Source: Desulfovibrionaceae bacterium
Lineage (GTDB): Bacteria; Desulfobacterota; Desulfovibrionia; Desulfovibrionales; Desulfovibrionaceae
Direction of reading: 5' to 3'
Assembly (NCBI GenBank): GCA_031550525.1
Contig: JAVBON010000026.1
Span: forward strand, 16,704 to 80,703
Length of the DNA stretch: 64,000 nt
In this document: one piece after another, positions 1 through 64,000 of the stretch
Position numbering within the stretch: the first letter of the stretch is position 1
Layout of the letters: every line of letters starts with the position of its first letter
Program-made: the position numbers and the translations under genes
The notes under the pieces: model-generated
Told to the model about the DNA's origin: nothing
Seen by the model: the letters and a program-made list of their open reading frames with translations, nothing else
Databases searched by the model: none

Positions 1-888
1 GCGGCGGTATGCCCACTATGGCCAGGCCTATGCCGCCAACCAAACCCTGAATGGCGGCTATGCTGAAGCTGCCTATAAGCACGGCCCCGGCCATGCGGTA
101 AAGGCTTTGCAGTATGTTTTCCTCTTGCTCTTCACGCAACGGAGTGATTTGCCGCAGCTTTTTAAGCATGCCGGAACCGTCTTTAAGCAGAAAAAACATG
201 ATCAGCAGCATGAGCAGAAAGTTTATGAAAATGGTGACGGAATCCACCACAAAGCCGGTGCCCCAGCCCACCAGGCGCTGCCCTGCCGTGCGCGAGAGGT
301 TCATTACGCTGTTGCGGATGTCGTCAACGCCTATGTCCACCATGGTCAGCACGTCATCGTTAACCCAGTGCAAAAACGGAATAACCTTGTCGTTTATGAA
401 AATTTCAAGATGGTTGCTGCCCAGCCACTGGGATAAATCGCGAATGCTGCTGGTGGCCTGCGGTATAAGCTGCAATATGAAAAATGTAAGCGGCAGGCAG
501 AACAGCAGCACAACCACGCCCAAAGTAAGGCCGGAGGCCATGTAATCGCGCAGGCCGGTTTTCCTTTTTATGCGCGTGTACACAGGGTGCACCAGCGCGG
601 CGAAAATGCAGGCCAGTATAATGGTGTGCCAGAAAGGCTGCATGAGCAGATAAGTGAGATACAGGGCCAGAAACAGCAGCGCGAACAAAAAATAGTAAAA
701 AATGCGCCTGGTATCGAAACAGGCGGACGGCACAATGCCGTTGTTGCCCTGGCTTACGTGAGCCGCCTTGCTGTGGTTGGCGGCCTTGAGCCTTGGCTGG
801 CGCGCGCTTTTAGCCGTTTTGCCTTTCTGTTCCGCATCCTGCCAGCGCCCGGCCAGCAGGCGGCCTTTAATCTTGTCTAAAAACGTCA
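1..888 (-). CDS. AI-2E family (PerM/YhhT-like) membrane transporter; the C-terminus runs off the left edge
   Basis: Absent from the ORF track because it is open at the window edge. The reverse-strand ATG at 888-886 gives MTFLDKIKGRLLAGRW..., followed by several hydrophobic helices and ...NFLLMLLIMFFLLKDGSGMLKKL...IGSFSIAAIQGLVGGIG, which is typical of AI-2E/UPF0118 transporters. Confidence 0.7.
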
Positions 889-1080
889 TATTACTGCCTG
901 CCAGTTTATTGTGCCTTGTTGGAAACTACCGCATAATCAGAATCGTTGAACTACTGGAACCGTGTCTGTGGTACAAGCAGACATAAACCTATATCCGGGC
1001 CTGCCTGAGGCAACAGGAAACTACGCGATTACTTCCAATGCTTATATAAAAAGCGACACCAAAGCAATTATAGCGTTTTA

Positions 1081-1902
1081 TCAGGCAGCGCCCGTGCCTG
1101 CTTCTTCCGCCGCTTTCACTTCGTCCCACAACGCGTCTTTTTCCGCCTGCTCCAGCTTGCCGAAGTCAAGGCCGCGTTCCGCCGCCAGTTTTTCCATGCC
1201 CGCGAAGCGCCTTAAAAATCTGGTGTTGGTTTTATCCAGAGCCACATCGGCCTTAAGTCCTTTGCGTCTGCCCAATTCCACCACCGTAAACAACAGGTCG
1301 CCCAGTTCGTGCTCCATGGCCTCCTGATCGCCGGATTCCTCCGCGTCCATAAACTCCAGCCATTCGGCCTCCACCTGCATTTCGGCGTCTTCATCCGTAT
1401 CCCAGGTAAAGTTGTTGCGCGCGCTCTTGGAGTGTATGCGGTAGGCCTTAATCAGCGCGGGCAGCGCCACCGGCAGGCTGCCGAACACGCCGGGGCGCGA
1501 TTCCTTTTTGGCCTTCTCGGCCTTTTTAACCTGCTCCCAAGTGGCAATAAGCTCTTCCTTGCTTGCAACGCGCGCGTCGCTGAACACATGCGGGTGACGC
1601 CCCGTCATTTTGGCCCAGTTTTCATCCAGCACGTCCGCCAGGTTGAATTTTCCGGCACGTTCCTGCAAGTGGGCCATAAACAGCAGTATGAACAAAACAT
1701 CGCCCAGCTCTTCGCGCTGCTCGGCCACGGTGCCGTTGCGCACGGCGTCTATAAGCTCATACATTTCCTCAAGGGCATAGGAGCACAGGCTTTCCATGGT
1801 CTGTTCCTTGTCCCAGGGGCATCCTTCCGGCCCCAGCAATTTATCCAGCATGGAGTTTATCTGCTCCAGCTTCTCGCCGTATTTTTCTTTTCTGCCGCTC
1901 AT
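1081..1902 (-). CDS. mazG: MazG nucleoside triphosphate pyrophosphohydrolase
   Basis: 273 aa. Contains LLGPEGCPWDKEQT..L..YALEEMYELIDA and a second EELGDLLF-type repeat (HELGDLLFTVVELGRR), the hallmark tandem MazG domains. Confidence 0.9.
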   Translation of the reverse strand: MSGRKEKYGEKLEQINSMLDKLLGPEGCPWDKEQTMESLCSYALEEMYELIDAVRNGTVAEQREELGDVLFILLFMAHLQERAGKFNLADVLDENWAKMTGRHPHVFSDARVASKEELIATWEQVKKAEKAKKESRPGVFGSLPVALPALIKAYRIHSKSARNNFTWDTDEDAEMQVEAEWLEFMDAEESGDQEAMEHELGDLLFTVVELGRRKGLKADVALDKTNTRFLRRFAGMEKLAAERGLDFGKLEQAEKDALWDEVKAAEEAGTGAA

Positions 1903-2156
1903 TGCAAAACCTTTTATCTGCTACATTACCGAAAATATGCCGCTTGTTTTTTCACGCGGCCGTCTGCGCAAAGGCGCAACGGCGGCCCTGGCCCGCCCCA
2001 GCGCCCGCTCCATGCAAAACGCTTTCTGGAGCATTTTGAGTTTTTCAAAGCTAAAAACTATAAAAAACCAGAGCGCCAACGCCGCCCCAGCCCCGGCAAT
2101 AAAAACCGGGCACACGCGGGTATGGCCCGCCTAAACGGCGCTGCACCTTACAAAGG

Positions 2157-2690
2157 TCATTTCAGATTAAAAGACATTGCAAGGTTGGGGAATTTGTGAA
2201 ACCCGTCTGTCGCCTTGTCTATGGCCTGCCAGATTTCGTTGATATATGGCGCCAGAGCGGAGCCGCGCCTGATTTGGCTGTTGGGGGCCATGTAGTGCAG
2301 GCAAACCAGTATAAGAGTGCAAAGCATTACGCCTTTTGCCGCTCCGGCCAGCCCGCCGAGTATGCGGTCCACCACGTTGGGCGTTCTTGTCTCCAAAATC
2401 TTTTCCACAATTTTGAGCAGCACGCCGCCAATGATAAACGTGCAGGCAAACACCACCACATAAGCCAGCATATGCGCCCAGGAGGGGTCGTCCAGCATGG
2501 AGCCCAGCCCTTTGACCACTTCGGCATGTATATGATTGTTGCCAGCGGCCAATAGGCCCAGCGCAAAGGCGACAAGGCCGGATATTTCCGGCATTAGGCC
2601 CCGCAACGCGCCGCGCGCGGCCACAAGCAATATAAGCCCGGCCATGCACAGATCAAGGGTGTTTATATTGCTTGGCAATGATAAATCCAT
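2157..2690 (-). CDS. cvpA: CvpA family (colicin V production) membrane protein
   Basis: 177 aa with four hydrophobic segments. The N-terminus, LDLCMAGLILLVAARGALRGLMPEISGLVAF, is typical of CvpA. Confidence 0.7.
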   Translation of the reverse strand: MDLSLPSNINTLDLCMAGLILLVAARGALRGLMPEISGLVAFALGLLAAGNNHIHAEVVKGLGSMLDDPSWAHMLAYVVVFACTFIIGGVLLKIVEKILETRTPNVVDRILGGLAGAAKGVMLCTLILVCLHYMAPNSQIRRGSALAPYINEIWQAIDKATDGFHKFPNLAMSFNLK

Positions 2691-2913
2691 GGCATTCCCG
2701 TATGTTTACGCATCAACAGGCTTACCCAGCAAAGGTTTGCGGGCCTGCCCCTTTAAAAGCGGCGCAATTACACGCAATACTGAATGTACTGTTAAAAAAC
2801 AGCTACATGCGGCCCTTGCGCCGGCCATTTAAACACAACGCAAATTTTATCCGCCAGGCCAGACATTTTAACACAACGAGAATTTTTGCCTTTCAGCGTT
2901 GTGTTAACACGCC

Positions 2914-3435
2914 CTAAAGCCAGTTGGCCGGATTAAGATACTGCGGATAGTACAGCACGCCCAAAAGCCCCATTTCAGACCAGCACCGGCCCAAAAAAGC
3001 AGCTATGTCGGAATAGTCGTAAAGGCCTTTTATGGGTAAACGCACGGTATACAGCAGCACCATAAACATGCTGGTGTAAACAAAACCCATAACCAGTCCG
3101 GAAAGCAGCCCCAAGGCCTTGTCCACCGGCCTTCCGCTCATGGGCAGCAGTTTGGGCAGCCTGTAAAACAAAAAGCGCAACGCGATGAACATGCAGACAA
3201 ACACGAGCAGATAAGCCACGTGCGAGGCGCGCTTGCTTATAACAACGGATATGAGATCCGTCACAAAAGAGTTAATTTGCGGCACAACAGCCACAGCCAG
3301 GGCCAACACGCTGGCCGTAAGCAACTGCGAGCAGCGTTTGAAACCGGCCGTAAAGCCGTACAGGCAGCAAGCGCCCCAGATAATCAACAACAACATGCCT
3401 TGCACGGTAATATGACCGACAACGGGTAAATTCAT
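2914..3435 (-). CDS. CvpA-like integral membrane protein (paralog of the upstream gene)
   Basis: 173 aa. Same size and topology as CvpA (IIWGACCLYGFTAGFKR...), in tandem with the 2157-2690 gene. Confidence 0.5.
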   Translation of the reverse strand: MNLPVVGHITVQGMLLLIIWGACCLYGFTAGFKRCSQLLTASVLALAVAVVPQINSFVTDLISVVISKRASHVAYLLVFVCMFIALRFLFYRLPKLLPMSGRPVDKALGLLSGLVMGFVYTSMFMVLLYTVRLPIKGLYDYSDIAAFLGRCWSEMGLLGVLYYPQYLNPANWL

Positions 3436-3447
3436 AATGCAGCACCT

Positions 3448-4002
3448 TTATATTTCATGGCCGGGCAGAGTTACGGAGTAATCTCCACCCTTCAGTTTCG
3501 GACATTCTTCACTCAGGGCGCAAATATCGCACCCGCCTCTGAAAGGGTAATAGGTAGCCACGGCATAACGGCGGTTAAGGGCCAGAGCCGTGCTGGCCTC
3601 ATCCGGATCGCGCAGGCTCTCGCTTTCCAAAGCCAGTTTTAAATCCAGCGTGGGCTTGGGGGCAGGGGCGCACCCGGCCTCCGCCACTTCGGGCAAAAGA
3701 TCGTAAACCGCGCACATACACATGGTCTGGGCCAAAGAGTTGAACAAAAAGGCCTCGCTGGGGGCGTCGTCCCAAATATCGTCAACGCTTTCTTCCACCG
3801 CTTCGTCCAGCCATACGGCCAGGTAGGAATCCTTGGCAATATCTATGCGCTTGGCATGCAGGTGGGGCAGCCACTTCCCCCAATGCTCCGCAAGCCTGTC
3901 CATTACATCGCCCTCAATGCGCGTCTCCTGACTGTTGGAAAGCAGGAGCTCTATATCCATGTAAGGGGTTACTTCAAGTTTCTCTGTGCTAAATGCCGGC
4001 AT
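3448..4002 (-). CDS. Hypothetical acidic protein with a C-terminal Cys cluster (GGCDICALSEECP)
   Basis: The ORF track starts at 4023. I prefer the ATG at 4002 because GGAGG lies 5 nt upstream on the reverse strand. I do not recognise a family. Confidence 0.5.
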   Translation of the reverse strand: MPAFSTEKLEVTPYMDIELLLSNSQETRIEGDVMDRLAEHWGKWLPHLHAKRIDIAKDSYLAVWLDEAVEESVDDIWDDAPSEAFLFNSLAQTMCMCAVYDLLPEVAEAGCAPAPKPTLDLKLALESESLRDPDEASTALALNRRYAVATYYPFRGGCDICALSEECPKLKGGDYSVTLPGHEI

Positions 4003-4189
4003 GCGCACCTCCATCATGTACATTCCCGCAGAAGGTATGGTTTAAACATAAAAGCGTCAAGAAAAGAAGATGCGCTTTTGGCCCAAAACGCGCGGAAATA
4101 TTTTTTGCTTTCCGCCCATAAAAATATTGACTAAAGGGAGCTAAGAGGGTTCTGTAAGAACTGATTAAAAAACAAAATCGGAGTGTCAC

Positions 4190-4738
4190 ATGCTTAACCC
4201 CAAAGAATGTATCTTATACAGCGGCGGCGCGGCCGGATCTGAAGCCTGGTTCGGGCAGATGGCCGAAAAACACGGCCTGCAGGAAGTAAACTTCAGCTTC
4301 GAAGGCCACCAGATGGAGCGCACGCGCGGCGCACGCATTCTTACCAACGAAGAGCTGGCCCTTAAAGACGTAAGCCTTAGCTACGTTTCAAAGCTCATGA
4401 GCCGCCAATACACCAGCGCGCCCCTGTTCCGCAAGGTGCTGCAATCCATTTGCTGGCAGGTAAGCAGCGCCCACGAAGTGTTTGTTGTAGGCGAAATTCT
4501 GCCCGATGACACCGTAAAAGGCGGCACCGGCTGGGGCGCGGAATTCTCTAAAATCTGCAACAAGCGCCTCATAGTGTTCGACCAGAAACAAAATGCATGG
4601 TTCCTCTGGAACTCCGGCTGGGAAAAACAGAACGACGTTATCATAACCGAGCGCCTCTTCACCGGCACCGGCACCCGCTTTATAGAAGACAACGGTAAAA
4701 AGGCCATTGCCGATCTGTTCGCCAGATCTTTCAAATAA
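4190..4738 (+). CDS. Hypothetical protein, possibly a SLOG/YpsA-like Rossmann fold
   Basis: 182 aa with a GGAG RBS 7 nt upstream. The N-terminal ILYSGGAAGSEAWFGQMAEKHG resembles the GGxxGxD glycine loop of SLOG/LOG/DprA-like domains. The similarity is weak and judged by eye only. Confidence 0.45.
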   Translation: MLNPKECILYSGGAAGSEAWFGQMAEKHGLQEVNFSFEGHQMERTRGARILTNEELALKDVSLSYVSKLMSRQYTSAPLFRKVLQSICWQVSSAHEVFVVGEILPDDTVKGGTGWGAEFSKICNKRLIVFDQKQNAWFLWNSGWEKQNDVIITERLFTGTGTRFIEDNGKKAIADLFARSFK

Positions 4739-4812
4739 CACTGGCAAGAAAGGCGCAAGAGCAGGCACGGCCTGTACGAGGCAAAAAGACCCTCGTGACT
4801 ACACTATCTAAT

Positions 4813-4845
4813 GAAGGGAGGCGTTGCCTCCCTTCCTGTTTATTG
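4813..4845 (+). terminator. Rho-independent terminator after the 4190-4738 gene
   Basis: GAAGGGAGGC-GTT-GCCTCCCTTC forms a perfect 10-bp stem, followed by CTGTTTATT. Confidence 0.75.
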
Positions 4846-4970
4846 AAAAAGCCTGATTCTTGCGCAGGCCAATTCGTGTTTGGCTGCGGGCGGTTTCCGC
4901 CGGCGCCTGATATCTGGGACGCTTAAACCGGGCTATACCGCCAGACTTTTGCCGCAACCCCATACCTTAT

Positions 4971-5051
4971 TTGCACACCATTTGCACTTTTGCACAAATT
5001 GCACTCCAAGGCCTTACACATTGTGCAAATTATGTGCTTATTTTTGCACAA
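4971..5051 (+). promoter_or_regulatory. Array of TTGCAC/GTGCAA motifs; candidate enhancer (UAS) for the downstream sigma54 promoter
   Basis: There are five direct TGCAC copies (4973-4976 region, 4983-4987, 4991-4995, 5000-5004, 5045-5049). There is also the inverted pair TTGTGCAA (5021-5028) / TTGCACAA (5044-5051). The array lies about 90-170 bp upstream of the predicted start site, and an AT-rich spacer follows at 5052-5112. Confidence 0.45.
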
Positions 5052-5113
5052 TATACCGGACTGATTAAATACACTTTTATTTATCTTACTGTAATAACAA
5101 ATTAAATAAGACA

Positions 5114-5129
5114 TGGCACAGCAGATGCT
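5114..5129 (+). promoter_or_regulatory. sigma54 (-24/-12) promoter
   Basis: TGGCAC-agcag-ATGCT compared with the consensus TGGCAC-N5-TTGCW. The GG-N10-GC spacing is exact. Confidence 0.6.
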
Positions 5130-5139
5130 ATATACAGGA

Positions 5140-5350
5140 CAAGTGAGCAACAACACTAAAGCATGTCTGTCTGCGACATCAACTCCTCGATGGTTTTATA
5201 ATGGTTCATGCGTTTGCTTGCGGGTTCCGGTCGGTGTGGCAGCTCCGGAGCCTGTGAAAAGGACCTCACAAAGTTGAACCATGCATTTGGGTGAAAAACC
5301 CGCTGAAAGCGCCGTCATACCTTCCTCCTGACGGCGCTTTTCTTTTATCT
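5140..5350 (+). ncRNA. Candidate sigma54-dependent small RNA (about 200 nt), family unknown
   Basis: The interval lies between the sigma54 promoter and the intrinsic terminator at 5306-5350. It contains no ORF with an RBS; the longest reading frames are 12-18 codons. Confidence 0.35.
5306..5350 (+). terminator. Rho-independent terminator (plus-strand orientation)
   Basis: AAAGCGCCGTCA - 11-nt loop - TGACGGCGCTTT, followed by TCTTTTATCTTTT. The T-tract is on the plus strand only. Confidence 0.7.
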
Positions 5351-5351
5351 T

Positions 5352-5894
5352 TTACCGGCCCAGCGCGTGCAGCAACATTTCAAGCCCCAGCAGGCAAGCG
5401 GCTTGGCGCACCTCTTCCCTGCCCCCGTCAAAGCGGGCGGTTTGGGCAAATACGTGCATTCCGGATTTTTTCAGGTAATCGGCCTGAGGCGGTTTTTTCA
5501 GTTCCAGCCCGCCTGGCACGGCCACGGCCAGGCACACCGTGCCCACAGGCTTTTCCGGCGTGCCGCCGTCCGGCCCCGCTATGCCGGAAACAGCTATGGC
5601 GCACTGCGCGGCGCAGGCCTTGCACGCGCCAACGCTCATCTGCCTTACCACCGGCAGGCTTACGGCCCCATATTCTCGCAAAACCTCGACAGGCACCTTC
5701 AAAAGGCGCATTTTCATATCGTTGGTATAGGTTACCACGCCGCCGCTAAACCAGGCCGAGCTGCCAGCCTCGTTAGTGCAGGCGGCGGCAATAAGCCCGC
5801 CAGTGCACGACTCCGCCGCGCACATCATCAGTTTGTGGCGTTTTAGCGCCAGACTCAACTTTTTTACCACCGGCCCGCTCAAATCAAAAAACAT
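5352..5894 (-). CDS. CinA C-terminal domain / nicotinamide-nucleotide amidohydrolase (PncC-like)
   Basis: The sequence is MFFDLSG...LMMCAAESCTGGLIAAACTNEAGSSAWFSGGVVTYTNDMK...AIAVSGIAGPDGG. The AESCTGG and GIAGP motifs are diagnostic. I moved the start from 6008 to the ATG at 5894, which has GGAGG upstream. Confidence 0.85.
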   Translation of the reverse strand: MFFDLSGPVVKKLSLALKRHKLMMCAAESCTGGLIAAACTNEAGSSAWFSGGVVTYTNDMKMRLLKVPVEVLREYGAVSLPVVRQMSVGACKACAAQCAIAVSGIAGPDGGTPEKPVGTVCLAVAVPGGLELKKPPQADYLKKSGMHVFAQTARFDGGREEVRQAACLLGLEMLLHALGR

Positions 5895-6060
5895 GCCGCC
5901 TCCAGAAAATACTAAATAATAAATCTGAATTAACCGATAAATACAGTGTATGTCTATTTTCAGACCCGGCTTTAAAACTGCTTGCCTGCTGATAAGGCCG
6001 CTGGACAATTACGAACAGCATTGCGCATTAAACATATAGACAAACATAATTTATACAAAA

Positions 6061-6131
6061 GTTGCGGGGTCAAGGGGGTTCAACCCCCTTGCGGGGCTGG
6101 GCGGAGCCCAGATCTTATAAATCTGGCTTCA
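6061..6131 (+). repeat. 71-bp triple-hairpin intergenic repeat (short form), copy 1
   Basis: The sequence is GTTGCGGGGTCAAGGGGGTTCAACCCCCTTGCGGGGCTGGGCGGAGCCCAGATCTTATAAATCTGGCTTCA. It is identical to the copy at 6249-6319. Confidence 0.9.
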
Positions 6132-6248
6132 GCTTTAAACTATTAGTTCGGCCTCGCTGCCGCTCGGACCTCACTCGCCGCGCCGGAAGTGAATTCCGGC
6201 TTGCTCCGCTTCGCGGCTAAGGATTTGGCTTATGCTAATTATCATAAC

Positions 6249-6319
6249 GTTGCGGGGTCAAGGGGGTTCAACCCCCTTGCGGGGCTGGGCGGAGCCCAGA
6301 TCTTATAAATCTGGCTTCA
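6249..6319 (+). repeat. 71-bp triple-hairpin intergenic repeat (short form), copy 2
   Basis: 71/71 identical to 6061-6131, separated from it by 117 bp. Confidence 0.9.
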
Positions 6320-6392
6320 TCCATATATGTATTTATCCTCATTGCCTATATGCGCGTCATCCTGTAATTTAGCGGCTAACGGAGAATCATGC

Positions 6393-7583
6393 ATGATCAG
6401 GAATAAATCTTCGCGATATTTGCGGCTGTTTTTGGCGGTAATGCTGCTGGCGGCCTGCCTGCTGCCCTGTGCCGACGCCCTGGCTGGCGTACCAACCCCA
6501 CAAAGCGGTATTGGCGCGCCCATGCGGGTGGTGTACGGCTTTGACAGGGAGTTCGCGCCGTTCAGTTATGAAGATCCGGGCGGAAAGCCCGTGGGCTTTG
6601 ATGTGGAAATTATTGAAAGCATCTTTCAGGGCAAGGTAACGCTATCTCCGCGCCCTTTGAACTGGTTTTCCATCCAGCCGGAGCTTACTGCGGGCTCCAT
6701 ACACCTTACCACCGGCATGGTGCGCACACCGCAACGGGCCAGAGCCTATGCGTTTTCCACCCTGCCCACCTTTGATTTGAAACTGCGCTTTTTCACCAAG
6801 GTGTACAAACGTGTGCCCAACGCCAGCTTTTTACGCGGGCAATCGGTGGCTGTGGAGGAAGGCTCGGCCCAACTACAGTTGCTGCAACAATTCGGCGGCA
6901 TCAACGTAAAGCAGTTCAAAACCCGCGCCCTGGCCCTGCGCGCCTTGTATAACGAGGAAGTGGACGCTTTTTGCGGGCCGGACGAGCCCAGCTACTACAT
7001 AATACGCAAACTTAACTATGGGGCCATTACCACTGTGGGCACACCGCTGGCCGCCACCGAAATGCGCATTGCCGTACAGCGCGACCGTGGCGACATTTTG
7101 CGGCTGGTCAACGACGGACTGGCCGAACTGATTAAAAGCGGTGAATATGACCGCATTTACCGCCGCTGGTTTGTAACCGATCTTACCCAGACCGAAAAAG
7201 ACGCCCTGCTCAAAGCCGCCAAAAGCGCCACCATAAGCTCTTACGCGCCTTACGGCAAAATGAACATGGGCGCGGCCGTGCTTACGGCCACCGGCAAGGT
7301 GCTTAGCGGCTGCAATGTGGAAAACGCGGAGCCAAAGCTTTCCATATCCGCCGTGCGCTCGGCCATTTCCAGCGCAGTGCTGGCCAACGAGCTGGAAATA
7401 CGTGCCGTGGTGCAGGTTGACCAGAACGGCAACGTAGTAATGCCCAGCAATGACGACTACCAGGCCGTTTACGAGTTCGGGCGCGGCGTGCAGGTAATGG
7501 ACGCCAAGGGCGGCGCGCCCATGGTGGTGCAGCTTTATCCCACGCCTGTCACACGCAACATTTTCGCGCTGGAGATGAAATAA
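6393..7583 (+). CDS. Secreted (possibly lipoprotein) family-3 solute-binding domain fused to a degenerate cytidine-deaminase-like domain
   Basis: I moved the start to the ATG at 6393, which has a GGAG RBS. The signal peptide is MIRNKSSRYLRLFLAVMLLAAC. The SBP_bac_3-like core is RVVYGFDREFAPFSYEDPGGKPVGFDVEIIE...YDRIYRRWF. The C-terminus, SYAPYGKMNMGAAVLTATGKVLSGCNVENA, aligns by eye to the N-terminus of homotetrameric cytidine deaminase. Confidence 0.75.
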   Translation: MIRNKSSRYLRLFLAVMLLAACLLPCADALAGVPTPQSGIGAPMRVVYGFDREFAPFSYEDPGGKPVGFDVEIIESIFQGKVTLSPRPLNWFSIQPELTAGSIHLTTGMVRTPQRARAYAFSTLPTFDLKLRFFTKVYKRVPNASFLRGQSVAVEEGSAQLQLLQQFGGINVKQFKTRALALRALYNEEVDAFCGPDEPSYYIIRKLNYGAITTVGTPLAATEMRIAVQRDRGDILRLVNDGLAELIKSGEYDRIYRRWFVTDLTQTEKDALLKAAKSATISSYAPYGKMNMGAAVLTATGKVLSGCNVENAEPKLSISAVRSAISSAVLANELEIRAVVQVDQNGNVVMPSNDDYQAVYEFGRGVQVMDAKGGAPMVVQLYPTPVTRNIFALEMK

Positions 7584-8692
7584 TGCAGGGCCGCTTCATG
7601 CTGGCGGCGGACATAGGCGGCACCTTCAGCCGCTTTGCCCTCTTCAGCATGCAAGAAGATTCCACGGGGCTGCGCCTTATGCTGGAGCCGGGCAGCAAAA
7701 TCAGGCTGGCCACGCGCGATTACGCCAGCTTCGGCGCTCTGCTCTCCGCCCTGCGCGACGTACCGGCCCCCGGCGGCTACACCCTGCTCGCGCCATCGCC
7801 AAGGCCCGGTTTCACGCTGGCTTGCGCGGCTCTGGCCGTGCCCGGCCCGGTGGATAACGGGCACTGCTTCGCGCCCAATATTCCCTGGCCCTTAAGCGCG
7901 AAAGAGGCGGAAGCCGCAAGCGGCGCTCCGGCGGGGCTCCTTAACGATTTCGCGGCGCAAGGCAAAGCCTGCCTGTTCCCGCAAATTTTGGGCCTGCGCG
8001 TAATCCTGCCGGGGGAGAGCAGGCCGGATAGCCCCTGCGCGGTATTGGGCGCGGGCACAGGGCTGGGCAAGGCTCAAATCATGCCGGATCCGGACCAACG
8101 CGGCACTCCCGCCGTGCCCGTGCTTGCGGGGGCAAAAGCGGAACAGGCCGCTTATATACACCTGCCCGCCTCCGCGCTTGATGCGGCGGGGCTGGAGGCT
8201 TTAAGCGCCCGCGTGCGTCCGTCGGAAGGCGGGCATGCCGTGTTTCCGTTTAACGGCGAGGCGGAAGCCGCCTACGAGGCCTTTGCCCGTAAAATGAGCG
8301 GCCGAAAAGAAATTATAGGCGATATGGCCGTAACCGGCTACGGCCTCACTATGCTTTACGCTTTTCACACCGGCCAGAACAGTCTTTTGAATCCGCCGGA
8401 AGTAACTCCTTTGCTGGCGTCAGCGCCCAAGGCCCTGGAGTGGCTGGCCCGCTTTTACGGCCGCGCCTGCCGCAACTTTGTGCTGGAAACCATGGCCCTT
8501 GGCGGGGTTTACCTCTCTGGCGGCATGCTCAGCCATGTGCCGGGCCTGCTAGGCCACACTGCCTTTGAGGCGGAGTTCCGCCAGAGCGAAACCCAGGCCC
8601 GCCTTATGCGCGGTGTGCCTGTGCAATGGATAAGCAACCAAGATGCCGGCCTGTGGGGCAGCGCCGTGCACGGGCTGAGCATGGCGCTGTAA
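7583..8692 (+). CDS. glk: Glucokinase family (Glk/PF02685-like) sugar kinase
   Basis: The N-terminal LAADIGGTFSRFALF phosphate-1 motif is present, as are GAGTGLG and a later GGVYLSGG. The start overlaps the upstream stop by 1 nt (TAATG). Confidence 0.7.
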   Translation: MQGRFMLAADIGGTFSRFALFSMQEDSTGLRLMLEPGSKIRLATRDYASFGALLSALRDVPAPGGYTLLAPSPRPGFTLACAALAVPGPVDNGHCFAPNIPWPLSAKEAEAASGAPAGLLNDFAAQGKACLFPQILGLRVILPGESRPDSPCAVLGAGTGLGKAQIMPDPDQRGTPAVPVLAGAKAEQAAYIHLPASALDAAGLEALSARVRPSEGGHAVFPFNGEAEAAYEAFARKMSGRKEIIGDMAVTGYGLTMLYAFHTGQNSLLNPPEVTPLLASAPKALEWLARFYGRACRNFVLETMALGGVYLSGGMLSHVPGLLGHTAFEAEFRQSETQARLMRGVPVQWISNQDAGLWGSAVHGLSMAL

Positions 8693-8720
8693 CCGGAGAT
8701 GTATTCTAATAAAAATTGCT

Positions 8721-8767
8721 TATAATCCAAGCCCCTCTCAACCAGGTTGAGAGGGGCTTGGATTATA
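8721..8767. terminator. Long perfect palindrome between convergent genes (bidirectional terminator candidate)
   Basis: TATAATCCAAGCCCCTCTCAACC-A-GGTTGAGAGGGGCTTGGATTATA. Confidence 0.6.
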
Positions 8768-8919
8768 AAACACCGATAAAGTTTTAACAGACCTTAAAAC
8801 ACAGCGCATCCGCCTTGCCGTGCCAAACGGCTGGTTACACCTTGCCCAGCATTACTCCGGCAGCTAGCGCAAAACGCGCTTCACCACGGCAGTTAGCCAA
8901 AACGCGCTTTACGGCCCTA

Positions 8920-9585
8920 TTATTTAGCGCCAAGGTGCACGAATTTTTCAATATTCATGCAGTACGCTATGCCGCCGCCGGGCTGGTTGAGAATGGGCAC
9001 TTCGCTTATGGCTTTAAGTATGGCGTCGGCCTTTTCGTTTTCGCCGGCAATAAGCAGCATATCTTTTTCCGGCACGAGGGTAATGCCGAAAAACTTCACA
9101 TCCTCCTCAGTGCCAGTGCCGCGCGCGCTGAATATGGTGCCGCCGTGGGCGCCTGCCTTGCGGGCCGCTTCCATAACATCGTCTCCATAGCCGGAGTTTA
9201 CTATAACGGTAATCAACTGGTAGCCGGATTCCATTCTCGTACCTTCTGGTTTTTGTATTTCCTGATTATCCGCGCCGGTGCGGCTTAACACGCTGGAAAC
9301 ATCCAGCAGCATGCCCCTGCCGCCAAACTTGCCGGGGTGCTGCTCCGCCGTGGAGGTAACGGCCTCAAGCACGGCATCGCACTCGTCGCAGAGCAGGGTA
9401 AAAACAACATCCTGCATGACATCGGCCAAAGAAAGGGCCTGCAAAATGCGGTTTCCATGAAAACTTCTGCCCAGCGTCACCGTGCCGCCGCGCGCTCCCG
9501 CCGCCTTGGCTATGGACATGAGCTTGTCGCCTTTGTTCCGGCCCACCATACAGATAAGGAGCTTATAGTTGAACAGTTTCTTCAT
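8920..9585 (-). CDS. Tandem P-II-like (GlnB-fold) protein
   Basis: 221 aa with two repeats: YKLLICMVGRNKGDKLMSIAKAAGARGGTVTLGRS and YQLITVIVNSGYGDDVMEAARKAGAHGGTIFSARGTG. The start shares one nucleotide with the upstream stop (TAATG on the reverse strand). Confidence 0.7.
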   Translation of the reverse strand: MKKLFNYKLLICMVGRNKGDKLMSIAKAAGARGGTVTLGRSFHGNRILQALSLADVMQDVVFTLLCDECDAVLEAVTSTAEQHPGKFGGRGMLLDVSSVLSRTGADNQEIQKPEGTRMESGYQLITVIVNSGYGDDVMEAARKAGAHGGTIFSARGTGTEEDVKFFGITLVPEKDMLLIAGENEKADAILKAISEVPILNQPGGGIAYCMNIEKFVHLGAK

Positions 9586-11078
9586 TACGCCGCCCCTCTT
9601 TCATTTTCTCGCCGCATTGCCTGTTTTTCCTTGAATTTGAAGATCAGCCCCAATACCTGTATTGTTATAAGAGGGGCCAAGGCTATCATGGCCACCATGC
9701 CGAAGCCGTCCGTGGCCGGGTTGCCCCCGCAGGCCACCGCCCCGCCAAGGGTCATGGAAAGCACAAAAGTTGTGGACATGGGGCCAGAGGCCACCCCGCC
9801 CGAGTCAAAGGCTATGCCGGTAAATAACGGCGGGCAGAACTTGGTAAGAACAAGCGCCAAAGCATAACCTGGTATTAAAACCCACCAGATGCTGAAGCCG
9901 AATACAACTCGCGTCATGCCCACGCCCACGGCCATGGCAATGCTTATGGAAAGGGCAACAAGCATTATGAAACGCTTGATATGCCCGCCGGAGACCTCTT
10001 CCACCTGCTTGGTAAGCACCCATACGGCAGGCTCGGCGCATACCACCACAGCCCCGAAAAGCACGCCTATGGGTATAAGCACGCCGCCGTCGCCAATGGC
10101 CCCCAAAGCGTTGCCCAACGATTGTCCGGCCATCATAAACCCACTTTTAACCCCAAGCATGAATATGACAAGGCCTATATAAGAGTATACCAGACCGGTA
10201 ATCATTCTCTTTACCTGATGGGCAGGCAGTTTGAGCAGAACAACCTGGAAAAATAAAAATATAAGCAAAAGCGGGAAAAGAGCCAAAAATATTTCCTCAG
10301 CCACGGGGGGCAGTAACTCAAGGCAGCGGTCCAGCACCGGCATTTGCACATAAGCCTCGGCGTGATACTCGCCCGCGCTCAAGCTGGTATTGGACAAAAA
10401 ACCCATAAAGGCCACGGCCGCTATTGGCCCTATTGAGGCAAGCCCTACCAGCCCGAAGCTGTTGTCCTCGCCTTCCTTCTTTTTGGTGGCTGCGGCCACG
10501 CCCAGGCCCATGGCCATTATAAAAGGCACTGTAACCGGCCCGGTGGTAGCGCCGCCCGCGTCAAAGGCCACGCCCACAAAGCCAGCGTCAACAAAGGCGC
10601 AAAATATAAAAACCAAAAGGTAAAAAAGTATAAGCAGCCAGCGCAAGGGCCAGCCCAATACCGTGCGCACGGTGCCCACCAGCAGGAACAACCCCACGCC
10701 AACGGCAATCATGATCAAAAGCTGGTTCTTGTCCACAGTTGGCGCAACGCCATGCACCTGGGTAGCCAGCACCTGCACGTCCGGCTCGGCAATGGTTATA
10801 GCGAAGCCAATGGAAAAAGAGGCTATCAGTATAAGCGTGATGCTTTGTTTGTGCGCCAGTGCCGAACCCACGCGCTGCCCGAACGGCACCATGCCCAAAT
10901 CCGCGCCCAGCAAAAAAACCCCAAGCCCCAAAATAACCATGCCTCCGCTTACAATAAACAGCGGGAGCTGGCCTGGCTGCAAAGGGGATATGCTGAAATG
11001 CAAAGCGATTACCACCAGCATAACCGGCACAACGGATATGAGCGACTCCTCAATTTTTGCTTTAAAGTTGGAAATCAA
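9585..11078 (-). CDS. DUF1538 family integral membrane protein (internally duplicated)
   Basis: 497 aa and polytopic. The motifs FDAGGATTGPVTVPFIMAMGLG and FDSGGVASGPMSTTFVLSMTLG recur in the two halves. It uses a TTG start with AAGGAG 6 nt upstream. Confidence 0.7.
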   Translation of the reverse strand: MISNFKAKIEESLISVVPVMLVVIALHFSISPLQPGQLPLFIVSGGMVILGLGVFLLGADLGMVPFGQRVGSALAHKQSITLILIASFSIGFAITIAEPDVQVLATQVHGVAPTVDKNQLLIMIAVGVGLFLLVGTVRTVLGWPLRWLLILFYLLVFIFCAFVDAGFVGVAFDAGGATTGPVTVPFIMAMGLGVAAATKKKEGEDNSFGLVGLASIGPIAAVAFMGFLSNTSLSAGEYHAEAYVQMPVLDRCLELLPPVAEEIFLALFPLLLIFLFFQVVLLKLPAHQVKRMITGLVYSYIGLVIFMLGVKSGFMMAGQSLGNALGAIGDGGVLIPIGVLFGAVVVCAEPAVWVLTKQVEEVSGGHIKRFIMLVALSISIAMAVGVGMTRVVFGFSIWWVLIPGYALALVLTKFCPPLFTGIAFDSGGVASGPMSTTFVLSMTLGGAVACGGNPATDGFGMVAMIALAPLITIQVLGLIFKFKEKQAMRRENERGAA

Positions 11079-11285
11079 TTATAACTCCTTGCACCATAAA
11101 GACGAATTAATTGGAAGTAAGCATAAGCGTCAGGCAGCACGCTGAATGTGAGGTATTTTAAATAAACTTGCGCCAATATCAAGTAAACTCTGCTTGCGGG
11201 CAAAAATAAAGTAACCGGCGGGACGGGAAAGAAAAATATGACTATTACAATTATAGTGTAACCATGCTTTGCTTGCGTAAAAAAA

Positions 11286-11316
11286 CGCCGGGGCTGTCAG
11301 GCCCCGGCGTTTTTTT
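11286..11316 (-). terminator. Rho-independent terminator (A-tract/T-tract on both sides)
   Basis: CGCCGGGGC-TGTCAG-GCCCCGGCG flanked by AAAAAAA and TTTTTTT. It lies just downstream of the stop of the 11329-11751 gene. Confidence 0.8.
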
Positions 11317-11328
11317 ACGCAAAACTTG

Positions 11329-11751
11329 CTAAACCACCACGTCAATCATTGTTCCCATCATGTCGTCATAGGTGCGCACCAAAACGGCATTGGCCGAAAT
11401 GGCGTTTTCATGGCTGATCAGGTCCGTGAACTCGCGCTCTAGCTGCACGTTGCTGAGTTCCTGCGGGGTAGGGGCATGGGTAACAGGCATGGCGGCCTGC
11501 GCCTCGGCCTCTCTGGCCGCTTCCTGCGCTCCCACGGATGTATTGTTCGGGTCGTCAAAGCCCGGTACGGCGCCCGAAGTCTCTTTGGTTATGCCCGCCA
11601 CCTGCACACCGTTGCCGTAAGGCGCATCCTGATATTGCACCCGCCCGGCCTGAAACCCGTTGGTGTTGACGTTGGCCACGTTATTGGCAATGGACATAAC
11701 GCCCACGCTATATGCATTTAAAGCTGAAGAGGCTATTCCCATAATGCTCAT
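11329..11751 (-). CDS. Flagellar basal-body rod family protein (small, orphan)
   Basis: 140 aa. The N-terminal SALNAYSVGVMSIANNVANVNTNGFQAGRV matches the conserved rod/hook N-terminal signature (ANNxAN.nT.GF). Confidence 0.65.
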   Translation of the reverse strand: MSIMGIASSALNAYSVGVMSIANNVANVNTNGFQAGRVQYQDAPYGNGVQVAGITKETSGAVPGFDDPNNTSVGAQEAAREAEAQAAMPVTHAPTPQELSNVQLEREFTDLISHENAISANAVLVRTYDDMMGTMIDVVV

Positions 11752-11875
11752 AATTCACCTCTGCCGGAAGTATAGCCCGCGCTCGCGCTATGCGCAAGCG
11801 CATCCGGCGCGGGCTTTTACTTGAGACGGAACTCCATATTAACCTCAAGATAAGTATTAGGGCGCGCTAACGCTA

Positions 11876-12469
11876 TTATTTTCCGCCCAGCCAGCCGGAA
11901 ATCATGGCATCGTAGGCCGAAGTGGCGGCAAAGGCCGCCGCGGCGGTTTTACGGCGAAAATCCAGCGGAGCCCGCATGGCGTTGCTTTGCAGCAAGGCTT
12001 TGGCCTCGCCATAAAATTCCGTGCCGGGCAATACCAGCACGGAATGATAATTCTTGGCCGAAGCCCGCAGCAGGCAAGGCCCGCCGATGTCTATTTCTTC
12101 GATAGTGGCGCGGGTATCGAGTTTTTTAGCCAAAGCGCCGGAAAAATCGTACAGGTTGACGCAGACCAGGTCAAAGGTTTGTATCTGCAAATCGGCCAGG
12201 GTTTTCAGGTGTTCGGGGTTGTCTTTGTCCGCCAGAATGCCGCCATGGATTTTGGGGTGCAGGGTTTTAACGCGTCCGCCCATAATTTCTGGAAAGCCGG
12301 TTACGTCGCTTACCTGCTTTACGGGCAAGCCTGCATCGCGCAGGGATTTAAAGGTGCCGCCGGTGGAAACCAGCTCCACGCCATTGCCGGACAAAAAACC
12401 GGCAAAATCCGCCAGGCCGCTTTTATCGGTAACGCTTAACAGCGCTCTTTTCACAGGTAAAAAATCCAT
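11876..12469 (-). CDS. purH: Stand-alone IMP cyclohydrolase (PurH N-terminal MGS-like domain only)
   Basis: 197 aa. KRALLSVTDKSGLADFAGFL..GVELVSTGGT...GGRVKTLHPKIHGGIL...DLVCVNLYDF...IDIGGPCLLRASAKN matches the PurH cyclohydrolase half. There is no AICAR transformylase domain. Confidence 0.85.
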   Translation of the reverse strand: MDFLPVKRALLSVTDKSGLADFAGFLSGNGVELVSTGGTFKSLRDAGLPVKQVSDVTGFPEIMGGRVKTLHPKIHGGILADKDNPEHLKTLADLQIQTFDLVCVNLYDFSGALAKKLDTRATIEEIDIGGPCLLRASAKNYHSVLVLPGTEFYGEAKALLQSNAMRAPLDFRRKTAAAAFAATSAYDAMISGWLGGK

Positions 12470-12627
12470 AATGCTCTCCTTATTGGCAAAGGTACTTCAC
12501 GCAAGGGCTGTTTTTGCCATGAAAGCGCCCTGCTGGCAAGCGCCGCCCCGGCCTTTAAAAACTTGAACTAGCGCGGCCTATGCGTTAAGTATGCTTTAGC
12601 TTGGCATGCTGGCCGCAAACAGCCCTT

Positions 12628-13641
12628 ATGCAACCGGACCAGACTTTTCACTCACACGGAGAAATTTTGATTACCGTAACTAATCTGCAAGAAATTTCAG
12701 TCCTTTTGGCTCATGGCTCGGTTGTAAGCTGGGGCAACTTCGACGGCGTGCACCTTGGGCATCAGGCCCTTGCCGCCGTGCTTGCGGCCAAAGCGGCCGA
12801 TGCTGGCCTGCCCTCCGTAGCCGTAACCTTTGACCCGCACCCGGCACTGTTTTTCAGCAGTGGCGCGCGCAGGCACTGTATTACGGATACAGCCGACAAA
12901 CTGACCCTGCTGGAGCGGCTGGGCCTGGATTACACGCTGGTGCTGCCCTTTGACGCGGCTTTTGCGGCGCAAACCCCACGTGCCTTCGCGCAGGGGGTGC
13001 TGGCCGGCGCCCTGCGCGCCAAATACGTTGTGCTAGGCCACGATTTGGGCTTTGGCCAAAACCGCTCCGGCGGCTTTGAAACGCTGCAAAAGCTGGGGCG
13101 AGAACTCGCTTTTGAGGTGCAATGCGCCAATGCCGTAACGCTACCCGGACAAAACACGCCTGTAAGCTCCACCGGCGTGCGCGAGGCCATAAAAAACGGC
13201 AATATGGACAAGGCCACGGCCATGTTGGGCCGCGTGCACAGCGTGCATGCCAATGTGCGCCACGGAGCGCGGCGCGGCACGGGGCTTTTGGGCTTTCCCA
13301 CCGCAAATATAGACCCCGGCCCTCTGCTGCTGCCCCCGCACGGCGTGTATGCCTGCCTGGCCAAAGTGGATGGCGGCTTTTACGCAGCGGCCACAAACTT
13401 GGGCGTAAACCCCAGCTTTGGCGGCGATACCCCCTCGCTGGAGGCGCATATGCTGGATTTTGAAGGTGATTTGTACGGAAAGGACCTGCGCCTTTACTTC
13501 CTGAGTTTTATCCGGCCGGAACAAAAATTCGATTCCATCGACGCGCTGAAAGCGCAAATAGGCAAAGATGTGCAAAACACAAGGCAAATAGTGGAACAAG
13601 CCCGCGCCCAGGCGGCTTTTTCCGCCCTCTTCCCTCTGTAA
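12628..13641 (+). CDS. ribF: Bifunctional riboflavin kinase / FMN adenylyltransferase
   Basis: Contains GNFDGVHLGHQ, VTFDPHP, SST.VR and a C-terminal kinase region (PTANI...GVY...LEAHMLDFEGDLYG). The start is uncertain: the track TTG is at 12601, I list the ATG at 12628, and TTG 12667 with GGAG upstream is also plausible. Confidence 0.9.
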   Translation: MQPDQTFHSHGEILITVTNLQEISVLLAHGSVVSWGNFDGVHLGHQALAAVLAAKAADAGLPSVAVTFDPHPALFFSSGARRHCITDTADKLTLLERLGLDYTLVLPFDAAFAAQTPRAFAQGVLAGALRAKYVVLGHDLGFGQNRSGGFETLQKLGRELAFEVQCANAVTLPGQNTPVSSTGVREAIKNGNMDKATAMLGRVHSVHANVRHGARRGTGLLGFPTANIDPGPLLLPPHGVYACLAKVDGGFYAAATNLGVNPSFGGDTPSLEAHMLDFEGDLYGKDLRLYFLSFIRPEQKFDSIDALKAQIGKDVQNTRQIVEQARAQAAFSALFPL

Positions 13642-13655
13642 CAAAAAGGTAAACC

Positions 13656-14282
13656 ATGCGTGCTTTTATATTATCGCTGCTCTTGCTGCTGCTACCGGCC
13701 ATACCGGCCTTTGCCGCAACCCAAAATGCGCCGCAAGACGTGCCCGCCCTGCTGCAAATGGCCATTGACGAGCAGGATGCTGATGCGGCTCTCAAACATA
13801 TGGATATTGAAGCCGTAATAAACAATATTGTAACCACCCAACTGCCGCAAATAAACGCCGCCGTGCTGCAGGGCAACATCAGGCTCAACCAGGCGCTGGT
13901 AACCGCCCTGGCCGCGCTTAACTCGGGCAATGCCGCCACGCGGCGCACGGTGGTAATTTTTTTGAGCGCCGAAATGAGCAAATTCATTACCTTTGGCGTT
14001 AACAGCGGCGCTTTTGCCGGCACGCCCATATCTGAAAATGAAAGAATGAGCATGGATACCGGCGTATTCGGCCAATTGGGCACAATTTCCATACAACGCA
14101 AAGAATTTTCCGGCACAAAACTGTTAAGTTTGGACGGCAATAAAGCGCTCATAAGCACAAATCTGCGTGATTTCGGCGCGAAAAAAATTTATCCGCTTGA
14201 ATTACAATTGCAAAAATCTGATAATGTATGGAAGGTAACAAGCATACATAATATAGAAGCGTTGCTTGCAAGCGCTAATTAA
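13656..14282 (+). CDS. Secreted hypothetical protein
   Basis: 208 aa with a clear signal peptide, MRAFILSLLLLLLPAIPAFAA. I do not recognise a family. Confidence 0.55.
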   Translation: MRAFILSLLLLLLPAIPAFAATQNAPQDVPALLQMAIDEQDADAALKHMDIEAVINNIVTTQLPQINAAVLQGNIRLNQALVTALAALNSGNAATRRTVVIFLSAEMSKFITFGVNSGAFAGTPISENERMSMDTGVFGQLGTISIQRKEFSGTKLLSLDGNKALISTNLRDFGAKKIYPLELQLQKSDNVWKVTSIHNIEALLASAN

Positions 14283-14311
14283 AAAGCAGCATTGCTTTAA
14301 AGGAGGCTATA

Positions 14312-15319
14312 ATGCGCCTGATATCATCAGCAGGCTTTCGCCTTAACCTTGAACGCGGCTTCTTCAGAGCACTGGCCATATTGGCTGTGTTTTTACTTAT
14401 TCCGTCAGTTTGCGCCACGGCGGCCACGCCTGCCTACCTGCCTTACCCAAGCACCGATTCCACAGTAATCAACCCCTACGGGGCCAGCGATGAGACCGCG
14501 CTGCTGCTTAACGCTCTACGCGTCTCGTACCAGGCGGCCACAGGAAAAAATCTGAACGTGCGCACCGTTACCGGCCGCGGCGGAGCCAGCGGCTGGGGCG
14601 AGCTGGCCTCGCAGCCGGGCGATGGCTACAACCTTGCCGCCACCAACCTGCAAAACGTGATTTTGCGCTCCATGTCGCGGCGGCCGGTATTTCAGCTTAA
14701 CGACGTTTACAACGTATGCGTAATGGCCGAGGCCCCACTAGTGCTGTGGGTGCCTGCATCCAGCCCCTTTACCAGCATTGCGGATCTGGCAGCGTCGGCC
14801 AGGGCGTATCCTGAGCAGCTTATCATAGCAGGGGCGGGCAGCCTTACCATAAACCACCTTGCCAGCCTGCAATTCAACTTTTTCAGCGGCAGCAAGACCG
14901 TGTATCTGCCCTATCTTGGCACAACCACGGCCATGCAGGCCGTGGCCATGGGGCAGGCCCACGCGGCCTGGGGGTACCCCTTGGCCGACTTTGGCCGCCA
15001 GATGGGCATGCGCCCGCTGGCCGTGGCTTCTTCAGAGCGCCTGGCGCAAATGCCGGATGTGCCTACTTTTGACGAAGCGGGCATAGGCCTGTTTGCGCAC
15101 AGCTATTTCGGGCTGGCCCTGCCTCAGTCCGCCACGCCCGCCATACGGCAGGAAGTCGGCAACGTCATGAACGACGTAATAAGCTCGCCGGAATTTCAAA
15201 ACACCATAAGAACGCTGGGCTTCACGCCCCTGGTTGTATCGGGGCAGGCTCTTAACCAACTGGTTGGCGAGCAAGTGGTTAGCTTGGGCGACCTGCTTAA
15301 AGATTACGCCATGGAATAA
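14312..15319 (+). CDS. tctC: Tripartite tricarboxylate transporter substrate-binding protein (TctC/Bug family), orphan
   Basis: 335 aa with an AGGAGG RBS, a signal sequence, and GRGGASGWGELASQPGDGYNLAATNL, typical of the Bug/TctC family. There are no tctAB genes nearby. Confidence 0.75.
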   Translation: MRLISSAGFRLNLERGFFRALAILAVFLLIPSVCATAATPAYLPYPSTDSTVINPYGASDETALLLNALRVSYQAATGKNLNVRTVTGRGGASGWGELASQPGDGYNLAATNLQNVILRSMSRRPVFQLNDVYNVCVMAEAPLVLWVPASSPFTSIADLAASARAYPEQLIIAGAGSLTINHLASLQFNFFSGSKTVYLPYLGTTTAMQAVAMGQAHAAWGYPLADFGRQMGMRPLAVASSERLAQMPDVPTFDEAGIGLFAHSYFGLALPQSATPAIRQEVGNVMNDVISSPEFQNTIRTLGFTPLVVSGQALNQLVGEQVVSLGDLLKDYAME

Positions 15320-15357
15320 CGGCTGAGCCACGCGGATACGGCCCGTAAGATAAAAAA

Positions 15358-15409
15358 CCCGCCCCGGAGCAAGCCTTGCGCTTGAGCTCTGGGGCGGGCA
15401 AAATTTTCG
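15358..15409 (+). terminator. Rho-independent terminator after the tctC-like gene
   Basis: CCCGCCCCGGAGC ... GCTCTGGGGCGGG forms a 13-bp stem, followed by CAAAATTTT. Confidence 0.65.
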
Positions 15410-15508
15410 GCTTATACTAAAAAAAATTCTGACCTGTTGCAAAAAAACAGAATTTACTTTTTACCCAGTAGCATATTCGTAATCACAAACCTGATTTTTT
15501 AACAAAGC

Positions 15509-15733
15509 TTCCGGGTCAAGGGGGTCCAGAATTCGCACTCCCTACAGCCCTGCCCGCGATATAACTCTCCTGCCAGAAACAGTTACGCATGTGCGATGCA
15601 AGCTACATTTGCGGGTCTGGGCGGACAATTTTACAGGGAAGCAAAATCAGACACCGGAGCGGAAGTAAGCCGCCCCGAAGGGGTGAGGCGCGGGACGTGC
15701 CTAATCAGCCCAGCGCTCATAAATCCGGCTTCA
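15509..15733 (+). repeat. Long, degenerate member of the intergenic repeat family
   Basis: The 5' module CCGGGTCAAGGGGGTCC and the 3' module GCCCAGCGCTCATAAATCCGGCTTCA flank an unrelated GC-rich core that contains GGGTCTGGGCGGA. Confidence 0.55.
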
Positions 15734-15746
15734 ACCTCTGCTGCCT

Positions 15747-17195
15747 TTACTCTATTATGCCCAGCGACTTAAGCTTGCGGTGCAGATAACTGCGTTCCAT
15801 TTTTATGGCCTCGGCCAGTTTGCTTACGTTGCCTTCACACTCGCGGAATTTTTCTTCAAGATAGCGGGCCTCGAACAGGGCTCTGGCGGCCTTGAAGTCA
15901 TTGCCGTCCATTTCTTCAGGCAAGACATTAAGGGGTGAGGCCTGCGGAGCAACGGCGCCAGCCGGAGCGGCAGCAGGCGCAATTGCGGCCGGAGCCGGCG
16001 CGCAGACCAGGCCGGGGCTCATTTCCAGCGGCAGCATATTGCTGGTTACGGTTTGCCCGTTATGCATAATGAGCATGCGCTCCACAAAATTGCGCAGCTC
16101 ACGCACGTTGCCAGGCCAGCGGTAGCGCAGCAGCGCCTGGCGGGCCGAATCGTCAAAAGCCATGGGCCGCAGGGCGTAATCCTTTTGAAAACGCCCGGCG
16201 AAGTGGTCCAGCATAAGCAATATGTCGCTGCCGCGCTCGCGCAGCGGGGGCATGGTCAGAGGGAACACCCGCAGGCGGTAGTAAAGGTCTTCGCGGAACT
16301 GCCCCCCGGCTATGGCCTTTTCCAGATTCTTGTTGGTGGCGGCTATAACGCGCACATCGACCTTAATGGTCTTGTTTCCGCCCACACGCTCAAAACTCTG
16401 CTCCTGCAAGATGCGCAGTATCTTGGCCTGGGTTTTGATGCTCATGTCGCCTATTTCGTCCAGAAACAAGGTGCCTTGGTGGGCCAGCTCAAACTTGCCC
16501 GCCTTGGCGCTTTCCGCGCCGGTAAAAGCGCCTCTCTCGTGTCCGAAAAGCTCGCTTTCTATAAGCTCTTCCGGTATGGCCGCGCAGTTTACGGCCACCA
16601 TTGGCTTATCAGCCCTGTGACTGTGCGAGTGGATGTAACGCGCGGCAATTTCTTTGCCGGTGCCGTTTTCGCCGGTTAAAAGCACCCAAGTATCCAAGGG
16701 CGCGACTTTATCCATGCTGTAGCGCAGGTTGCGCATGGGGGGCGAATCGCCAAGCAAATCTTCATTCAACTGCGCGGGCAGGCTGGATTTAAGAGCCTGG
16801 TTCTCGCGCTGCAGGGCCTTGAACTCCAAGGCTCTGGCGACAGAAATAAGCACTTTCTCCAGAGAGAGCGGTTTTTCTATAAAATCATGCGCGCCGTTTT
16901 TAATGGCCGAGACCGCGTGCTCAATGGTGGCATGGCCTGAAATCATGAGCACGGGAAGCTGTGGATGGATCTGGCGAATATGCTCCAGCACCTTTGGGCC
17001 GTCCATTCCAGGCAGCCATATGTCCAAAAAAATCAAATCAATATCGTTATGGGCCAATACTTCAAGGCCAAGCTCGCCGCTTTCGGCCTCCAGCACGGCA
17101 TAGCCCTCGTCTTCAAGTATGCCGCGCAACGAAAAACGTATACCCGCCTCGTCATCGATTATGAGAATATTCACCGGCTTGTTGCTGCTTGTCAT
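15747..17195 (-). CDS. sigma54-dependent response regulator (NtrC family: REC + AAA+ + Fis-type HTH)
   Basis: REC motifs are ILIIDDE and DLIFLDIWLPGMDG. AAA+ motifs are GENGTGKE, GAFTGA and FREDLYYRL. The HTH is NVSKLAEAIKMERSYLHRKLKSLGI. Confidence 0.92.
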   Translation of the reverse strand: MTSSNKPVNILIIDDEAGIRFSLRGILEDEGYAVLEAESGELGLEVLAHNDIDLIFLDIWLPGMDGPKVLEHIRQIHPQLPVLMISGHATIEHAVSAIKNGAHDFIEKPLSLEKVLISVARALEFKALQRENQALKSSLPAQLNEDLLGDSPPMRNLRYSMDKVAPLDTWVLLTGENGTGKEIAARYIHSHSHRADKPMVAVNCAAIPEELIESELFGHERGAFTGAESAKAGKFELAHQGTLFLDEIGDMSIKTQAKILRILQEQSFERVGGNKTIKVDVRVIAATNKNLEKAIAGGQFREDLYYRLRVFPLTMPPLRERGSDILLMLDHFAGRFQKDYALRPMAFDDSARQALLRYRWPGNVRELRNFVERMLIMHNGQTVTSNMLPLEMSPGLVCAPAPAAIAPAAAPAGAVAPQASPLNVLPEEMDGNDFKAARALFEARYLEEKFRECEGNVSKLAEAIKMERSYLHRKLKSLGIIE

Positions 17196-17206
17196 TTACG
17201 CGCCGC

Positions 17207-19366
17207 TCATGCCTGTTGTTTGCCGCTGCGCCCAAGGGGCAGCCTGCACACTATGCCCGCGCCGCCTTGGGGCTCAATATATACGCCTATTATGCCGCGC
17301 AGGCCCGCCACATCGCGCACCGCACGCAAAGGGCTGCCCGGATATTCGCGCAGCCAGTCCATGCCGTTAAAAGCTATGTCGCAAGTCTCGTAATTGTTGC
17401 CGGAAACCCACAACGCCTGCAATGGAGTACTGCCGGCATCAATATTTTTGCAAAAAACGTTCAATATGGCGTAATCCGCCTCAACCCGTTGAAAAATGCA
17501 AAACTCGGCGTTGTCTCCGTCCTTTATCATTGCGCCAAGGCGCACGGCCAGGTCGGAAAGAGCGCTGCCCAGTTTGGGCGCGTCACTCTCCAGCTCCAGG
17601 TCCGGCTGGGCATAGTCCAGCAAAAACGCGGCCCCCGGCATTTTTGTTTGTATGCCGTTTTCAAGCTCTTGCAAAATATCCGACATTTTTACAGGTTTAA
17701 CCTCGGATATCTGGCTTTCCACCTGCCCGAAATCACCGGCGAATGTAGAGAGCAGGGCGATATTTTCCATGGCTTGCCCGCTTTTAAGGGCCGGCGGAGT
17801 GACGGAAAAATCCAAGATTTCGGCCAGCAGGCCGCCCATGGCCGCCGCCGTAGTCATGCCGCTCAAAAAGTTGCGCATCTGGCTGGCGAACACAAAACTG
17901 CTCACGTCGCGTATCTCCAGCACGGTGGTATTTTTCATGCCAAGGCGCATGACGTTTACAAAAACCCGCTCATAATGCAGGCCCGCCGCGTCGGTGCGCT
18001 CAACGCTAAAACCCCCGTTAATGCCCGAAGCGGTCTGTTTTTTCCGCAAATAAGGCAAATAAGGCTGCAAATCCGCGCCAAGGCGCTTGTATTCCAAACC
18101 AAGCACACGTTTGCGGGGCAGCCCGAAGCGGCGCTCGGCCGCGCTGTTCCAGGCGGTTATACTGCCTTCGCCATCAAAACATATTATAACATTTGGAGAC
18201 TGATCTATAACCTGCGCGTATTGGGCCGATGCATGCGACATATCTATGCGCAGGGCGGTAAGCTGGTCGTTAAGCTCGTTTTCGCGCCGGGCCGAGCGCA
18301 CGTAATCGGTTATGTCCTGCTGAATCATGGCCACGCCTATAAGTTGATCAAGCGGCGTGAGCATGGGGTGAAAATTCAGGTTCAGCCAGCGGGTCTCGCC
18401 CCACGGAGTGTTATGCTCGTAATTGCTTATGCCGGATTCCTGCTTGGCGAAGGCCTGACGCATGGCACGCTCAACGTTGCTGCCGGGCATGAAAGGATCC
18501 TGCAAAATATTAAAACGCCGACCGCCCGTGCCCACCACGTTGCTCCAGGTGGTGCGCCAGGCGGTATTGGATAATTTGAGCACGCCCATGGCGTCGAACA
18601 TGGCTATGCCCAAAGGCGTGCGCTCAAGCAATATGCGCGATTGCTGCTCGTATTCGTCAAGGGACGACTGCGCCTGCTTCAATGCGCCTATATCCTCAAA
18701 AATCAGCAGGCTCACCTCTTCTTTCTGCCAAGTGGTGTTATATACGCTGCATATTACCCAGCGCACATCGCCAAGGCGTGTGGTAAGGCGCAGAGTGCTG
18801 CGCGAGGGTATAACATTTTGCGCCTGGGTTTTCTCATCCAGGCGCAATATCGTCAAATCGTCGGGGTGAATGTAGGAAGTAAGCCGCGAGCCGGCGAGTT
18901 CGGATTCATGCGCGGCCAGAATATAGGCAAAGGCGGGGTTGGCGTATAAAATACGCCCGGCTTTAAGCAGCACAACGCCTTCGTGCATAACCGAGCTAAG
19001 ACTGGCCAAAGAAAAATTGCCGTCAAAAAGGCCAAGCGGGTTTGCCATATCGCCGCTTTCCATCATGGGCAAAGTCTGCCCGCCGGATTCCGCATAAAGA
19101 TTATGCGCCAGCAAAAGCCCGGAAAAAAGCGCCAAAAAGGCAACCAGTATGCAAAATAACGCGAAAAATGGGTTAAGCCATTTAAAGGAATAAGCGGTTG
19201 CGCAAATGGTCCCTATGGACATGCACATGAGCATGCCCGCCGGAAAATAGCGCTTGAGCGCCACCATAAGCCGCACGGCAACAGTTGTGTTCATACTGCT
19301 TTTCATTCGAGCTGACCGGCTCCACCATAATTGCAGATACTGCGTATTGTTTAATATACGATGCAA
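17207..19366 (-). CDS. Membrane-anchored multi-PAS sensor with a degenerate, histidine-free kinase-like C-terminus
   Basis: 719 aa with two N-terminal TM helices and at least three PAS-like segments. The C-terminal roughly 245 residues weakly resemble a DHp/HATPase region (GGLLAEILDF where GGIAHDFNN is expected; ...GLRGIIGVYIEPQGGAGIVCRLPL). The gene ends 11 nt upstream of the response regulator gene. Confidence 0.7.
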   Translation of the reverse strand: MHRILNNTQYLQLWWSRSARMKSSMNTTVAVRLMVALKRYFPAGMLMCMSIGTICATAYSFKWLNPFFALFCILVAFLALFSGLLLAHNLYAESGGQTLPMMESGDMANPLGLFDGNFSLASLSSVMHEGVVLLKAGRILYANPAFAYILAAHESELAGSRLTSYIHPDDLTILRLDEKTQAQNVIPSRSTLRLTTRLGDVRWVICSVYNTTWQKEEVSLLIFEDIGALKQAQSSLDEYEQQSRILLERTPLGIAMFDAMGVLKLSNTAWRTTWSNVVGTGGRRFNILQDPFMPGSNVERAMRQAFAKQESGISNYEHNTPWGETRWLNLNFHPMLTPLDQLIGVAMIQQDITDYVRSARRENELNDQLTALRIDMSHASAQYAQVIDQSPNVIICFDGEGSITAWNSAAERRFGLPRKRVLGLEYKRLGADLQPYLPYLRKKQTASGINGGFSVERTDAAGLHYERVFVNVMRLGMKNTTVLEIRDVSSFVFASQMRNFLSGMTTAAAMGGLLAEILDFSVTPPALKSGQAMENIALLSTFAGDFGQVESQISEVKPVKMSDILQELENGIQTKMPGAAFLLDYAQPDLELESDAPKLGSALSDLAVRLGAMIKDGDNAEFCIFQRVEADYAILNVFCKNIDAGSTPLQALWVSGNNYETCDIAFNGMDWLREYPGSPLRAVRDVAGLRGIIGVYIEPQGGAGIVCRLPLGRSGKQQA

Positions 19367-19422
19367 TCAGCTACTTAACAAGGCCTTTACCCATAAAAAA
19401 AAACAACTTATACTTACACAAT

Positions 19423-20520
19423 ATGCTCAATACAATACCACATACACCGCAAACCGGCGCTGGCGCCGGTAAACCGGCACAGGCGGCACTGCCGTACAAC
19501 CTGCCACGGCACTGGTTTTTATTCCGGTTAAGCTCTTTGGGCGACGTGGCGCTGCTAACCGGCCCCATGCGCTACTGGCATGACCACTGGGGCTGGAGCT
19601 TCACAATAATGACCAAGCCCGCCTTTGCCCCGCTTTTTGAGAACAATCCGGCGGTGGAGAGCATAATCTGCCCGGAAAAAAGCAAACTTTCGCTGCCGGG
19701 CATGCCCGCCTATTTCAACTCTCTCGCGCATGCCTTTGCAAAACACGGGCTGTTGGATTTACACGGCACCACGCGCTCGCGGCTTTTAAGCGCCCTGTGG
19801 CGCGGGCCGGTGCGCCGCTACCCCAAATTTTCGCTGCAACGCAGGCTGCTGGTGCTTAACAAAAGCCCCAAAGCTGCCGCTTTGTTGCGCGCAAGCACGG
19901 TAACACAGCGCTATTTTATGGCCGTTGCCCCAACTCCGCCGCCGCCTGAAGCCCTGCTGCCGGTGGTTTATCTTACACGCCAAGAAACCGAAGCCGCCCA
20001 AAAACGCCTTGAATCCATTTTCGGGCAAGAAGCTTTCAGAAACGGGCCGGTACGCCCCATAGCCCTGCACCCTTACGCCACCCACTTTCGCAAGGCCTGG
20101 CCCAAAGAGCATTGGCTGCATCTTGTAAACAGGCTTGATGAAGCAGGCCGCCCCTGGTTCATAGTCGGGCAGGGCGAGGCGCTGTTGCCCCAAGACAGGC
20201 GAGACCTTACCGGCAAAACCGGCTTGCGCGAGCTTTGCGCCCTTTTGTCACAGGCCAGCGTGTTAATGACGGGCGATTCCGGCCCCATGCACCTGGCCGC
20301 CGCCGTGGGCACGCCAGTGCTTGCGCTGTTCGGCCCCACCACCAGGGAATGGGGCTTTTTCCCCGCAGGCCCGCAAGACGTGATATTGCAGATGGATATG
20401 CCCTGCCGTCCCTGCTCCCTGCACGGTGCTGACCGTTGTAAAACTGACGGCTGCTGCCTTAAGGGCATCGCCCCGCAAGACGCGCTGCGGCAGCTTGAGC
20501 TGATGCTGGCGGGGCTTTAG
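19423..20520 (+). CDS. Glycosyltransferase family 9 (heptosyltransferase-like)
   Basis: I moved the start to the ATG at 19423. Contains FRLSSLGDVALLTGPMRYW and the C-terminal LMTGDSGPMHLAAAVGTPVLALFGPT. Confidence 0.8.
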   Translation: MLNTIPHTPQTGAGAGKPAQAALPYNLPRHWFLFRLSSLGDVALLTGPMRYWHDHWGWSFTIMTKPAFAPLFENNPAVESIICPEKSKLSLPGMPAYFNSLAHAFAKHGLLDLHGTTRSRLLSALWRGPVRRYPKFSLQRRLLVLNKSPKAAALLRASTVTQRYFMAVAPTPPPPEALLPVVYLTRQETEAAQKRLESIFGQEAFRNGPVRPIALHPYATHFRKAWPKEHWLHLVNRLDEAGRPWFIVGQGEALLPQDRRDLTGKTGLRELCALLSQASVLMTGDSGPMHLAAAVGTPVLALFGPTTREWGFFPAGPQDVILQMDMPCRPCSLHGADRCKTDGCCLKGIAPQDALRQLELMLAGL

Positions 20521-20702
20521 CCACGCCGGCAAAGGCCTGTTGGCGATACGTTTTTTATTCGGCCAACGCCGGAAAGGCCTTTTCCTGCCTGGCCCAAGGC
20601 CAAAAGGCCTCATGCGCAACAGGCCTTAAAATAATTCTTCTTTCCGCTCCATCGGCCTATGTTGTGCCCAATGTTACCAAAAGGCCCGCAAAAGGACCAA
20701 AT

Positions 20703-21677
20703 ATGCTGCAAATATACCAATCAGACGGCAAAAACATTATTCCGCTGGAAAATCTGCCTGAAGTTTTTTCCAATCAGGCGGAAAAAACTGGCGAAACCTG
20801 CCAGACTGATTACTGGCTAGACCTGACCAGCCCGAGCATTGAGGAACTGGAGACGGTTTCAGGCCGACTAAGCCTGCCTCTGGACTTTTTTACCGACTCC
20901 CTCGACCCGGCCGAGCGCTCGCATATAATGCGTAACGGCAACAGCGTGCTCATAATCGTGCGGGTCTCGCGCAAACCCATCGCAGGGCAAAAGTACACTT
21001 ACACCACCTTGCCCATAGGCATTATCATTACCGCCGGGGCCGTGGTTACCATATGCAGCGAGGAGGGGCTGGTGCGCAAACTGGTGGAAAACAAGCTGCA
21101 CGCGGGCCAAAGCCGCGAGCGTATACGCATAGCCCTTACGGTTTTGCAGCAGGTAAGCATACACTATATCGACCACTTGCAGGAAATGGACGCCCTGACG
21201 GGCGAAATAGAAGAGGCCATGCGCAAATCCACCCGCAACGAAGATCTCTCGCGCATGCTGCAACTGGAAAAAAATCTGGTCTATTTTCTTACAGCGCTTA
21301 AAGCCAACGCCATGGTGCTGGATAAAATGCTCACCTCCGGCAACTTTACCTGGCAGCAGGACGAAAACGAAATTCTGGTGGATGCCCTTACCGAAAGCAA
21401 ACAGGCCGTTGAAATGGCGGAAATTTACACCCAAATTACCGGCAACATGAACGACGTTTTCGCCTCGATGATTTCCAACAACATGAACTCCGTAATGAAA
21501 TTTCTCGCGGCCATTACCCTAATACTCATGGCCCCCACTATTATAGTAGGCCTGTATGGCATGAACGTGCCCCTGCCCTTTCAGGATTCGCCCCTGGCTC
21601 TGGCCGGCATAATAGCCGTAACCGTTGCCGCCTGCGCGGCGTTGTGGAAGTACCTGCTCAAAAAACACTGGATGTAG
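20703..21677 (+). CDS. corA: CorA family magnesium/cobalt transporter
   Basis: The YGMNV (GMN) motif precedes the last TM helix. The length is about 324 aa from the ATG at 20703; the track's GTG at 20664 is possible. Confidence 0.85.
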   Translation: MLQIYQSDGKNIIPLENLPEVFSNQAEKTGETCQTDYWLDLTSPSIEELETVSGRLSLPLDFFTDSLDPAERSHIMRNGNSVLIIVRVSRKPIAGQKYTYTTLPIGIIITAGAVVTICSEEGLVRKLVENKLHAGQSRERIRIALTVLQQVSIHYIDHLQEMDALTGEIEEAMRKSTRNEDLSRMLQLEKNLVYFLTALKANAMVLDKMLTSGNFTWQQDENEILVDALTESKQAVEMAEIYTQITGNMNDVFASMISNNMNSVMKFLAAITLILMAPTIIVGLYGMNVPLPFQDSPLALAGIIAVTVAACAALWKYLLKKHWM

Positions 21678-22272
21678 CGCCCAAAACACGCTCTGTGGCA
21701 TTCTTGGCGCAGTGCACGGGCGCGAAGCAAACCGCGCGAAAGGCGCATTGCCCGCCAAAAGCCATATATGCGCCGTTTTTTCACCTGCCTCATATCGAAG
21801 TAAAAAACCGTAGCGGCAGGCATGCTTTTGTCTTCAAATAATTATTATAATCTAATCAATATGTTATAGTTTTCAAATATATCCAGCAGAACATGCGCTT
21901 TTTAGAACATGGCGGCGTGCCTGCCAAAACAGACTGTTTACAAAAACCGCCAATATCAACAATTTGTTGTCACAACTAAATTTTTAAACAAATAAGCATG
22001 TTACCGCGCCAAGTTCGCCTTTTCCACTTTATCCAAAACTTTTTTACAGCAATCTCCACATATTCACTATGCCAATAAGTTGTTTTTACAGGAAAATTTT
22101 GTTTGTGCCAACTTGTACTAGATTATGCAAAAATTAACATAATTTGTTTGGACTTGCATAAAAATCACAGCCTGTTACATATAAAATCACGTGAATAACC
22201 TTTTGTTCGCCCGCTTGCCCACAATCTCGGCAAGCATAGTGGATAAGAACAAGACAACCAGGAGGTTGGAAA

Positions 22273-25200
22273 ATGAAGAGGAGAGAGTTCCTCAAGCTTT
22301 CATGCTGTCTCGGCATGGGGCTTGCTCTCGGGCCGATCGGCTTTAACCTGACCACTGCCAGGGCCTATGCCGATGAACTCGGCAAGGCGGGCAAACTTAA
22401 AAGCGCCAGGCAGAGCCTTTCAATCTGCTGTTATTGCGCTGTCGGCTGCGGCCTTATTTGCAGCACCGACGCCAAAACCGGCCAGGTTCTTAACGTTGAA
22501 GGCGACCCGGAAAACCCCATTAACGAAGGTTCACTCTGCGCCAAGGGCGCTGGCACCTACCAGACTTCAGCGAACAACGAGCACCGCCTTACAAAGGTGA
22601 TGTATCGCGCTCCCTACAGCCACAAGTGGGAAGAAAAAGACTGGAACTGGGCCATAGACCGCATAGCCCGTAAAATGAAAGACGTGCGCGATGCCGACTT
22701 TATTACCCACAACGCCAAAGGACAGTTGGTAAACCGTTGCGAAAGCCTTGCCCATATGGGCAGCTCCAACGTTGACAGCGAAGAATGCTGGAACATGACC
22801 AGCTTTGTCCGTTCCATGGGCCTGGTGCATATAGATCACCAGGCGCGAGTCTGACACGGCCCCACTGTACCGGCTCTGGCAGAGTCGTTCGGACGCGGCG
22901 CGATGACCAACCACTGGATAGACATTCAACACAGTGACGTAATATTAATTCAAGGCAGCAACGCTGCCGAAAACCACCCCATTTCCTTTAAATGGGTACT
23001 GCGCGCTCAGGATAAAGGCGCAAAAGTTATCCACGTCGACCCGCGCTTCACGCGCACCTCGGCCCGCGCGGATATTCACACAGCCCTCCGCTCAGGCACC
23101 GACATCGCCTTTTTGAACGGCATGATGAAGTACATTATCGACAACGACAAGTACTTCAAAGAATACGTGCTTACCTACACCAACGCCGCCTTCATAGTTG
23201 ACGGCAAGTTCAAATTCGATGACGGCCTTTTCAGCGGGTACGATTCCAAAAGCCGTACCTACGACAAGTCTTTCTGGAAAATAGTCAAAGACGAAAAGGG
23301 CATTCCGCAACGCGATGAAACCCTTAAAAACCCGCGTTGCGTGTTCCAGTTGCTTAAAAAGCACGTTTCCCGCTACACGATTGAAAAGGTTTCTTCCATT
23401 ACCGGCACCCCCGTGGCCGACCTCAAGCTGGTGTACGAAACCTTCGCCTCCACCGGCACCAAAGATCGCGCGGGCACCGTAATGTACGCCCTTGGGCAAA
23501 CCCACCACACCGTGGCCGTGCAGAACATACGCGCCCTGGCCATGGTGCAGCTCCTGCTGGGCAACATAGGCATTTGCGGCGGCGGCGTTAACGCCATGCG
23601 CGGCGAGCCTAACGTGCAAGGTTCCACCGACCACGCCCTGTTGTACCACTACCTGCCGGGCTACCTGGCGGCTCCGCGCTCCTCGCATGTAGACCTTAAA
23701 ACCTATTGCGACAAAATCACCCCGGCCACTGCCGACCCCATGTCGGTAAACTGGTGGGGCAACACGCCCAAGTACATAACCAGCCTGCTTAAAGGCTGGT
23801 ACGGCGACGCGGCCACAAAGGAAAACGACTTCGCCTACGGCTGGCTGCCCAAGGCCGATGACGGCGTTGACTATTCCGTAATGACGCTGTTTGACAGAAT
23901 GTACCAGGGCAAGATTAAAGGCCTGACCTGCGTCGCGCAAAACCTTGCCTGCTCGCTGCCCAACTCCAACAAGATCCGTCAGGCTATGACCAAGCTGGAC
24001 TGGATGGTTCACGTTAACATTTTCGATAACGAAACCGCCTCCTTCTGGAAAAGCCCCGGCATAAACCCCCGTAACGTCAAAACCGAAGTGTTCCTGCTGC
24101 CCGCCACCGCCTCCATTGAGAAGGAAGGCAGCCAGGCCAACTCCGGCCGCTGGATGCAGTGGAAGTATTCCGTGGGCAAAGGCCCCGGCGATACCCTTTC
24201 CACCGGCGACATTATCGTGCGCATTCAGAAAAAGGTGCAGGAGCTGTACCGCAAGGAAGGCGGAACCTTCGCCGAGCCGGTAATCAACATGAACTCCGAC
24301 GCCTTTGACGAAAACGGCATGTATAACGCCGAAAAAGTGGCCAAGCAGGTTAACGGCCAGTTTACCCGCGACGTTACCATTAACGGTGTGGCGTACAAAA
24401 AAGGCCAGTGCGTGCCCGGCTTTGCCTTGTTGCAAACCGACGGCTCCACCACCAGCGGCAACTGGATATGCTCCGGCAGCTTCACCGCCGACGGCACCAA
24501 CCTTATGAAGCGCCGCGGCAAAAACGACCCCACCGGCCTTGGCCTCTACCCCGAATGGTCCTTTGCTTGGCCCATGAACCGGCGCATCATTTACAACCGC
24601 GCCTCCGTGGACAAAAACGGCCAGCCGTGGAACCCCAAAAAGCCCCTGCTGGTATGGCAAGACGGCAAATGGGTGGGTGACGTGGCCGACGGCGGCGCAG
24701 CCCCCATGGCAGCCAAAGGCGGCGTGCTGCCGTTTATTATGAAGGCGGACGGCGTTGCCTCCCTCTTCGGCAACGGCGCCAACGACGGTCCTTTCCCGGA
24801 ACATTACGAGCCGCGTGAAAGTCCCTTCGCCAAGAACATGATGTCCAAACAGCTTAACAGCCCCACCATCACCCTGTACAACGGCCCGATGGACAAGATA
24901 GCCAACGCGACAAAGGAATACCCCATTGTCATGACTACCTACTCCTCCACCGAGCACTGGTGCACCGGCGGCATAACCCGTTGGCAGAGCTGGCTTACCG
25001 AAGCCATGCCGCAGGTGTATGTTGAAATAAGCACCGAGCTGGCCAAAGAAAAGGGCATTAACAACGGCGACCAGGTAAAGGTTAAATCCGCCCGAGGCGC
25101 GCTTAACTGCGTGGCCATGGTTACCTCCCGTTTCCGCCCCTTCAGGTGCGACGGCAGAACCATTCATCAGGTAGGCATGACCTTTAACTACGGCTGGCTC

Positions 25201-25311
25201 TTCCCTGAAGACGCCGGCGACACAGCCAACCTGCTCTCGCCCACCGTGGGCGATGGACACTCCATGACGCCTGAATACAAAGCGTTCATGGTTAACGTGG
25301 AAAAGGCATAG
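22273..25311 (+). CDS. fdhA: Periplasmic formate dehydrogenase catalytic subunit, selenocysteine-containing (TGA 22852-22854 read as Sec)
   Basis: The Tat signal is MKRREFLKL...ARAYA and the 4Fe-4S motif is CCYCAVGCGLIC. The two track ORFs, 22273-22854 and 22903-25311, are in the same frame. The sequence across the TGA reads [29 protein letters not shown], the canonical Sec context of FdhA/FdnG. Confidence 0.92.
22867..22894 (+). promoter_or_regulatory. Candidate SECIS hairpin downstream of the UGA
   Basis: The lower stem is GUACCG/CGGAC with a bulged A. The upper stem is GCUC/GAGU and the apical loop is UGGCA. The hairpin starts 13 nt after the UGA. The fold was drawn by eye only. Confidence 0.45.
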
Positions 25312-25321
25312 GAGGTAAGCC

Positions 25322-25966
25322 ATGAGTGACGGAAAGTCCTTTCTCGTTGACGTTTCGCGCTGCACAGGCTGCCGCGGCTGTCAAGTAGCATGCAAACAAT
25401 GGAACCAACTGCCGGGTACCAAAACGTACCAGACCGGCAGCTATCAGAACCCGCCGGACTTCAACGAGTTCACCTACAAATTGGTGCGCTTCTCCGAAGG
25501 CCGCAGGGAAAACGGCAAGCCATACTGGAACTTCTTTTCCGATATGTGCCGCCATTGCGTTACCCCGCCCTGCCAGGCAGGCATGGTTGAAAATGAAATT
25601 GTGCAGGATGAAGAAACCGGCGCAATCATCTTCACCAAAGATACCTTCAAAAGCGACTACGAAACCTCGCGTTCCGCATGTCCTTTTGACGTGCCCCGCC
25701 AGCACCCCGATACCAAGGTGATGAGCAAGTGCACCATGTGCATAGACCGCGTAAAAGACGGGAAGTTGCCCGCCTGCGTGCTCTCTTGCCCCACCAACGC
25801 CATTGAATTCGGCGACAGGGATGAAATACTCGCCAAGGTGGAAGAACGGGTGCAAACCCTGAAAAAACGCTTCCCCAAAGTGCAGGCCCTTAATGCCGAT
25901 TCCGTGCGCGTTATCTTCATTGTCACCGACGAACCCGACAAATATCACGAGTTCGCCGAGGGCTAA
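25322..25966 (+). CDS. fdhB: Formate dehydrogenase iron-sulfur subunit
   Basis: Contains CTGCRGCQVAC, CRHCVTPPC and CTMCIDRVKDGKLPACVLSCP, and has an AGGAGG RBS. Confidence 0.9.
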   Translation: MSDGKSFLVDVSRCTGCRGCQVACKQWNQLPGTKTYQTGSYQNPPDFNEFTYKLVRFSEGRRENGKPYWNFFSDMCRHCVTPPCQAGMVENEIVQDEETGAIIFTKDTFKSDYETSRSACPFDVPRQHPDTKVMSKCTMCIDRVKDGKLPACVLSCPTNAIEFGDRDEILAKVEERVQTLKKRFPKVQALNADSVRVIFIVTDEPDKYHEFAEG

Positions 25967-25980
25967 ACCGATGTAATAAA

Positions 25981-26020
25981 GCCGGTTCTTGCTCTGGCTA
26001 TGCCAGAGCAAGAACCGGCC
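25981..26020 (+). terminator. Hairpin terminator after fdhB
   Basis: GCCGGTTCTTGCTCTGGC-TAT-GCCAGAGCAAGAACCGGC forms an 18-bp perfect stem. Confidence 0.6.
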
Positions 26021-26298
26021 TTACAGCGCCGGGCGCCGCCCCGCTTGCGGCAGGCAGTTGGCGCGCCCATAAAAATTTGCCAACCGCCTTTGATTATGCC
26101 GCCCCAATATTAAACCGTTCATACCAGCTAACCCGCGCCTTTTTCGCCTTTTAAACGCACATTGATTAAATGCCCGTTTTGTGTAAGCTAACGTCTTAAC
26201 GCTGGCGCGGTAATAAAAAACGCGTTCCCCACACGCGGCTGATAACGGCTGACGCATCCGCGCGCCTGAAAATAAAATTTTCAACACAGGAACATTTC

Positions 26299-27156
26299 AT
26301 GAGCAAAAAGCTGGAAGCATTTTTCAAACGCATGAGCGTTGAAAACCAGGAAGTGGCAGATCTTGTCGGGCAGTTTCGCGATACCGGCCTTATTTTCGAA
26401 TCCATCCCCCCCATGTCCGGCTCAGTTGCCCTGCCGGAGCCAGACGCCATAATGTTCGGCCGGGGCAAGGCCTTTTTTCCGCTGGATGACTGGAAGCTGG
26501 AAGAACTGCAGCTTGATTCCGCCGCCCTTTATGCGGTGCAAGAATTGAAAAAGGTGTTTGAAGATCAGGCCGATGAGCTTGATAAGCTCGCCAAGGCCAT
26601 AAAAAAAGAGCCCGAACTTGTGCCGGAACTGACCGGACTTATGCTTGAAGGCGATGTGGACAAAATATCGAAATTCGCCTCCAAAGCCAAAGTGGAAGAA
26701 GACCTGGTCCTCTATGTTCTGCAAAACGTGTTTCAAAAACGCGCCTCGGAAATTGCCCAGCAAGCAGCTCCGCTGCTGGCAAAGCTGCTTGAGGACGCTA
26801 AATGGCAGCAGGGCTACTGCCCAGTATGCGGCGCCGCCGCCAACATAAGCTTTTTGCAAGGCGAAGGCGGCTCGCGCCACCTGTGCTGCTCGCTCTGCCG
26901 CCAGCAATGGCGCTATGCGCGCAACGCCTGCCCCTACTGCGCCACTGATAAGCCCGAAAACATCACCGTATATTACGCTGAAGAAAAATCCGGGCACCGC
27001 GCCGAGGTATGCTCCGCCTGCAAACGCTACATTCTCTCTGCCGACTTGCGTAAAAAGTCCGATGACGTGCCCTTTGCCCACTACCTGGCCTTCGCCATGA
27101 TCCCCCTTGATATGCTCATGAGCGACAAAGGCTTCGCGCCGGGCGTGGAAGGCTAA
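26299..27156 (+). CDS. fdhE: FdhE-like formate dehydrogenase accessory protein
   Basis: Has four CxxC pairs (CPVCG, CSLCRQQW, CPYC, CSACKRY) in the FdhE arrangement. Confidence 0.8.
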   Translation: MSKKLEAFFKRMSVENQEVADLVGQFRDTGLIFESIPPMSGSVALPEPDAIMFGRGKAFFPLDDWKLEELQLDSAALYAVQELKKVFEDQADELDKLAKAIKKEPELVPELTGLMLEGDVDKISKFASKAKVEEDLVLYVLQNVFQKRASEIAQQAAPLLAKLLEDAKWQQGYCPVCGAAANISFLQGEGGSRHLCCSLCRQQWRYARNACPYCATDKPENITVYYAEEKSGHRAEVCSACKRYILSADLRKKSDDVPFAHYLAFAMIPLDMLMSDKGFAPGVEG

Positions 27157-27176
27157 ACAAACCGCGAACATTTAAC

Positions 27177-27210
27177 TAACCGCCGCGGGCATGATGCCTG
27201 CGGCGGTTAG
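27177..27210 (+). terminator. Hairpin terminator after fdhE
   Basis: AACCGCCGCGGGCAT-GAT-GCCTGCGGCGGTT. Confidence 0.6.
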
Positions 27211-27540
27211 TTGTACAATAAATACACATACGTTTACTGTCTCCTATAAGTTTGCCACTTCCTGTTCAGACAATGCCACACTGAGGCAAATCCACCTCTT
27301 CACACGCTTCAAAGGCGCAGCGGCTTCCCCGCGCTCACATCCTCGCTATACCTACAGATAGGCAAACACGTAACTCATGCGCGAATGGGAATCGTTGAGG
27401 TAGACTTGGTAAAAATAAGAATTTTTTGATTTTCCGGGCAAGTTTCCGTTTTTTTGCGGCTGAGCGTACTCAATGTACGTGATGACGCAAAAAAAACGGA
27501 AAAGGCTGTTTTTGCCGAGTATGCGGAAACAAATCTTCCG

Positions 27541-27567
27541 CCCAGATCTAATCAAATCTGGACTCAT
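27541..27567 (+). repeat. 3'-end module of the intergenic repeat family (partial copy)
   Basis: CCCAGATCTAATCAAATCTGGACTCA compares with the family's CCCAGATCTTATAAATCTGGCTTCA. Confidence 0.5.
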
Positions 27568-27605
27568 CCTCTACACCTTTGCCAATTGTAAAATACTGCG
27601 GGCTG

Positions 27606-27621
27606 TGGCACTGTATGGGCT
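27606..27621 (+). promoter_or_regulatory. sigma54-type promoter upstream of the ACP/KASIII operon
   Basis: TGGCAC-tgtat-GGGCT. The -24 box is perfect and the GG-N10-GC spacing is exact. The -12 box is weaker (GGC rather than TGC). It lies about 87 nt upstream of the ATG at 27708. Confidence 0.45.
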
Positions 27622-27707
27622 AAGACCCTGCGAAAACGCCGCGTTTTTTCAAGCCGGGCGGTAATATTTCGGGTTTTATATCCGATTAGTTTTTAAACGG
27701 GAAAATT

Positions 27708-27935
27708 ATGGAAGAAAAAATAGCCGCGATTATGTCGCTTATGCTGGGCAAAAACATTGGCGTTGGCGACAAGGTGGAGATGCAAAGCGAGCCTGCCTGG
27801 GACTCTATGAAGCATATAGAGCTGATAATGACGCTGGAGCAGGAGTTGGGCGTGTCGTTTGAGCCGGAGGACATTCCGCTTTTAAAATCCATGGCCCTTA
27901 TTGTGGATAAAACGCGGAGCCTGGCCGGTGAATAA
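27708..27935 (+). CDS. Acyl carrier protein (ACP 1)
   Basis: 75 aa. The phosphopantetheine-site context is AWDSMKHIELIMTLE. Confidence 0.8.
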   Translation: MEEKIAAIMSLMLGKNIGVGDKVEMQSEPAWDSMKHIELIMTLEQELGVSFEPEDIPLLKSMALIVDKTRSLAGE

Positions 27936-28338
27936 CCTGCGCCTGCACCATATAGGCGTGGCTACCAGAGGCATAGCGCGCGAGCTGCCGGGCTTTGAGG
28001 CGCTGGGCTATAAGCCGGACGGGGACTATTTTACCGACCAAACGCAAAAAATACGCGGGCTGTTTATTTCAGCCCCCGGCCAGCCGGTGCTGGAGCTGCT
28101 TGAAAACCTGCACACTTCAGGCCCGTTGGATTCCTGCCTGGCCAAGGGCATAAAATTTTATCACTTCGCTTATGCAACGGACAATATTGAACGCAGCCGC
28201 GACGAACTTGCGGCAAAACACGGGGCCAAGGTTATAGTGCCGGTCACGGCGGCGGAATATTTTAAAAAAGTGTGCTTTCTGATGCTCCCCAATATGATGA
28301 TGATTGAACTGGTGCAGTTGCAAGCCGCAAGCGCATAA
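27928..28338 (+). CDS. VOC/glyoxalase-fold protein (methylmalonyl-CoA epimerase-like)
   Basis: The GTG start at 27928 has GGAG 8 nt upstream and overlaps the ACP stop by 8 nt. LRLHHIGVATRGI...KFYHFAY...MMIELVQ is typical of the VOC superfamily. Confidence 0.65.
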   Translation: MNNLRLHHIGVATRGIARELPGFEALGYKPDGDYFTDQTQKIRGLFISAPGQPVLELLENLHTSGPLDSCLAKGIKFYHFAYATDNIERSRDELAAKHGAKVIVPVTAAEYFKKVCFLMLPNMMMIELVQLQAASA

Positions 28339-28375
28339 GCGCGATAAAGCCCCATTGCTGAACAGGATAGGCCGC

Positions 28376-29455
28376 ATGGCGCAATTTGTTATAAAAAACA
28401 TCCGTCTGGCCGGGTGCGCGGTTGTTACCGGCGAGCAAACCTTGCGGCTGGACGACTTTCCGGAATATTACAACAATGATCCGGCCCTGCTGGCCCGCAT
28501 GAAAAAAACCATCGGCTTCGGGCAACGCCAGGTGGCCGCGCCCGCCACCACCACCTGCGATTTATGCTCCGCCGCCGCCAAACGTCTTATGCGGGCTTTG
28601 AATATAGAGCCGCAACAGCTTGACGCCGTCATATCCGTAACCCAAACGCCGGATTATTACATGCCAGGCAACGCCCATGCGCTGCACGCCGCCCTTGGCC
28701 TGCCCAAAGACGCGGTGGCGCTGGACGTGGAGCTGGGCTGCTCCGGCTACGTGTACGGGCTGTGGCTTAGCGGCATGATGCTCGCCTCCGGCCTGCGCCG
28801 GGTGCTGCTGGTGGCGGGAGACACTTTAAGCAAAGCCGCTGGTCCGCGCGATAGAAGCGTGGCCCCCCTGTTTGGCGATGCCGGCAGCGCCACTATAGTG
28901 GAATTAAACCCGGAAGCGGCAAACACCTACTTTGTGCTGCGCTCCGATGGCACTGGCCTGAAAAAAATGTACATACCCGCCGGTGGCTACCGCGCGCCGT
29001 CCAACCCACAAACTCAAAAAGCCGTGCCGGATGCCGAAGGCAACCTGCGCAGTCCGGAAGATATTTATATGGACGGCTTCGGCATTTTTGAATTCACCAT
29101 GTCCGAACAGCCGGAGCTTTTGCGGCAGGTGTTGGAGTTTTCCGGCAAAGACGTTGCGGATATCGACTACTTCGTCCTGCACCAGGCCAACAGATATATA
29201 GTGGAAACCATTACCAGAAAAGCCAAGATTCCGCCGGAAAAAGCCCCCTCAGACTGCTTTACGCGCTTCGGCAACCAAAACTCCGCCTCCATACCCGGCG
29301 TGCTCTGCGGCAGTTTGGCTCCGGCTCTGGCCGGGCGCAAGGCGCTGGCGGTGCTGCAAGGCTTTGGGGTGGGCCTTTCTTGGGGGGCCTGCCAGTTGGA
29401 GCTGGATGATATAGTGTGCCTCGAGCCAATAGCTTACCAGGGGGCCGTAAAATGA
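28376..29455 (+). CDS. FabH-like 3-oxoacyl-ACP synthase III (KAS III, copy 1)
   Basis: The start is the ATG at 28376. The Cys-His-Asn contexts are ELGCSGYVYG, FVLHQANRYI and FGNQNSASIP. Confidence 0.85.
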   Translation: MAQFVIKNIRLAGCAVVTGEQTLRLDDFPEYYNNDPALLARMKKTIGFGQRQVAAPATTTCDLCSAAAKRLMRALNIEPQQLDAVISVTQTPDYYMPGNAHALHAALGLPKDAVALDVELGCSGYVYGLWLSGMMLASGLRRVLLVAGDTLSKAAGPRDRSVAPLFGDAGSATIVELNPEAANTYFVLRSDGTGLKKMYIPAGGYRAPSNPQTQKAVPDAEGNLRSPEDIYMDGFGIFEFTMSEQPELLRQVLEFSGKDVADIDYFVLHQANRYIVETITRKAKIPPEKAPSDCFTRFGNQNSASIPGVLCGSLAPALAGRKALAVLQGFGVGLSWGACQLELDDIVCLEPIAYQGAVK

Positions 29456-30594
29456 AGTGCTCTTTCTCGGGTGTGGCCGTGCAAGGCATGGTGGCCGTTG
29501 TGCCGCCTGTCCGCATAAATATTGACGATGAAATCGCCTTTTTTGACAACAACCCCAAAAAGCTGGCGCGCGCCAAAAACATGATTGGCTACGGCGCCCG
29601 CCATGTGGTCGATGCTGGCGTGACTGCCGTGGATTTGTGCGAGCAGGCCGCGTTAAAGCTTATAAAAGGCATGGGCCTTGACCCGCAAAGCATTGACGCG
29701 CTGGTGCTGGTAAACCAAAGCCCGGATCATTTCCACCCTGCCGGGGCCTGCATATTGCAGGGCCGCTTGGGGCTTTCCGCCGAATGCGCGGCTTTTGACG
29801 TTGCCATGGGCTGTTCCGGCTATGTTTACGGCCTCTGGCTGGCCCACTCCCTTATCGCCTCCGGCGCGGCGCAAAAACTGCTGTTGCTGGCTGGCGACAC
29901 CCCCAGCATACATACCGACAGGCGCAACCGGCTGGTAAACCCGCTTTTTGGCGATGCGGGCTCCGCCACCCTGCTCACGCGGGCCGATGACGGGCGCAAG
30001 GCCTTTTTTAATCTCGCCACCGACGGCAGGCGCTGGCACAGCATAGCCATGCCCGCCGGGGGCTTTCGCCTGCGGGCCGATGCGGATATTTTAAGCCGTG
30101 AATACGCCGACGAGGCGGGGAATATCTGGAAGCTGACCGACGGCCTTATTGACGGTATGGCGGTTTTTGACTTCAGCACGCATGAAGTGCCGCAAAATAT
30201 ATCCGGCCTGCTGGCTTACGCAGGGCTGAAGACGGATGACATTGACTTTTTCGCCCTGCATCAGGCCAACAAACAAATTGTGCAGGGCATAGGCTTGTCT
30301 CTGGGCCTTTCTGCCGATAAGATCTTTTGGCGGACCTTTGAAAAATACGGCAACCAGTCCACAGCCTCAGTAGCTGGCGCTTTGTGCGACGCGCTGGAAC
30401 AAAGCATGCCCGGCAGCGACTTGAGGCTGCTCTTAAGCGGCTTTGGGGTCGGCCTCTCATGGGGCAGTGCCGTTATTGAAACAAAGCGGGCCTATAACGG
30501 CGGGGTGCAAATTTTAGAGAGCAGCCCGCAAGCGCAAAGCAGAGTAAACATGGTCGAGTTCTGGCAAAATAAATTTCTGAAAAAGGGAATCTGA
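29452..30594 (+). CDS. FabH-like 3-oxoacyl-ACP synthase III (KAS III, copy 2)
   Basis: The start has an ATGA overlap with copy 1. The triad contexts are AMGCSGYVYG, FALHQANKQI and YGNQSTASVA. Confidence 0.85.
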   Translation: MKCSFSGVAVQGMVAVVPPVRINIDDEIAFFDNNPKKLARAKNMIGYGARHVVDAGVTAVDLCEQAALKLIKGMGLDPQSIDALVLVNQSPDHFHPAGACILQGRLGLSAECAAFDVAMGCSGYVYGLWLAHSLIASGAAQKLLLLAGDTPSIHTDRRNRLVNPLFGDAGSATLLTRADDGRKAFFNLATDGRRWHSIAMPAGGFRLRADADILSREYADEAGNIWKLTDGLIDGMAVFDFSTHEVPQNISGLLAYAGLKTDDIDFFALHQANKQIVQGIGLSLGLSADKIFWRTFEKYGNQSTASVAGALCDALEQSMPGSDLRLLLSGFGVGLSWGSAVIETKRAYNGGVQILESSPQAQSRVNMVEFWQNKFLKKGI

Positions 30595-30818
30595 TGAGCA
30601 TAAATGAATTTTTGGAAGAAATGCTGGATGTTTTGCAGCGTGACGACCCCATAAGCGCTGGCATGGCCCTTGCGGATATTGAAGAATGGGACTCCATGGC
30701 CATAATGGGCACGGCGGCTTTTTTGGACCGCCACTTCAACGTGCGCCTCAGCATGAACGACTTTAAAGGGTTTACCACCGTGGCCGACATAGCCAAAGCC
30801 GCGGGCATAAAAGCATGA
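30594..30818 (+). CDS. Acyl carrier protein (ACP 2)
   Basis: 74 aa with the motif IEEWDSMAIMG. The start overlaps the KASIII stop (TGATG). Confidence 0.8.
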   Translation: MSINEFLEEMLDVLQRDDPISAGMALADIEEWDSMAIMGTAAFLDRHFNVRLSMNDFKGFTTVADIAKAAGIKA

Positions 30819-31558
30819 TCCGCTTCACCCCCGAAGACGTGCTGCTGGTAACCGGCGCATCCTCCGGCTTTGGGGCCGCATCCGCCCTGCTGCTCAACAG
30901 CCTTGGGGCAACGGTTATTGCCGCCGCCCGCGATCAGGAGCGCCTTAAGGCCGTGGCCGCGCAAAGCGCCAACCCGCAAAATTTTCATTGCCATACCAAA
31001 GATCTGGCCCAAGACGCCGACAGCCTTGGCGATTGGGTTAAAGAGCTTAAAAACGCCCACGGCAAACTGCGCGGCCTTTTACACTGCGCCGGAATATGCG
31101 GCATAACGCCGGTGCGCCTGCAAGAAAGCCAAGGCCTGCGCCAGATGTTGGACGTAAACCTGGTGGCGGGCTATCAACTTGGCCGCGCCTTTCTTGACCG
31201 GCGCAACAACATAGGCGCTGGGGCCTCCATGGTTTTCATCGCATCCACCGGCGCTTTCAGCGGCAATGCGGGCATATCGGCCTACGCCGCTTCCAAGGGC
31301 GCGGTTTTTTCCATGTCCAGAGCCATGGCCTGCGAGTTCGCGCCGCAGGGCATTCGCGTAAACTGCATCTCTCCAGCTTTTATACTCACGCCCATGACCG
31401 AAACCCTGCATGAGCATTACCCGGACTGGGCCGATTACCCACTGGGGCCCGGCAGCCCGCAAGACGTGGCCCAAGCCGCCGCCTGGCTGCTTTCCGGCGC
31501 TTCGCGCTGGGTTACGGGCCAAAACATAGTGCTGGACGGCGGGAATAGCCTGAAATGA
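30815..31558 (+). CDS. Short-chain dehydrogenase/reductase (FabG-like ketoreductase)
   Basis: Contains TGASSGFG, SAYAASKGA (YxxxK) and an ATGA overlap with ACP 2. Confidence 0.85.
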   Translation: MIRFTPEDVLLVTGASSGFGAASALLLNSLGATVIAAARDQERLKAVAAQSANPQNFHCHTKDLAQDADSLGDWVKELKNAHGKLRGLLHCAGICGITPVRLQESQGLRQMLDVNLVAGYQLGRAFLDRRNNIGAGASMVFIASTGAFSGNAGISAYAASKGAVFSMSRAMACEFAPQGIRVNCISPAFILTPMTETLHEHYPDWADYPLGPGSPQDVAQAAAWLLSGASRWVTGQNIVLDGGNSLK

Positions 31559-33327
31559 CCCCGCTGTTTCAGGATGCCCCCACACGGGCGGACCTGCTGG
31601 CCCTGCCGCTGCCGGAAAACCTCCGGCACATAACCATTGCGGTGCACCGTAACCATGCCTTTGAGCTGGCCGCTTCGGCCTTAAACCCCTTTCTGGCCCT
31701 TTCCGGCCTGCAAGCCGATTTCTGGTACAGCGATTATGACGACAGCCTGAGCTTCGCCCATATGCCGCCCAAGGCCGATATTCACATTATCTGGGTGGAC
31801 GCGGCCAAATACCGAATGGAAAATTTCGCGGCATGGCTGAGCGGGCGGGCGCAGGCCCTGCGCGAGGCCGGAGTTGCTGAATTGGAGGCCGGCGCGGACA
31901 AATCCGGAATCTACACGGATAATGCCAATATTGCCGAGGGTATCTTCAAGGTTGAGGCGGGTAATGCGTATATTGGCCCAGACCAGTCCAAATCTGTTGC
32001 GCTTAATCCGGCCAATGGCCTGAACAGGCCCAAAACAGGCGCAAATAGAATAATAGTGGCCTGTACCGGCACATCTGGCCTTACGCCAGAACTGCCCGCC
32101 ACTTCAGCTATCACACTCAAACTGCCTGACCAAACCCTGTTTCTGGATGTGGACGCCGCAACCGCGCACTTGGGCGGGCAGGCTTTTTCCGAGCGCCTGC
32201 AAGCGCTGGCAGGCACACGCCTTTCCAACTCCGCGCTACTCTTGGCGGCCCGCGAGCTGGGCTGCCGCTATATCCCCGCCCTGCTCCTCACTCCGCTCAA
32301 AGCGCTGGTGCTGGATTTGGACAACACCCTTTACGACGGCGTGCTGGGCGAAGACGGCATACAGGGCGTAACCCCGCGCCAAGCCGTGCAAAAACGCCTC
32401 AAAGAACTGGCCGGGCAAGGCTTTATGCTGGCTTTGGCCTCTAAAAATGAAGAAGACGACGTTAAAAGGCTGTTTGCCGAGCGCGCTGATTTTGCCCTGC
32501 GTTGGGAGGATTTTTCAGCCGCCCGCATAAACTGGCGGCCCAAGCCTGAAAATATCGCCGAGATTGCGCGGGATTTAAACATAGGGTTGGACGCCATGCT
32601 CTTTGTGGACGACAACCCTGGCGAAGCCCTGCGCGCCGCCGTTGAACTGCCTGAATTGCACGTTGCCGAAGCCCCCTCGGCGGAAGTTGCCTTAAACATC
32701 CTGCGCTTTTACCCCGGCCTGATGAAAACATCCTTTACGGCGGAGGACGCCCTGCGCGGGGCCGACGCGCGGGCCAATGCCGCCCGGCGCGAGCTTGGAG
32801 CAGGCCTAAGCGCTGAGGAGTATGTAGCGGCCCTGCAAATTGAAATGGATTTTGCCGTAAACAAGCTGGAACAACTGCCCCGCGTGACGGAACTGCTGAA
32901 CAAAACCAACCAGTTTATTCTGTCTTTCAAAAGGCCTGACCCCGCCGAAGCTGCAAAATACATGGCGGAGCCAAACCGTTGCGTGGTCACGGCTGCCATG
33001 CGCGACAAGCTTTCGGATAGCGGCATAATCGCCGTGCTGCTGGCCCGCCAAAACGGCGATATGTATGTTGACGAGCTTGCCGTAAGCTGCCGGGCGCTGG
33101 GCCGGGGCGTGGAAAACGGCATGCTCGCCCAAATGTTGCGCCTGGCGGCTGAACATTTGGGGAACAAAGGCAAAATTTTTGTGTGCCATAAAACAGGCCC
33201 GCGCAACAAACCGGCCCTGGATTGGCTGGCAAGCTGCGTGGCCGTGCCGCAGAAAGATAACTTGGCGCTGCTTCCAGCCTTGCCTGCGGCGGAGCTTGCG
33301 GGAGTAAAAACAAGGCTGTTGGGTTAG
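31555..33327 (+). CDS. FkbH-like HAD-IIIC family protein
   Basis: 590 aa with an ATGA overlap with the SDR gene. Contains the HAD motif LVLDLDNTLYDGVLGEDG, ASKNEEDDV and FVDDNP. The C-terminal GNAT-like segment is VDELAVSCRALGRGVE. Confidence 0.8.
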   Translation: MTPLFQDAPTRADLLALPLPENLRHITIAVHRNHAFELAASALNPFLALSGLQADFWYSDYDDSLSFAHMPPKADIHIIWVDAAKYRMENFAAWLSGRAQALREAGVAELEAGADKSGIYTDNANIAEGIFKVEAGNAYIGPDQSKSVALNPANGLNRPKTGANRIIVACTGTSGLTPELPATSAITLKLPDQTLFLDVDAATAHLGGQAFSERLQALAGTRLSNSALLLAARELGCRYIPALLLTPLKALVLDLDNTLYDGVLGEDGIQGVTPRQAVQKRLKELAGQGFMLALASKNEEDDVKRLFAERADFALRWEDFSAARINWRPKPENIAEIARDLNIGLDAMLFVDDNPGEALRAAVELPELHVAEAPSAEVALNILRFYPGLMKTSFTAEDALRGADARANAARRELGAGLSAEEYVAALQIEMDFAVNKLEQLPRVTELLNKTNQFILSFKRPDPAEAAKYMAEPNRCVVTAAMRDKLSDSGIIAVLLARQNGDMYVDELAVSCRALGRGVENGMLAQMLRLAAEHLGNKGKIFVCHKTGPRNKPALDWLASCVAVPQKDNLALLPALPAAELAGVKTRLLG

Positions 33328-33363
33328 ATCTGGTGGAAGAATATGGAAAAGGCGCCGCGTGCC

Positions 33364-33512
33364 AGGTTGTGTCTACATTCAGAGTGATTTTGCGCTCTGG
33401 CAGGGAAGCAAGGCTTTTAACCGAAAGAGTATACTCTTACGGTATTCGACTGAGGGGCAAAGCTTTGCAGACGCAGCCAGAGGGCAAAAGCGTCTGAATG
33501 TCGACACAACCT
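33364..33512 (+). mobile_element. 149-bp MITE-like element with ~20-bp terminal inverted repeats, copy A
   Basis: The ends are AGGTTGTGTCTACATTCAGA ... TCTGAATGTCGACACAACCT and the central palindrome is AAGAGTATACTCTT. It is about 90 percent identical by eye to 48620-48768. Confidence 0.8.
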
Positions 33513-33583
33513 GAGGCAGATTTATAAAATCTTGGCTGCGCCCAACCCCGCAATATGGCGGTAAACCGCCTTGACCTTGCAAC
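33513..33583 (-). repeat. Short-form intergenic repeat, reverse orientation, diverged copy abutting the MITE
   Basis: GAGGCAGATTTATAAAATCTTGGCTGCGCCCAACCCCGCAA...CCTTGACCTTGCAAC matches the reverse complement of the 71-bp family. Confidence 0.6.
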
Positions 33584-33628
33584 TGTCATAATCCGCGCTG
33601 CCTTGATTACACGGGTAAAGGATTTGCC

Positions 33629-34285
33629 ATGAGCGATAATACAACCAAATCAATAGTCATAGTCGGCAACTCCGGCTTTGCCCGCGAGTGCTACGCCATG
33701 CTGCGCGCCGTTATGCGGCGCGAGCCCGCGTTATCCGTAAAAGGTTTTTTAAGCTTTGAAGGTTACAAAGGCGACCTGAAAGAGCTTTCCGGCCTGCTGC
33801 TGGGCACTGACGACGAATACGCCCACCAGCCAGGCGAGTATGCCGTTATTGGCATAGGCGACCCGCACCTGCGCCGCAAGGCCTACCTTAAGCTAAGAGC
33901 CAGGGGCGTGCCCTTTTTCACCCTTATCCACCCCAACGCTTATGTGGATGAGGCCACCAGCGTGGGCGAAGGCTGCATTTTCGGCAGCAAGTGCTACATT
34001 AACTGCAACTGCGCCATCGGCCCCGGCAACCTCTTTAACGGGCTGGTACACATGGGCCACGACTGCACGGTGGGCGAGTGCAACTTTTTCGGCCCCAACG
34101 TGCAGATTTTGGGCGGAGTAAACATGGGCGGCTGCAACTCCGTTGGCGCTACCAGCGTTATTATGCCCGCCGCCCGCATTGGCAGCGGCAATATAATAGC
34201 CCCCTTGAGCGCCGTATACAAAGGCTGCCGCGACAACACCTATATGTCAGGCAACCCGGCGGTGAAAGTGGGAACGCGGGAATAG
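33629..34285 (+). CDS. NeuD/PglD-family left-handed beta-helix sugar N/O-acyltransferase
   Basis: The N-terminal Rossmann-like segment is IVIVGNSGFARECYAML. Hexapeptide repeats follow (VGEGCIFG, IGPGNLFNG, VGECNFFG, IGSGNII). Confidence 0.8.
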   Translation: MSDNTTKSIVIVGNSGFARECYAMLRAVMRREPALSVKGFLSFEGYKGDLKELSGLLLGTDDEYAHQPGEYAVIGIGDPHLRRKAYLKLRARGVPFFTLIHPNAYVDEATSVGEGCIFGSKCYINCNCAIGPGNLFNGLVHMGHDCTVGECNFFGPNVQILGGVNMGGCNSVGATSVIMPAARIGSGNIIAPLSAVYKGCRDNTYMSGNPAVKVGTRE

Positions 34286-34332
34286 GCACAGCCAATTTCC
34301 TCCCAAAATCAGGGCCAGCATATTAGCAGCGC

Positions 34333-35955
34333 TTATTCAAGCACGGCCCATACCGGCGCGCCCAGCGCAACATGGGCGTATTTATGCTCGAGATTTTTGA
34401 CCAGCGACGGCAAATAGCATTTTCTGGTGAAGACTATTACCGGTTTTGCGTCATCCGCAGTTAGGTCTTTGGGGTGGATAACCGGAATACCCTCCACTTG
34501 CGCGGGGTAGCCGGGCATATCTATTAAAAAGGCCACAGGTTTGGCGGCGGCGAACAGCCCCGCGAATTTTTTGTAAGAAGCGCCACAGCCCCAGAAGTAT
34601 ACTTCCTTTCCGGCCAGAGCGGCGGCTTTTTCCCGCAGGATTCGCCGATGATGCTCGCCGTAAAGCTCCCAAAACAATTCGTACAGCCTCAGGGAAAGTT
34701 TCAAACCTGACGCGGCGGCGAGAAAGGCTTCAAAATCCGCCTCCGGCAAGAGCGGCCTCAGGTAAAGCAGCATGCTGCGCTTATACAGCTCCTGCCCCTG
34801 GGCGTTATCTTCAAGCACAAAGGGGTATTGGTCCTTGAGCGGGTCAAAGGCCATGCCCTGGTACAAAAAATGACGCGGCGCCGGCAGCAGATGCGGCTCG
34901 CCGGCAAGGGGCAGAGCCGCCGCCGATCTCAAGGCCGCCTTGAAATCATCGTCACTGTCAACCTTGAATACATAGGGGTCGCCGTCAGCGAAGCTCAAGG
35001 GCACGTCTATGCCTTTTAGGTGCGACAAGGCGGCGTCATCTTCCACCAAATCCTCGCGGTAGTTGGATGGATACCAGCGCTCGGCAAAGGTCTCTATCTC
35101 AGCCGTGCTAAAACGCTTGTCCAGCACGGTTATATCCGTATCCATATTGCGCAGTTTCTTGTCTTTAAAAAGTTTCAGCAGGCCGGTGCTGAAAAGCTCG
35201 CTGGTATCGCCAAGGCGCTGGCGTTGCATGGGCAGGCACATGCCGCAGTGCGCGCACAGCTTTGACGCCTGCGCCTGAAACTCGTGCGGGGCGCGCCGCC
35301 ACCAGCCGGGCTCCACGGGCCATGCGTTGGCTCCGTCATGCAGGAGGCGGTCAATGGCCGCGCCCACCTCGCAAAAATATGCGCCGTTTATGTTTACGGT
35401 AGGGCTCCAGATGCGCTGCACCCAGCAGTTGTTTATGAGCTTCCATTTAAGGGCCTCATCCTGCACGGCGTCGCCCACGGCCAGGGTAAGCGGGTGGTGG
35501 CTGCACACCTCCTGCTGCGCCGCATCATGCGCGTTGTAGCGGATGGTGCGGTAAGTTCTGGTCATGTCGCAATCGCCCTCCGGCCACTCGCTCCAGGCAT
35601 ATTCCGGCACCCAGCTATATTTGGAATCCACCGCTGGTTTTGAGGCGATGGCGCGTTTTTTCATGCCCGGCAGGCCAGAGGTGAAAATATTCAGCTTTTC
35701 CTGCGGCAGGTGCCTGCGCAAAAGAGCGTTAACCTCGGCGAATTGCGGATGCATAAGAGGCTCGCCGCCTATTATGCTGACCATGGAGGGCCAGTCTTTA
35801 TACGCAATAATGGCGGCTTCTATTTTATCAAGGGGCATGTGCCTGCGCTGGTCCGTACGCAAATGCCGCGTATAGCGCGTGCAGTATATGCAGGTATTGG
35901 GGCATACCGACGTAATGTCGATGAGCGCGCTCCACGTTTTATGCATGTAATCCAT
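34333..35955 (-). CDS. Radical SAM enzyme with an extra Cys cluster and a ~200-aa C-terminal extension
   Basis: The radical SAM cluster is CPNTCIYC at residues 18-25, followed by IIGGEPLMH. A later CAHCGMC suggests an auxiliary cluster. I cannot assign the C-terminal domain (KEVYFWGCGASYKKF...). Confidence 0.75.
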   Translation of the reverse strand: MDYMHKTWSALIDITSVCPNTCIYCTRYTRHLRTDQRRHMPLDKIEAAIIAYKDWPSMVSIIGGEPLMHPQFAEVNALLRRHLPQEKLNIFTSGLPGMKKRAIASKPAVDSKYSWVPEYAWSEWPEGDCDMTRTYRTIRYNAHDAAQQEVCSHHPLTLAVGDAVQDEALKWKLINNCWVQRIWSPTVNINGAYFCEVGAAIDRLLHDGANAWPVEPGWWRRAPHEFQAQASKLCAHCGMCLPMQRQRLGDTSELFSTGLLKLFKDKKLRNMDTDITVLDKRFSTAEIETFAERWYPSNYREDLVEDDAALSHLKGIDVPLSFADGDPYVFKVDSDDDFKAALRSAAALPLAGEPHLLPAPRHFLYQGMAFDPLKDQYPFVLEDNAQGQELYKRSMLLYLRPLLPEADFEAFLAAASGLKLSLRLYELFWELYGEHHRRILREKAAALAGKEVYFWGCGASYKKFAGLFAAAKPVAFLIDMPGYPAQVEGIPVIHPKDLTADDAKPVIVFTRKCYLPSLVKNLEHKYAHVALGAPVWAVLE

Positions 35956-35988
35956 ATTACTCTCCAGCCAGACAGCGCCGCTGCAAAA

Positions 35989-36996
35989 CTATTCGTACAG
36001 GTTAACCGCTTCCGGCCTGCTTGCGCCGCGCAACAGGCGCGAGGACCGCACTATTTTCTCGGCGTTTATGCGGTTGCCCAGCAGCAGCACTTTTATAAGG
36101 GTGGCCGCATCGGTAAACTCCAGCAAAGAAGCCACTGTGGCGTCTGATATGGCGTCGCCCTCCTCTTTGCCCACGGCCACGCTGAGCCTGCCGGTGCAGA
36201 GGCTGAGGTAGTGCTCCAAAAACCAGCCGTAATCAGCGGCCAAGGCCTCGTCAAAACCTTTGGCGCGCACGTACGGCACAAGCTCCTCACGGATAAAATA
36301 GGTGTATACGGCCCGCTCCACCGTATCGGCACGGTCCTTCTCCCACCAGTAGTAGCCGTAGCCCACCAGATCGCTGCCCACGTATTTTTTGGCATTCATC
36401 AAAAAGAGCGCGGTCAGGTACAAATCTTCCACAAAGCGCAACACCTTGCTGGAATGGGCGGTTTCGCACACCGAAAGGCACAGGTCTTTGGAATAGAGCT
36501 TGTTCCACAACACGGTGCCGTGAATGTCCGTTTTGAGGTATTTGGTAAAAATATCGCGCCCTTCAAGTATTTCCGCAAAGGGGTCGCCCATATGAAAATA
36601 GCGCTTGAAATTGCCTATATTGTCTGTGAAGGCAGCGCGAAAATGCAGCACATCCGCCCCTGCTTCGTCAAACATGGCTACATGCCGGGCCAGAGTATCG
36701 TCACCTTTAAGGGTGTCGTCGGCATCGGCAAAGGCTATTATGCGGCCGGCAGCGCCCTCAATGCCCAAAAGCCTTGCCTCTTTGGTGTACACGCGCCGGT
36801 TGTTGTACAAGGCCCGCACGTTAAGCCCCTTGGCGCGGTAAGCGTCCAGCAGGTCGCCGCAGCTTTCTTCCGAGCAGTCATCTACCACCACAACTTCCAA
36901 ATCAACGCCCCGCTGCGCCAAAATGCTGTCAAACAGCACCGGCAGGCAATGCTTGTGGTTATGGTTGGGCACTATTATGGAAATTGTCGGCTGCAT
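35989..36996 (-). CDS. Glycosyltransferase family 2
   Basis: ISIIVPNHNHKHCLPVLFDSILAQ...VVVVDDCSEE...FADADD. Confidence 0.85.
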   Translation of the reverse strand: MQPTISIIVPNHNHKHCLPVLFDSILAQRGVDLEVVVVDDCSEESCGDLLDAYRAKGLNVRALYNNRRVYTKEARLLGIEGAAGRIIAFADADDTLKGDDTLARHVAMFDEAGADVLHFRAAFTDNIGNFKRYFHMGDPFAEILEGRDIFTKYLKTDIHGTVLWNKLYSKDLCLSVCETAHSSKVLRFVEDLYLTALFLMNAKKYVGSDLVGYGYYWWEKDRADTVERAVYTYFIREELVPYVRAKGFDEALAADYGWFLEHYLSLCTGRLSVAVGKEEGDAISDATVASLLEFTDAATLIKVLLLGNRINAEKIVRSSRLLRGASRPEAVNLYE

Positions 36997-37047
36997 TTTT
37001 CCTCCTGGTTATTGCTGGCAAGTAGCGGGCATAGCCATTGCCGCGCG

Positions 37048-39315
37048 TCAGTTACCGTTATTTGCGGAATCTGGCAGCATGGCCATAATATAATCAATAT
37101 TGACCTTTTCATGCTCGGCTATGCGCGGTAGCGCTATACGCGCAAAATCGGGGCATGTAAGCGCCGCCTTTTCTACCAGCTTGAAATCATTATGTGTTTT
37201 TGCATAATTAATCAGATCTCCAAAAACACTAAAACTTTTAGGCCCTAATATGGAAAAATAACGTCCGCCAAGGCGCCTGTTAACCGTGTTATAGCAAATC
37301 AATTCATCCAGGCCCCATTTGGCCCTATGCGCGGTCATATCCACATGCGTGCCGTAAAAAAGAGAGTCTTTATGCCTCCTGTATACGCTCATCGGCTCGT
37401 TAATAAAGCCTATTTTTCCAATTTCGGCATGCAAAATATGCCAGTACCAGTCGCCTGGCGTTAAATCCGGCACAAACCAATCCGGCAAACCGTCTTTAAA
37501 ACGCCAGCGGTACATTACGGAACCTGTCTGCATCATGTTCAGCCGCAGTAAATCCGTAAGATAATAAAACTGGCGCACCCCGCGCCGCAAATAGTTTTCT
37601 GAAGGGTAGTACTCTTCGTGCTCCGGCGTATCTTCAAACAATACCTTGGCAACATGAAAGCACACGGTACAATCCTGATGCTTGTCCAAAAAATCCGCCT
37701 GTTTTTGCAGCTTATGATCGTCAATAAAATAATCATCGCCGTCAAGCAACGCTACATAAGGGCTGTTGGCCCGGTTGAACATTTCCCAAATGCCTTCGCC
37801 TTCAAACAGCCATGGGTGGTGTATGTATGTTATCGAACCGGGGTGTTGCTTCGCGTATCCTTCAACAAGGCCTCTAATGCCGTCGCTTGCACCGGCATCC
37901 ATAATAAGATGGCGCACGGGAAAATCTGTTTTTTGAGCCAGCACGCTTTCAATATTATCCGCAATAAACTTCTCATGGTTGGCGGTAAGCGTACATACTG
38001 TGACCTTGTAGTCTTCAGCCGGAGTATCTCCAACCGCCACGCGGGCAAAATTTTCTCCAGCCGCGCGTTCCATGGCCTGTTTAAGCACAGCCATATCCGG
38101 TTTAAGCATGCATGAGGGAAACCGGCGTAACATTTCCAGCAAAAGAGCCGCAAAACCGTCTGGCAAACTTTTTACCGCCCTGGCCGCATCGTCAAAGCTC
38201 AAATCGCCGTACTGAGGCAGCAGGTCGCTTGCGGATAATTGCGGGAAGTCCGCCTTGCGGCCCGTTATTATTTCCACCTGCCTTATAAACGGCATGTATT
38301 TTTTGATAATATCATGGCGGAGATTGGCGCTTAATAATGAATGACGTTGCGGCTCACGCGCAAAAACCGTCATACATTCCATAATCGCCGGGTATAGCGC
38401 CGAAAATTCCCCATACCCGCGTTGCATATGCATATCGGCATATAAAGGCGAGCCATGCATGCCAAGCATAAGCATACTATAATACAGGTTCTGGATTGCA
38501 TTAATAAAAAACAGCAGCGCTGGCGGCAGCTTAAAATCAACCGGCCCGGCAGGGGGAATATGCTCGCCGGTATCTACCCACGCAGGCATAATGGACGCGT
38601 GCTCACATATCTTTCCGGCCAAAGCGCCGCCAAAGTCCGGCTCGCCATTATCAACCAGCACCTCAAGGCCCGCCAGGCCCCGCCCTTGCAGGCTATGCAG
38701 ATAAAGCAATCCGGCAAGCGGATTCACCGGCTCGTCCTTTAGCGAGCTGCTAATTAAAAGACCCGGAGTTTCAAGAAGTTGACGGTAGGTAACTGGCGTA
38801 TGAGCCACGGCTTTTGACAACACGCCGTACTCAAGCAGAGACTCCATCTCTATATCAGGCCGGGCGCAAGCCCATAAAAAAGACTGACCCGCATTGGGGC
38901 AAACAGCGCGGGTTTGTTCGTATACATGTTTGATATAGTCGGGAAAATAACCGTAAAACGGCCAGAACAAACACACGCGGCTATCATTGCCGGTGCTTGT
39001 TTCGCGCTTGGCGGCAAGCCAGTCAAAATTCTGCTGGCTATATGCCGCCGGTACGGGCAGTATTCCGCTGAAGACCAGCTTTGTTGGGGAATCCGGGGCG
39101 ATATCAAACATGCCGTGCGCAGCAATAAGGCCGTGTGACTGAATAAAATCGCGGTTTAAAGTCAAAACCCCGTCGGCAGCAAAAATATGCCTGAAATTGC
39201 CCAATACATGTACTATTTTTCCAATTCCCATATTATACACCCCGGCCCAATATGCATGCCAATACCCAATAAAACCCGGAGCCATGCCATAACCGCGCAT
39301 ATCTTGTTTAAGCAA
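37048..39315 (-). CDS. Two-domain protein: ~430-aa N-terminal domain of unknown function plus a C-terminal GT2 glycosyltransferase
   Basis: The GT2 part is VTVCTLTANHEKFIADNIESVLAQ...LLDGDDYF. The start is uncertain: the track TTG is at 39315, an ATG is at 39300, and no clear RBS is visible. Confidence 0.7.
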   Translation of the reverse strand: MLKQDMRGYGMAPGFIGYWHAYWAGVYNMGIGKIVHVLGNFRHIFAADGVLTLNRDFIQSHGLIAAHGMFDIAPDSPTKLVFSGILPVPAAYSQQNFDWLAAKRETSTGNDSRVCLFWPFYGYFPDYIKHVYEQTRAVCPNAGQSFLWACARPDIEMESLLEYGVLSKAVAHTPVTYRQLLETPGLLISSSLKDEPVNPLAGLLYLHSLQGRGLAGLEVLVDNGEPDFGGALAGKICEHASIMPAWVDTGEHIPPAGPVDFKLPPALLFFINAIQNLYYSMLMLGMHGSPLYADMHMQRGYGEFSALYPAIMECMTVFAREPQRHSLLSANLRHDIIKKYMPFIRQVEIITGRKADFPQLSASDLLPQYGDLSFDDAARAVKSLPDGFAALLLEMLRRFPSCMLKPDMAVLKQAMERAAGENFARVAVGDTPAEDYKVTVCTLTANHEKFIADNIESVLAQKTDFPVRHLIMDAGASDGIRGLVEGYAKQHPGSITYIHHPWLFEGEGIWEMFNRANSPYVALLDGDDYFIDDHKLQKQADFLDKHQDCTVCFHVAKVLFEDTPEHEEYYPSENYLRRGVRQFYYLTDLLRLNMMQTGSVMYRWRFKDGLPDWFVPDLTPGDWYWHILHAEIGKIGFINEPMSVYRRHKDSLFYGTHVDMTAHRAKWGLDELICYNTVNRRLGGRYFSILGPKSFSVFGDLINYAKTHNDFKLVEKAALTCPDFARIALPRIAEHEKVNIDYIMAMLPDSANNGN

Positions 39316-39392
39316 AGATAAATGAGGTTAACCGCCGCAGGCATACTTTGCTCAAGTTCTCAAAAAGGCATATAAAGCAATTGCCATGTACA

Positions 39393-39408
39393 AGCAACAT
39401 ACGTGCCA
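39393..39408 (-). promoter_or_regulatory. Consensus sigma54 promoter facing the 37048-39315 / GT2 / radical SAM genes
   Basis: The reverse strand reads TGGCAC-GTATG-TTGCT, an exact match to TGGCAC-N5-TTGCW. It lies about 65-80 nt upstream of the candidate starts. Confidence 0.65.
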
Positions 39409-39583
39409 AAACAGCCTTAACCATATTACGATATACGCAATTACCCCTAATTCATGCGGCATTGTGCCTAAACACATAAACAACACCAGTTCTAAAGAAC
39501 GCGCGTATTCATCCGAATAGTCTCTTGAGCCGGTTTTTTATCAGGTAAAATTCATCAATCTTCAAATACTATCAGGTAACATT

Positions 39584-40846
39584 ATGTACGATAAAGATTT
39601 TTATGATGAAAATCACAAGTACTCCATCAATTCCGCAAAAGAGGTAATCGCATATATCGAAAAAATATTGCCCGGAATCGCCACTGTTGCCGATATAGGA
39701 TGCGGCATGGGCGCATGGCTGAATGAATGGAAAAAGCATGGCAAAAAAGTTTACGGTTTCGATAACAATGAAATGCCGGATAATGACTGGTTGCTGGAGC
39801 GCAGGGAGTTCACGAAGTATGACCTCGCTCAGCCGCTGCCCTTGCCGGATGCCAAATTCGACCTGTGCATGTCTCTGGAGGTTGCGGAACACTTGGATGC
39901 AACCCATGCCGACACATTTATAAGAAGCATATGCCAATATAGCGATCTTGTGCTGTTTAGCGCCGCTATTCCGGGGCAAACCGGAATAAACCACGTTAAT
40001 GAGCAGTGGCCGCAGTATTGGGTTAAAAAATTTATGGCCAACGGGTTTTATGCCTATGATATTCTACGGCTGCCGTTTTGGAATAACCATGGCGTGGCCT
40101 GGTGGTATTCACAGAATATGCTGATTTTTGCCCGTGAAAACAGTAAATATGCCACTATGCTGAATGAGAAACATGAAAGGAAGGAATATATTTTTCCACT
40201 TGTGCATCCAAAGTGCCTGTATATGTATAGAGAAATGTATGAAGAAGCGTTAAATACAAGCCACAATATGGAAATTCCATCAGATTTAAAAGCATATGAG
40301 CGAATACATTACGTTGAACAGACAAAAATACCTACCCACCTTACGGATAAAGAAAAATTTATACTATACGCTCTTGCCGGCTCGGCAGCATCAAACGGTA
40401 AAATAAATTTTGTCGAGCTCGGCTCATATCTTGGCGCGTCTTCCATATGCATAGCTTCAGCCCTTACGGGCAAGGCCCGGCTTTATTGCGTTGACACCTG
40501 GCAAAATGAAGGAATGCGGGAAGGCCTGCGCGATACATACAGTGAATTTATAACCAATATAGATATGTTATCGCGAACGATTACTCCCTTACGCGGTAAA
40601 AGCGCTGAAGTGGCGCGCACTTTTAACAACAATGTGGATTTCTTGTTTATTGACGCAGATCATAATTATGAAGGGATTATGGCCGATCTGAACGCATGGT
40701 GGCCAAAACTTCTACCTGGGGCAATAGTGCTCATGCACGATGTAGGCTGGGCCGAAGGCCTGAAAAAAGCGCTTGACGATTTTGTCCGCCCCCGTACACA
40801 CTCGCATGGCCGTTTGCCAAATATGTTTTGGGGAGTCGTGAAGTAA
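39584..40846 (+). CDS. Fusion of two class I SAM-dependent methyltransferase domains
   Basis: The N-terminal domain has VADIGCGMGAWL...LCMSLEVAEHL. The C-terminal domain has FVELGSYLGASS...FLFIDADHNYEG (Methyltransf_24/CmcI-like). Confidence 0.75.
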   Translation: MYDKDFYDENHKYSINSAKEVIAYIEKILPGIATVADIGCGMGAWLNEWKKHGKKVYGFDNNEMPDNDWLLERREFTKYDLAQPLPLPDAKFDLCMSLEVAEHLDATHADTFIRSICQYSDLVLFSAAIPGQTGINHVNEQWPQYWVKKFMANGFYAYDILRLPFWNNHGVAWWYSQNMLIFARENSKYATMLNEKHERKEYIFPLVHPKCLYMYREMYEEALNTSHNMEIPSDLKAYERIHYVEQTKIPTHLTDKEKFILYALAGSAASNGKINFVELGSYLGASSICIASALTGKARLYCVDTWQNEGMREGLRDTYSEFITNIDMLSRTITPLRGKSAEVARTFNNNVDFLFIDADHNYEGIMADLNAWWPKLLPGAIVLMHDVGWAEGLKKALDDFVRPRTHSHGRLPNMFWGVVK

Positions 40847-41039
40847 ACGGCGCTGAAGTTTGCCTGCAAATATGCGGAGGTGGGTTGTTAAGCCTTTAAA
40901 AGTATCCGCCTGACACTTGCATATTCATTGTGTAAAATATTCAATGCTATTGATTAGTTATGGTTACAAAAAACGATTTAAAATTACGTTAAAACAGCAA
41001 TTTTGAAATGATTGAGTTACAATTCTCAAGAGCAATTTA

Positions 41040-42275
41040 ATGCTAAATAAACAATTTTTTGTGACAATACATACAAAAATAAAAATTTTGTCCTATGTAA
41101 CCACGGAAAGAATTGCCAAATATATAACCAATCCTAAAACCGCTCTGTGGTTGTCGCAGATATTGCTGCGTCTTGGCATGAACAAGCACGCTCTTATATT
41201 GGCAAAAAATTTTTTGCGGTTGGAATGCCCGCTGCCAGCCGACGCCCCTTGCGCCCCCAAACCGCCCCTCCACAAAAGCGACCGTATTGTTGAGGTCTCG
41301 GTTATCATCCCCACTTGCAACCGGGCGGAATCACTTAACCGTCTGCTTGAATCACTAAAAAATCAAAACTGTGCCGCTGAAAATTTTGAAGTCATAGTAG
41401 TCAATAACGCTTCTTCAGATCATACCGATGAAATTTGCCGCCGCCACTCAACATCTTTTAAAAATTTTACCGTTGTAAACGAAAAAAAGCCCGGCCTGCT
41501 GGCCGCCAGGCATGCGGGCTGGGCAGCGGCATCTTCCAATATTCTCACTTTTTGCGATGATGACATTGAGCCGAACCCGTTATGGCTTTCAACCATAATC
41601 GGTACCATGCAAAGCAGCCCTAACGTAATGCTTATGGGCGGCAACAATACGCCAACCTTTGAGGTTGCCCCGCCCGCATGGATGGACGAGTTGTGGCATG
41701 AGGCGGGTGGCGTTAGGTATAACCCATGCTACAGCCTAATAACCGGCATAAAAGAAGTAATGGAGGCCCCGCTGCCAGATCTGGTGTTCGGGTGCAACTA
41801 CACGGTAAGACGGCAAGCATTGGAAGCCGCCTTGGGTTTTCAACCGGATATAATGCCCAAAACCCTATTGCGGGGCGGTGGCGAAAGCGGAATAATCGCG
41901 CCTATGCTGGCGCTTACAAACGGCAAAGTGCTGCTTCACCCGGACGCATCAGTAAAACACCACATGCCCGCCGCGAGGCTGAGCCATGATTATTTGTACA
42001 AACGTGGAATAGCTATTACCATAAGTGCATTGTACGAATACTTCCGATGCCAAAAGACGCGTTCAGGGCTAATATCCTACAACCGTCAACATCCAGTAGC
42101 GCTGCAACTGTTGTTTGCAGCGCAGCAGGCCGCCTTCAAGGCATACTTGCATGCGGTATTGTCAAATCAGGAGTTACGGGCGTGGATTAACCTGCCCTCT
42201 TACTTAGGCAATGAAAGCCCGGAAATAATGCTGCCGGATGACGCTTTCATCTTTGGAACCCAACTGAAATGGTAG
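41040..42275 (+). CDS. Glycosyltransferase family 2 with a ~90-aa N-terminal extension
   Basis: VSVIIPTCNRAESLNRLLESLKNQ...VIVVNNASSDHT...FCDDD. The start is uncertain. Confidence 0.75.
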   Translation: MLNKQFFVTIHTKIKILSYVTTERIAKYITNPKTALWLSQILLRLGMNKHALILAKNFLRLECPLPADAPCAPKPPLHKSDRIVEVSVIIPTCNRAESLNRLLESLKNQNCAAENFEVIVVNNASSDHTDEICRRHSTSFKNFTVVNEKKPGLLAARHAGWAAASSNILTFCDDDIEPNPLWLSTIIGTMQSSPNVMLMGGNNTPTFEVAPPAWMDELWHEAGGVRYNPCYSLITGIKEVMEAPLPDLVFGCNYTVRRQALEAALGFQPDIMPKTLLRGGGESGIIAPMLALTNGKVLLHPDASVKHHMPAARLSHDYLYKRGIAITISALYEYFRCQKTRSGLISYNRQHPVALQLLFAAQQAAFKAYLHAVLSNQELRAWINLPSYLGNESPEIMLPDDAFIFGTQLKW

Positions 42276-42282
42276 AACCAAT

Positions 42283-42714
42283 ATGACAGAATCGATTGAA
42301 CATAACGGGCTTGTTATTTGCCTGATCTTGCGTGGCAATGTTTCTTCACCCGGCATCCATTTTTTCACGCCGGAATCTTTCTCGCAGCAACTTGGCTACA
42401 TGAACCGTCCTGCCGGCCATGCCATACCGCCGCACACGCATAACCCCATACCGCGCGTAATAGAATGGACGCAGGAAGTGCTTTTTATAAAAAGCGGCAA
42501 GGTACGGCTGGATTTATACGCGCCTGAAAGCCGCGAATACCTTGAAAGCCATATACTCAGGCCAGGCGACGTGGTTTTGCTGGCCCACGGAGGTCACGGG
42601 CTGCATATGCTTGAAGAAAGCGAGATTATTGAGGTAAAGCAGGGTCCCTATGTCGGCAATGCCGACAAAACCCGCTTTCAGCCTGTACAAGATGCCGAAC
42701 TAAACATAAAATGA
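42283..42714 (+). CDS. Cupin-fold protein (WbuC-like)
   Basis: 143 aa. GHAIPPHTHNP...EVLFIKSGKVRLDLY...GDVVLLAHGGHG is a cupin two-motif pattern seen in polysaccharide loci. Confidence 0.55.
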   Translation: MTESIEHNGLVICLILRGNVSSPGIHFFTPESFSQQLGYMNRPAGHAIPPHTHNPIPRVIEWTQEVLFIKSGKVRLDLYAPESREYLESHILRPGDVVLLAHGGHGLHMLEESEIIEVKQGPYVGNADKTRFQPVQDAELNIK

Positions 42715-42718
42715 CGGC

Positions 42719-43633
42719 ATGAGCATACTATGCGCCACTACCCGCGCCGTTCGCAACCTTGCGGATAGAGCGCATAAATGGGTGTATCGCAACCACGAGC
42801 TGCCCTCCCTGATAAAACAATACAAACCGGGGGTGACTGCGCCGTGGTCTCCCAGCTATATCGCGGCGCGCAACCACTTTGCGCTGCAACAAATAAATTC
42901 TCCCGCGTTGTCCGGCTTATTCGCCGGTTCAGGCAACAACACGGGCTTTCTGCCGGAAGGATACGGCGTAAGTTTTGACGAGCGCTGCGTGGAATGGCCA
43001 TGGGCTTTGGCAAATATGCAAAAAGAAGAAACGCGCGTGCTGGATGCCGGTTCCGCCTTGAACCATTGGCACATTTTAAACCTGCCGGTCTGGGAACATA
43101 AAAAGCTTGATATTTACACTCTCGCTCCAGAGCCGTACTGCGCCCCGGCCGCAAATATTTCATACCTGTTCGGCGATTTGCGCTCAACACCTTACAAAAA
43201 CGGCGAATTTACGCTGATGATTTCAATTTCCACCCTTGAGCACATAGGTATGGACAATCAGGCTTACTCCGGCCGGAAGGACCATGCCGAGCATGATCAT
43301 GACGCCTTGTTTCACACCCTGAGCGAGCTTAAACGGATTATCAAACCTGGGGGCAGGTTGTTGTTCACCGTACCCTTTGGCGCATACGTGAATTGCAAAA
43401 CATTCAGACAGTTTGATGCCGCTTTGCTTGCCCGTTGCCGCGAGCATTTTGCCCCGTCGGAAGCTAGCGAAGCCTTCTTTCTATACTCGGCCTCGGGCTG
43501 GCAGGCCGTTTCTGGCGCGGAATGCGCCAACGCGTCATATGTTTTGTCGGATTACAACCCCAAAAACTTTGCAATACAACCTGATCTGGCCGCTGCGGCC
43601 CGCGCGGTCGCCTGTTGCCGGTGGCGTGTATAA
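42719..43633 (+). CDS. Class I SAM-dependent methyltransferase
   Basis: VLDAGSALNHW...ISISTLEHIG...LKRIIKPGGRLLFTVPFG. Confidence 0.65.
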   Translation: MSILCATTRAVRNLADRAHKWVYRNHELPSLIKQYKPGVTAPWSPSYIAARNHFALQQINSPALSGLFAGSGNNTGFLPEGYGVSFDERCVEWPWALANMQKEETRVLDAGSALNHWHILNLPVWEHKKLDIYTLAPEPYCAPAANISYLFGDLRSTPYKNGEFTLMISISTLEHIGMDNQAYSGRKDHAEHDHDALFHTLSELKRIIKPGGRLLFTVPFGAYVNCKTFRQFDAALLARCREHFAPSEASEAFFLYSASGWQAVSGAECANASYVLSDYNPKNFAIQPDLAAAARAVACCRWRV

Positions 43634-44760
43634 TGAAAATTTTCATCCAGGTCTGCACCCCCATGCTGGGCGGAAACGAGCTTGAGTACGTGACGGATGC
43701 CGTCTCTACCGGCTGGATATCCTCTTCCGGCAAATATGTTACCGAATTCGAAAAGGCCTTTGCCGCTTATTGCGGGGCCAAGCACGGCATTGCCGTGTGC
43801 AACGGCACAGTGGCCCTGCATCTGGCCCTTGCAGCCATGGGCATAGGGCCGGGCGACGAAGTAATCATCCCCTCCTTTACAATGGCGGCCTCGGCCTTTG
43901 CCGTGTGTTACACCGGCGCCATGCCGGTGTTTGCCGATGCGGATGCGGCCACATGGAACATCAGCCCCACTGCCATAGCCGCCAAAATAACCCCGCGCAC
44001 CAAGGCGATAATGCCCGTGCACATTTTCGGCAACCCTTGCGATATGCGGGCAGTTAACGCCATTGCCGCCGAACACGGCCTAGTGGTGCTGGAAGATGCG
44101 GCTGAAGCGCATGGGGCGGAATTTGGCGGCAAAAAAACCGGCATGCTTGGGTCCATTGCAGCCTTCAGCTTTTTCGCCAATAAAAACGTCACCACCGGCG
44201 AAGGCGGCATGGCGCTTACAAACAACGACGCGCTGGCAGAGAAATGCCGCTACTACCGCAACATGTGTTTTCCGCCAAATGCGCCGCGTACCTACCTGCA
44301 TGACGATATCGGCTTCAACTACCGCATGAGCAACCTGCACGCCGCCATAGGGCTGGCCCAGACGGAGAAAGCCGACCATTACCGCGCCTTGCGCGTAAAA
44401 AACGGCCTGTTATACCGCAGGCTTTTATCCGGCCTGCCGGGCGTTGCCTTGCAGCAAGACCAGCCTGGCGGCAAAAACGTATTCTGGATGAACGGCATTT
44501 GTATAAATCCCAAAACCTACGGGCGCACCCGCAACGAGCTTGTGGAGCATTTGCGGCAACACGGCGTGGAGACCCGCCTATTCTTCAACGGCATGCACCG
44601 CCAGCCTGCCCTGCGCAAATACGGCTGCGACTGCTCGGGGGCCTATCCAATAAGCGACCTGCTGGCCGATAACGGTTTTTATCTGCCCAGCGGCAGCGGC
44701 CTTATAGATGCGCAAATCGAATTCATCTGCTCGCTGGTACGCGATTTTCAAAGGGATTAA
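43633..44760 (+). CDS. DegT/DnrJ/EryC1/StrS family PLP sugar aminotransferase (perosamine-synthase-like N-terminus)
   Basis: I moved the start to the ATG at 43633, giving a TAATG overlap. Contains GNELEYVTDAVSTGWISSSGKYVTEFEKAFA, NGTVALHLAL and FSFFANKNVTTGEGG, which includes the PLP lysine. Confidence 0.85.
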   Translation: MKIFIQVCTPMLGGNELEYVTDAVSTGWISSSGKYVTEFEKAFAAYCGAKHGIAVCNGTVALHLALAAMGIGPGDEVIIPSFTMAASAFAVCYTGAMPVFADADAATWNISPTAIAAKITPRTKAIMPVHIFGNPCDMRAVNAIAAEHGLVVLEDAAEAHGAEFGGKKTGMLGSIAAFSFFANKNVTTGEGGMALTNNDALAEKCRYYRNMCFPPNAPRTYLHDDIGFNYRMSNLHAAIGLAQTEKADHYRALRVKNGLLYRRLLSGLPGVALQQDQPGGKNVFWMNGICINPKTYGRTRNELVEHLRQHGVETRLFFNGMHRQPALRKYGCDCSGAYPISDLLADNGFYLPSGSGLIDAQIEFICSLVRDFQRD

Positions 44761-44762
44761 CC

Positions 44763-45539
44763 GTGGCAGCATTTAAAGATTACGCCCGCTACTACAACCT
44801 GCTCTATGCCGGCAAAGACTATGGCGCGGAGGCCGCTTTCGTGCTGGCAAGGCTGCTGGGCGCCGGCTGCCGCCCCGCTTCCGTACTGGACCTGGGCTGC
44901 GGCACCGGGCGGCATGCGCTGGAGTTTGCCAGTAAAGGCATTGCGGTGGAAGGGGTAGATCTTTCTCCAACCATGCTGCAACTGGGCCGCGAGGCCATTG
45001 GCAAAACAGATCTCGGCCCGGCCTGCCCCACGCCGGTTCTGCATGAGGGCGACGTACGCTCCGTGCGCCTTGGCAAAAATTTTGACGCGGCGGTCAGCCT
45101 GTTCCACGTTATGAGCTACCAGAACACCGAGCAAGACGCCCTGGCCATGCTGAATACTGCCCGCGCCCACCTTGCGCCGGGGGGCCTCTTTTTTTTCGAT
45201 TTCTGGCACGGGCCGGGCGTGCTGCGCGCCTTGCCAGAAAAACGCGTGCGCGCCATGGGTGACGGGCATACGGCAATAAAACGCGTTGCAACACCCGTGC
45301 ACCGCCTGGCCGACAATATCGTCGAGGTGCATTACGATGTGGAAATTACAGATAAAATAAAAAACCAGGCGTCCAATATTAAGGAAGAGCATCATATGCG
45401 CTATTGGTTTCTGCCGGAACTGCGCCACCTGGCCGGACAGGCAGGTTTTACGGCTGCCGCCTGCGGCGGCTGGATGCATGAGCGCGCCCCGGGCCTTGAA
45501 GACTGGAATGCGTGGATGCTCTTCAAACTCGCGGCCTGA
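44763..45539 (+). CDS. Class I SAM-dependent methyltransferase
   Basis: GTG start. Contains YYNLLYAGKDY, VLDLGCGTGRHALEFASKG and LAPGGLFFFDFWHG. Confidence 0.8.
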   Translation: MAAFKDYARYYNLLYAGKDYGAEAAFVLARLLGAGCRPASVLDLGCGTGRHALEFASKGIAVEGVDLSPTMLQLGREAIGKTDLGPACPTPVLHEGDVRSVRLGKNFDAAVSLFHVMSYQNTEQDALAMLNTARAHLAPGGLFFFDFWHGPGVLRALPEKRVRAMGDGHTAIKRVATPVHRLADNIVEVHYDVEITDKIKNQASNIKEEHHMRYWFLPELRHLAGQAGFTAAACGGWMHERAPGLEDWNAWMLFKLAA

Positions 45540-45635
45540 TTGCAGCATGAGCCAATATAAATACTGAAGCATACATTTCTCGCGGCATGACACGTAACTG
45601 TGGAATGACTGACATACTTCACGCATAACCAACAG

Positions 45636-46745
45636 ATGAGCCAAAACCGCATGCAAACAGCCGTTGCCGTTTTTCACCCGGAAGGGAATGTATCCAATAA
45701 TCCGCACCTTTGGGCGCTAACCCGCATTCTGCATGATAAAGGCATCAAGGTTGACGTATTTGCGCGGTTTGATGGGCGCAACCCTTATCAGGAGGATCCT
45801 TCCGCAGCGTACACCCCGCATGTGCTGCGCGGCAACGAGCCTATGCGGCTGCCCCACGGCAATTATGCCTTTGTATTGGGAGTGGACGAAGGTATTATTG
45901 AAGCGGCGGCAGAGGCCCAACGGCATGGTTTGCCCTATGCGCATATTTCTTACGAAATCTTTTTTGAAGACGAATTGGAACCATTCCCGGATTTTATGGC
46001 GCTTAACCATGCCATAAAGCCGGCGCTGAAAAATTCCAGATTTTCCGTGCTGCAGGATAATTTGCGCGCCAGGCTCTACGCCCTTGAGTACGGAGTGCCC
46101 CAGGAGCGCATCATGCAAATGCCCGTTGCAGGGGCCGCGGTTATTCCGTATCAGCCCAGCAACTACCTGCACACGCTTGCGGGGCTGCCCGCAAGCGCAA
46201 AAATACTGCTGCACATGGGCGTAATAGGCCAATGGGTTATGACGGACTGGCTTATAGAACGGGCCTCCACCCTGCCCCCGGACTGGGCCATGGTAATACA
46301 CGGGCGTTACGGAAAACCCGCCGACACCTCCAAATACGAGCATGAGCGGGTATATTACACCAACTGCCCCAAAGCCGATTTTGACCAAATGAAAGATCTG
46401 GTACAGTCCGCATCTTGCTGTGTCTCACTGTTCCGCAATTGGCCAACACACCCGCGCCTGATGAAAAACATCACAAATATAGGCCTTTCTTCAGGCAAAT
46501 GCTCCACCGCCCTGCAGCACGGCATCCCCGTTATGGTACAAAACGGGGGCGAAATGGCCGCGCTGGTGCGCGAGTATGCAGCCGGAATCTGCCTGAATAC
46601 AACTCCAGACCAATCTTTAGCCCTGCTGGAACAGCTTGCCCCGGTGGGGGATACCGTGGGCAACTGCCACAGGCTTTTTTCCGAGCGCTTGTCCATAAAC
46701 AACTTCATGCCCGAATTTATGGCGCGTATGGGGCTTTCCGCCTAA
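45636..46745 (+). CDS. Hypothetical protein, possibly a divergent GT-B-fold glycosyltransferase
   Basis: 369 aa. The only cues are its length, a two-lobed alpha/beta-like pattern and a C-terminal LSSGKCSTALQHGIPVMV...AALVREY segment. The family was not recognised. Confidence 0.4.
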   Translation: MSQNRMQTAVAVFHPEGNVSNNPHLWALTRILHDKGIKVDVFARFDGRNPYQEDPSAAYTPHVLRGNEPMRLPHGNYAFVLGVDEGIIEAAAEAQRHGLPYAHISYEIFFEDELEPFPDFMALNHAIKPALKNSRFSVLQDNLRARLYALEYGVPQERIMQMPVAGAAVIPYQPSNYLHTLAGLPASAKILLHMGVIGQWVMTDWLIERASTLPPDWAMVIHGRYGKPADTSKYEHERVYYTNCPKADFDQMKDLVQSASCCVSLFRNWPTHPRLMKNITNIGLSSGKCSTALQHGIPVMVQNGGEMAALVREYAAGICLNTTPDQSLALLEQLAPVGDTVGNCHRLFSERLSINNFMPEFMARMGLSA

Positions 46746-47088
46746 TCGCGCCACACCGTGTTGGAAAGCGGCATACCGCGACCTCTATGCACAAACATAT
46801 ATTCTAAAACAGATTATTATTGCCAACCAGCGGAAAAATAACGTAAATTTCCGTTTAGACGTAATCCATAAAGCCCTTCGACTTTTTCAAGGTTAAAATG
46901 CTCTGGCCGCAAGGTGAAACATGAAGCCATTTACGGCGGTTACGCTAAAAATGCCGGATATAGCCCCATGGCTGGTTGCAGTTGACTGGAAAATGTGAAA
47001 TTAGAAGCAATCTGCACATGAAAATTAAAACTGCCGGGCCGAAAAAATTACATCTTGGCATCATACTGGTAGTTAAGGATATTTCCTG

Positions 47089-48168
47089 ATGGAAGAAAAA
47101 TACCGTAGAAAAAGGCCCGCGGGCATGACCATAGTGGAAGCCCAGTCCGAAGCCCATAAAATAGCTTTTTACCCCATGCTCTTTCAGGCAGTGCGCTCGC
47201 TTATAAACTTTGGCGTGCTTGAAGCCGTGGTGGAGCGTAAAAAAAACGGCGCAAGCCTGCCGGAGCTGGCCAGGCTTTGTTCCATATCGGATTACGCGGC
47301 GGCCCTGCTGCTGGACATAGCCGTTCATGCCGACATAATGCTGCTGGAAAACGGCCTCTACAAGCCCACCAAGCTGGGCGAATGCCTGCTGGAAGACAAA
47401 AGCGTGCGCGCCAATATGGATTTTATGCACGATGTTTGTTACCAGGGCGCATTTTATCTTGAAGAATCCTTCAAAAGCGGCAAGCCTGAAGGGCTTAGGG
47501 TATTCGGCGACTGGAACACGGTTTATCAGGGCCTGTCACAACTTCCGCCCAAGGCGCATGAGAGCTGGTTTAAGTTTGACAACCTTTATTCCGATTTAGC
47601 CTTTGAGCAGGCGGCAAAAATAGTACTCGCAGGCTCTCCCGCCCTTGTTTACGACATAGGCGGCAATACCGCGCGCTTCGACCTGACCATACTTAATGCC
47701 GACCCCGATGTGAAAGTGCGCATCTTCGACCTTGAGCAGCAACTGCCCAAAGCCCGCCAGACCTTGGAAAAAGCAGGGCTCATGCATAGGGCCGAACTAC
47801 ACCCCGTAAACATGCTTGACAGCGAGACGCAAATACCCCCCGGCGCCGACGCCATGTGGATGAGCCAGTTTCTGGATTGTTTCAGCCCTGGCGAAATTAT
47901 GGGCATACTGCAAAAACTGGCCGGAGCCATGGGCGAAAACACCCGCCTGTTCATACTTGAGCCGTTTATAGACAAGCAAAACCGCGCGGCCGCGCTATCG
48001 CTACTAAACACGTCGCTGTACTTTACCTGCATAGCCAACGGCAACAGCCGCATGTACCACCAGTGCGACATGCTGGAATTTTTGGAACGCGCCGGGCTTA
48101 AGCTGCACAAAGCTCACCAGGGCATAGGCCGCTTCAACTATACATTGCTGGAATGCACCAAACCCTGA
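47089..48168 (+). CDS. O-methyltransferase family 2-like SAM methyltransferase with an N-terminal winged-helix/dimerisation region
   Basis: LINFGVLEAV...LVYDIGGNTARF...VRIFDLEQ...ADAMWMSQFLDCF matches the Methyltransf_2 architecture. Confidence 0.7.
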   Translation: MEEKYRRKRPAGMTIVEAQSEAHKIAFYPMLFQAVRSLINFGVLEAVVERKKNGASLPELARLCSISDYAAALLLDIAVHADIMLLENGLYKPTKLGECLLEDKSVRANMDFMHDVCYQGAFYLEESFKSGKPEGLRVFGDWNTVYQGLSQLPPKAHESWFKFDNLYSDLAFEQAAKIVLAGSPALVYDIGGNTARFDLTILNADPDVKVRIFDLEQQLPKARQTLEKAGLMHRAELHPVNMLDSETQIPPGADAMWMSQFLDCFSPGEIMGILQKLAGAMGENTRLFILEPFIDKQNRAAALSLLNTSLYFTCIANGNSRMYHQCDMLEFLERAGLKLHKAHQGIGRFNYTLLECTKP

Positions 48169-48189
48169 CCATACGTAAATATACAGCGT

Positions 48190-48343
48190 TTACTGATAAC
48201 ATCCCGCTGGGTGGCCTTATTTTGTCCGCCTTGCGGGATGTTATCAGTAATGCGTTATAAAAAATAATATTGTTACACCCGCTAATGGCCTGCCCCCTGT
48301 CTACTTGACAGGGGGCAGGCCATTAGCGGGTGGTTTTTTGTTT
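48190..48343 (+). terminator. Two consecutive long hairpins ending the locus; the second is a strong intrinsic terminator
   Basis: The first hairpin pairs 48190-48207 (TTACTGATAACATCCCGC) with 48233-48250. The second, at 48276-48332, is CACCCGCTAATGGCCTGCCCCCTGTC-TACTT-GACAGGGGGCAGGCCATTAGCGGGTG followed by GTTTTTTGTTT. Confidence 0.8.
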
Positions 48344-48619
48344 CGCTTCGTACTCCCGCTCAACGGGTTGAAGCCGCAATATAGAGAACGTCCCGGCTTG
48401 TTCAGCCGGGACGTTACGGGCAGCCCGAGGCCTGACTGCCGTTTGCCATTGGCGGCTGGGGCTTTCGCCTTACATGTCCGCAAGGTCAGCATTGCTCTGC
48501 CGGAATCCATCAGCCTTACGGCGCCCGGAATGGAAACCGGCGGCAATTTAAACCGCATACCGCGCAACACAGAACAGTTAAAATATATTCCGGCCTACAT
48601 GCGATTAAACAGCACGGCT

Positions 48620-48768
48620 AGGTTGTGTCGACATTCAGAGTAATTTTGCTCTCTGGCAAGGAATCAAGGCTTTAAACCGAAAGAGTATACTCTTAAGGTA
48701 TTCGACTGAGGGTCAAAGCCTTGCTGACGCAGACAGCGGGCAAAAGCGCCTGAATGTCGACACCACCT
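48620..48768 (+). mobile_element. 149-bp MITE-like element, copy B (same orientation as copy A)
   Basis: AGGTTGTGTCGACATTCAGAG ... CCTGAATGTCGACACCACCT, with the same central AAGAGTATACTCTT palindrome. Confidence 0.8.
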
Positions 48769-49176
48769 AAAACATCGCACAATTTTTAACGCTCCTCATG
48801 CCACGGCGTATCACTCTGGCTGCGGCACAGTATAAGGCCTTCGGAGAAAAAAAATTCCGCCAAAACTATGCAGATACATTGAACTTCCAGATAGCTCGGA
48901 CTGCCTTACGCCTAAACCGCTTAATGCACTTGGCGTGCCAAAATCCGTCCTTTAAAATCAGATAATCTATTTATAAAAAACTTATACATAAATTACACGA
49001 TAATAAAATATATATTTATATATTGTGTAATTTTACACTTATAATATGCGGTTTATGCCCGTGGCGTTGTCTAGGAAAACAATACAATCGCATATTGGCA
49101 CATGCCACTTTTTCCGGCCAAACAAAGCCGCAGGCCCGCCGCATCCGGCATGCGCCGCAAGTGACAAATAAACGGC

Positions 49177-49226
49177 GTATAACATATGCCCCCGGCGCAT
49201 GCATGTGCCGGGAGCATATGTTATAC
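49177..49226 (-). terminator. Long imperfect palindrome downstream of the SDR gene
   Basis: GTATAACATATGCCCCCGGCGCATGCATGTGCCGGGAGCATATGTTATAC. Confidence 0.45.
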
Positions 49227-49253
49227 AAACCGCTTTGAAATGATGTGTTGCCT

Positions 49254-50000
49254 TTACAAAACCGATTTTCCGCCATCTACCGTAAGAGCGACGCCGGTGC
49301 AGTAAGAAGCCTCGTCACTGGCCAAGAACAGCGCGGCCAAAGCCACTTCGCGCGGCTTGGCGCTACGGCCCATGGGCACCGACGGCAGCACCAGCTTTTC
49401 AAAGTCGCAGCCTTCAGGAATAAGCTCGGTATTGGTCAGGCCAGGCAAAACGGAGTTTACGCGGATGCCGCGCTTGGCATATTCCACAGCCAAAGCTCTG
49501 GTAAACTGCAGCACCGCGCCCTTACTGGCGCAGTAAGAGGCGTACTGGTCCAGCCCCTCTATGGCCGCCAGGGAAGCGGTGTTGACAATGGAGCCCTTGC
49601 CCTTTTTAAGCATGGGCCGCACCGCCAGGCTGGTGAGCATGAAGTAAGACTTTATGTTCAGGTTGAACACAGCGTCATAATGCTTGGCCACGTCCATCTC
49701 TTCCAGCCTAAAGGGTACGGAATGCCCCGCGTTGTTCACCAGCACGTCAATGCCGCCATAGGTTGCAACGGCTTTATCCACCAGCGTTTTCAAATCTTCT
49801 TCTTTGGTCACGTCGGCCTGCACAAACATGGCCTCGCCACCAGCCGCCTTTATCTCCTGCTGGATTTTATCGCCCAGCTCCTTTCTGCGGCCGCAAAAAA
49901 CCACCTTGGCCCCTTCCTCGGCAAAAAGCACCGCAATAGCCTTGCCTATACCAGAAGTAGCGCCGGAAATAAGCGCGACCTTGCCATCCAAACGTTTCAT
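49254..50000 (-). CDS. Short-chain dehydrogenase/reductase
   Basis: I moved the start to the ATG at 50000, which has AGGAGG upstream. Contains MKRLDGKVALISGATSGIGKA, NNAG and YCASKGA. Confidence 0.88.
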   Translation of the reverse strand: MKRLDGKVALISGATSGIGKAIAVLFAEEGAKVVFCGRRKELGDKIQQEIKAAGGEAMFVQADVTKEEDLKTLVDKAVATYGGIDVLVNNAGHSVPFRLEEMDVAKHYDAVFNLNIKSYFMLTSLAVRPMLKKGKGSIVNTASLAAIEGLDQYASYCASKGAVLQFTRALAVEYAKRGIRVNSVLPGLTNTELIPEGCDFEKLVLPSVPMGRSAKPREVALAALFLASDEASYCTGVALTVDGGKSVL

Positions 50001-50040
50001 AGGATCCCTCCTGATAATTTCTCTAATTGATGAAGCCAGA

Positions 50041-50111
50041 TTTATGATATCTGGGCTCCGCCCAGACCCGCAAGGGGATTGAATCCCCTTGACCCCGCAA
50101 CTATTATAAAA
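50041..50111 (-). repeat. Short-form intergenic repeat, reverse orientation
   Basis: TGAAGCCAGATTTATGATATCTGGGCTCCGCCCAGACCCGCAAGGGGATTGAATCCCCTTGACCCCGCAAC. Confidence 0.85.
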
Positions 50112-50193
50112 ATAAGTATCTTCAACATTCCTAACGCAAGTCTTGTTACCAGTTAGGCACATCAAATTAAACGCAACCTGAAATAAAACTTAT

Positions 50194-50393
50194 GCTGGTC
50201 AAAGGGTTGAAACTCGCAAAGGCCGTGCCTCAAACCTGCCATTCGCATTAGTTACCTTCCTTGGGCTACGCAGTATGCGCGCTGGCGCTCAAAGCGACAA
50301 GGCGGGCAAAATCCGGCTTGGCCGGTTTTGCATATTCCCGCCGCCAGAGCGGTCTGAAGCCCGGCGCCCCGGTTACTATAAAATATGGCTTCA
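50194..50393 (+). repeat. Long-form (~200 bp) intergenic repeat, copy 1
   Basis: Shares the whole core with 59203-59404 (...GAAACTCGCAAAGGCCGTG...GGGCTACGCAGTATGCGCGCTGGCGCTCAAAGCGACAAGGCGGGCAAAATCCGGCTTGGCCGGTTTTGCATATTCCCGCCGCCAGAGCGGTCT...). Confidence 0.8.
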
Positions 50394-50404
50394 TCCTCTT
50401 TATC

Positions 50405-51691
50405 TTATATTCCGCACCATTCAACTATGGCTAGCGCATACATTTTGGCGGCTTCAACAAGCTGCTGCACGGCCACTTTTTCTTCGGTGCCGTGGGTGTA
50501 TTTGGTTTCGCCTGGGCCCAGCACTACTACCGGGATATTTTTTTCATGAATGAACGAGGCGTCGCATACCGCGAACATACCTGTAAAATCGCCGCCATCG
50601 GGCCTTACCGTTTTTACGGCTTTTTGCACGGTTTTGCAAAACTCGTGCTCGGAGGATACGTCGAAAGAAGGCCAGTTAAAAATCCAGGTAATTTCCGGCG
50701 GGTTGGCGCGCAGCCACGGGTCGGTATTACAGTAATTGCGCACCTGTTCTTCCACCTCTTTTATTATCTGATCGGGCGTATCTTGCGGCGGGTACCAGAT
50801 GGAATAGGACATTTCCATATTATCAGGCACAAAACTTGGGCCTTGCCCGGCCTTGATGGTGGCGGCGTTTATGCAGAAGTTGCCGATTTTATACATAGGG
50901 TGCTTTTTGGTCTGGCCCCACTGGCGCTCCAAATCTTTAAGAGCCTGGTAAACTATCATGCCCTTTTCAATGGCGTCCACGCCCACTTCGGCCCCGGCCC
51001 CGCCGTCGCGTACCACTTCGCGCCGCAGCCCCGCGTGCACGGATTTGCCCTTGACCGACCACTTCATTTCAAAAATGCCGGAAGAGGCGGTGTTTATCTC
51101 AAAAGGCTGGCCGGAACAGGTAGGTTCCACCACAATGGCCCCGTCGGCAAGATACCCCTTGTCCAACACCGCGCCAGTGCCCACTTCCGTAGCCTTGCAT
51201 TCCTCGCCCGCCACATGCTGGATAATTACGTCGCCCTTGGGCTGCAAACCGGCCTTGAGCAAGGCCTTTAGCGCAAAAACCGTGGCGGCGTTGCCGCCCT
51301 TCATATCCACGGAGCCGCGCCCGTGAATCCAGCCGTTCTCCACCTTGCCGCTAAAGGGGTCGCCATCCTTCCAGGCGGTTTCGCCGGGCGGCACCACATC
51401 CACATGGCCGTTAAACAGCAGCGATTTTCCGCCGCCCTGGCCCTTGTGCACGCCCACCAGGTTATGCCTGCCGTTCACAGCCGCGAACAGATCCGTTTTC
51501 AGCCCGGCTTCTTCCATAACCTTTTGCATGTAGCGGTTTACCTTGGTTTCTCCGTCTTCATAAGCCGGCAGGCTTATGCCGAACTCCGGCGACACGCTCT
51601 GTATCTTCACCGTGTCCGAAACCACCTGGGTAAGTTCGTCCTTCAAGCTTTCAACGCTGTCGTAAATCTTTTTCTTCAAGCTTTCGTCCAT
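50405..51691 (-). CDS. M20 family metallopeptidase (ArgE/DapE-like deacylase)
   Basis: GHVDVVPPGE, GRGSVDMKGG and EECKATE(V)GTG match the M20 metal-binding motifs. Confidence 0.85.
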   Translation of the reverse strand: MDESLKKKIYDSVESLKDELTQVVSDTVKIQSVSPEFGISLPAYEDGETKVNRYMQKVMEEAGLKTDLFAAVNGRHNLVGVHKGQGGGKSLLFNGHVDVVPPGETAWKDGDPFSGKVENGWIHGRGSVDMKGGNAATVFALKALLKAGLQPKGDVIIQHVAGEECKATEVGTGAVLDKGYLADGAIVVEPTCSGQPFEINTASSGIFEMKWSVKGKSVHAGLRREVVRDGGAGAEVGVDAIEKGMIVYQALKDLERQWGQTKKHPMYKIGNFCINAATIKAGQGPSFVPDNMEMSYSIWYPPQDTPDQIIKEVEEQVRNYCNTDPWLRANPPEITWIFNWPSFDVSSEHEFCKTVQKAVKTVRPDGGDFTGMFAVCDASFIHEKNIPVVVLGPGETKYTHGTEEKVAVQQLVEAAKMYALAIVEWCGI

Positions 51692-51927
51692 GTGCGCAGC
51701 CCCTTCATGAAATTATATTAAGGAGTTTGTCAGATCGAATTGACTCGGCACGTCCTGTGCCTCGCCCTTCGGGCACCGTCACTTCGTTCCGGTGTCCAAT
51801 TCCGCTTTCCTGCGGAATTGTCGAGGCTCCGCCTCGAGCTCAGCAAGTGTAGCTCGTATTGCACTAGCACAACAGTTTTTGGCTGAAAAGTTATACAGCA
51901 GGCAAAACTGTTGGGGTGCTAATTTCG

Positions 51928-51943
51928 AGCCCCTTGACCCGCA
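51928..51943 (-). repeat. 5'-end module of the repeat family (degenerate copy; the core probably spans ~51720-51945)
   Basis: The reverse complement reads GCGGGTCAAGGGGCTC. The adjacent GC-rich hairpin core resembles the cores at 6132-6248 and 15540-15700. Confidence 0.4.
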
Positions 51944-52031
51944 TAAATTATTATTGGTGCGTATTTCTGATTGTAAAACAAGTTGCTTTACCTGCCCGCG
52001 CCAGCGAAATAAATATTCCAAAAAAATTCTT

Positions 52032-53159
52032 CTACATTACCTGACAAACCAACGTTTCCTGATACCCTACAATCACTTTGCGGTAGCCGCGCAACTGGCT
52101 GTTCAGGGCCTCGTCGCCGGTATCCACAAACAGTCGCTGGTCGGCCAGGGAGTAAATTTTGGCGGCGGCAGCCACCACCCAGATACGTTCCGGGCCGATT
52201 TGCCGTATAACAGCAGGGCTTAGCTGCTGGTTGCCGCGCCCGAAAATATGGCCCTGTCCGCCTATGGCGGTTATGATAAGCCGGCACGGGTGCTTGGCGC
52301 TTATAGCCAAAAGGTCGGCCTCCGTAGCATCTTTGACTAAAAATTTGCCGTTTTGCACCACATCCACGCCCAAGAGTGAGCCTTCCAGCCCCAAATGGCG
52401 CATCACCGCCATAACAGTGCTGCCCGCGCCGAAAATATAGCAGACAGCAGGGTCATTCGCCTCACTAATACGTTCTTCAATCTCGTGGCACAGGCCGCTT
52501 ACATCGCCGGCCTGGTGGTGGCTGGCGGCCTTGGGGTTTTGCATCACCCCGCGTATGGAAGGCACGGAAAGATAGCCGTACAGCCTGGCCTGCAAACGGC
52601 CCGCCCTGTACTCGGCCTCGTCTATATCCATAACCTCGGCGTCGTGCAGCTCCACCGCGCCGTTAAGCGCGGCATAGGCGGCCTTACCGGCGGCAAAAGG
52701 GCTGGTAGCGTAAACGCCCGAATGAATTTTAACCCCCGCCGGCACGCCCACCACCGGCAGCCCTGCCGGAACAGCGGCGCAAATATTACGCGCCGTGCCG
52801 TCGCCACCCGCGAACAGCAGCACATCAACAGGCAGAACCGCAAGCTGCCGCGCCACGGCTTCGGTATCCGCCGCACTGGTAAAAACTCCACCCTGCCCCG
52901 CGCCTTGCAGAACCGTAACCTTAAAACCCATGGATGCGGCCAACGCCGCGCCCATTTCCCCTGCTCCGGCATACACCTCAAGCTCGCCCGCCAGCGGCAT
53001 AAGCTGCTCCAGCGCCTGCCCGGCCTTGATTCCGGCCTTTTTAACCGCACCGCGCGCCAAAGCCTCGGCCTGCACATCCGCGCCGTCGCTGCCCTTGAGC
53101 GCCACAGCACCGCCAATTCCGGCCACAGGGTTGATTATAAGTCCAAGTTTTTTAGGCAT
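52032..53159 (-). CDS. ATP-NAD kinase family protein (AcoX-like)
   Basis: LGLIINPVAGIGGAVALKGSDG...LLFAGGDGTARNI...VVGVPAGVKIHSGV. Confidence 0.75.
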   Translation of the reverse strand: MPKKLGLIINPVAGIGGAVALKGSDGADVQAEALARGAVKKAGIKAGQALEQLMPLAGELEVYAGAGEMGAALAASMGFKVTVLQGAGQGGVFTSAADTEAVARQLAVLPVDVLLFAGGDGTARNICAAVPAGLPVVGVPAGVKIHSGVYATSPFAAGKAAYAALNGAVELHDAEVMDIDEAEYRAGRLQARLYGYLSVPSIRGVMQNPKAASHHQAGDVSGLCHEIEERISEANDPAVCYIFGAGSTVMAVMRHLGLEGSLLGVDVVQNGKFLVKDATEADLLAISAKHPCRLIITAIGGQGHIFGRGNQQLSPAVIRQIGPERIWVVAAAAKIYSLADQRLFVDTGDEALNSQLRGYRKVIVGYQETLVCQVM

Positions 53160-53631
53160 AATAGATTATTTTCAGGGGTTGTTTTTGCCTCCGGCGGGCG
53201 GGCTCCGCCCTGCACCCGCTGGGGTCAATGACCCCAGACCCCATTGGGGTACGCCGGAGGTGGTGCTTGCTGTTGTTATGTGTGCCTGCCGGTAGCTCCC
53301 GCTGGGAACTGCCGGGCTTTTTCGCTGCGTAGCGAGAACACATCTAAATTTTTAGCCATAATCGCCTAAACCATACAAATGCAGCATCAGGGCAAACCAC
53401 CCCAATAATCAGCAAGGTGCGCCCCCGCCGCTTGCCCGCGCGGTGAAAACCGTACAATAAATTTCGAGCGCCCAAGCGCTATAATGGGGTCTGGGGCCTG
53501 AAAGAGCATCGCCACAAGTACTACCACTTTTTCGTTCGTCGATGTAAAACCGTTGTGCCTTGGCGGCACGTGCCACACCAGCCGCCGGAGGCAAAAAACA
53601 ATCATAAAAAATATTAAACAAAAAATATTCC

Positions 53632-53675
53632 CCCAAAAACACCGCGGCTGACCGGCTTTCACGCCGGTCAGCCGC
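53632..53675 (-). terminator. Rho-independent terminator after gcvPB
   Basis: The reverse strand reads GCGGCTGACCGGC-GTGAAA-GCCGGTCAGCCGC followed by GGTGTTTTTGGGGG. Confidence 0.7.
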
Positions 53676-53682
53676 TTAACAT

Positions 53683-55251
53683 TTATTTTATTCCTTTGCG
53701 CTGCTTGTACTGACGCCAGGAGCAGATGACCTTTTCGGGGTCTTCCTCGTAGTAGTTCTTTATGCCGTGGCAGGGCGCGTTATGGGGCGCGGTGCGTATT
53801 ATTTCCGGCTGTTCGTAACATTCTTTCACAATCTGGGTGAGCACGGCCACGAACTCGTCAATGTCTTCCTTGCTGTAGGAATCGGTAGGCTCAAGGGTGA
53901 AAGGCTCCGGCACTATGTGCGGGTGATGCGACTGCCAGTAATGCTCCATGCTGTAGTCCACAAGGCGCCGGGTGACGTCTTCGGTACCTAAGCCGGTGTC
54001 TTTTTGCAGTTGTTCCCAACTGTAACGGCACTGCTCGATGCGGCGCTTGCCCTTGGCGTAATACATGGTCACGCCTTTAATCTTCTCTACTTTCTTCATC
54101 ATGTACTGGTTGTTGAGCACGGCGCACATGGCGGCTTCGCGCAGGCCGTCCGGCCCGAGGGAGCGAATCCACATATAGGCGCGCAACAGCACGGCCACGT
54201 TGCCGAAAAAGGCGCGTACCTGGCCTATGGATTTTGGACCTTTCCAGTTAAGCTTGTACTTTTTGCCGTCAAACTCCACGCGCGGCACGGGCAGATAGTC
54301 TTTAAGAAAGGCCTTTACGCCCTGCGCTCCGCAGCCCGGCCCCATGCCGCCGTGCGGCGAGGAGAAGGTCTTGTGCAGGTTGTAGTGAATGAGGTCGAAG
54401 CCGCATTCCATGGCGCGGGTAATGCCCATAATGCCGTTAACGTTGGCCTGGTCGTACACGCACAGCGCGCCCACGGCATGGGCCGCGTCCACGTATTCTT
54501 TGATGCGCGGGTTAAAGATGCCGGTATCTTCTGGGTTGGTCAAAAAGATAGCGGCGGTGCGATCGCTAAGGGCGGCTTTAAAGGCCTCCAGAGTGGGGTA
54601 GCCCAGTTCAGGGTCTTGCATGAGGTCAATGACCTTGAAGCCGACAGTGGCGGAGGTGCCAGGGTTGCATGGGTGCGAGAAGATGGTGGTTACAATCTCG
54701 TCGCGCTTTTTGCCCGCCGCGCCCTGGTCGCGCCAGTATTTGCGGATTATGGAGGCGTTGGTAAACACGGCATGCGCGCCGCCGCCGGGCTGAAAACTGA
54801 AGTAATCCAGACCGGATATGGATTTGAGATAACGCTCCACCTCGTGGTAAATGTGCAAAATGCCTTGCATGGTGGAGTCGTTCTGCAAGGGGTGCACGTC
54901 GATTATTTTGTGGTGGCCGTTGGCGACGTGCTCCTGAATTTTGGGGCTGTACTTCATGGTGCAGGTGCCCTGGCCTATGTCTATGGCCACGTCGTCGCCC
55001 AGCACTTCTTGCGAAAGGCGCATGTAGTGGCGGTTAACGCGCATCTGCCCAACTTCCGGCAGGGCCGGGGCCTTTTTGCGGCGCAGGGCGGCGGGTATGC
55101 CAAGGTCGTCGCCCACGGCTTTTACCACGGCGGCATCGGGTTGCGGCACAAGAATGCCGCGCTCGCCGGGGGTGCTCATTTCAAAAATTATGGGCTCGTC
55201 CCAGCGGGCCTCATGAAAGTTACGCAACAGTGTTTTCGGGTCTCTTCCCAT
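53683..55251 (-). CDS. gcvPB: Glycine dehydrogenase (decarboxylating) subunit 2
   Basis: 522 aa with an AAGGAG RBS. Contains HYNLHKTFSSPHGGMGPGCGA, which includes the PLP lysine context, and the typical N-terminal IFEMSTPGERG. Confidence 0.9.
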   Translation of the reverse strand: MGRDPKTLLRNFHEARWDEPIIFEMSTPGERGILVPQPDAAVVKAVGDDLGIPAALRRKKAPALPEVGQMRVNRHYMRLSQEVLGDDVAIDIGQGTCTMKYSPKIQEHVANGHHKIIDVHPLQNDSTMQGILHIYHEVERYLKSISGLDYFSFQPGGGAHAVFTNASIIRKYWRDQGAAGKKRDEIVTTIFSHPCNPGTSATVGFKVIDLMQDPELGYPTLEAFKAALSDRTAAIFLTNPEDTGIFNPRIKEYVDAAHAVGALCVYDQANVNGIMGITRAMECGFDLIHYNLHKTFSSPHGGMGPGCGAQGVKAFLKDYLPVPRVEFDGKKYKLNWKGPKSIGQVRAFFGNVAVLLRAYMWIRSLGPDGLREAAMCAVLNNQYMMKKVEKIKGVTMYYAKGKRRIEQCRYSWEQLQKDTGLGTEDVTRRLVDYSMEHYWQSHHPHIVPEPFTLEPTDSYSKEDIDEFVAVLTQIVKECYEQPEIIRTAPHNAPCHGIKNYYEEDPEKVICSWRQYKQRKGIK

Positions 55252-55270
55252 GGATATTCTCCTTTACGCC

Positions 55271-56686
55271 TTAAAGTAACTCTTTAAGAGCGGCTGCAAG
55301 CTTGTCTATTTCTTCCTTTCCGGTCATTTCCGTAACGCAGTAAAGGGCGGATTGCCCAAGCTGCGGGAAGTCGGAAGAAAGGTCGAAGCCCCCGAAAATC
55401 TGTTTTTTCAACAATTTTTTATTAATATCGGCCACTTTTTTGCCGGTGGCGTCAAAATTGAGCACGAATTCGCCAAATATCGGGCCGGAGAAGGCCAGCT
55501 TCACGCCTTTGAGGGCGGAAAGCTTTTTGGCGGCGTACTTGCTGTTATAAAGTATGGTGCGGCCTACTTCCTCAAAGCCCTTGGGGCCCATCAGGGCCAT
55601 GTACACGGCGGCGGAGACCATCCAGAGGTTGGTGCCGGTGCCGGTAAACTCTTTGCCCTTGGCGCGTTGGGCATAGTGGGTGCGGCCTATGAGCAGGTTG
55701 CCGAACACGTATTCGCCTTCCACTTCCGGCTCGCAAAAGCCGTAGAGAAAGTCTTTGTAGTTTTCCAAATACTTGGCTTTGCCCAGGGTGGATATGAATC
55801 CGGCCTGGCCGTTGCCGCAGGAAAGGTGGAGCCCCAAGCTGTGTAAATCGCCGCAGCAAATGGTTGCGCCGTAATTGGTGGGCGCTTCCAGCACGCCAAG
55901 GGAGATGGGGTCTACATAGGCTATGTATTCGGCCCCGGCGGCGGCGGCCAGTTTGCCTATTTCCGCCGCGTTGGCCTCCATTACGCCGAAGAAGTTTACT
56001 GTTTCCACCACCACGGCGGCAACGGTTTTATCCAGCTTGGCCTTGAGGTCGGCCATATCCAGCGCGCCGGTCTTTTTGTCGTAGGCCACGAAAACGGGCT
56101 GGAGCTGTTGCGCTTCCTGCACGCTATCTATGTAGTTGAGCACTATGCGCTTGTTTTGCGGGTTAAGGCTTTCGGGCAGCAGCACCTTTACGCGGCCGTT
56201 AATGCGGTTGGCCATGCAAATGGAGGTGGCAAGGGCCTGGCCGCCGTCATACTGCGGCACGGAGGTCACTTCGGTATCCAAAAGCTCGGCCAGCATGCTG
56301 TTGTATTCCACAAAAGTCTGGTACTTGCCGTGGTCGGCCCAGCTTTCGGCGCCGTAGCAGGTTAAAAACTCGCCGCGAGTGGTTATTTCGTCCACCACGG
56401 CGGGCACGTAGTGCTGGGCGCAGCCAGCGCCCAAAAAGTTAAGGTAGTCGCTGCACGAGATGTTCTGGCCCAGCACGGCGTCTATGTGCTTTTTCATGCC
56501 GTATTCGTCCAGAATGGCGGGCGGAATATCGAGCTTGGCGGTGTAGCGCAGGTTTGCCGGAATTTCCTCGTACAAATCCCACAGGTTCTTGACCCCGACA
56601 AAATCCATCATCTCGCGCTGCGGGCCGGGCGCGGAGTTGGGTATGTAGGGATATACGATTTTGTCGTCTTTGACTGTTTTAGGCAC
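55271..56686 (-). CDS. gcvPA: Glycine dehydrogenase (decarboxylating) subunit 1
   Basis: YPYIPNS...MMDFVGV...YQTFVEYNSMLAELL is typical of GcvPA. I prefer the GTG at 56686, which has GGGAGG 7 nt upstream, over the track start at 56764. Confidence 0.88.
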   Translation of the reverse strand: MPKTVKDDKIVYPYIPNSAPGPQREMMDFVGVKNLWDLYEEIPANLRYTAKLDIPPAILDEYGMKKHIDAVLGQNISCSDYLNFLGAGCAQHYVPAVVDEITTRGEFLTCYGAESWADHGKYQTFVEYNSMLAELLDTEVTSVPQYDGGQALATSICMANRINGRVKVLLPESLNPQNKRIVLNYIDSVQEAQQLQPVFVAYDKKTGALDMADLKAKLDKTVAAVVVETVNFFGVMEANAAEIGKLAAAAGAEYIAYVDPISLGVLEAPTNYGATICCGDLHSLGLHLSCGNGQAGFISTLGKAKYLENYKDFLYGFCEPEVEGEYVFGNLLIGRTHYAQRAKGKEFTGTGTNLWMVSAAVYMALMGPKGFEEVGRTILYNSKYAAKKLSALKGVKLAFSGPIFGEFVLNFDATGKKVADINKKLLKKQIFGGFDLSSDFPQLGQSALYCVTEMTGKEEIDKLAAALKELL

Positions 56687-56743
56687 AGTGCAACCTCCCA
56701 TTGGCTTGATGATTTGCAGTTTCAGGGCGTATGCCGCGCCGGA

Positions 56744-56759
56744 TGCGCGTACACAGCCA
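56744..56759 (-). promoter_or_regulatory. Possible sigma54-type promoter upstream of gcvPA
   Basis: The reverse strand reads TGGCTG-tgtac-GCGCA. The GG-N10-GC spacing is exact, and only 4/6 and 3/5 positions match the consensus boxes. It lies about 47 nt 5' of the GTG start. Confidence 0.3.
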
Positions 56760-57218
56760 AACATATAAAAATACTGTATTGCGGACGATATTTGTAGGCA
56801 GATCGCTCAACAGCATCGTAATTGCACGTTTATGGCAGGTAGGGCAAAAATGCCCGTATCCTATTGGAATATGTATAATGCAGTAGCAGAAAACGCTGGC
56901 CGGAAGCAACATAAAAAAGCTGTCGGATTTTAGCTGGCGACCATGCGAAAAATGGAATTTGAACGCTGAACTCCATGCTTGCGCGCCGTCTTAAACCCTA
57001 CTTACCGAATAATTATACTGCATATGGGAAGATATAATTGTTTTAGGCCGCCTGACCAATTTACTAACGATAACTTACCGGTAAGATGGAGTGCAAGCCC
57101 GCCTTGCAGCGCCGAAGGATTTACCTGCATGTAAAACAAGCCGGCAAAGGATTCGCGCGGCTTATTCAAGAGGTGGCGACAAAGTGATATTGCGCCGTCT
57201 GAAAAAACGACCATACAA

Positions 57219-58208
57219 CTAGCGTTTTTCTTCCTCTTTGCTGTACCTGAGAATGTACCTTTCGTGATTTTCCGACAATTTCTCAACTTCATATTCTTCA
57301 TCAAAATAGCAACCCTGTGCAACAAACTCGCGCACTACTATTCTATCGGCCAGGTAAAGTGGAAACTGTTCAGGATCAACCGTATTTAAAAAATACTGCA
57401 AATCTGGCTTTATAACGTCCACCACAAACATATCCACATCGCATGAAAACAGCCATGTATCTTTGCCATTTCCTGTTGGTTTATCACCAAACCAAAACTT
57501 CAACGGGTCAACAACCATATCGGCAAGTTCAAAAAGGTCGTTGGTTATCTCAAAAATATCGTCTAGCAAAGATTTATCTTCCGGATTTCTTGAGCATGAA
57601 TTTCTGTCTATTCTAAACCATGCAACAATTTCTGGAATAAATACAATTTCATCCGGTTTTATTTCGATATAACCCATAAGATCACGCTCATTTGCGCTCT
57701 GCTTGAGCCTGCGGATATCTGTCCAATTGAAAATGCTGTGATACGCAGTGTAATAACTTGTTACATTTTCATCCACCCACTCAGTACCGACAACAACATA
57801 TTTCCCGTCCTTAAATTTTGTTATATCCCGAGGAACACGTTCAATTTCAGGTGTTTTATATACATTTATATGCCACTTGTTTCTAGATAATTTTCCATTT
57901 ACCGGTAAAATATTTTTATCTGTTGCAACCTCACTATATTGTAATGCCGGGATGGCATATTTGCCTGGCGGCACAGAAATGACAACATATCCATTATCAA
58001 ATTCATGTCTGCTTCTAAAATAAGTCCTTACACCACTGTCTATATTAACCCACATGTGATGGGCACGTGTATAAGGCAAGATTACAACACTTTTACCAGC
58101 GTTATGGTAACGCTCAACATACTGATAAGGCTTTGCGCAACTTGAAAGTAAAATACAGAATGTGCATAGTAACACATATCTTACAAATATAATTTTTTCT
58201 TTTTTCAT
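57219..58208 (-). CDS. Hypothetical lipoprotein, low-GC orphan
   Basis: I moved the start to the ATG at 58208. The signal and lipobox are MKKEKIIFVRYVLLCTFCILLSSC. I do not recognise a family. The region is strikingly AT-rich compared with its neighbours (by eye). Confidence 0.6.
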   Translation of the reverse strand: MKKEKIIFVRYVLLCTFCILLSSCAKPYQYVERYHNAGKSVVILPYTRAHHMWVNIDSGVRTYFRSRHEFDNGYVVISVPPGKYAIPALQYSEVATDKNILPVNGKLSRNKWHINVYKTPEIERVPRDITKFKDGKYVVVGTEWVDENVTSYYTAYHSIFNWTDIRRLKQSANERDLMGYIEIKPDEIVFIPEIVAWFRIDRNSCSRNPEDKSLLDDIFEITNDLFELADMVVDPLKFWFGDKPTGNGKDTWLFSCDVDMFVVDVIKPDLQYFLNTVDPEQFPLYLADRIVVREFVAQGCYFDEEYEVEKLSENHERYILRYSKEEEKR

Positions 58209-58452
58209 GCTTTGTAAATCCTGAATTAGTACGTCAATATTCAAATAAAAGTGTATTGAATTATTACTTGCGATGTTTGTAAAAACTTAACCCAGAAAAA
58301 AAATTTTAGCAAAAGTTCTATATTGCCGGTAATATAGCTGCTCTCCGGTGGATAGCGCAAAACGTGCCATGTTACGCTAATGCTAATAATGTTGCAGTAT
58401 AATGCGCCTTGTAATATTTTGTTTTAGCCACAACAACCAGGCGGAGGAGAAT

Positions 58453-59079
58453 ATGAAAGTACTGCTTGTAAACGGCAGCCCGCACCCGCACGGCTGCACC
58501 TATACGGCTTTGTCCGAAATGGCGGGCGTGTTCGAGGCAGAGGGCATTGCCACGGAAATTGTCCAGGTGGGCACCAAGCCGGTTTCTGGCTGCATAGCCT
58601 GCCTTAAGTGCAAAAACGGCTCGGGGCGCTGCGCCATACCGGACGGGGTAAACGAGTTTATAGACAAGGCGGAAAAGGCCGATGGCTTCGTTTTTGGCTC
58701 GCCGGTACATTTTGCAGCGGCCAGCGGGGCCCTTACCTCGTTTTTGGACCGCGCCTTTTACGCCCCGCCCAGAAGTATTTACCGGCTCAAGCCCGGCGCG
58801 GCCATAGTATCCGCCAGAAGGGGCGGCAACACCGCCACCTTTGATCAACTCAACAAATACTTCACCATAGCTGAAATGCCGGTAATTTCATCTACCTATT
58901 GGAACATGGTGCACGGCCTGAAGGCGGAAGACGTGAAGCAGGATCTGGAAGGCCTGCGCACCATGCGCGGCCTGGCGCGCAACATGGCCTGGTTTTTGAA
59001 GTGCAAGGAGGCCGGGCTGAAAGCCGGAATAAGCGTGCCGGAAAACGAGCCGCCGGTAGCCACTAACTTTATACGGTAA
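58453..59079 (+). CDS. NADPH-dependent FMN reductase / iron-sulfur flavoprotein family
   Basis: The start is the ATG at 58453, with GGAGGAG upstream. Contains MKVLLVNGSPHPHGCTY, GCIACLKC and GFVFGSPVHFAAASG. Confidence 0.8.
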   Translation: MKVLLVNGSPHPHGCTYTALSEMAGVFEAEGIATEIVQVGTKPVSGCIACLKCKNGSGRCAIPDGVNEFIDKAEKADGFVFGSPVHFAAASGALTSFLDRAFYAPPRSIYRLKPGAAIVSARRGGNTATFDQLNKYFTIAEMPVISSTYWNMVHGLKAEDVKQDLEGLRTMRGLARNMAWFLKCKEAGLKAGISVPENEPPVATNFIR

Positions 59080-59202
59080 AACGGCAAAAGGTTAAGACGG
59101 GACAAAGCACAAGGTTTTATTGCTGAAGTTAAACGGCAAGGAAAACAACGCCCGATTATGGCAAAAAACTCAAGGTGAGGGCGAAACCAGCTCCGCACTG
59201 AT

Positions 59203-59404
59203 GTTGCGGGGTCAAGGGGTTGAAACTTGCAAAGGCCGTGATTCCAACCTGCCATTCGCGCTAGTTATCTCCTTGGGCTACGCAGTATACGCGCTAGCGC
59301 TCAGAGCGACAAGGCGGGCAAAATCCGGCTTGGCCGGTTTTGTATATTCCCGCCGCCAGAGCGGTCTAAAGCCCAGCACCCCATATCTTATAAATCTGGC
59401 TTCA
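59203..59404 (+). repeat. Long-form (~200 bp) intergenic repeat, copy 2
   Basis: It starts GTTGCGGGGTCAAGGGGTTGAAAC and ends CATATCTTATAAATCTGGCTTCA. The core is roughly 90 percent identical by eye to 50194-50393. Confidence 0.8.
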
Positions 59405-59448
59405 CCCTTTATGCCTTTCCCTACACTCCGTCAGCGCCTGTCGTGCAA

Positions 59449-60141
59449 CTATGCGGCAGGCGCTGTAGTATCATTGGCGAGGTATCCGGCCACCAGCCCG
59501 GCCGTGCGCTGGTAGTGCCCGGCCAGCAGTTTTTTGGCCTCAGGCGCATTGCGGTCAAGCACGGCTTTGGCTAAATCTTTGTGTTCCGCATGGGCATCGC
59601 GCGGGGTGTTCTCAACGGTTTGCGAGAGCCTACGGTAGCGGTCGGTTTTATCATAAAGCTGGGCGCAGGTTTGCAGCAGCAGGGGCGAATTGCAGGCGGC
59701 TGTAAGGGCGCGGTGAAACTCCAGATGGCGCGATTCCCACAAATCAAACTGCCCCTCGCCGCCGGGCGTATCGCGCGGGGTAAGGCCAAGGCGGTGCAGG
59801 GTGGAGACGATGTTCACCTCCCACTCCGCGTCGCCCAGCTCTATGGATTTTTCAATGGCCCAGCCTTCCACCTTTATGCGGAACATGGTTATGTCATGCA
59901 ATTCCGCGCTGGAAAGCAGCGTTACCCTATAGCCGCGGTTGTGCTCAACCTCCACCAGGCCCGCGTCCACCAGCCGGGTCAAGGCCTCGCGCACGGGTGA
60001 GACGCTCATGCCGCACATGTTTTGCAGCATCTGAAAGGGCAAAGCGGCCCCCGGCCCGAGCGCGCCGTTTAAAATGGCGGTTCTTATAATACTCCAGGCC
60101 TGCTCGCTTAAGCTGGACTTGCTGCTTGCGGCTGTATTCAT
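59449..60141 (-). CDS. GntR family transcriptional regulator (FadR/FCD subfamily)
   Basis: The winged HTH is ALPFQMLQNMCGMSVSPVREALTRLVDAGLVEVEHNRGYRV. An all-helical FCD-like C-terminus follows. Confidence 0.85.
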   Translation of the reverse strand: MNTAASSKSSLSEQAWSIIRTAILNGALGPGAALPFQMLQNMCGMSVSPVREALTRLVDAGLVEVEHNRGYRVTLLSSAELHDITMFRIKVEGWAIEKSIELGDAEWEVNIVSTLHRLGLTPRDTPGGEGQFDLWESRHLEFHRALTAACNSPLLLQTCAQLYDKTDRYRRLSQTVENTPRDAHAEHKDLAKAVLDRNAPEAKKLLAGHYQRTAGLVAGYLANDTTAPAA

Positions 60142-60169
60142 CACGCTGCCTTTGTTAGGAAACGATAAA

Positions 60170-60183
60170 AAGTTTCGAAACTT
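60170..60183. promoter_or_regulatory. Perfect 14-bp palindrome AAGTTTCGAAACTT (candidate operator)
   Basis: It lies in the divergent GntR / coxG intergenic region and shares its TTTCGAAA core with the sites at 60393-60406 and 60415-60426. Confidence 0.4.
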
Positions 60184-60414
60184 ATATGCTAAAATTAACC
60201 ATGCGCCAAAATAGCATAAAATTCGTTAAAAACACAAGCCTTGACCCTTTAAGTAAACATAACTTAACATACTAAAATTAAAAAATAATTAATCCACTAA
60301 AAATATTTGTCCCCCACCTGTGCGGCATTTTCGCCAAGGCTCTTAAAATATGTTCACCACTACATAACAGCGTGAAATATTATCTGTTTTGGAATATTTT
60401 CGAATATATTGACA

Positions 60415-60426
60415 ATTTTCGAAAAT
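60415..60426. promoter_or_regulatory. Perfect 12-bp palindrome ATTTTCGAAAAT (candidate operator)
   Basis: It lies about 57 nt upstream of the coxG-like start. A related imperfect copy, ATATTTTCGAATAT, lies 10 bp upstream. Confidence 0.4.
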
Positions 60427-60482
60427 AAAAATAATAATTGTATTACTTGTTTATTCTAAAACCTGTGCGGTGTGCTTGATTT

Positions 60483-61019
60483 ATGAAATTGCAAGGCGGA
60501 TACACATTTGACGCGGGCATTGAAACCGTTTGGGCGCATATTTTCGCCGAAGACGCTTTCGCCCGCCTCATACCCGGCTGCAAAAACATGGTCAGTACCG
60601 CCCCCGGAGAATACGAAGGCCTTATTGCCGTAAACATGGGCCCCATAAAAAACGATTTTTCCGTATGCTTCAAACTGCGCGATCAAGCCCCGCCGCGCTC
60701 CTGCCGCTTTGAAGGCAGGGCCGAAGGCCAGATGGGCGGCGGCGCGGGCAACAGCCTGTTCACACTTGAAGAGTGCGAGGGCAAAACAAAGCTCCAATAT
60801 GAGGCGGCATTAACCCTGACCGGCCACCTCAACAAGATAGGGCCGCGCTATGTTGAAAGCGCGGTAAAAAGCATGATCCAACTGGGCATGCAAAAAATGG
60901 AGGAAGAAATAAAGACTGCTGATTTGTTTGGAGGACAAGTTGACGCCCCTAAAAAACACCGGCTGCGGGATTTTTTCCGACTGATAATCCTGTTCGTCAA
61001 GGGGCTTAAACGAAATTAA
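60483..61019 (+). CDS. CoxG-like SRPBCC protein (carbon monoxide dehydrogenase subunit G family)
   Basis: MKLQGGYTFDAGIETVWAHI...LIPGCKNM...G.IAVNMGPIKNDF is typical of CoxG/PF06240. Confidence 0.75.
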   Translation: MKLQGGYTFDAGIETVWAHIFAEDAFARLIPGCKNMVSTAPGEYEGLIAVNMGPIKNDFSVCFKLRDQAPPRSCRFEGRAEGQMGGGAGNSLFTLEECEGKTKLQYEAALTLTGHLNKIGPRYVESAVKSMIQLGMQKMEEEIKTADLFGGQVDAPKKHRLRDFFRLIILFVKGLKRN

Positions 61020-61107
61020 GGCAAACGGCTATAACTGCCGCTCCAACACGCGGTTTGCCAGCCCAATTGCTTAAATGCAACTACCGCCTTGTACCAAGGA
61101 GGTTACT

Positions 61108-61926
61108 TTGGCAATCCAATCCATGTACCAACCGGCCAGCCTGGCCGAGGCTGTCGGCTACCTGACGAAAAACCCCCAGGCTGTTGTCATAGCCGGGGGC
61201 ACTCTGGCTATTCCACTTATTAACGACGGCATCTCCATGCCCGAGCAACTGCTTAACCTGAGCAAAATCGGCCTTTCTTACGTCAAGAAAATGCCGGATT
61301 CCCTTATTATAGGCGCTTGCACGCCTCTTTCAAAGCTTATCGCCGAGTGCGACATACCCATGCTTTGCCAGGCCGCTTCAAATATAGGAGCCTGGCAAAT
61401 ACGCAACATGGGCACCGCTGCGGGCAACCTGTTCGCGCCGCCCCCCAGCGGCGATTTGGGCGTGGCCCTGCTGGCCCTTGGCGCAAGCGTAAAGCTTACA
61501 GGCCCCAAAGGCTCCCGTACGGTAGCCCTGCAAGACTTTTTTACCGGATACCTCGCCAACTTGCTCGCGCCTGACGAGCTGGTGGAAGAAATTATCGTGC
61601 CCCGCCCCAAAGGCAAATGCGCCTTTATCAAGTACGGGCGGCGCAAGCATAACACCCCGGCCATAGTGAGCGTTGCGGTTAACGCCGCCCCGGACGGCTT
61701 TAAAATAGCCCTGGGCGCTGCCGGAGACTACCCCCTGCGCGCCAAAAAGGCTGAAGCCGCCCTCTCTGGCAGCCTTAACGACGCCGCAATAGAAAAAGCC
61801 GCCGCTCTGGCCGCTGAGGAAAGCTCGCCCTTTACCGATGCCATCGCCACAGAGGAATACAGAAGACTCATGGTGCGCGAGTTCGTAAAACGCGCCCTGA
61901 ACCAGATTGCCGGCAAGGAGAATTAA
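61108..61926 (+). CDS. FAD-binding subunit of a xanthine dehydrogenase/CO dehydrogenase-family molybdoenzyme
   Basis: Contains YQPASLAEAVGYL...VIAGGTL and IRNMGTAAGNL. I prefer the TTG at 61108, which has AAGGAGG 5 nt upstream, over the track ATG at 61075. Confidence 0.8.
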   Translation: MAIQSMYQPASLAEAVGYLTKNPQAVVIAGGTLAIPLINDGISMPEQLLNLSKIGLSYVKKMPDSLIIGACTPLSKLIAECDIPMLCQAASNIGAWQIRNMGTAAGNLFAPPPSGDLGVALLALGASVKLTGPKGSRTVALQDFFTGYLANLLAPDELVEEIIVPRPKGKCAFIKYGRRKHNTPAIVSVAVNAAPDGFKIALGAAGDYPLRAKKAEAALSGSLNDAAIEKAAALAAEESSPFTDAIATEEYRRLMVREFVKRALNQIAGKEN

Positions 61927-61927
61927 G

Positions 61928-62401
61928 ATGTCCGCCTCAATAGTATCATTCGAACTCAACGGAAAGGTGGAACAGGTTATTGCCGAGCCGCTCCTTACTC
62001 TTAAAACCGTGCTGCGCGACAAACTTGGCAAGGTAGGCACCAAAGAAGGCTGCAACCAGGGCGGCTGCGGCGCTTGCACCGTGCTGGTGGAAGGCGAGCC
62101 CGTGCTATCCTGCCTTTTGCCCATCCAGAATGTGGAAGGCAAAAAGGTGCTCACCATAGAAGGCCTGCAAAAAAACGGCAAAATTCACGCCTTGCAGCAG
62201 TCTTTTCACGACAACTTCGCCAGCCAGTGCGGGCATTGCACCCCCGGCATGATCATGGTGCTTTACGCCCTGCTGCAAAAAAGCCCCAAACCCTCGCGCG
62301 ATGAAATAATCATGGCGCTCAGCGGCAACCACTGCCGCTGCACCGGCTATCAGCCCATTATCGAAGCCGTGGAAAAATTAACCGCCGGAAGCGAGGTGTA
62401 G
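61928..62401 (+). CDS. [2Fe-2S]-binding small subunit of the molybdoenzyme
   Basis: The start is the ATG at 61928. Contains GCNQGGCGACTV and QCGHCTPGMIM...CRCTGY. Confidence 0.9.
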   Translation: MSASIVSFELNGKVEQVIAEPLLTLKTVLRDKLGKVGTKEGCNQGGCGACTVLVEGEPVLSCLLPIQNVEGKKVLTIEGLQKNGKIHALQQSFHDNFASQCGHCTPGMIMVLYALLQKSPKPSRDEIIMALSGNHCRCTGYQPIIEAVEKLTAGSEV

Positions 62402-62402
62402 C

Positions 62403-63764
62403 ATGTCCAACCAAAACAAACCCCTCTCCAAAGAAGAACGCCAGTACAAGGTTGTGGGCCAGCCCGTGCCCAGCCGCCTAGGCCTGGGCAACGTTACCGG
62501 CGGAACAGTCTTTTTCCACGATAACGTCATACCCGGCAAGGCTTACCTCAAGTGCGCCCGCAGCCCCATATCCCACGGCAATATCATAAGCATAGACACC
62601 AGCGCGGCGGAGAAAATGCCCGGCGTGCTGGCCGTGCTCACCCACAAAGACGTGCCCAAAAACTACTACGCCACCCTCTGCCTTATAGGCGTGGAGCCGG
62701 ACGACGAGCCCGTGCTGGCCGATAAAAAGGTGCTGTACGAAGGCGAGCCCATAGTAGCCATTATTGCGGAAACTGAAATGCAGGCCATGGCCGCCGCCGC
62801 AAAAGTTAAAGTGGAACTTGAAGAACTGGAACCGCTGCTGGACGTGGAAGAAGCCATGAAGCCAGGCGCGCCCATTATCAAGCCATGGGGCACCGCCACC
62901 AACTACTTTGTGTACGAAGGCCACCACTGCCGCCGCGTGGTGCACGGCGACGTTGATAAAGCCCTGGCCGAAGCTGACTACATTGTGGAAGGCAAGTACG
63001 AAATGAGCCCCATAGAGCACGCCCCCTCCGAAACCACAGGGTGCGTGGCCGTGCCTCAGCCAGACGGGCGCATAACCGTATACACCAACACCCAGGCCAT
63101 TTACTTCACCCTCGACAACACCGCGCTCATACTGCAAGTGCCCTTTAACAAGCTGCACTTCATAGGCGGTACCGTGGGCGGCGGCTTTGGCGGCAAGTGC
63201 GACGTAATAGTCGAGCCTCTGGCCTGCCTTGGCGCAATGAGAACAGGCCGTCCCGTTGAATACAAGTTCAGCCGCGAGGAAGAAATGCGCGTATCCAACC
63301 CGCGCTCGGCCTGGCGCATCTACTACAAAGACGGCGTTATGAAAGACGGCCGCATAGTAGCGCGCAAAGTCACATCCTACGCCGATTCCGGCGCTTATGT
63401 GCGCCACACCACCTATGCGGTGACCAAACAGGCGGCCAGCGCCTGCGGCCCTTACTTTGTGCCCAATTTCCGCTACGAAGGGCACTGCGTATACACCAAC
63501 CACATGCCCAGCAGCCCCTTCCGCGGGTTCGGGGTAACGCCGGTTTCCTACGCCATCGAATGCCAGATGGACAAAATAGCCCGCACTCTGGGCATGGACC
63601 CGTGGGAAATACGCTTTATCAACGCCTACCACGACGGCGACGAAAAGCCGCATAAAAAGAAAACGGAAGACGCGGCCCTCATTGAAGTAATGCAGGCCGC
63701 CGCGAAAATGACCGGCCACGAGTTGCCGGAAAAATTCAAAAAAATGTCTTCATCGGCCAGGTAG
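62403..63764 (+). CDS. Molybdopterin-binding large subunit, N-terminal half (split gene)
   Basis: The a/b-hammerhead region contains GKAYLKCARSPISHGNI..IDTS.A..MPGV and GGGFGGK. Confidence 0.85.
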   Translation: MSNQNKPLSKEERQYKVVGQPVPSRLGLGNVTGGTVFFHDNVIPGKAYLKCARSPISHGNIISIDTSAAEKMPGVLAVLTHKDVPKNYYATLCLIGVEPDDEPVLADKKVLYEGEPIVAIIAETEMQAMAAAAKVKVELEELEPLLDVEEAMKPGAPIIKPWGTATNYFVYEGHHCRRVVHGDVDKALAEADYIVEGKYEMSPIEHAPSETTGCVAVPQPDGRITVYTNTQAIYFTLDNTALILQVPFNKLHFIGGTVGGGFGGKCDVIVEPLACLGAMRTGRPVEYKFSREEEMRVSNPRSAWRIYYKDGVMKDGRIVARKVTSYADSGAYVRHTTYAVTKQAASACGPYFVPNFRYEGHCVYTNHMPSSPFRGFGVTPVSYAIECQMDKIARTLGMDPWEIRFINAYHDGDEKPHKKKTEDAALIEVMQAAAKMTGHELPEKFKKMSSSAR

Positions 63765-63773
63765 GAGGATATA

Positions 63774-64000
63774 ATGGCGATTTTGAAAGGAAAAGGAATA
63801 GCCGCCGTTAACTATCCGGCCGGCATGAACCTGGGCGGCGACCCCACCCAGGCCCTGTTGCATATGTCCACCACCGGCTCGTTTTTCGTCAACCTGTCCA
63901 GCACAGATCTGGGGCAGGGCCTTAAAACCGTTATAGCGCAGCTGGTGGCCGAAACTCTGGAAGTACCCTTTGAAAACGTGCGCGTGAACACCGCCAACAC
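63774..64000 (+). CDS. Molybdopterin-binding large subunit, C-terminal half (partial; runs off the right edge)
   Basis: Absent from the ORF track. The ATG at 63774 has GGAGGA upstream. The sequence reads MAILKGKGIAAVNYPAGMNLGGDPTQALLHMSTTGSFFVNLSSTDLGQGLKTVIAQLVAE. Confidence 0.75.
   Translation, partial: MAILKGKGIAAVNYPAGMNLGGDPTQALLHMSTTGSFFVNLSSTDLGQGLKTVIAQLVAETLEVPFENVRVNTAN

Follow-up and report, generated by a model that had tools for sequence, protein, structure and literature searches.

The window analyzed here, a stretch of 64 kb, contains seven closely spaced genes for two carrier proteins (ACP1 and ACP2), a VOC-fold protein, two KASIII-type proteins (KAS1 and KAS2), a ketoreductase (KR) and an FkbH-like protein, followed by the gene of an LbH acyltransferase. 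What does this block produce? The first-pass annotation had offered two answers: an ACP-borne acyl group of glyceryl or hydroxyacyl origin with which the enzyme encoded at 33629-34285 would N-acylate an amino sugar, or a small tetronate/butenolide-like metabolite. The observed gene content, catalytic residues, modular make-up, synteny and linkage to amino-sugar genes point to the first. Probably, the seven coupled genes and LbH form one pathway for a short, hydroxyl-rich acyl group, made on dedicated carrier proteins and borne as an amide by an amino sugar in a surface glycoconjugate. Most likely, the block is not a tetronate antibiotic pathway.

The genes are arranged in the order ACP1, VOC, KAS1, KAS2, ACP2, KR and FkbH-like, with LbH as the eighth gene (Table 1). 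All eight proteins have intact domains and catalytic residues. The seven genes described in the first-pass annotation lie where it had placed them, and family profile matches were found for them. It had regarded all seven as chained by overlapping stops and starts. Read directly from the sequence, this is correct for five of the six junctions. The GTG of VOC at 27928 lies in the stop context of ACP1 with an 8-nt overlap (TAA ending at 27935), and the remaining overlaps were all read as annotated, namely ATGA at 29452-29455 (KAS1/KAS2), TGATG at 30592-30596 (KAS2/ACP2), ATGA at 30815-30818 (ACP2/KR) and ATGA at 31555-31558 (KR/FkbH-like). The claim fails for VOC and KAS1, where a 37-nt spacer separates the VOC stop (28336-28338) from the KAS1 ATG at 28376, a start also supported by independent public gene calls and by the N-termini of homologues. 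Overlapping starts and stops are an ordinary operon feature; the block stands above chance because unrelated contigs share its eight-gene order, with identities of 48-67%. Between FkbH-like and LbH there is a gap of 301 nt containing a palindromic element with a predicted RNA fold of -82 kcal/mol (z = -7.6). Due to this gap and the strong hairpin, co-transcription of LbH with FkbH-like in this organism is uncertain.

Table 1. Features of the gene block and the surrounding island, with positions in the window.
Feature	Position	Strand	Characteristics
ACP1	27708..27935	+	75 aa; Ser33 in WDSM; FkbH-module carrier protein; PP-binding weak, 17.5 bits
VOC-fold protein	27928..28338	+	136 aa; GTG start; Glyoxalase_4, 49.5 bits
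KAS1	28376..29455	+	359 aa; KASIII-type; Pfam ACP_syn_III and ACP_syn_III_C
KAS2	29452..30594	+	380 aa; second KASIII-type; 39% identical to KAS1
ACP2	30594..30818	+	74 aa; Ser34 in WDSM; PP-binding 25.1 bits, above cut-off
SDR ketoreductase, FabG-like	30815..31558	+	247 aa; adh_short_C2, 150 bits, and KR domain
FkbH-like protein	31555..33327	+	590 aa; TIGR01686, 287.7 bits (cut-off 146.65)
Palindromic element, copy 1	33363..33513		about 150 nt; intergenic, FkbH-LbH; 21-nt arms, 95% complementary
LbH N-acyltransferase, NeuD/PglD/VioB/PerB type	33629..34285	+	218 aa; catalytic His144
Radical SAM protein, two-domain	34333..35955	-	540 aa; Radical_SAM matches residues 14-96 only
GT2a glycosyltransferase	35989..36996	-	Glycos_transf_2; conserved LbH partner
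Large GT2-domain protein	37048..39315	-	755 aa; GT2 domain 439-567
Two-methyltransferase-domain protein	39584..40846	+	Methyltransf_24 and Methyltransf_11/25
GT2 glycosyltransferase	41040..42275	+	
Putative methyltransferase	42719..43633	+	weak matches only
DegT/DnrJ/EryC1 sugar aminotransferase	43615..44760	+	PF01041, 402.7 bits
SAM-dependent methyltransferase	44763..45539	+	
Protein	45636..46745	+	369 aa; faint WsaF_C hint only
O-methyltransferase, FlxJ-family-like	47089..48168	+	Methyltransf_2 and Dimerisation2
Palindromic element, copy 2	48619..48770		about 90% identical to copy 1, same orientation

The FkbH-like protein, a putative glyceryl loader, consists of an N-terminal domain, a HAD-IIIC phosphatase domain and a C-terminal GNAT-fold domain. 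The DLDNT HAD motif reported before was located at residues 254-258, with D254, D256 and T258 invariant, and Cys512 of the GNAT-fold domain (SCRALGR) is likewise invariant. An insertion at approximately residues 113-168 is window-specific and predicted to be disordered. The solved structure 3SLR (BF1531) matches the protein both by sequence and by fold, and aminoglycoside acetyltransferases were obtained as GNAT-fold matches of the structural model (pLDDT 84.7). The WDSM serine site is present in both carrier proteins, as previously noted, and is kept in at least 90% of the homologues of each (38 for ACP1 and 13 for ACP2). ACP1-type genes adjoin FkbH in most related loci; ACP2, which serves the KAS/KR module, always adjoins KAS/KR genes. 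The VOC protein resembles glyoxalase I and methylmalonyl-CoA epimerase. Its nearest solved relatives are 2QH0 and 3HDP, deposited as lactoylglutathione lyase/glyoxalase I, and residues H7/H8, E56 and H79 are conserved. Forty-six VOC ORFs were found among FkbH-centred loci, whereas none of the 41 KAS-centred loci contains one. Fusions of VOC to FkbH (P0119) and to GNAT (L037) were observed, and a DegT-GNAT fusion adjoins FkbH in L082. The module of FkbH, ACP1 and VOC is widespread and commonly has an N-acyltransferase and a DegT aminotransferase as neighbors. The module matches cj1299-cj1304 of Campylobacter jejuni, whose host makes di-O-methylglyceroyl-pseudaminic acid (PMC7099621). Unlike strain 11168, strains with a cj1302 (FkbH) pseudogene or without the "epimerase" cj1301 are devoid of dimethylglyceroyl-pseudaminic acid (PMC7099621).

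KAS1 reached 161 bits on the fabH model TIGR00747, under the cut-off of 292, and its nearest solved relative is 4EFI. The phylogenetic tree placed KAS1 in a clade that is nearly always FkbH-linked; KAS2 belongs to a separate old clade shared with the FkbH-less loci L084, L086, L132 and L142. The motifs GCSGY, HQAN and GNQ of both proteins align with C112, H244 and N274 of E. coli FabH, in agreement with the Cys/His/Asn contexts of the first-pass annotation. In the ketoreductase, the catalytic residues Ser144, Tyr157 and Lys161 are conserved. The genes for KAS, ACP2, KR and LbH co-occur, often together with DegT, and a KR was found in 38 of the 41 KAS-centred metagenome loci. It had been remarked earlier that two KASIII proteins are more than a 3-hydroxybutyryl group needs. 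This is correct, but the arrangement is not unusual, as two or more KAS genes are present in 22 of these 41 loci. The module of KAS, KAS, ACP2, KR and LbH matches N-acyl-sugar loci of Pseudomonas syringae and Flavobacterium psychrophilum. In P. syringae, vioA, vioS, acp, vioR and vioB lead to N-(3-hydroxybutanoyl)-2-O-methylviosamine on flagellin, as backed by mutants (PMC3927599). The sugar of F. psychrophilum is N-(3,5-dihydroxyhexanoyl)-Qui2NAc4N, and a set which likewise comprises two KAS, an ACP, a KR and a PglD homologue was assigned to its 3,5-dihydroxyhexanoyl group (PMC6519341).

LbH passes the Pfam cut-offs for PglD_N and Hexapep and scored 137 bits on the NeuD/PglB/VioB model TIGR03570, below the cut-off of 160.8. 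Its nearest solved relatives are the 4-amino-sugar N-acetyltransferases PerB, VioB, PglB and PglD. The catalytic His144 is kept in at least 90% of 10 homologues and aligns with the PerB residue altered in a deposited variant. Homologues with 54-64% identity directly follow FkbH in L010, L083, L167 and L168; LbH is thus a conserved partner of the cassette. The DegT aminotransferase of the island is LegC/PseC-like (LegC-family model, 320 bits; PseC, 247 bits; each under its cut-off), and a DegT gene adjoins the cassette in L087, L093 and L167. Furthermore, both halves of the cassette are tied to known N-acyl sugars (PMC3927599, PMC6519341, PMC7099621). These results support the N-acylation of an amino sugar by LbH with an ACP-borne acyl group.

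The block was compared with approximately 170 related loci. It is composed of two modules, FkbH with ACP1 and VOC, and KAS, KAS, ACP2 and KR with LbH. Both also occur independently, in most genomes. At least 10 hybrid loci contain both modules together with a dedicated acyltransferase, within the block or next to it (counted were L003, L005, L009, L010, L083, L085, L087, L093, L104, L158, L167 and L168, L003 being credited with a GNAT through near-identity to L085). The neighborhood is conserved, since L167 and L168 keep the eight-gene order, to which L167 adds GT2a and a radical SAM gene. The order FkbH-KAS-ACP2-KR-LbH recurs in L104 and L158, from an independent KAS clade. L085 combines one amino-sugar route (FdtA and DegT), both modules and one GNAT. 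No amino-sugar acyltransferase was found within or next to L151, whose weak FkbH match is about 6 kb away from the KAS genes, or L109, a short contig; all other hybrid loci have one. Hybrid loci long enough to judge are set among DegT or glycosyltransferase genes. L084 shows the order VOC-KAS1-KAS2-ACP2-KR-LbH, with FkbH absent within 10 kb, which counts against a single pathway.

Do the two modules act on the same acyl chain? C. jejuni likewise has a KAS (cj1303-like, in a basal clade different from that of the window KAS) and a second ACP beside FkbH, and despite these genes its glyceroyl derivative is unextended (PMC3068675, PMC7099621). Consequently, glyceryl extension is not a necessary result of such gene content. 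This favors two independent acyl donors, glyceryl-ACP1 and, separately, an ACP2-bound chain, for two amino groups or two sugars. FkbH, ACP1 and VOC would then provide an N-glyceroyl group, as in Pse5Am7Gra or the dimethylglyceroyl sugar of C. jejuni, and KAS1, KAS2, ACP2 and KR would form 3-hydroxybutanoyl- or 3,5-dihydroxyhexanoyl-ACP2 from acetyl-CoA. Each module stands alone in most genomes and has its own ACP type, and di-N-acylated sugars (bacillosamine, nonulosonic acids) are common targets, to which the LegC/PseC-like DegT would be suited. However, two donors should keep two transferases. The window contains a single dedicated N-acyltransferase, tblastn across the 64 kb revealed no GNAT N-acyltransferase, and none of the hybrid loci examined has both an LbH-type and a GNAT-type enzyme. 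Moreover, the KAS/ACP2/KR module is nested within the FkbH/ACP1/VOC module and translationally coupled to it, and the window lacks the methyltransferase found alongside the FkbH module in 20 loci where this module stands alone. Two separate donors are therefore unlikely. From the nesting, the coupling and the hybrid loci with a single transferase type we infer that the two modules are integrated and not merely adjacent.

The tetronate or butenolide proposed in the first-pass annotation is disfavored and, in our view, very improbable. An RkD/Tmn15/Mad16-type KAS would have to join a 3-ketoacyl thioester, made by the other KAS and ACP2, to glyceryl-ACP1, yielding a 3-acyl-5-hydroxymethyl-tetronate. 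The tetronate "glycerate-utilisation operon" is indeed built around FkbH, an ACP and a FabH-like enzyme (PMC7489565), both partners could in principle be provided by two KAS and two ACPs, and both KAS keep the catalytic triad. Nevertheless, orthologues of KAS1/KAS2 also occur where FkbH is missing (L084, L086 and most of the 41 metagenome loci), the window contains no Agg4-like acyltransferase, Agg5-like dehydratase, PKS or metabolite-cluster regulator or exporter, and the linkage of the hybrid loci to acyltransferase, DegT and glycosyltransferase genes argues against such a product. An unusual extender such as hydroxymalonyl- or methoxymalonyl-ACP, or a lipid building block such as a hydroxy fatty acid of membrane lipids or lipid A, made by a cassette unrelated to the adjacent glycosylation genes, is hardly credible: methoxymalonyl-ACP synthesis does begin with FkbH and an ACP (PMC7489565), and an O-methyltransferase and a GT9 heptosyltransferase occur in the wider region, but the FkbK- and FkbI-type dehydrogenases defining that route are absent, as are a dehydratase or enoyl reductase for fatty-acid elongation, and LbH, GT2a and DegT are syntenic with the cassette across loci.

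For the favored single pathway to an N-acylated amino sugar we infer substrates, products, order of steps and link between the modules as follows. The FkbH-like protein would take a phosphorylated C3 acid from glycolysis, by analogy with characterized FkbH enzymes 1,3-bisphosphoglycerate. Its HAD domain would strip the phosphate, and Cys512 of the GNAT-fold domain would hold the glyceryl unit and hand it to ACP1. VOC may act on the 2-hydroxyacyl thioester; an epimerization at C2 via an enediolate is a guess. KAS1 would then join the glyceryl unit to malonyl-ACP2, followed by reduction of the 3-keto group by the SDR, and KAS2 and the SDR may perform a second round. The chain on ACP2 would be a C5 (3,4,5-trihydroxypentanoyl) or a C7 (3,5,6,7-tetrahydroxyheptanoyl) group. 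Amides of a trihydroxypentanoyl or tetrahydroxyheptanoyl group are not known to have been reported from glycans. The PglD/VioB-type LbH would move this chain onto the amino group of a nucleotide-linked sugar provided by DegT, the keto precursor of which may derive from the twitch radical SAM enzyme and not from a 4,6-dehydratase. Finally, the sugar would be transferred by GT2a and other glycosyltransferases and perhaps O-methylated by methyltransferases.

Genes for a sugar 4,6-dehydratase, a flippase, flagellin or Maf were not found in the 64-kb window. The N-terminal domain of the radical SAM protein is of the twitch type and resembles sugar or cyclitol dehydrogenases; domain searches left the function of the C-terminal domain unassigned. 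The top fold matches of its model (pLDDT 87.9) are SpeY and BtrN. The family is small (46 hits), with CX3CX2C and four more Cys conserved, and the homologue in L167, directly after LbH-GT2a, is 40% identical over 538 of 540 residues. GT2a homologues directly follow LbH in L010 and L167 (51-52% identical), and L168 has one at 39%. Domain and homology searches gave no informative match for the N-terminal 430 residues of the large GT2-domain protein. The FlxJ-family-like O-methyltransferase scored 399 bits on NF053543, below the cut-off of 560. Copy 2 of the palindromic element lies at the far edge of the island. The best named homologues come from Desulfovibrio or Desulfovibrionaceae, which is consistent with the earlier label "sulfate-reducer-like" but does not prove it. 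A selenocysteine formate dehydrogenase is encoded upstream and also fits this label.

The acyl cassette consists of seven genes sharing one strand between positions 27708 and 33327, followed by a gene for an acyltransferase with a left-handed beta-helix (LbH). The first-pass annotation had assigned these ORFs to protein families by inspection, and domain searches of the cassette with Pfam and NCBIfam bore out the assignments. The start and stop coordinates of all seven genes are identical in independent public gene calls. Five of the stop-start overlaps described before were again read from the sequence, but the chain is not continuous, as the VOC and KAS1 genes are separated by a 37-nt spacer. 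A gap of 301 nt, which holds a palindromic element of ~150 nt, lies between the FkbH and LbH genes. Upstream of the cassette a selenocysteine formate dehydrogenase is encoded, followed by its Fe-S subunit and FdhE. The TGA which splits the formate dehydrogenase ORF is a selenocysteine codon and not a frameshift.

Coordinates of the acyl cassette and of neighbouring features in the window
Feature	Position	Strand	Remarks
Formate dehydrogenase catalytic subunit	22273-25311	+	In-frame TGA at 22852-22854 within HQARV-U-HGPTV
4Fe-4S subunit of formate dehydrogenase	25322-25966		
FdhE	26299-27156		
ACP1	27708-27935	+	75 aa
VOC / glyoxalase-fold protein	27928-28338	+	136 aa, GTG start
KAS1	28376-29455	+	359 aa
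KAS2	29452-30594	+	380 aa
ACP2	30594-30818	+	74 aa
SDR ketoreductase (KR)	30815-31558	+	247 aa
FkbH-like protein	31555-33327	+	590 aa
Palindromic element, copy 1	33363-33513		
LbH acyltransferase	33629-34285		NeuD/PglD/VioB type, left-handed beta-helix
Radical SAM protein	34333-35955	-	540 aa; small uncharacterised family, 46 hits
GT2 glycosyltransferase (GT2a)	35989-36996	-	
DegT aminotransferase	43615-44760	+	LegC/PseC-like
O-methyltransferase	47089-48168	+	FlxJ-like
Palindromic element, copy 2	48619-48770		

The FkbH-like protein scored 287.7 bits with the FkbH model TIGR01686 (cut-off 146.65) and 74 bits with the HAD-IIIC model TIGR01681 (cut-off 35.75). Its predicted structure (pLDDT 84.7) revealed three domains: an N-terminal domain found also in B. 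fragilis BF1531 (3SLR), a HAD region which aligns with the phosphatase domain of the same protein, and a GNAT-fold C-terminal domain. The DLDNT motif reported earlier is intact. D254, D256, T258, S296, K330, D352 and D353, which include the DxDxT signature, are invariant among 19 FkbH sequences. Also invariant is Cys512 in the sequence SCRALGR of the C-terminal domain, which by analogy with OzmB is presumably the acyl-enzyme site. A dedicated ACP adjoins FkbH here and in most related loci. By analogy with characterised FkbH enzymes, the protein would be a putative 1,3-bisphosphoglycerate-using enzyme that loads an ACP. Residues ~113-168 form an insertion of ~55 residues which none of the 18 aligned homologues has; it is probably disordered according to the model, where residues 116-160 have a pLDDT below 50.

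The Cys, His and Asn residues of both condensing enzymes align with C112, H244 and N274 of E. coli FabH, in agreement with the catalytic contexts recognized before. The E. coli sequence served only for numbering and as outgroup. KAS1 and KAS2 are 39% identical. They scored 161 and 170 bits with TIGR00747 (cut-off 292), 200 and 206 bits with NF006829 (cut-off 249), and 264 and 251 bits with the best model, PRK12880 (cut-off 436). Thus, both remained below the cut-off of every curated housekeeping FabH model tried, and in the tree a long branch sets them off from E. coli FabH, which marks them as distinct from housekeeping FabH. Their nearest solved relatives are 4EFI and 3GWA, two uncharacterised proteins deposited as 3-oxoacyl-ACP synthases.

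The WDSM serine site noted in the first-pass annotation is present in both carrier proteins, and the serine of ACP2, Ser34, is conserved. The ketoreductase carries Ser144, Tyr157 and Lys161. LbH matches PglD_N and Hexapep, and its best solved relatives are PerB, VioB (among them 7TXP, deposited as VioB), PglB and PglD. The conserved His144 of LbH aligns with the residue altered in a deposited PerB variant. Among solved structures, 2QH0 and 3HDP, which were deposited as glyoxalase I, are nearest to the VOC protein, and its relation to methylmalonyl-CoA epimerase is weaker. Glyoxalase I and the epimerase both shift a proton at the carbon beside the carbonyl of a thioester, which makes a putative role of the VOC protein as glyceryl-S-ACP 2-epimerase, proposed by analogy, chemically sensible.

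The genomic context was compared in 80 genome loci around FkbH homologues, taken from a species-representative genome collection (best match D. cuneatus, 54%; the genome of the window itself is not included), in 80 metagenome loci around KAS homologues, and in ten annotated contigs. Members of this FkbH family occur most commonly in the context FkbH-ACP1-GNAT-VOC, in many cases with a methyltransferase and DegT behind it. GNAT was found in 36 and the methyltransferase in 20 of the 80 FkbH genome loci. The VOC gene goes together with FkbH, with 46 occurrences in FkbH-centred loci versus none in the 41 KAS-centred metagenome loci of at least 8 kb to which the KAS-module counts refer. Fusions were seen between FkbH and VOC (homologue P0119), GNAT and VOC (locus L037), and DegT and GNAT (locus L082). 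The combination of KAS, ACP2, KR and LbH is widespread without FkbH; DegT frequently accompanies it, and many of these loci have two KAS genes. KR was present in 38, at least two KAS genes in 22, LbH in 17 and FkbH in only 4 of the 41 KAS-centred loci; L084 and L086 are annotated examples of FkbH-free KAS-module loci. We interpret the block in the window as a fusion of a glyceroyl-donor module (FkbH, ACP1, VOC) and a hydroxyacyl module (KAS1, KAS2, ACP2, KR, LbH).

At least 14 loci are hybrids of both modules (L003, L005, L009, L010, L083, L085, L087, L093, L104, L109, L151, L158, L167 and L168). An acyltransferase, either LbH or GNAT, lies in or beside the block in 12 of these 14, the GNAT of L003 being assigned through near-identity to L085; in none were both types detected. 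No acyltransferase was detected in L109, which is a short contig, or in L151, where a weak FkbH match lies ~6 kb off the KAS genes. L168 keeps the eight-gene order of the window at 48-67% identity. In L167 the genes run on one strand in the order DegT-ACP1-VOC-KAS1-KAS2-ACP2-KR-FkbH-LbH-GT2a-radical SAM; GT2a is 52% and the radical SAM protein, over its full length, 40% identical to the window protein. DegT adjoins the cassette in L087, L093 and L167. The gene neighbourhood proposed before as a check is conserved, the eight-gene order recurring in L167 and L168. The cassette is not unique to the window: Desulfovibrionaceae-like organisms, Campylobacterota, Gastranaerophilales and metagenomes together contribute at least 12 similar loci. 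In the tree KAS1 and KAS2 belong to two old, distinct clades. The KAS1 clade is nearly always linked to FkbH (exception L084), and the KAS proteins of Campylobacter and Helicobacter form a separate basal clade.

The cassette probably makes an ACP-borne hydroxyacyl group for the N-acylation of an amino sugar. Transfer by the enzyme encoded at 33629-34285, one of two outcomes considered in the first-pass annotation, is supported by its LbH family and His144, by the DegT and GT2 genes and by synteny. Extension of the glyceryl unit is a more tentative proposal, which we place slightly below even confidence. Glyceryl-ACP1 would prime the chain, KAS1 and KR would extend it once with malonyl-ACP2 and reduce it, KAS2 and KR would perform a second such round, and LbH would move the chain onto the amino sugar supplied by DegT. 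The hydroxyacyl module is nested in the glyceroyl-donor module, with translational coupling between the two; LbH and GNAT were never detected together in a hybrid locus; an independent KAS lineage also has the set FkbH-KAS-ACP-KR-LbH; and the KAS1 clade is bound to FkbH. These observations argue for cooperation of the modules on one chain, the main rival explanation being that they provide two independent acyl donors.

The two-donor explanation is kept alive by Campylobacter, where the product is not chain-extended. The loci L022 and L034 from this genus contain ACP, a gap, VOC, FkbH, KAS and ACP, with 30-44% identity to the window proteins. We take acpP2, fabH2 and acpP3 to be the gene names in the annotation of cj1299-cj1304 of C. 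jejuni, and cj1298 and cj1300 presumably encode a GNAT and a methyltransferase; the window has LbH instead. Unlike the window, cj1299-cj1304 comprise a single KAS of the basal clade and no ketoreductase. No experimental assignment of these genes was found in the literature searched. C. jejuni NCTC 11168 makes 2,3-di-O-methylglyceroyl-pseudaminic acid, and cj1295 is the only gene experimentally tied to the dimethylglyceroyl group (PMC3068675). In C. jejuni strains in which cj1302 (FkbH) is a pseudogene or the 'epimerase' cj1301 is missing, the glyceroyl-derived glycan is missing as well (PMC7099621).

If the two modules act on one chain, the product might be an undescribed decoration, namely a glycerate-primed, reduced polyhydroxyacyl amide on an amino sugar which receives its amine from a twitch radical SAM enzyme and DegT and not via a 4,6-dehydratase. 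We regard this full reading as rather unlikely. The acyl group, extended once or twice, would for example be 3,4,5-trihydroxypentanoyl or 3,5,6,7-tetrahydroxyheptanoyl, possibly O-methylated. FkbH would then load the starter unit in a dedicated type II fatty-acid-like pathway that serves surface glycans. The acyl group of Treponema denticola, 2-methoxy-4,5,6-trihydroxyhexanoyl (PMC13439194), was also considered as a product and was rejected, since we reason that its carbon pattern fits 3-deoxyhexonic acid better than glyceryl-plus-malonyl.

Among described systems, the O-polysaccharide genes wfpC, wfpD, wfpE, wfpF and wfpG of F. psychrophilum encode two different KAS, an ACP, a KR and a PglD homologue. 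They adjoin pglE and pglF and were assigned to the 3,5-dihydroxyhexanoyl amide on Qui2NAc4N; the product is structurally defined, whereas the gene functions are predicted only (PMC6519341). By description wfpC-G are the same gene set as KAS1, KAS2, ACP2, KR and LbH of the window and stand beside an aminotransferase. Unlike for the window, FkbH, a second ACP and VOC do not appear in that description. The wfp gene order, KAS, ACP, KAS, KR, LbH, DegT, was also found in the metagenome locus L110. The viosamine island of P. syringae pv. tabaci (vioA, vioM, vioT, vioS, vioB, vioR, acp) makes N-(3-hydroxybutanoyl)-2-O-methyl-viosamine on flagellin, as supported by mutants, and has homologues in the flagellin glycosylation island of P. 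aeruginosa PAK (PMC3927599). It shares with the window a DegT-type aminotransferase, KASIII, ACP, ketoreductase, VioB-type LbH, methyltransferase and glycosyltransferase. In contrast to the window it has a single KAS, a single ACP, and no FkbH, VOC or radical SAM gene; its target flagellin is known, whereas the window is devoid of flagellar genes. The cassette is an FkbH-primed version of such ACP-dependent amino-sugar acylation cassettes, a version whose members are uncharacterised.

A different FkbH-free arrangement was observed in L086 (ENA ERZ28615591 scaffold_1, 6332-20180), a run of 16 genes in the order DegT, KAS, ACP, KR, LbH, KAS, radical SAM-SPASM, FabA-like, KR, split transketolase, ACP, AMP-binding enzyme, LuxE, LuxC and GT2. 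This run resembles the flagellin glycosylation island of P. aeruginosa PAK. Here, a hydroxyacyl starter of two carbons may be loaded instead by the split transketolase and ACP.

The second outcome of the first-pass annotation, a tetronate or butenolide, is unlikely. The 'glycerate-utilisation operon' of tetronate pathways contains FkbH-like, ACP, FabH-like, Agg4-like and Agg5-like genes, of which the FabH-like ring-forming enzyme is needed and the Agg4- and Agg5-like ones are usual (PMC7489565). The window shares with it the FkbH-like loader, a stand-alone ACP and a FabH-like enzyme, which in the operon acts on glyceryl-ACP. However, Pfam and NCBIfam searches of all large window ORFs revealed neither an Agg4-like acyltransferase nor an Agg5-like dehydratase, and a PKS or another cluster supplying a 3-ketoacyl donor was not found either. 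Orthologues of the window KAS enzymes occur also in FkbH-free loci, unlike in the tetronate operon; with such members in their clades, neither KAS1 nor KAS2 looks like a dedicated tetronate synthase. Furthermore, the hybrid loci long enough to judge sit among DegT or glycosyltransferase genes. The methoxymalonyl route (FkbG, H, I, J, K) needs two dehydrogenases (PMC7489565), and neither the 3-hydroxyacyl-CoA-dehydrogenase-like nor the acyl-CoA-dehydrogenase-like enzyme is present in the cassette or the island.

The stand-alone FkbH-ACP-GNAT-VOC(-methyltransferase)-DegT module is found in many phyla and shares with the window the FkbH, ACP1 and VOC families and the link to DegT. The GNAT and the methyltransferase that accompany FkbH elsewhere were not found in the window, which has KAS, ACP2, KR and LbH instead. 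The compact form with the methyltransferase was observed in L014, L016, L017, L023, L026, L038, L039, L049, L059, L063 and others, from hosts among the Nitrospirota, Verrucomicrobiota, Alphaproteobacteria, Betaproteobacteria and Paenibacillus and a MAG labelled Klebsiella. This module probably underlies N-glyceroyl or O-methylglyceroyl amino sugars in general; we found no paper describing it. Nor did the literature on FkbH or glyceryl-ACP with polysaccharides and flagellin glycosylation yield an assignment of FkbH-type genes to the acylation of glycans. The genetic basis of the N-glyceroyl group on the pseudaminic acid of Tannerella has been called 'a major challenge' (PMC5378307). N-acyl groups on amino sugars and nonulosonic acids affect antigenicity, phage recognition and immune evasion, and their genetic basis is mostly unknown. 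The loci offer testable assignments: FkbH, ACP, VOC and an N-acyltransferase would form the glyceroyl-donor module, and KAS, ACP, KR and LbH the hydroxyacyl module. In hybrids such as the window locus, a C3 unit from glycolysis would enter a small assembly line of the fatty-acid type. With this assignment, FkbH chemistry would reach beyond actinomycete polyketides to the surface glycans of anaerobes, gut bacteria and Campylobacterota, and glycan structures would be easier to predict from genomes.

Downstream of LbH the minus strand encodes, in order, the radical SAM protein, GT2a and a 755-aa GT2-domain protein. The plus strand continues with a double methyltransferase, a GT2, a putative methyltransferase, the DegT aminotransferase, a methyltransferase, an unassigned protein and the O-methyltransferase; the island thus holds three GT2 genes. 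The O-methyltransferase matched the NCBIfam 'FlxJ family methyltransferase' with 399 bits, under the cut-off of 560. All large ORFs of the 64-kb window were scanned, and none was found to encode a flagellin, a Maf protein, a nonulosonic-acid synthase, a 4,6-dehydratase, a flippase or an ABC exporter. Against solved structures, the 755-aa protein gave spurious sequence matches only and the radical SAM protein gave none.

The radical SAM family shows a CX3CX2C motif and four further conserved cysteines. The N-terminal half was predicted with confidence (pLDDT 87.9), and its fold is similar to that of SpeY and BtrN, which are sugar and cyclitol dehydrogenases of the twitch radical SAM type (Foldseek E ~1e-6 and 3e-3; TM-score ~0.5 on the target). 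The C-terminal ~240 residues occur also in proteins of ~595 aa, one of them labelled a glycosyltransferase in its source. Besides the small family, true homologues were found only in L167, L168 (partial) and L170; the radical SAM proteins of L084 and L086 were compared and rejected as orthologues. In L167 and L170 the gene co-occurs with DegT/KAS/ACP/KR/LbH/GT2 sets. BtrN and the DegT-family aminotransferase BtrS convert a hydroxyl group to an amine in 2-deoxystreptamine synthesis. By annotation, the radical SAM-containing loci (window, L167, L170) are without a 4,6-dehydratase, and L085 shows the reverse, with FdtA and an RmlB-like gene and no radical SAM gene. This distribution weakly suggests that the radical SAM protein and DegT install the amino group here.

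The two palindromic copies are imperfect, ~90% identical and in the same orientation, and flank the stretch from LbH through the O-methyltransferase (33.6-48.2 kb). The predicted RNA fold of the element has an energy of -82 kcal/mol (z = -7.6). An Rfam scan of 27-49.5 kb gave no match, so the copies belong to no known RNA family; a MITE- or REP-like repeat is conceivable, as is a scar left by recombination. The GT2a-radical SAM pair, located beside copy 1, is inverted in the window relative to L167. The G+C content drops to 0.45-0.51 over 36001-42000, the glycosyltransferase and methyltransferase part, compared with 0.57-0.58 in the acyl cassette and ~0.55 in the flanks, which suggests a mosaic origin of the island.

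Follow-up and report, generated by a model that had tools for sequence, protein, structure and literature searches.

A mosaic glycosylation island for a predicted methylated, acylated amino-sugar glycan in a Desulfovibrio-like bacterium

The flagellin viosamine island of Pseudomonas syringae has been defined experimentally and comprises genes for an aminotransferase, a methyltransferase, a large glycosyltransferase (GT), a KASIII condensing enzyme, an acetyltransferase, a ketoreductase (KR) and an acyl carrier protein (ACP); its product is N-(3-hydroxybutanoyl)-2-O-methyl-viosamine, and the P. aeruginosa PAK island contains counterparts of it (PMC3927599). The flagellar glycosylation locus of Campylobacter jejuni contains an FkbH-domain gene, cj1302 (PMC7099621).

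The window analyzed here is a stretch of 64,000 nucleotides from a Desulfovibrio-like bacterium, within which 27.7-48.2 kb forms a single mosaic glycosylation island of about 20 kb. The predicted product of the island is a methylated, acylated amino-sugar glycan, built and attached by soluble enzymes. All 19 island proteins are predicted to be soluble, with no polytopic membrane character and at most one marginal hydrophobic segment each, and all the enzymes are predicted to be cytoplasmic. A preliminary description had confined the block to 34333-48168; the genes that it listed are real and correctly placed. Its limits were too narrow, as 27708-34285 belongs to the same functional unit and contains the two ACPs, two KASIII enzymes, ketoreductase, FkbH loader and VioB/PglD-like N-acyltransferase that it left out:

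27708..27935, + strand: acyl carrier protein 1 of 75 aa, serine motif DSM (weak NCBIfam ACP models, E 2e-4)
27901..28338, + strand: VOC/glyoxalase-fold protein, methylmalonyl-CoA epimerase-like (PF13669, E 8e-13)
28304..29455, + strand: KASIII (FabH-like) condensing enzyme 1 (ACP_syn_III, ACP_syn_III_C; PRK12880, 264 bits)
29416..30594, + strand: KASIII (FabH-like) condensing enzyme 2, the copy kept in related islands
30594..30818, + strand: acyl carrier protein 2 of 74 aa, motif WDSM (homologous to an ACP-sized gene of related islands)
30815..31558, + strand: SDR ketoreductase, FabG-like (adh_short_C2, E 1e-43), syntenic in all related islands
31555..33327, + strand: FkbH-domain/HAD-IIIC protein of the glyceryl-ACP loader type (TIGR01686, TIGR01681)
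33629..34285, + strand: left-handed beta-helix N-acyltransferase (NAT) of the NeuD/PglB/VioB type (Hexapep, PglD_N), syntenic in relatives

KASIII 1 carries the catalytic Cys (GCSGY), His (HQAN) and Asn (GNQN) motifs. KASIII 2 is 41-44% identical to the KASIII enzymes of related loci L006, L007, L016, L018 and L020. ACP 2 shares 36-41% identity with the ACP-sized gene of related islands, which matches PF00550 in L007 and L179 and does so weakly in L180. The FkbH protein scores 287.7 bits with TIGR01686 FkbH (cut-off 146.65) and 74 bits with TIGR01681 (cut-off 35.75). The N-acyltransferase reaches 137 bits with TIGR03570, under the cut-off of 160.8, and the VOC protein 27 bits with TIGR03081, also under the cut-off.

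The remainder of the island encodes the following proteins:

34333..35955, - strand: radical SAM enzyme (PF04055)
35989..36996, - strand: GT2 glycosyltransferase GT2a, the conserved-core GT (PF00535, E 3e-22)
37048..39315, - strand: 755-aa glycosyltransferase (or 727 aa from a start at 39231), with an orphan N-terminal part of ~400 aa and a C-terminal GT2 domain
39584..40846, + strand: two-domain methyltransferase fusion (Methyltransf_11, residues 37-114; Methyltransf_24, residues 277-387, E 9e-25)
41040..42275, + strand: GT2 glycosyltransferase GT2c (PF00535, E 6e-28)
42283..42714, + strand: small cupin, 143 aa, weakly WbuC-like (TIGR04366, E 1e-4, under the cut-off)
42719..43633, + strand: probable class I methyltransferase MT304 (Methyltransf_11, 24.2 bits against a gathering score of 21.2)
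43615..44760, + strand: DegT-family PLP sugar aminotransferase, perosamine-synthase/LegC-like (PF01041, E 2e-120)
44763..45539, + strand: methyltransferase MT258, nucleotide-amino-sugar N-methyltransferase type (Methyltransf_25, E 1e-15)
45636..46745, + strand: divergent GT-B glycosyltransferase, Gtf3_C-like (family-level matches to PF00534, PF26337 and Gtf3)
47089..48168, + strand: dimeric small-molecule-type O-methyltransferase (OMT) at the island edge (PF21212 dimerisation domain and PF00891 Methyltransf_2)

The aminotransferase assignment is solid. Its closest PDB relative is the GDP-perosamine synthase 3bn1 (E 1.5e-98), and it scores 320 bits with the LegC family, under the cut-off of 420. 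Since gmd, rmlAB and pseB-type sugar precursor genes are absent from the window, the identity of the sugar is read only from the nearest characterised homologues. MT258 is most similar in the PDB to DesVI (3bxo, E 1e-19), CalS10 (E 2e-19) and TylM1 (E 1e-16), and is syntenic with DegT in L010, L096 and L097. The cupin, for which we found no PDB relative, had been called beforehand, and the weak WbuC match is all that backs the call. It is 74% identical to the copy in L010, a gene of the same size adjoins DegT in L096 and L097, and the cupin always lies next to the aminotransferase.

The five methyltransferase domains described earlier are all present. The Methyltransf_24 domain of the fusion resembles cation-dependent O-methyltransferases; the PDB relatives of the fusion are 2hnk and 4pca, and its C-terminal domain is 39% identical to a separate MT24 gene of L012. 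MT304 is the weakest assignment of the five, with a degenerate motif I (VLDAGSALN) and neither a PDB relative nor an NCBIfam match. The edge O-methyltransferase scores 399 bits with the NCBIfam FlxJ family, under the cut-off of 560, and its membership of the island is uncertain. The proportion of methyltransferases to glycosyltransferases, previously considered unusual, is about 5:4, and this methyltransferase load is typical, because each sister island has 3-4 methyltransferases.

Pfam also bore out the three GT2 enzymes. GT2a has counterparts of 42-58% identity in L006, L016, L018 and L020. In the 755-aa protein the GT2 domain spans residues 437-570, and the C-terminal half is 44-47% identical to proteins P0047-52 and to a 687-aa protein of L018. 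Its N-terminus, noted earlier as unrecognisable, indeed comprises ~408 residues without a relative among 1.84 billion representative proteins; it has no homology to the N-terminus of the P0047 family, and AF2 gave no usable model (pLDDT 38). The gene takes the place of a ~710-aa GT8-like gene that relatives have at this position. GT2c is 32% identical to the GT2 at the matching relative position in L012. The protein at 45636..46745, originally a possible GT-B enzyme, can now be classed as a divergent one: among its 14 homologues, two match PF00534 and precomputed annotation places PF26337 Gtf3_C in two, and the family profile retrieves Gtf3 structures from the PDB (E 0.006).

In the radical SAM enzyme a linker joins a twitch-like core (residues 1-300) to a C-terminal Rossmann-like module (~440-540), and the CX3CX2C motif is C18/C22/C25. 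The extra CxxCxxC cluster reported before is conserved in part: C177, C195, C234 and C237 are invariant in the family, whereas C240 is not conserved. A Foldseek search with the AF2 model, a confident one (pLDDT 88.8), retrieved SpeY (E 3e-6) and BtrN (E 3.5e-4). As modelled, the enzyme thus resembles the twitch dehydrogenases SpeY and BtrN and does not appear to be a methylase. With this fold and without a B12 domain it lends no support to the C-methylation proposed in the preliminary description. Its relatives in GTDB genomes number 241.

The GC content drops to 0.43-0.52 at 37-43 kb, as had been judged by eye, compared with ~0.55-0.60 elsewhere. Horizontal acquisition, earlier proposed for the whole block, is supported only for 37.0-42.7 kb, where codon usage is foreign (GC3 0.47-0.53 versus 0.62-0.75), while most of the rest of the island is host-like. 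The foreign cassette consists of the 755-aa GT (0.50-0.53), the methyltransferase fusion (0.47), GT2c (0.53) and the cupin; MT304 is intermediate (0.60). Host-like values of 0.62-0.73 were obtained for the radical SAM enzyme, GT2a, DegT, MT258, the GT-B-like protein, the O-methyltransferase and the entire acyl operon. As only 37.0-42.7 kb is foreign in GC3, the island is a mosaic with one recent cassette. Four noncoding elements were also recorded:

33361..33512, no strand: 152-nt palindromic repeat element, copy A, paired with copy B
39394..39408, - strand: sigma-54 -24/-12 consensus match (TGGCACGTATGTTGC), ~80 nt upstream of the 755-aa GT gene
39493..39520, + strand: sigma-28-like motif (TAAAG-N15-CCGAATAG), ~65 nt upstream of the methyltransferase fusion gene
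48617..48768, no strand: 152-nt palindromic repeat element, copy B, paired with copy A

The two repeat copies are 90% identical, and the hairpin of copy A has a free energy of -80.9 kcal/mol (z = -7.9). Both promoter motifs are correctly oriented within the 270-bp divergent promoter region, a point in favour of the flagellin reading. The sigma-54 match is the sole perfect one in the window and is only suggestive, since 0.6 per window are expected by chance. With two sigma-28-like matches against 1.4 expected, that motif is weak, although its position and orientation fit. Neither has window-wide significance, which counts against flagellin as the acceptor.

Desulfovibrionaceae relatives retain a DegT-KASIII-ACP-KR-NAT-GT2-radical SAM core. 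In L006, L016, L018 and L020 these genes occur together, with GT2a as the GT2 and a large GT before the radical SAM gene. In the island of D. desulfuricans SFAD67, a cytidylyltransferase and a 615-aa GT2-Maf fusion protein adjoin the core module; the N-terminal half of the fusion is homologous to GT2a (33% identity over 332 aa), and its C-terminal half is an MptE-like/MAF_flag10 domain (58 bits). No Maf domain was found within the window itself, which weighs against flagellin as the acceptor.

From these family assignments we infer the chemistry of an amino-sugar branch and the product of an acyl branch. Housekeeping genes outside the window would make a 4-keto-6-deoxyhexose nucleotide, which the perosamine-synthase-like DegT enzyme would aminate; after that, MT258 (DesVI/TylM1-like) would N-methylate the amine, the VioB/PglD-like acyltransferase would N-acylate it, or both. 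On the two dedicated ACPs a short hydroxylated acyl group would be assembled by the two KASIII enzymes, the ketoreductase, the VOC-fold epimerase-like protein and the FkbH glyceryl-ACP loader. O-methyltransferases may cap free hydroxyls, and the twitch-type radical SAM enzyme could abstract hydrogen at a sugar carbon independently of oxygen, for an alcohol-to-ketone oxidation or epimerisation by analogy with BtrN and SpeY. Four soluble glycosyltransferases would assemble the glycan on flagellin, presumably in the cytoplasm before export, as in the Pseudomonas viosamine and Campylobacter flagellin-glycosylation islands. This whole reading, a mosaic island with two branches and flagellin as acceptor, is the one that we tentatively favour. 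It retains the methylated and acylated glycan or glycoconjugate module proposed at the outset, now as a methylated, N-acylated amino sugar; C-methylation is dropped, and the acyl genes lie outside the original limits.

Across the 64-kb window we scanned the main non-overlapping ORFs of at least 180 aa with Pfam, and, as described before, none matched an exporter, polymerase, priming transferase or nucleotide-sugar synthase. We checked seven Desulfovibrionaceae-type sister islands over about 10 kb on each side, contig permitting: the gene calls of L006, L007, L179 and L180 include no exporter, polymerase or priming transferase, and neither do the genes examined in L016, L018 and L020. Neither the window nor the seven sister islands show a lipid-carrier, flippase, polymerase or exporter function, and the likeliest acceptor is therefore flagellin, as a protein that would be glycosylated in the cytoplasm. 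No flagellin or flagellar genes were detected in the window or the compared loci (tblastn with Salmonella FliC termini, E < 0.01), a point against flagellin. Flagellin and an O-antigen cap, both named before, are still the two leading candidates; nothing supports the S-layer, also suggested then.

It is quite possible, if less probable, that the island makes sugars for an ABC-transporter-dependent O-polysaccharide or LPS, either for its repeat unit or for its terminal cap. Glycan assembly would then take place on undecaprenyl phosphate, on the cytoplasmic side, with wzm/wzt and priming wecA-type genes elsewhere in the genome and a methylated N-acyl/N-methyl perosamine as the chain terminator read by the Wzt carbohydrate-binding domain. 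A pathway of this kind typically has soluble GTs and methyl caps, and perosamine-type sugars, to which the DegT similarity points, are classic O-antigen components. In L097, a Wzm/Wzt O-polysaccharide cluster, ABC2_membrane and ABC_tran+Wzt_C genes are directly followed by MT24-GT2-GT2-cupin-DegT-MT-GT-B, collinear with the + strand MT24-GT2-cupin-DegT-N-MT-GT-B cassette of the window, which counts against flagellin. L096, a Wza/Wzz cluster, has the cupin-DegT-MT-GT-B block alongside Poly_export and Wzz genes. WbuC, which the cupin weakly resembles, is an O-antigen cluster family, JGI annotates one homologue of the GT-B-like protein as 'O-antigen biosynthesis protein', and a short radical SAM relative adjoins an ABC exporter in L003, which also speaks against flagellin. 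However, such clusters normally hold wzm/wzt, absent here from the 64 kb and, over about 10 kb on each side where the contig allows, from the seven sister islands; the D. desulfuricans relative has a Maf domain, and the acyl module matches flagellin islands. Because Wzm/Wzt and Wza clusters contain the amino-sugar cassette too, the choice of acceptor stays split between flagellin, which we put first, and O-polysaccharide, a plausible second.

It is improbable that the island comprises two unrelated units, in which the upstream operon (ACPs, two KASIII enzymes, KR, FkbH and VOC protein) and the FlxJ-like O-methyltransferase make a small lipid- or polyketide-like metabolite decorated by the glycosyltransferases, such as a glycerate-derived butenolide/tetronate-type compound or a glycolipid, with no protein or polysaccharide acceptor. 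Tetronate and related pathways use FkbH, ACP and a FabH-like condensing enzyme as their glycerate-unit set, the O-methyltransferase has small-molecule architecture and a near-threshold FlxJ-family score, and every enzyme is soluble. Yet in relatives the KASIII-ACP-KR-NAT unit always adjoins genes for DegT and GTs, and FkbH and the O-methyltransferase are missing there; the NAT belongs to a sugar N-acyltransferase family, and no PKS, NRPS, thioesterase or dehydratase set is present. Oligosaccharyltransferase-dependent protein glycosylation (PglB- or PglL-type) or another envelope glycoconjugate, with lipid-linked steps encoded elsewhere, is very improbable: a PglB-type enzyme is present in some Desulfovibrio and PglD-like NAT and DegT enzymes also serve bacillosamine-type sugars, but no PglB-, PglC- or PglK-like gene occurs in the window or sister loci and, among aminotransferases with solved structures, perosamine synthase is the nearest to DegT.

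Returning to flagellin as the tentative acceptor, the island is of a familiar, ordinary type, and its interesting parts include an uncharacterised radical enzyme family. Among known systems it is closest to the Pseudomonas flagellin viosamine island, whose gene set it matches, and it shares with the C. jejuni flagellar glycosylation locus (cj1302) the possession of an FkbH gene (31555..33327).

The genes that the preliminary description had listed for 34333-48168 were each rechecked, and all are present at their coordinates in the window. That observation is confirmed and the interpretation attached to it is partly right: the genes stand as parts of a tailoring unit, but its extent was drawn too short, and the functional unit reaches upstream to 27708. 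Pfam scans of the main non-overlapping window ORFs of at least 180 aa also bore out the noted absence of exporters, polymerases, priming transferases and nucleotide-sugar synthases. None of the island products looks like a polytopic membrane protein, each having at most one marginal hydrophobic segment.

Features of the island and of its upstream surroundings (window coordinates)
22273-25311 (+): formate dehydrogenase catalytic subunit, whose motif ...RV-U-HGPT contains an in-frame TGA (22852-22854)
27708-34285: acyl operon encoding an ACP, a VOC-fold protein, two KASIII enzymes, a second ACP, a ketoreductase (KR), an FkbH-domain protein and an N-acyltransferase (NAT, 33629-34285)
34333-35955: radical SAM enzyme
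35989-36996 (GT2a), 37048-39315 (755-aa GT) and 41040-42275 (GT2c): GT2 enzymes
39584-40846: Methyltransf_11 and Methyltransf_24 fusion
42283-42714: cupin, weakly WbuC-like
42719-43633: marginal methyltransferase (MT304), 24 bits, with a degenerate glycine motif and no PDB relative
43615-44760: DegT aminotransferase (PF01041, E 2e-120)
44763-45539: Methyltransf_25 protein (MT258)
45636-46745: divergent GT-B protein, whose relatives match Glycos_transf_1 and Gtf3_C and whose family profile weakly matches Gtf3 structures
47089-48168: dimeric O-methyltransferase, outside the NCBIfam FlxJ family (NF053543) at 398.8 bits, membership requiring at least 560

The acyl operon lies directly upstream of the block first described. 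Both of its KASIII enzymes have intact Cys-His-Asn motifs, and its FkbH-domain protein is a member of the FkbH group, scoring 287.7 bits on TIGR01686 (cut-off 146.65) and 74 bits on TIGR01681 for the HAD-IIIC phosphatase core (cut-off 35.75). The NAT matches the NeuD/PglB/VioB family at 137 bits, under the cut-off of 160.8. Judging from gene order in other loci, the acyl operon and the genes of the block evidently travel together. Three Desulfovibrionaceae genomes (L016, L018 and L020) and a metagenome contig from JGI (L006) repeat the order DegT-KASIII-ACP-KR-NAT-GT2a-(large GT)-radical SAM, and a second recurrent island type, headed by the family of the 755-aa GT and composed of GT, UDP-sugar dehydrogenase, GT4, KASIII, ACP, KR, NAT, GT2 and methyltransferases, was seen in loci L007, L179 and L180. 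A metagenome scan with the GT2a alignment rested on generic GT2 motifs, and 2 of its 80 loci are true relatives, both short (L098 and L099). In L016, the closest sister island, the next gene after that for the radical SAM enzyme (11633-13321) encodes a fusion of a sulfotransferase and Methyltransf_24, a hint that this island class may make sulfated as well as methylated glycans.

The drop in GC that had been seen by eye at about 37-43.5 kb is real, with values of 0.43-0.52 at 37-43 kb. GC3 is 0.47-0.53 in the 755-aa GT, the methyltransferase fusion, GT2c and the cupin and 0.60 in MT304, with 0.62-0.73 in the remaining island genes and 0.63-0.75 in the flanking genes. Between GT2a/NAT and the radical SAM enzyme, the relatives encode a GT8-like protein of ~710-750 aa, whose place is taken in the window island by an unrelated GT2 protein. 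Because foreign GC3 is confined to the cassette and the protein in this position is swapped with respect to the relatives, the island is a mosaic with one recently exchanged cassette. Horizontal acquisition of the entire block as a single foreign insertion, as originally proposed, was rejected, since codon usage is host-like outside 37.0-43.6 kb. The sister island L010 is mosaic as well, with GC3 of 0.37-0.66 across neighbouring genes; among the loci, an integrase was found in L003 only. Two direct copies of a 152-nt element, 90% identical to each other (33361-33512 and 48617-48768), flank the segment from the NAT to the O-methyltransferase, which is almost exactly the block first described. 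The element is a long imperfect palindrome (hairpin of -80.9 kcal/mol, z = -7.9) with zero matches in Rfam. The Logan contigs L001 and L002 both end within its left copy, which suggests that it is a multi-copy MITE/REP-like repeat.

The window is from a Desulfovibrio-like genome. The in-frame TGA in its motif indicates that the formate dehydrogenase is a selenocysteine enzyme; FdhB and FdhE are encoded downstream of the catalytic subunit, and the window also encodes a sigma-54 response regulator and glycine-cleavage genes. The exact proteins are present in two Logan metagenome assemblies only, and FdhE relatives sought in the GTDB species genomes numbered none, so that no close relative was reached by this route. 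Two Logan contigs, L014 (SRR23967707) and L015 (SRR23967709), carry the fdhB-fdhE pair in identical form and stop 29-265 bp past fdhE, at the left edge of the island, which is consistent with strain variability or with repeats at the boundary. About 8 kb upstream of the island, the sigma-54-dependent response regulator and a multi-PAS sensor kinase (15747-19366, minus strand) adjoin a GT9 heptosyltransferase-family gene (19285-20520). By composition, a 341-aa ORF on the minus strand (57219-58244; GC 0.37, GC3 0.33) is the most foreign of the window genes; it lies beside the glycine-cleavage genes and has no Pfam match. Neither tRNAs nor Rfam families were found in the window.

The closest PDB relative of the DegT aminotransferase is GDP-perosamine synthase (E 1.5e-98, 334 bits), and on the LegC family it scores 320 bits, below the cut-off of 420. 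MT258, whose gene is directly 3' of that for DegT in the window and in L010, L096 and L097, has its nearest matches in the sugar N-methyltransferases DesVI, CalS10 and TylM1 (PDB E 1e-19 to 1e-16, residues 6-198); this whole-domain homology, together with the adjacent aminotransferase, places it among the nucleotide-amino-sugar N-methyltransferases. PDB sequence searches with the radical SAM enzyme, the cupin, the GT-B-like protein and MT304 gave no significant match, and nothing relevant was found in the literature on 'FlxJ'. The string cupin-DegT-N-methyltransferase-GT-B has counterparts in four other contexts, one of them partial.

Other contexts of the amino-sugar cassette
L010: cupin 74%, DegT 73%, methyltransferase 56% and GT-B 44% identical to the window genes; the cluster includes a GDP-mannose-dehydratase-like SDR
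L012: only DegT, MT24, GT2 and GT-B-like genes, beside a NeuB-containing cluster
L096: cassette with Wza/Wzz-type genes
L097: cassette immediately 3' of Wzm and Wzt (Wzt_C)

The first ~400 aa of the 755-aa GT are a true orphan. Searched in full with HMMER against 1.84 billion representatives, the N-terminal 408 aa gave only one weak match of 43 residues, the HMM of the P0047-family N-terminus scored the region within the range of shuffled sequences, and an AlphaFold model of the protein from a 7-sequence alignment had a pLDDT of 38. The codon-position GC pattern of the region points to coding sequence, and the region might be a novel domain for acceptor recognition. Within the 270-bp divergent promoter region, the island has the sole perfect sigma-54 consensus in the window (TGGCAC-N5-TTGC, 39394-39408, minus strand), which is correctly oriented, and a sigma-28-like TAAAG-N15-CCGAATAG motif (39493-39520, plus strand); a weaker TGGCAC-N5-GGGC site is located ahead of the acyl operon (27606-27620). 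None of these sigma-54 and sigma-28-like motifs has window-wide significance.

Relatives of the radical SAM enzyme numbered only 46 in a word-indexed search and 241 in a pattern scan of GTDB genomes. The family extends over Desulfovibrionaceae, Geobacteraceae, Omnitrophota, Planctomycetota, CPR bacteria and archaea, including many anaerobic lineages, and its members are repeatedly found beside, or fused to, glycosyltransferases; the ~300-aa core stands alone, is fused to GT-like domains or, in Desulfovibrionaceae, carries a 240-aa extension. In 26 sequences, C18/22/25 (CX3CX2C) is nearly invariant and C177, C195, C234 and C237 are invariant throughout, while the additional CxxCxxC cluster of the preliminary description holds only in part, its third cysteine not being conserved. 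The AlphaFold model, a confident one (pLDDT 88.8), was best matched in Foldseek by SpeY (7wzv; E 3e-6, TM 0.50 on target), followed by BtrN (4m7t; E 3.5e-4). Both the cysteine pattern, with CX3CX2C and auxiliary-cluster cysteines, and the fold similarity agree with the twitch/SPASM group; the enzyme matches PF04055 only, with neither a Pfam SPASM match nor an NCBIfam equivalog, all NCBIfam matches lying far under their cut-offs. A reading of the enzyme as a C-methylase was rejected, since it lacks a B12 domain and folds like a twitch dehydrogenase. The last ~100 residues of the enzyme (~440-540) form a Rossmann-like module that has no Pfam family. The same module is found in L019 at the C-termini of a double methyltransferase and a SPASM radical SAM enzyme (7001-7300 and 9337-9615) and in L020 inside a separate 185-aa ORF (18800-19021). 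Because it recurs on radical SAM and methyltransferase enzymes of these islands, a shared docking or substrate-binding/recognition role is suggested.

Carbohydrate-like compounds are the substrates of BtrN (butirosin) and SpeY (spectinomycin), whose pathways also use DegT-family aminotransferases. The two share with the window enzyme the CX3CX2C cluster and a C-terminal auxiliary-cluster subdomain, whereas sequence identity is 13-18% at target-normalised TM-scores of ~0.5, and the window enzyme has the extra 240-aa C-terminal extension with the Rossmann-like module and a glycosyltransferase neighbourhood in place of an aminoglycoside cluster. On the model of the BtrN/BtrS logic, the radical SAM enzyme and DegT would install or relocate an amino group on a sugar independently of O2 and NAD, in protein or polysaccharide glycosylation, a proposal by analogy that we consider unlikely.

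In the pathway that we propose, a 4-amino-4,6-dideoxyhexose would arise from a keto-sugar whose biosynthetic genes lie outside the window. The amino sugar would be N-acylated with an ACP-built hydroxyacyl or glycerate-derived group, N-methylated, or both; free hydroxyls would be O-methylated, a sugar carbon would be processed by the radical SAM enzyme, and four soluble GTs would transfer the sugars. As the acceptor we tentatively favor flagellin, modified by cytoplasmic protein O-glycosylation, to which we give slightly less than an even chance. Lipid-carrier and export functions are missing from the window and from seven sister islands, which argues for flagellin. So does the island L020 of D. 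desulfuricans SFAD67 (NZ_CP176628.1, core module at 281-302 kb), which adjoins an MCP gene and encodes a 615-aa fusion (14595-16442) of a GT2a homologue (33% identity to GT2a over 332 aa) with an MptE-like/MAF_flag10 part, the neighbours being a cytidylyltransferase, a SPASM radical SAM enzyme and three methyltransferases. The sigma-54 and sigma-28-like motifs were also counted in favor, though they are statistically weak. Against flagellin, the 64 kb of the window gave no flagellar gene in Pfam scans, and tblastn with FliC termini found no flagellin in the window or in loci L001-L097. The window also has no Maf (MAF_flag10/PF01973), NeuB-type synthase or CMP-transferase, as Maf-dependent (nonulosonic acid) flagellin glycosylation would require; among the other loci, L020 has both a Maf domain and a cytidylyltransferase, L018 only the latter, and L012 has NeuB.

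An ABC-dependent O-polysaccharide with distant export genes is a somewhat less likely acceptor. The amino-sugar cassette is also at home in true exported-polysaccharide clusters (L096 and L097), a point against flagellin. In Pfam scans, wzm and wzt were missing from the window. The same scans found no flippase, Wzy, Wzz or priming phosphoglycosyltransferase in the window, as a Wzx/Wzy-dependent cluster would have. An S-layer glycan, an early candidate, was rejected, as there is no supporting gene.

For flagellin, the viosamine island of P. syringae has been dissected experimentally and makes N-(3-hydroxybutanoyl)-2-O-methyl-viosamine, with counterparts in the P. aeruginosa PAK island (PMC3927599). 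The window island has in common with the viosamine island (vioA, vioB, vioS, vioR, acp, vioM and vioT in pv. tabaci) and the PAK island (orfA-N) a DegT aminotransferase, an LbH N-acyltransferase, KASIII, a small ACP, a ketoreductase, a methyltransferase and a very large glycosyltransferase, parts that together yield an N-(hydroxyacyl), O-methylated 4-amino-4,6-dideoxyhexose. Both the VioA/OrfA-equivalent DegT and the set of KASIII, ACP, 3-oxoacyl-ACP reductase and VioB-type NAT are present in the window. In contrast to these islands, the window island has KASIII and the ACP in two copies each, and it adds an FkbH loader, a VOC protein, the twitch radical SAM enzyme, an N-methyltransferase for sugars and five methyltransferase domains. 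The GTs of the window island are of the GT2 and Gtf3-like kinds instead of VioT/OrfN-like, its DegT is closest to GDP-perosamine synthase and not to a dTDP-viosamine enzyme and, unlike the viosamine and PAK islands, it has no physical linkage to flagellin or flagellar genes within 64 kb.

The C. jejuni flagellin O-glycosylation locus cj1293-cj1342 includes the FkbH-domain gene cj1302 (PMC7099621). Like the window island, it is a hypervariable set of soluble sugar-tailoring enzymes with an FkbH-domain protein, and the sister island L020 resembles it further in its Maf domain and cytidylyltransferase. The C. jejuni locus has extra ACPs, a FabH paralogue and methyltransferases but no known exporter, and glycosylation takes place in the cytoplasm. 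In contrast to that locus, the window has no nonulosonic-acid synthase, CMP-transferase or Maf gene, and its sugar is apparently a 6-deoxyhexosamine and not pseudaminic or legionaminic acid. Methyl-capped ABC-dependent O-polysaccharide clusters (Wzm/Wzt with Wzt_C) also have soluble GT2/GT4 enzymes and methyltransferases, and the gene order of the amino-sugar cassette is that of the metagenomic Wzm/Wzt cluster L097, whereas the 64-kb window is without Wzm/Wzt, a WbdD-like kinase/coiled-coil terminator and a priming enzyme.

Islands that add acylated, methylated amino sugars to flagellin or O-antigen are well known and influence strain diversity, motility and recognition by phages and the immune system. 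The window island is a genuine glycosylation island of this known general kind, which it takes to gut and environmental sulfate reducers, and alone it opens no new category. What is new is not the island concept but the orphan GT domain and the conserved, uncharacterised twitch radical SAM family. Desulfovibrionaceae share a core in which a twitch-type radical SAM enzyme is paired with an N-acyl amino-sugar module, and the family is widespread, glycosyltransferase-linked and unstudied. A defined reaction would add an anaerobic step to sugar-tailoring chemistry.
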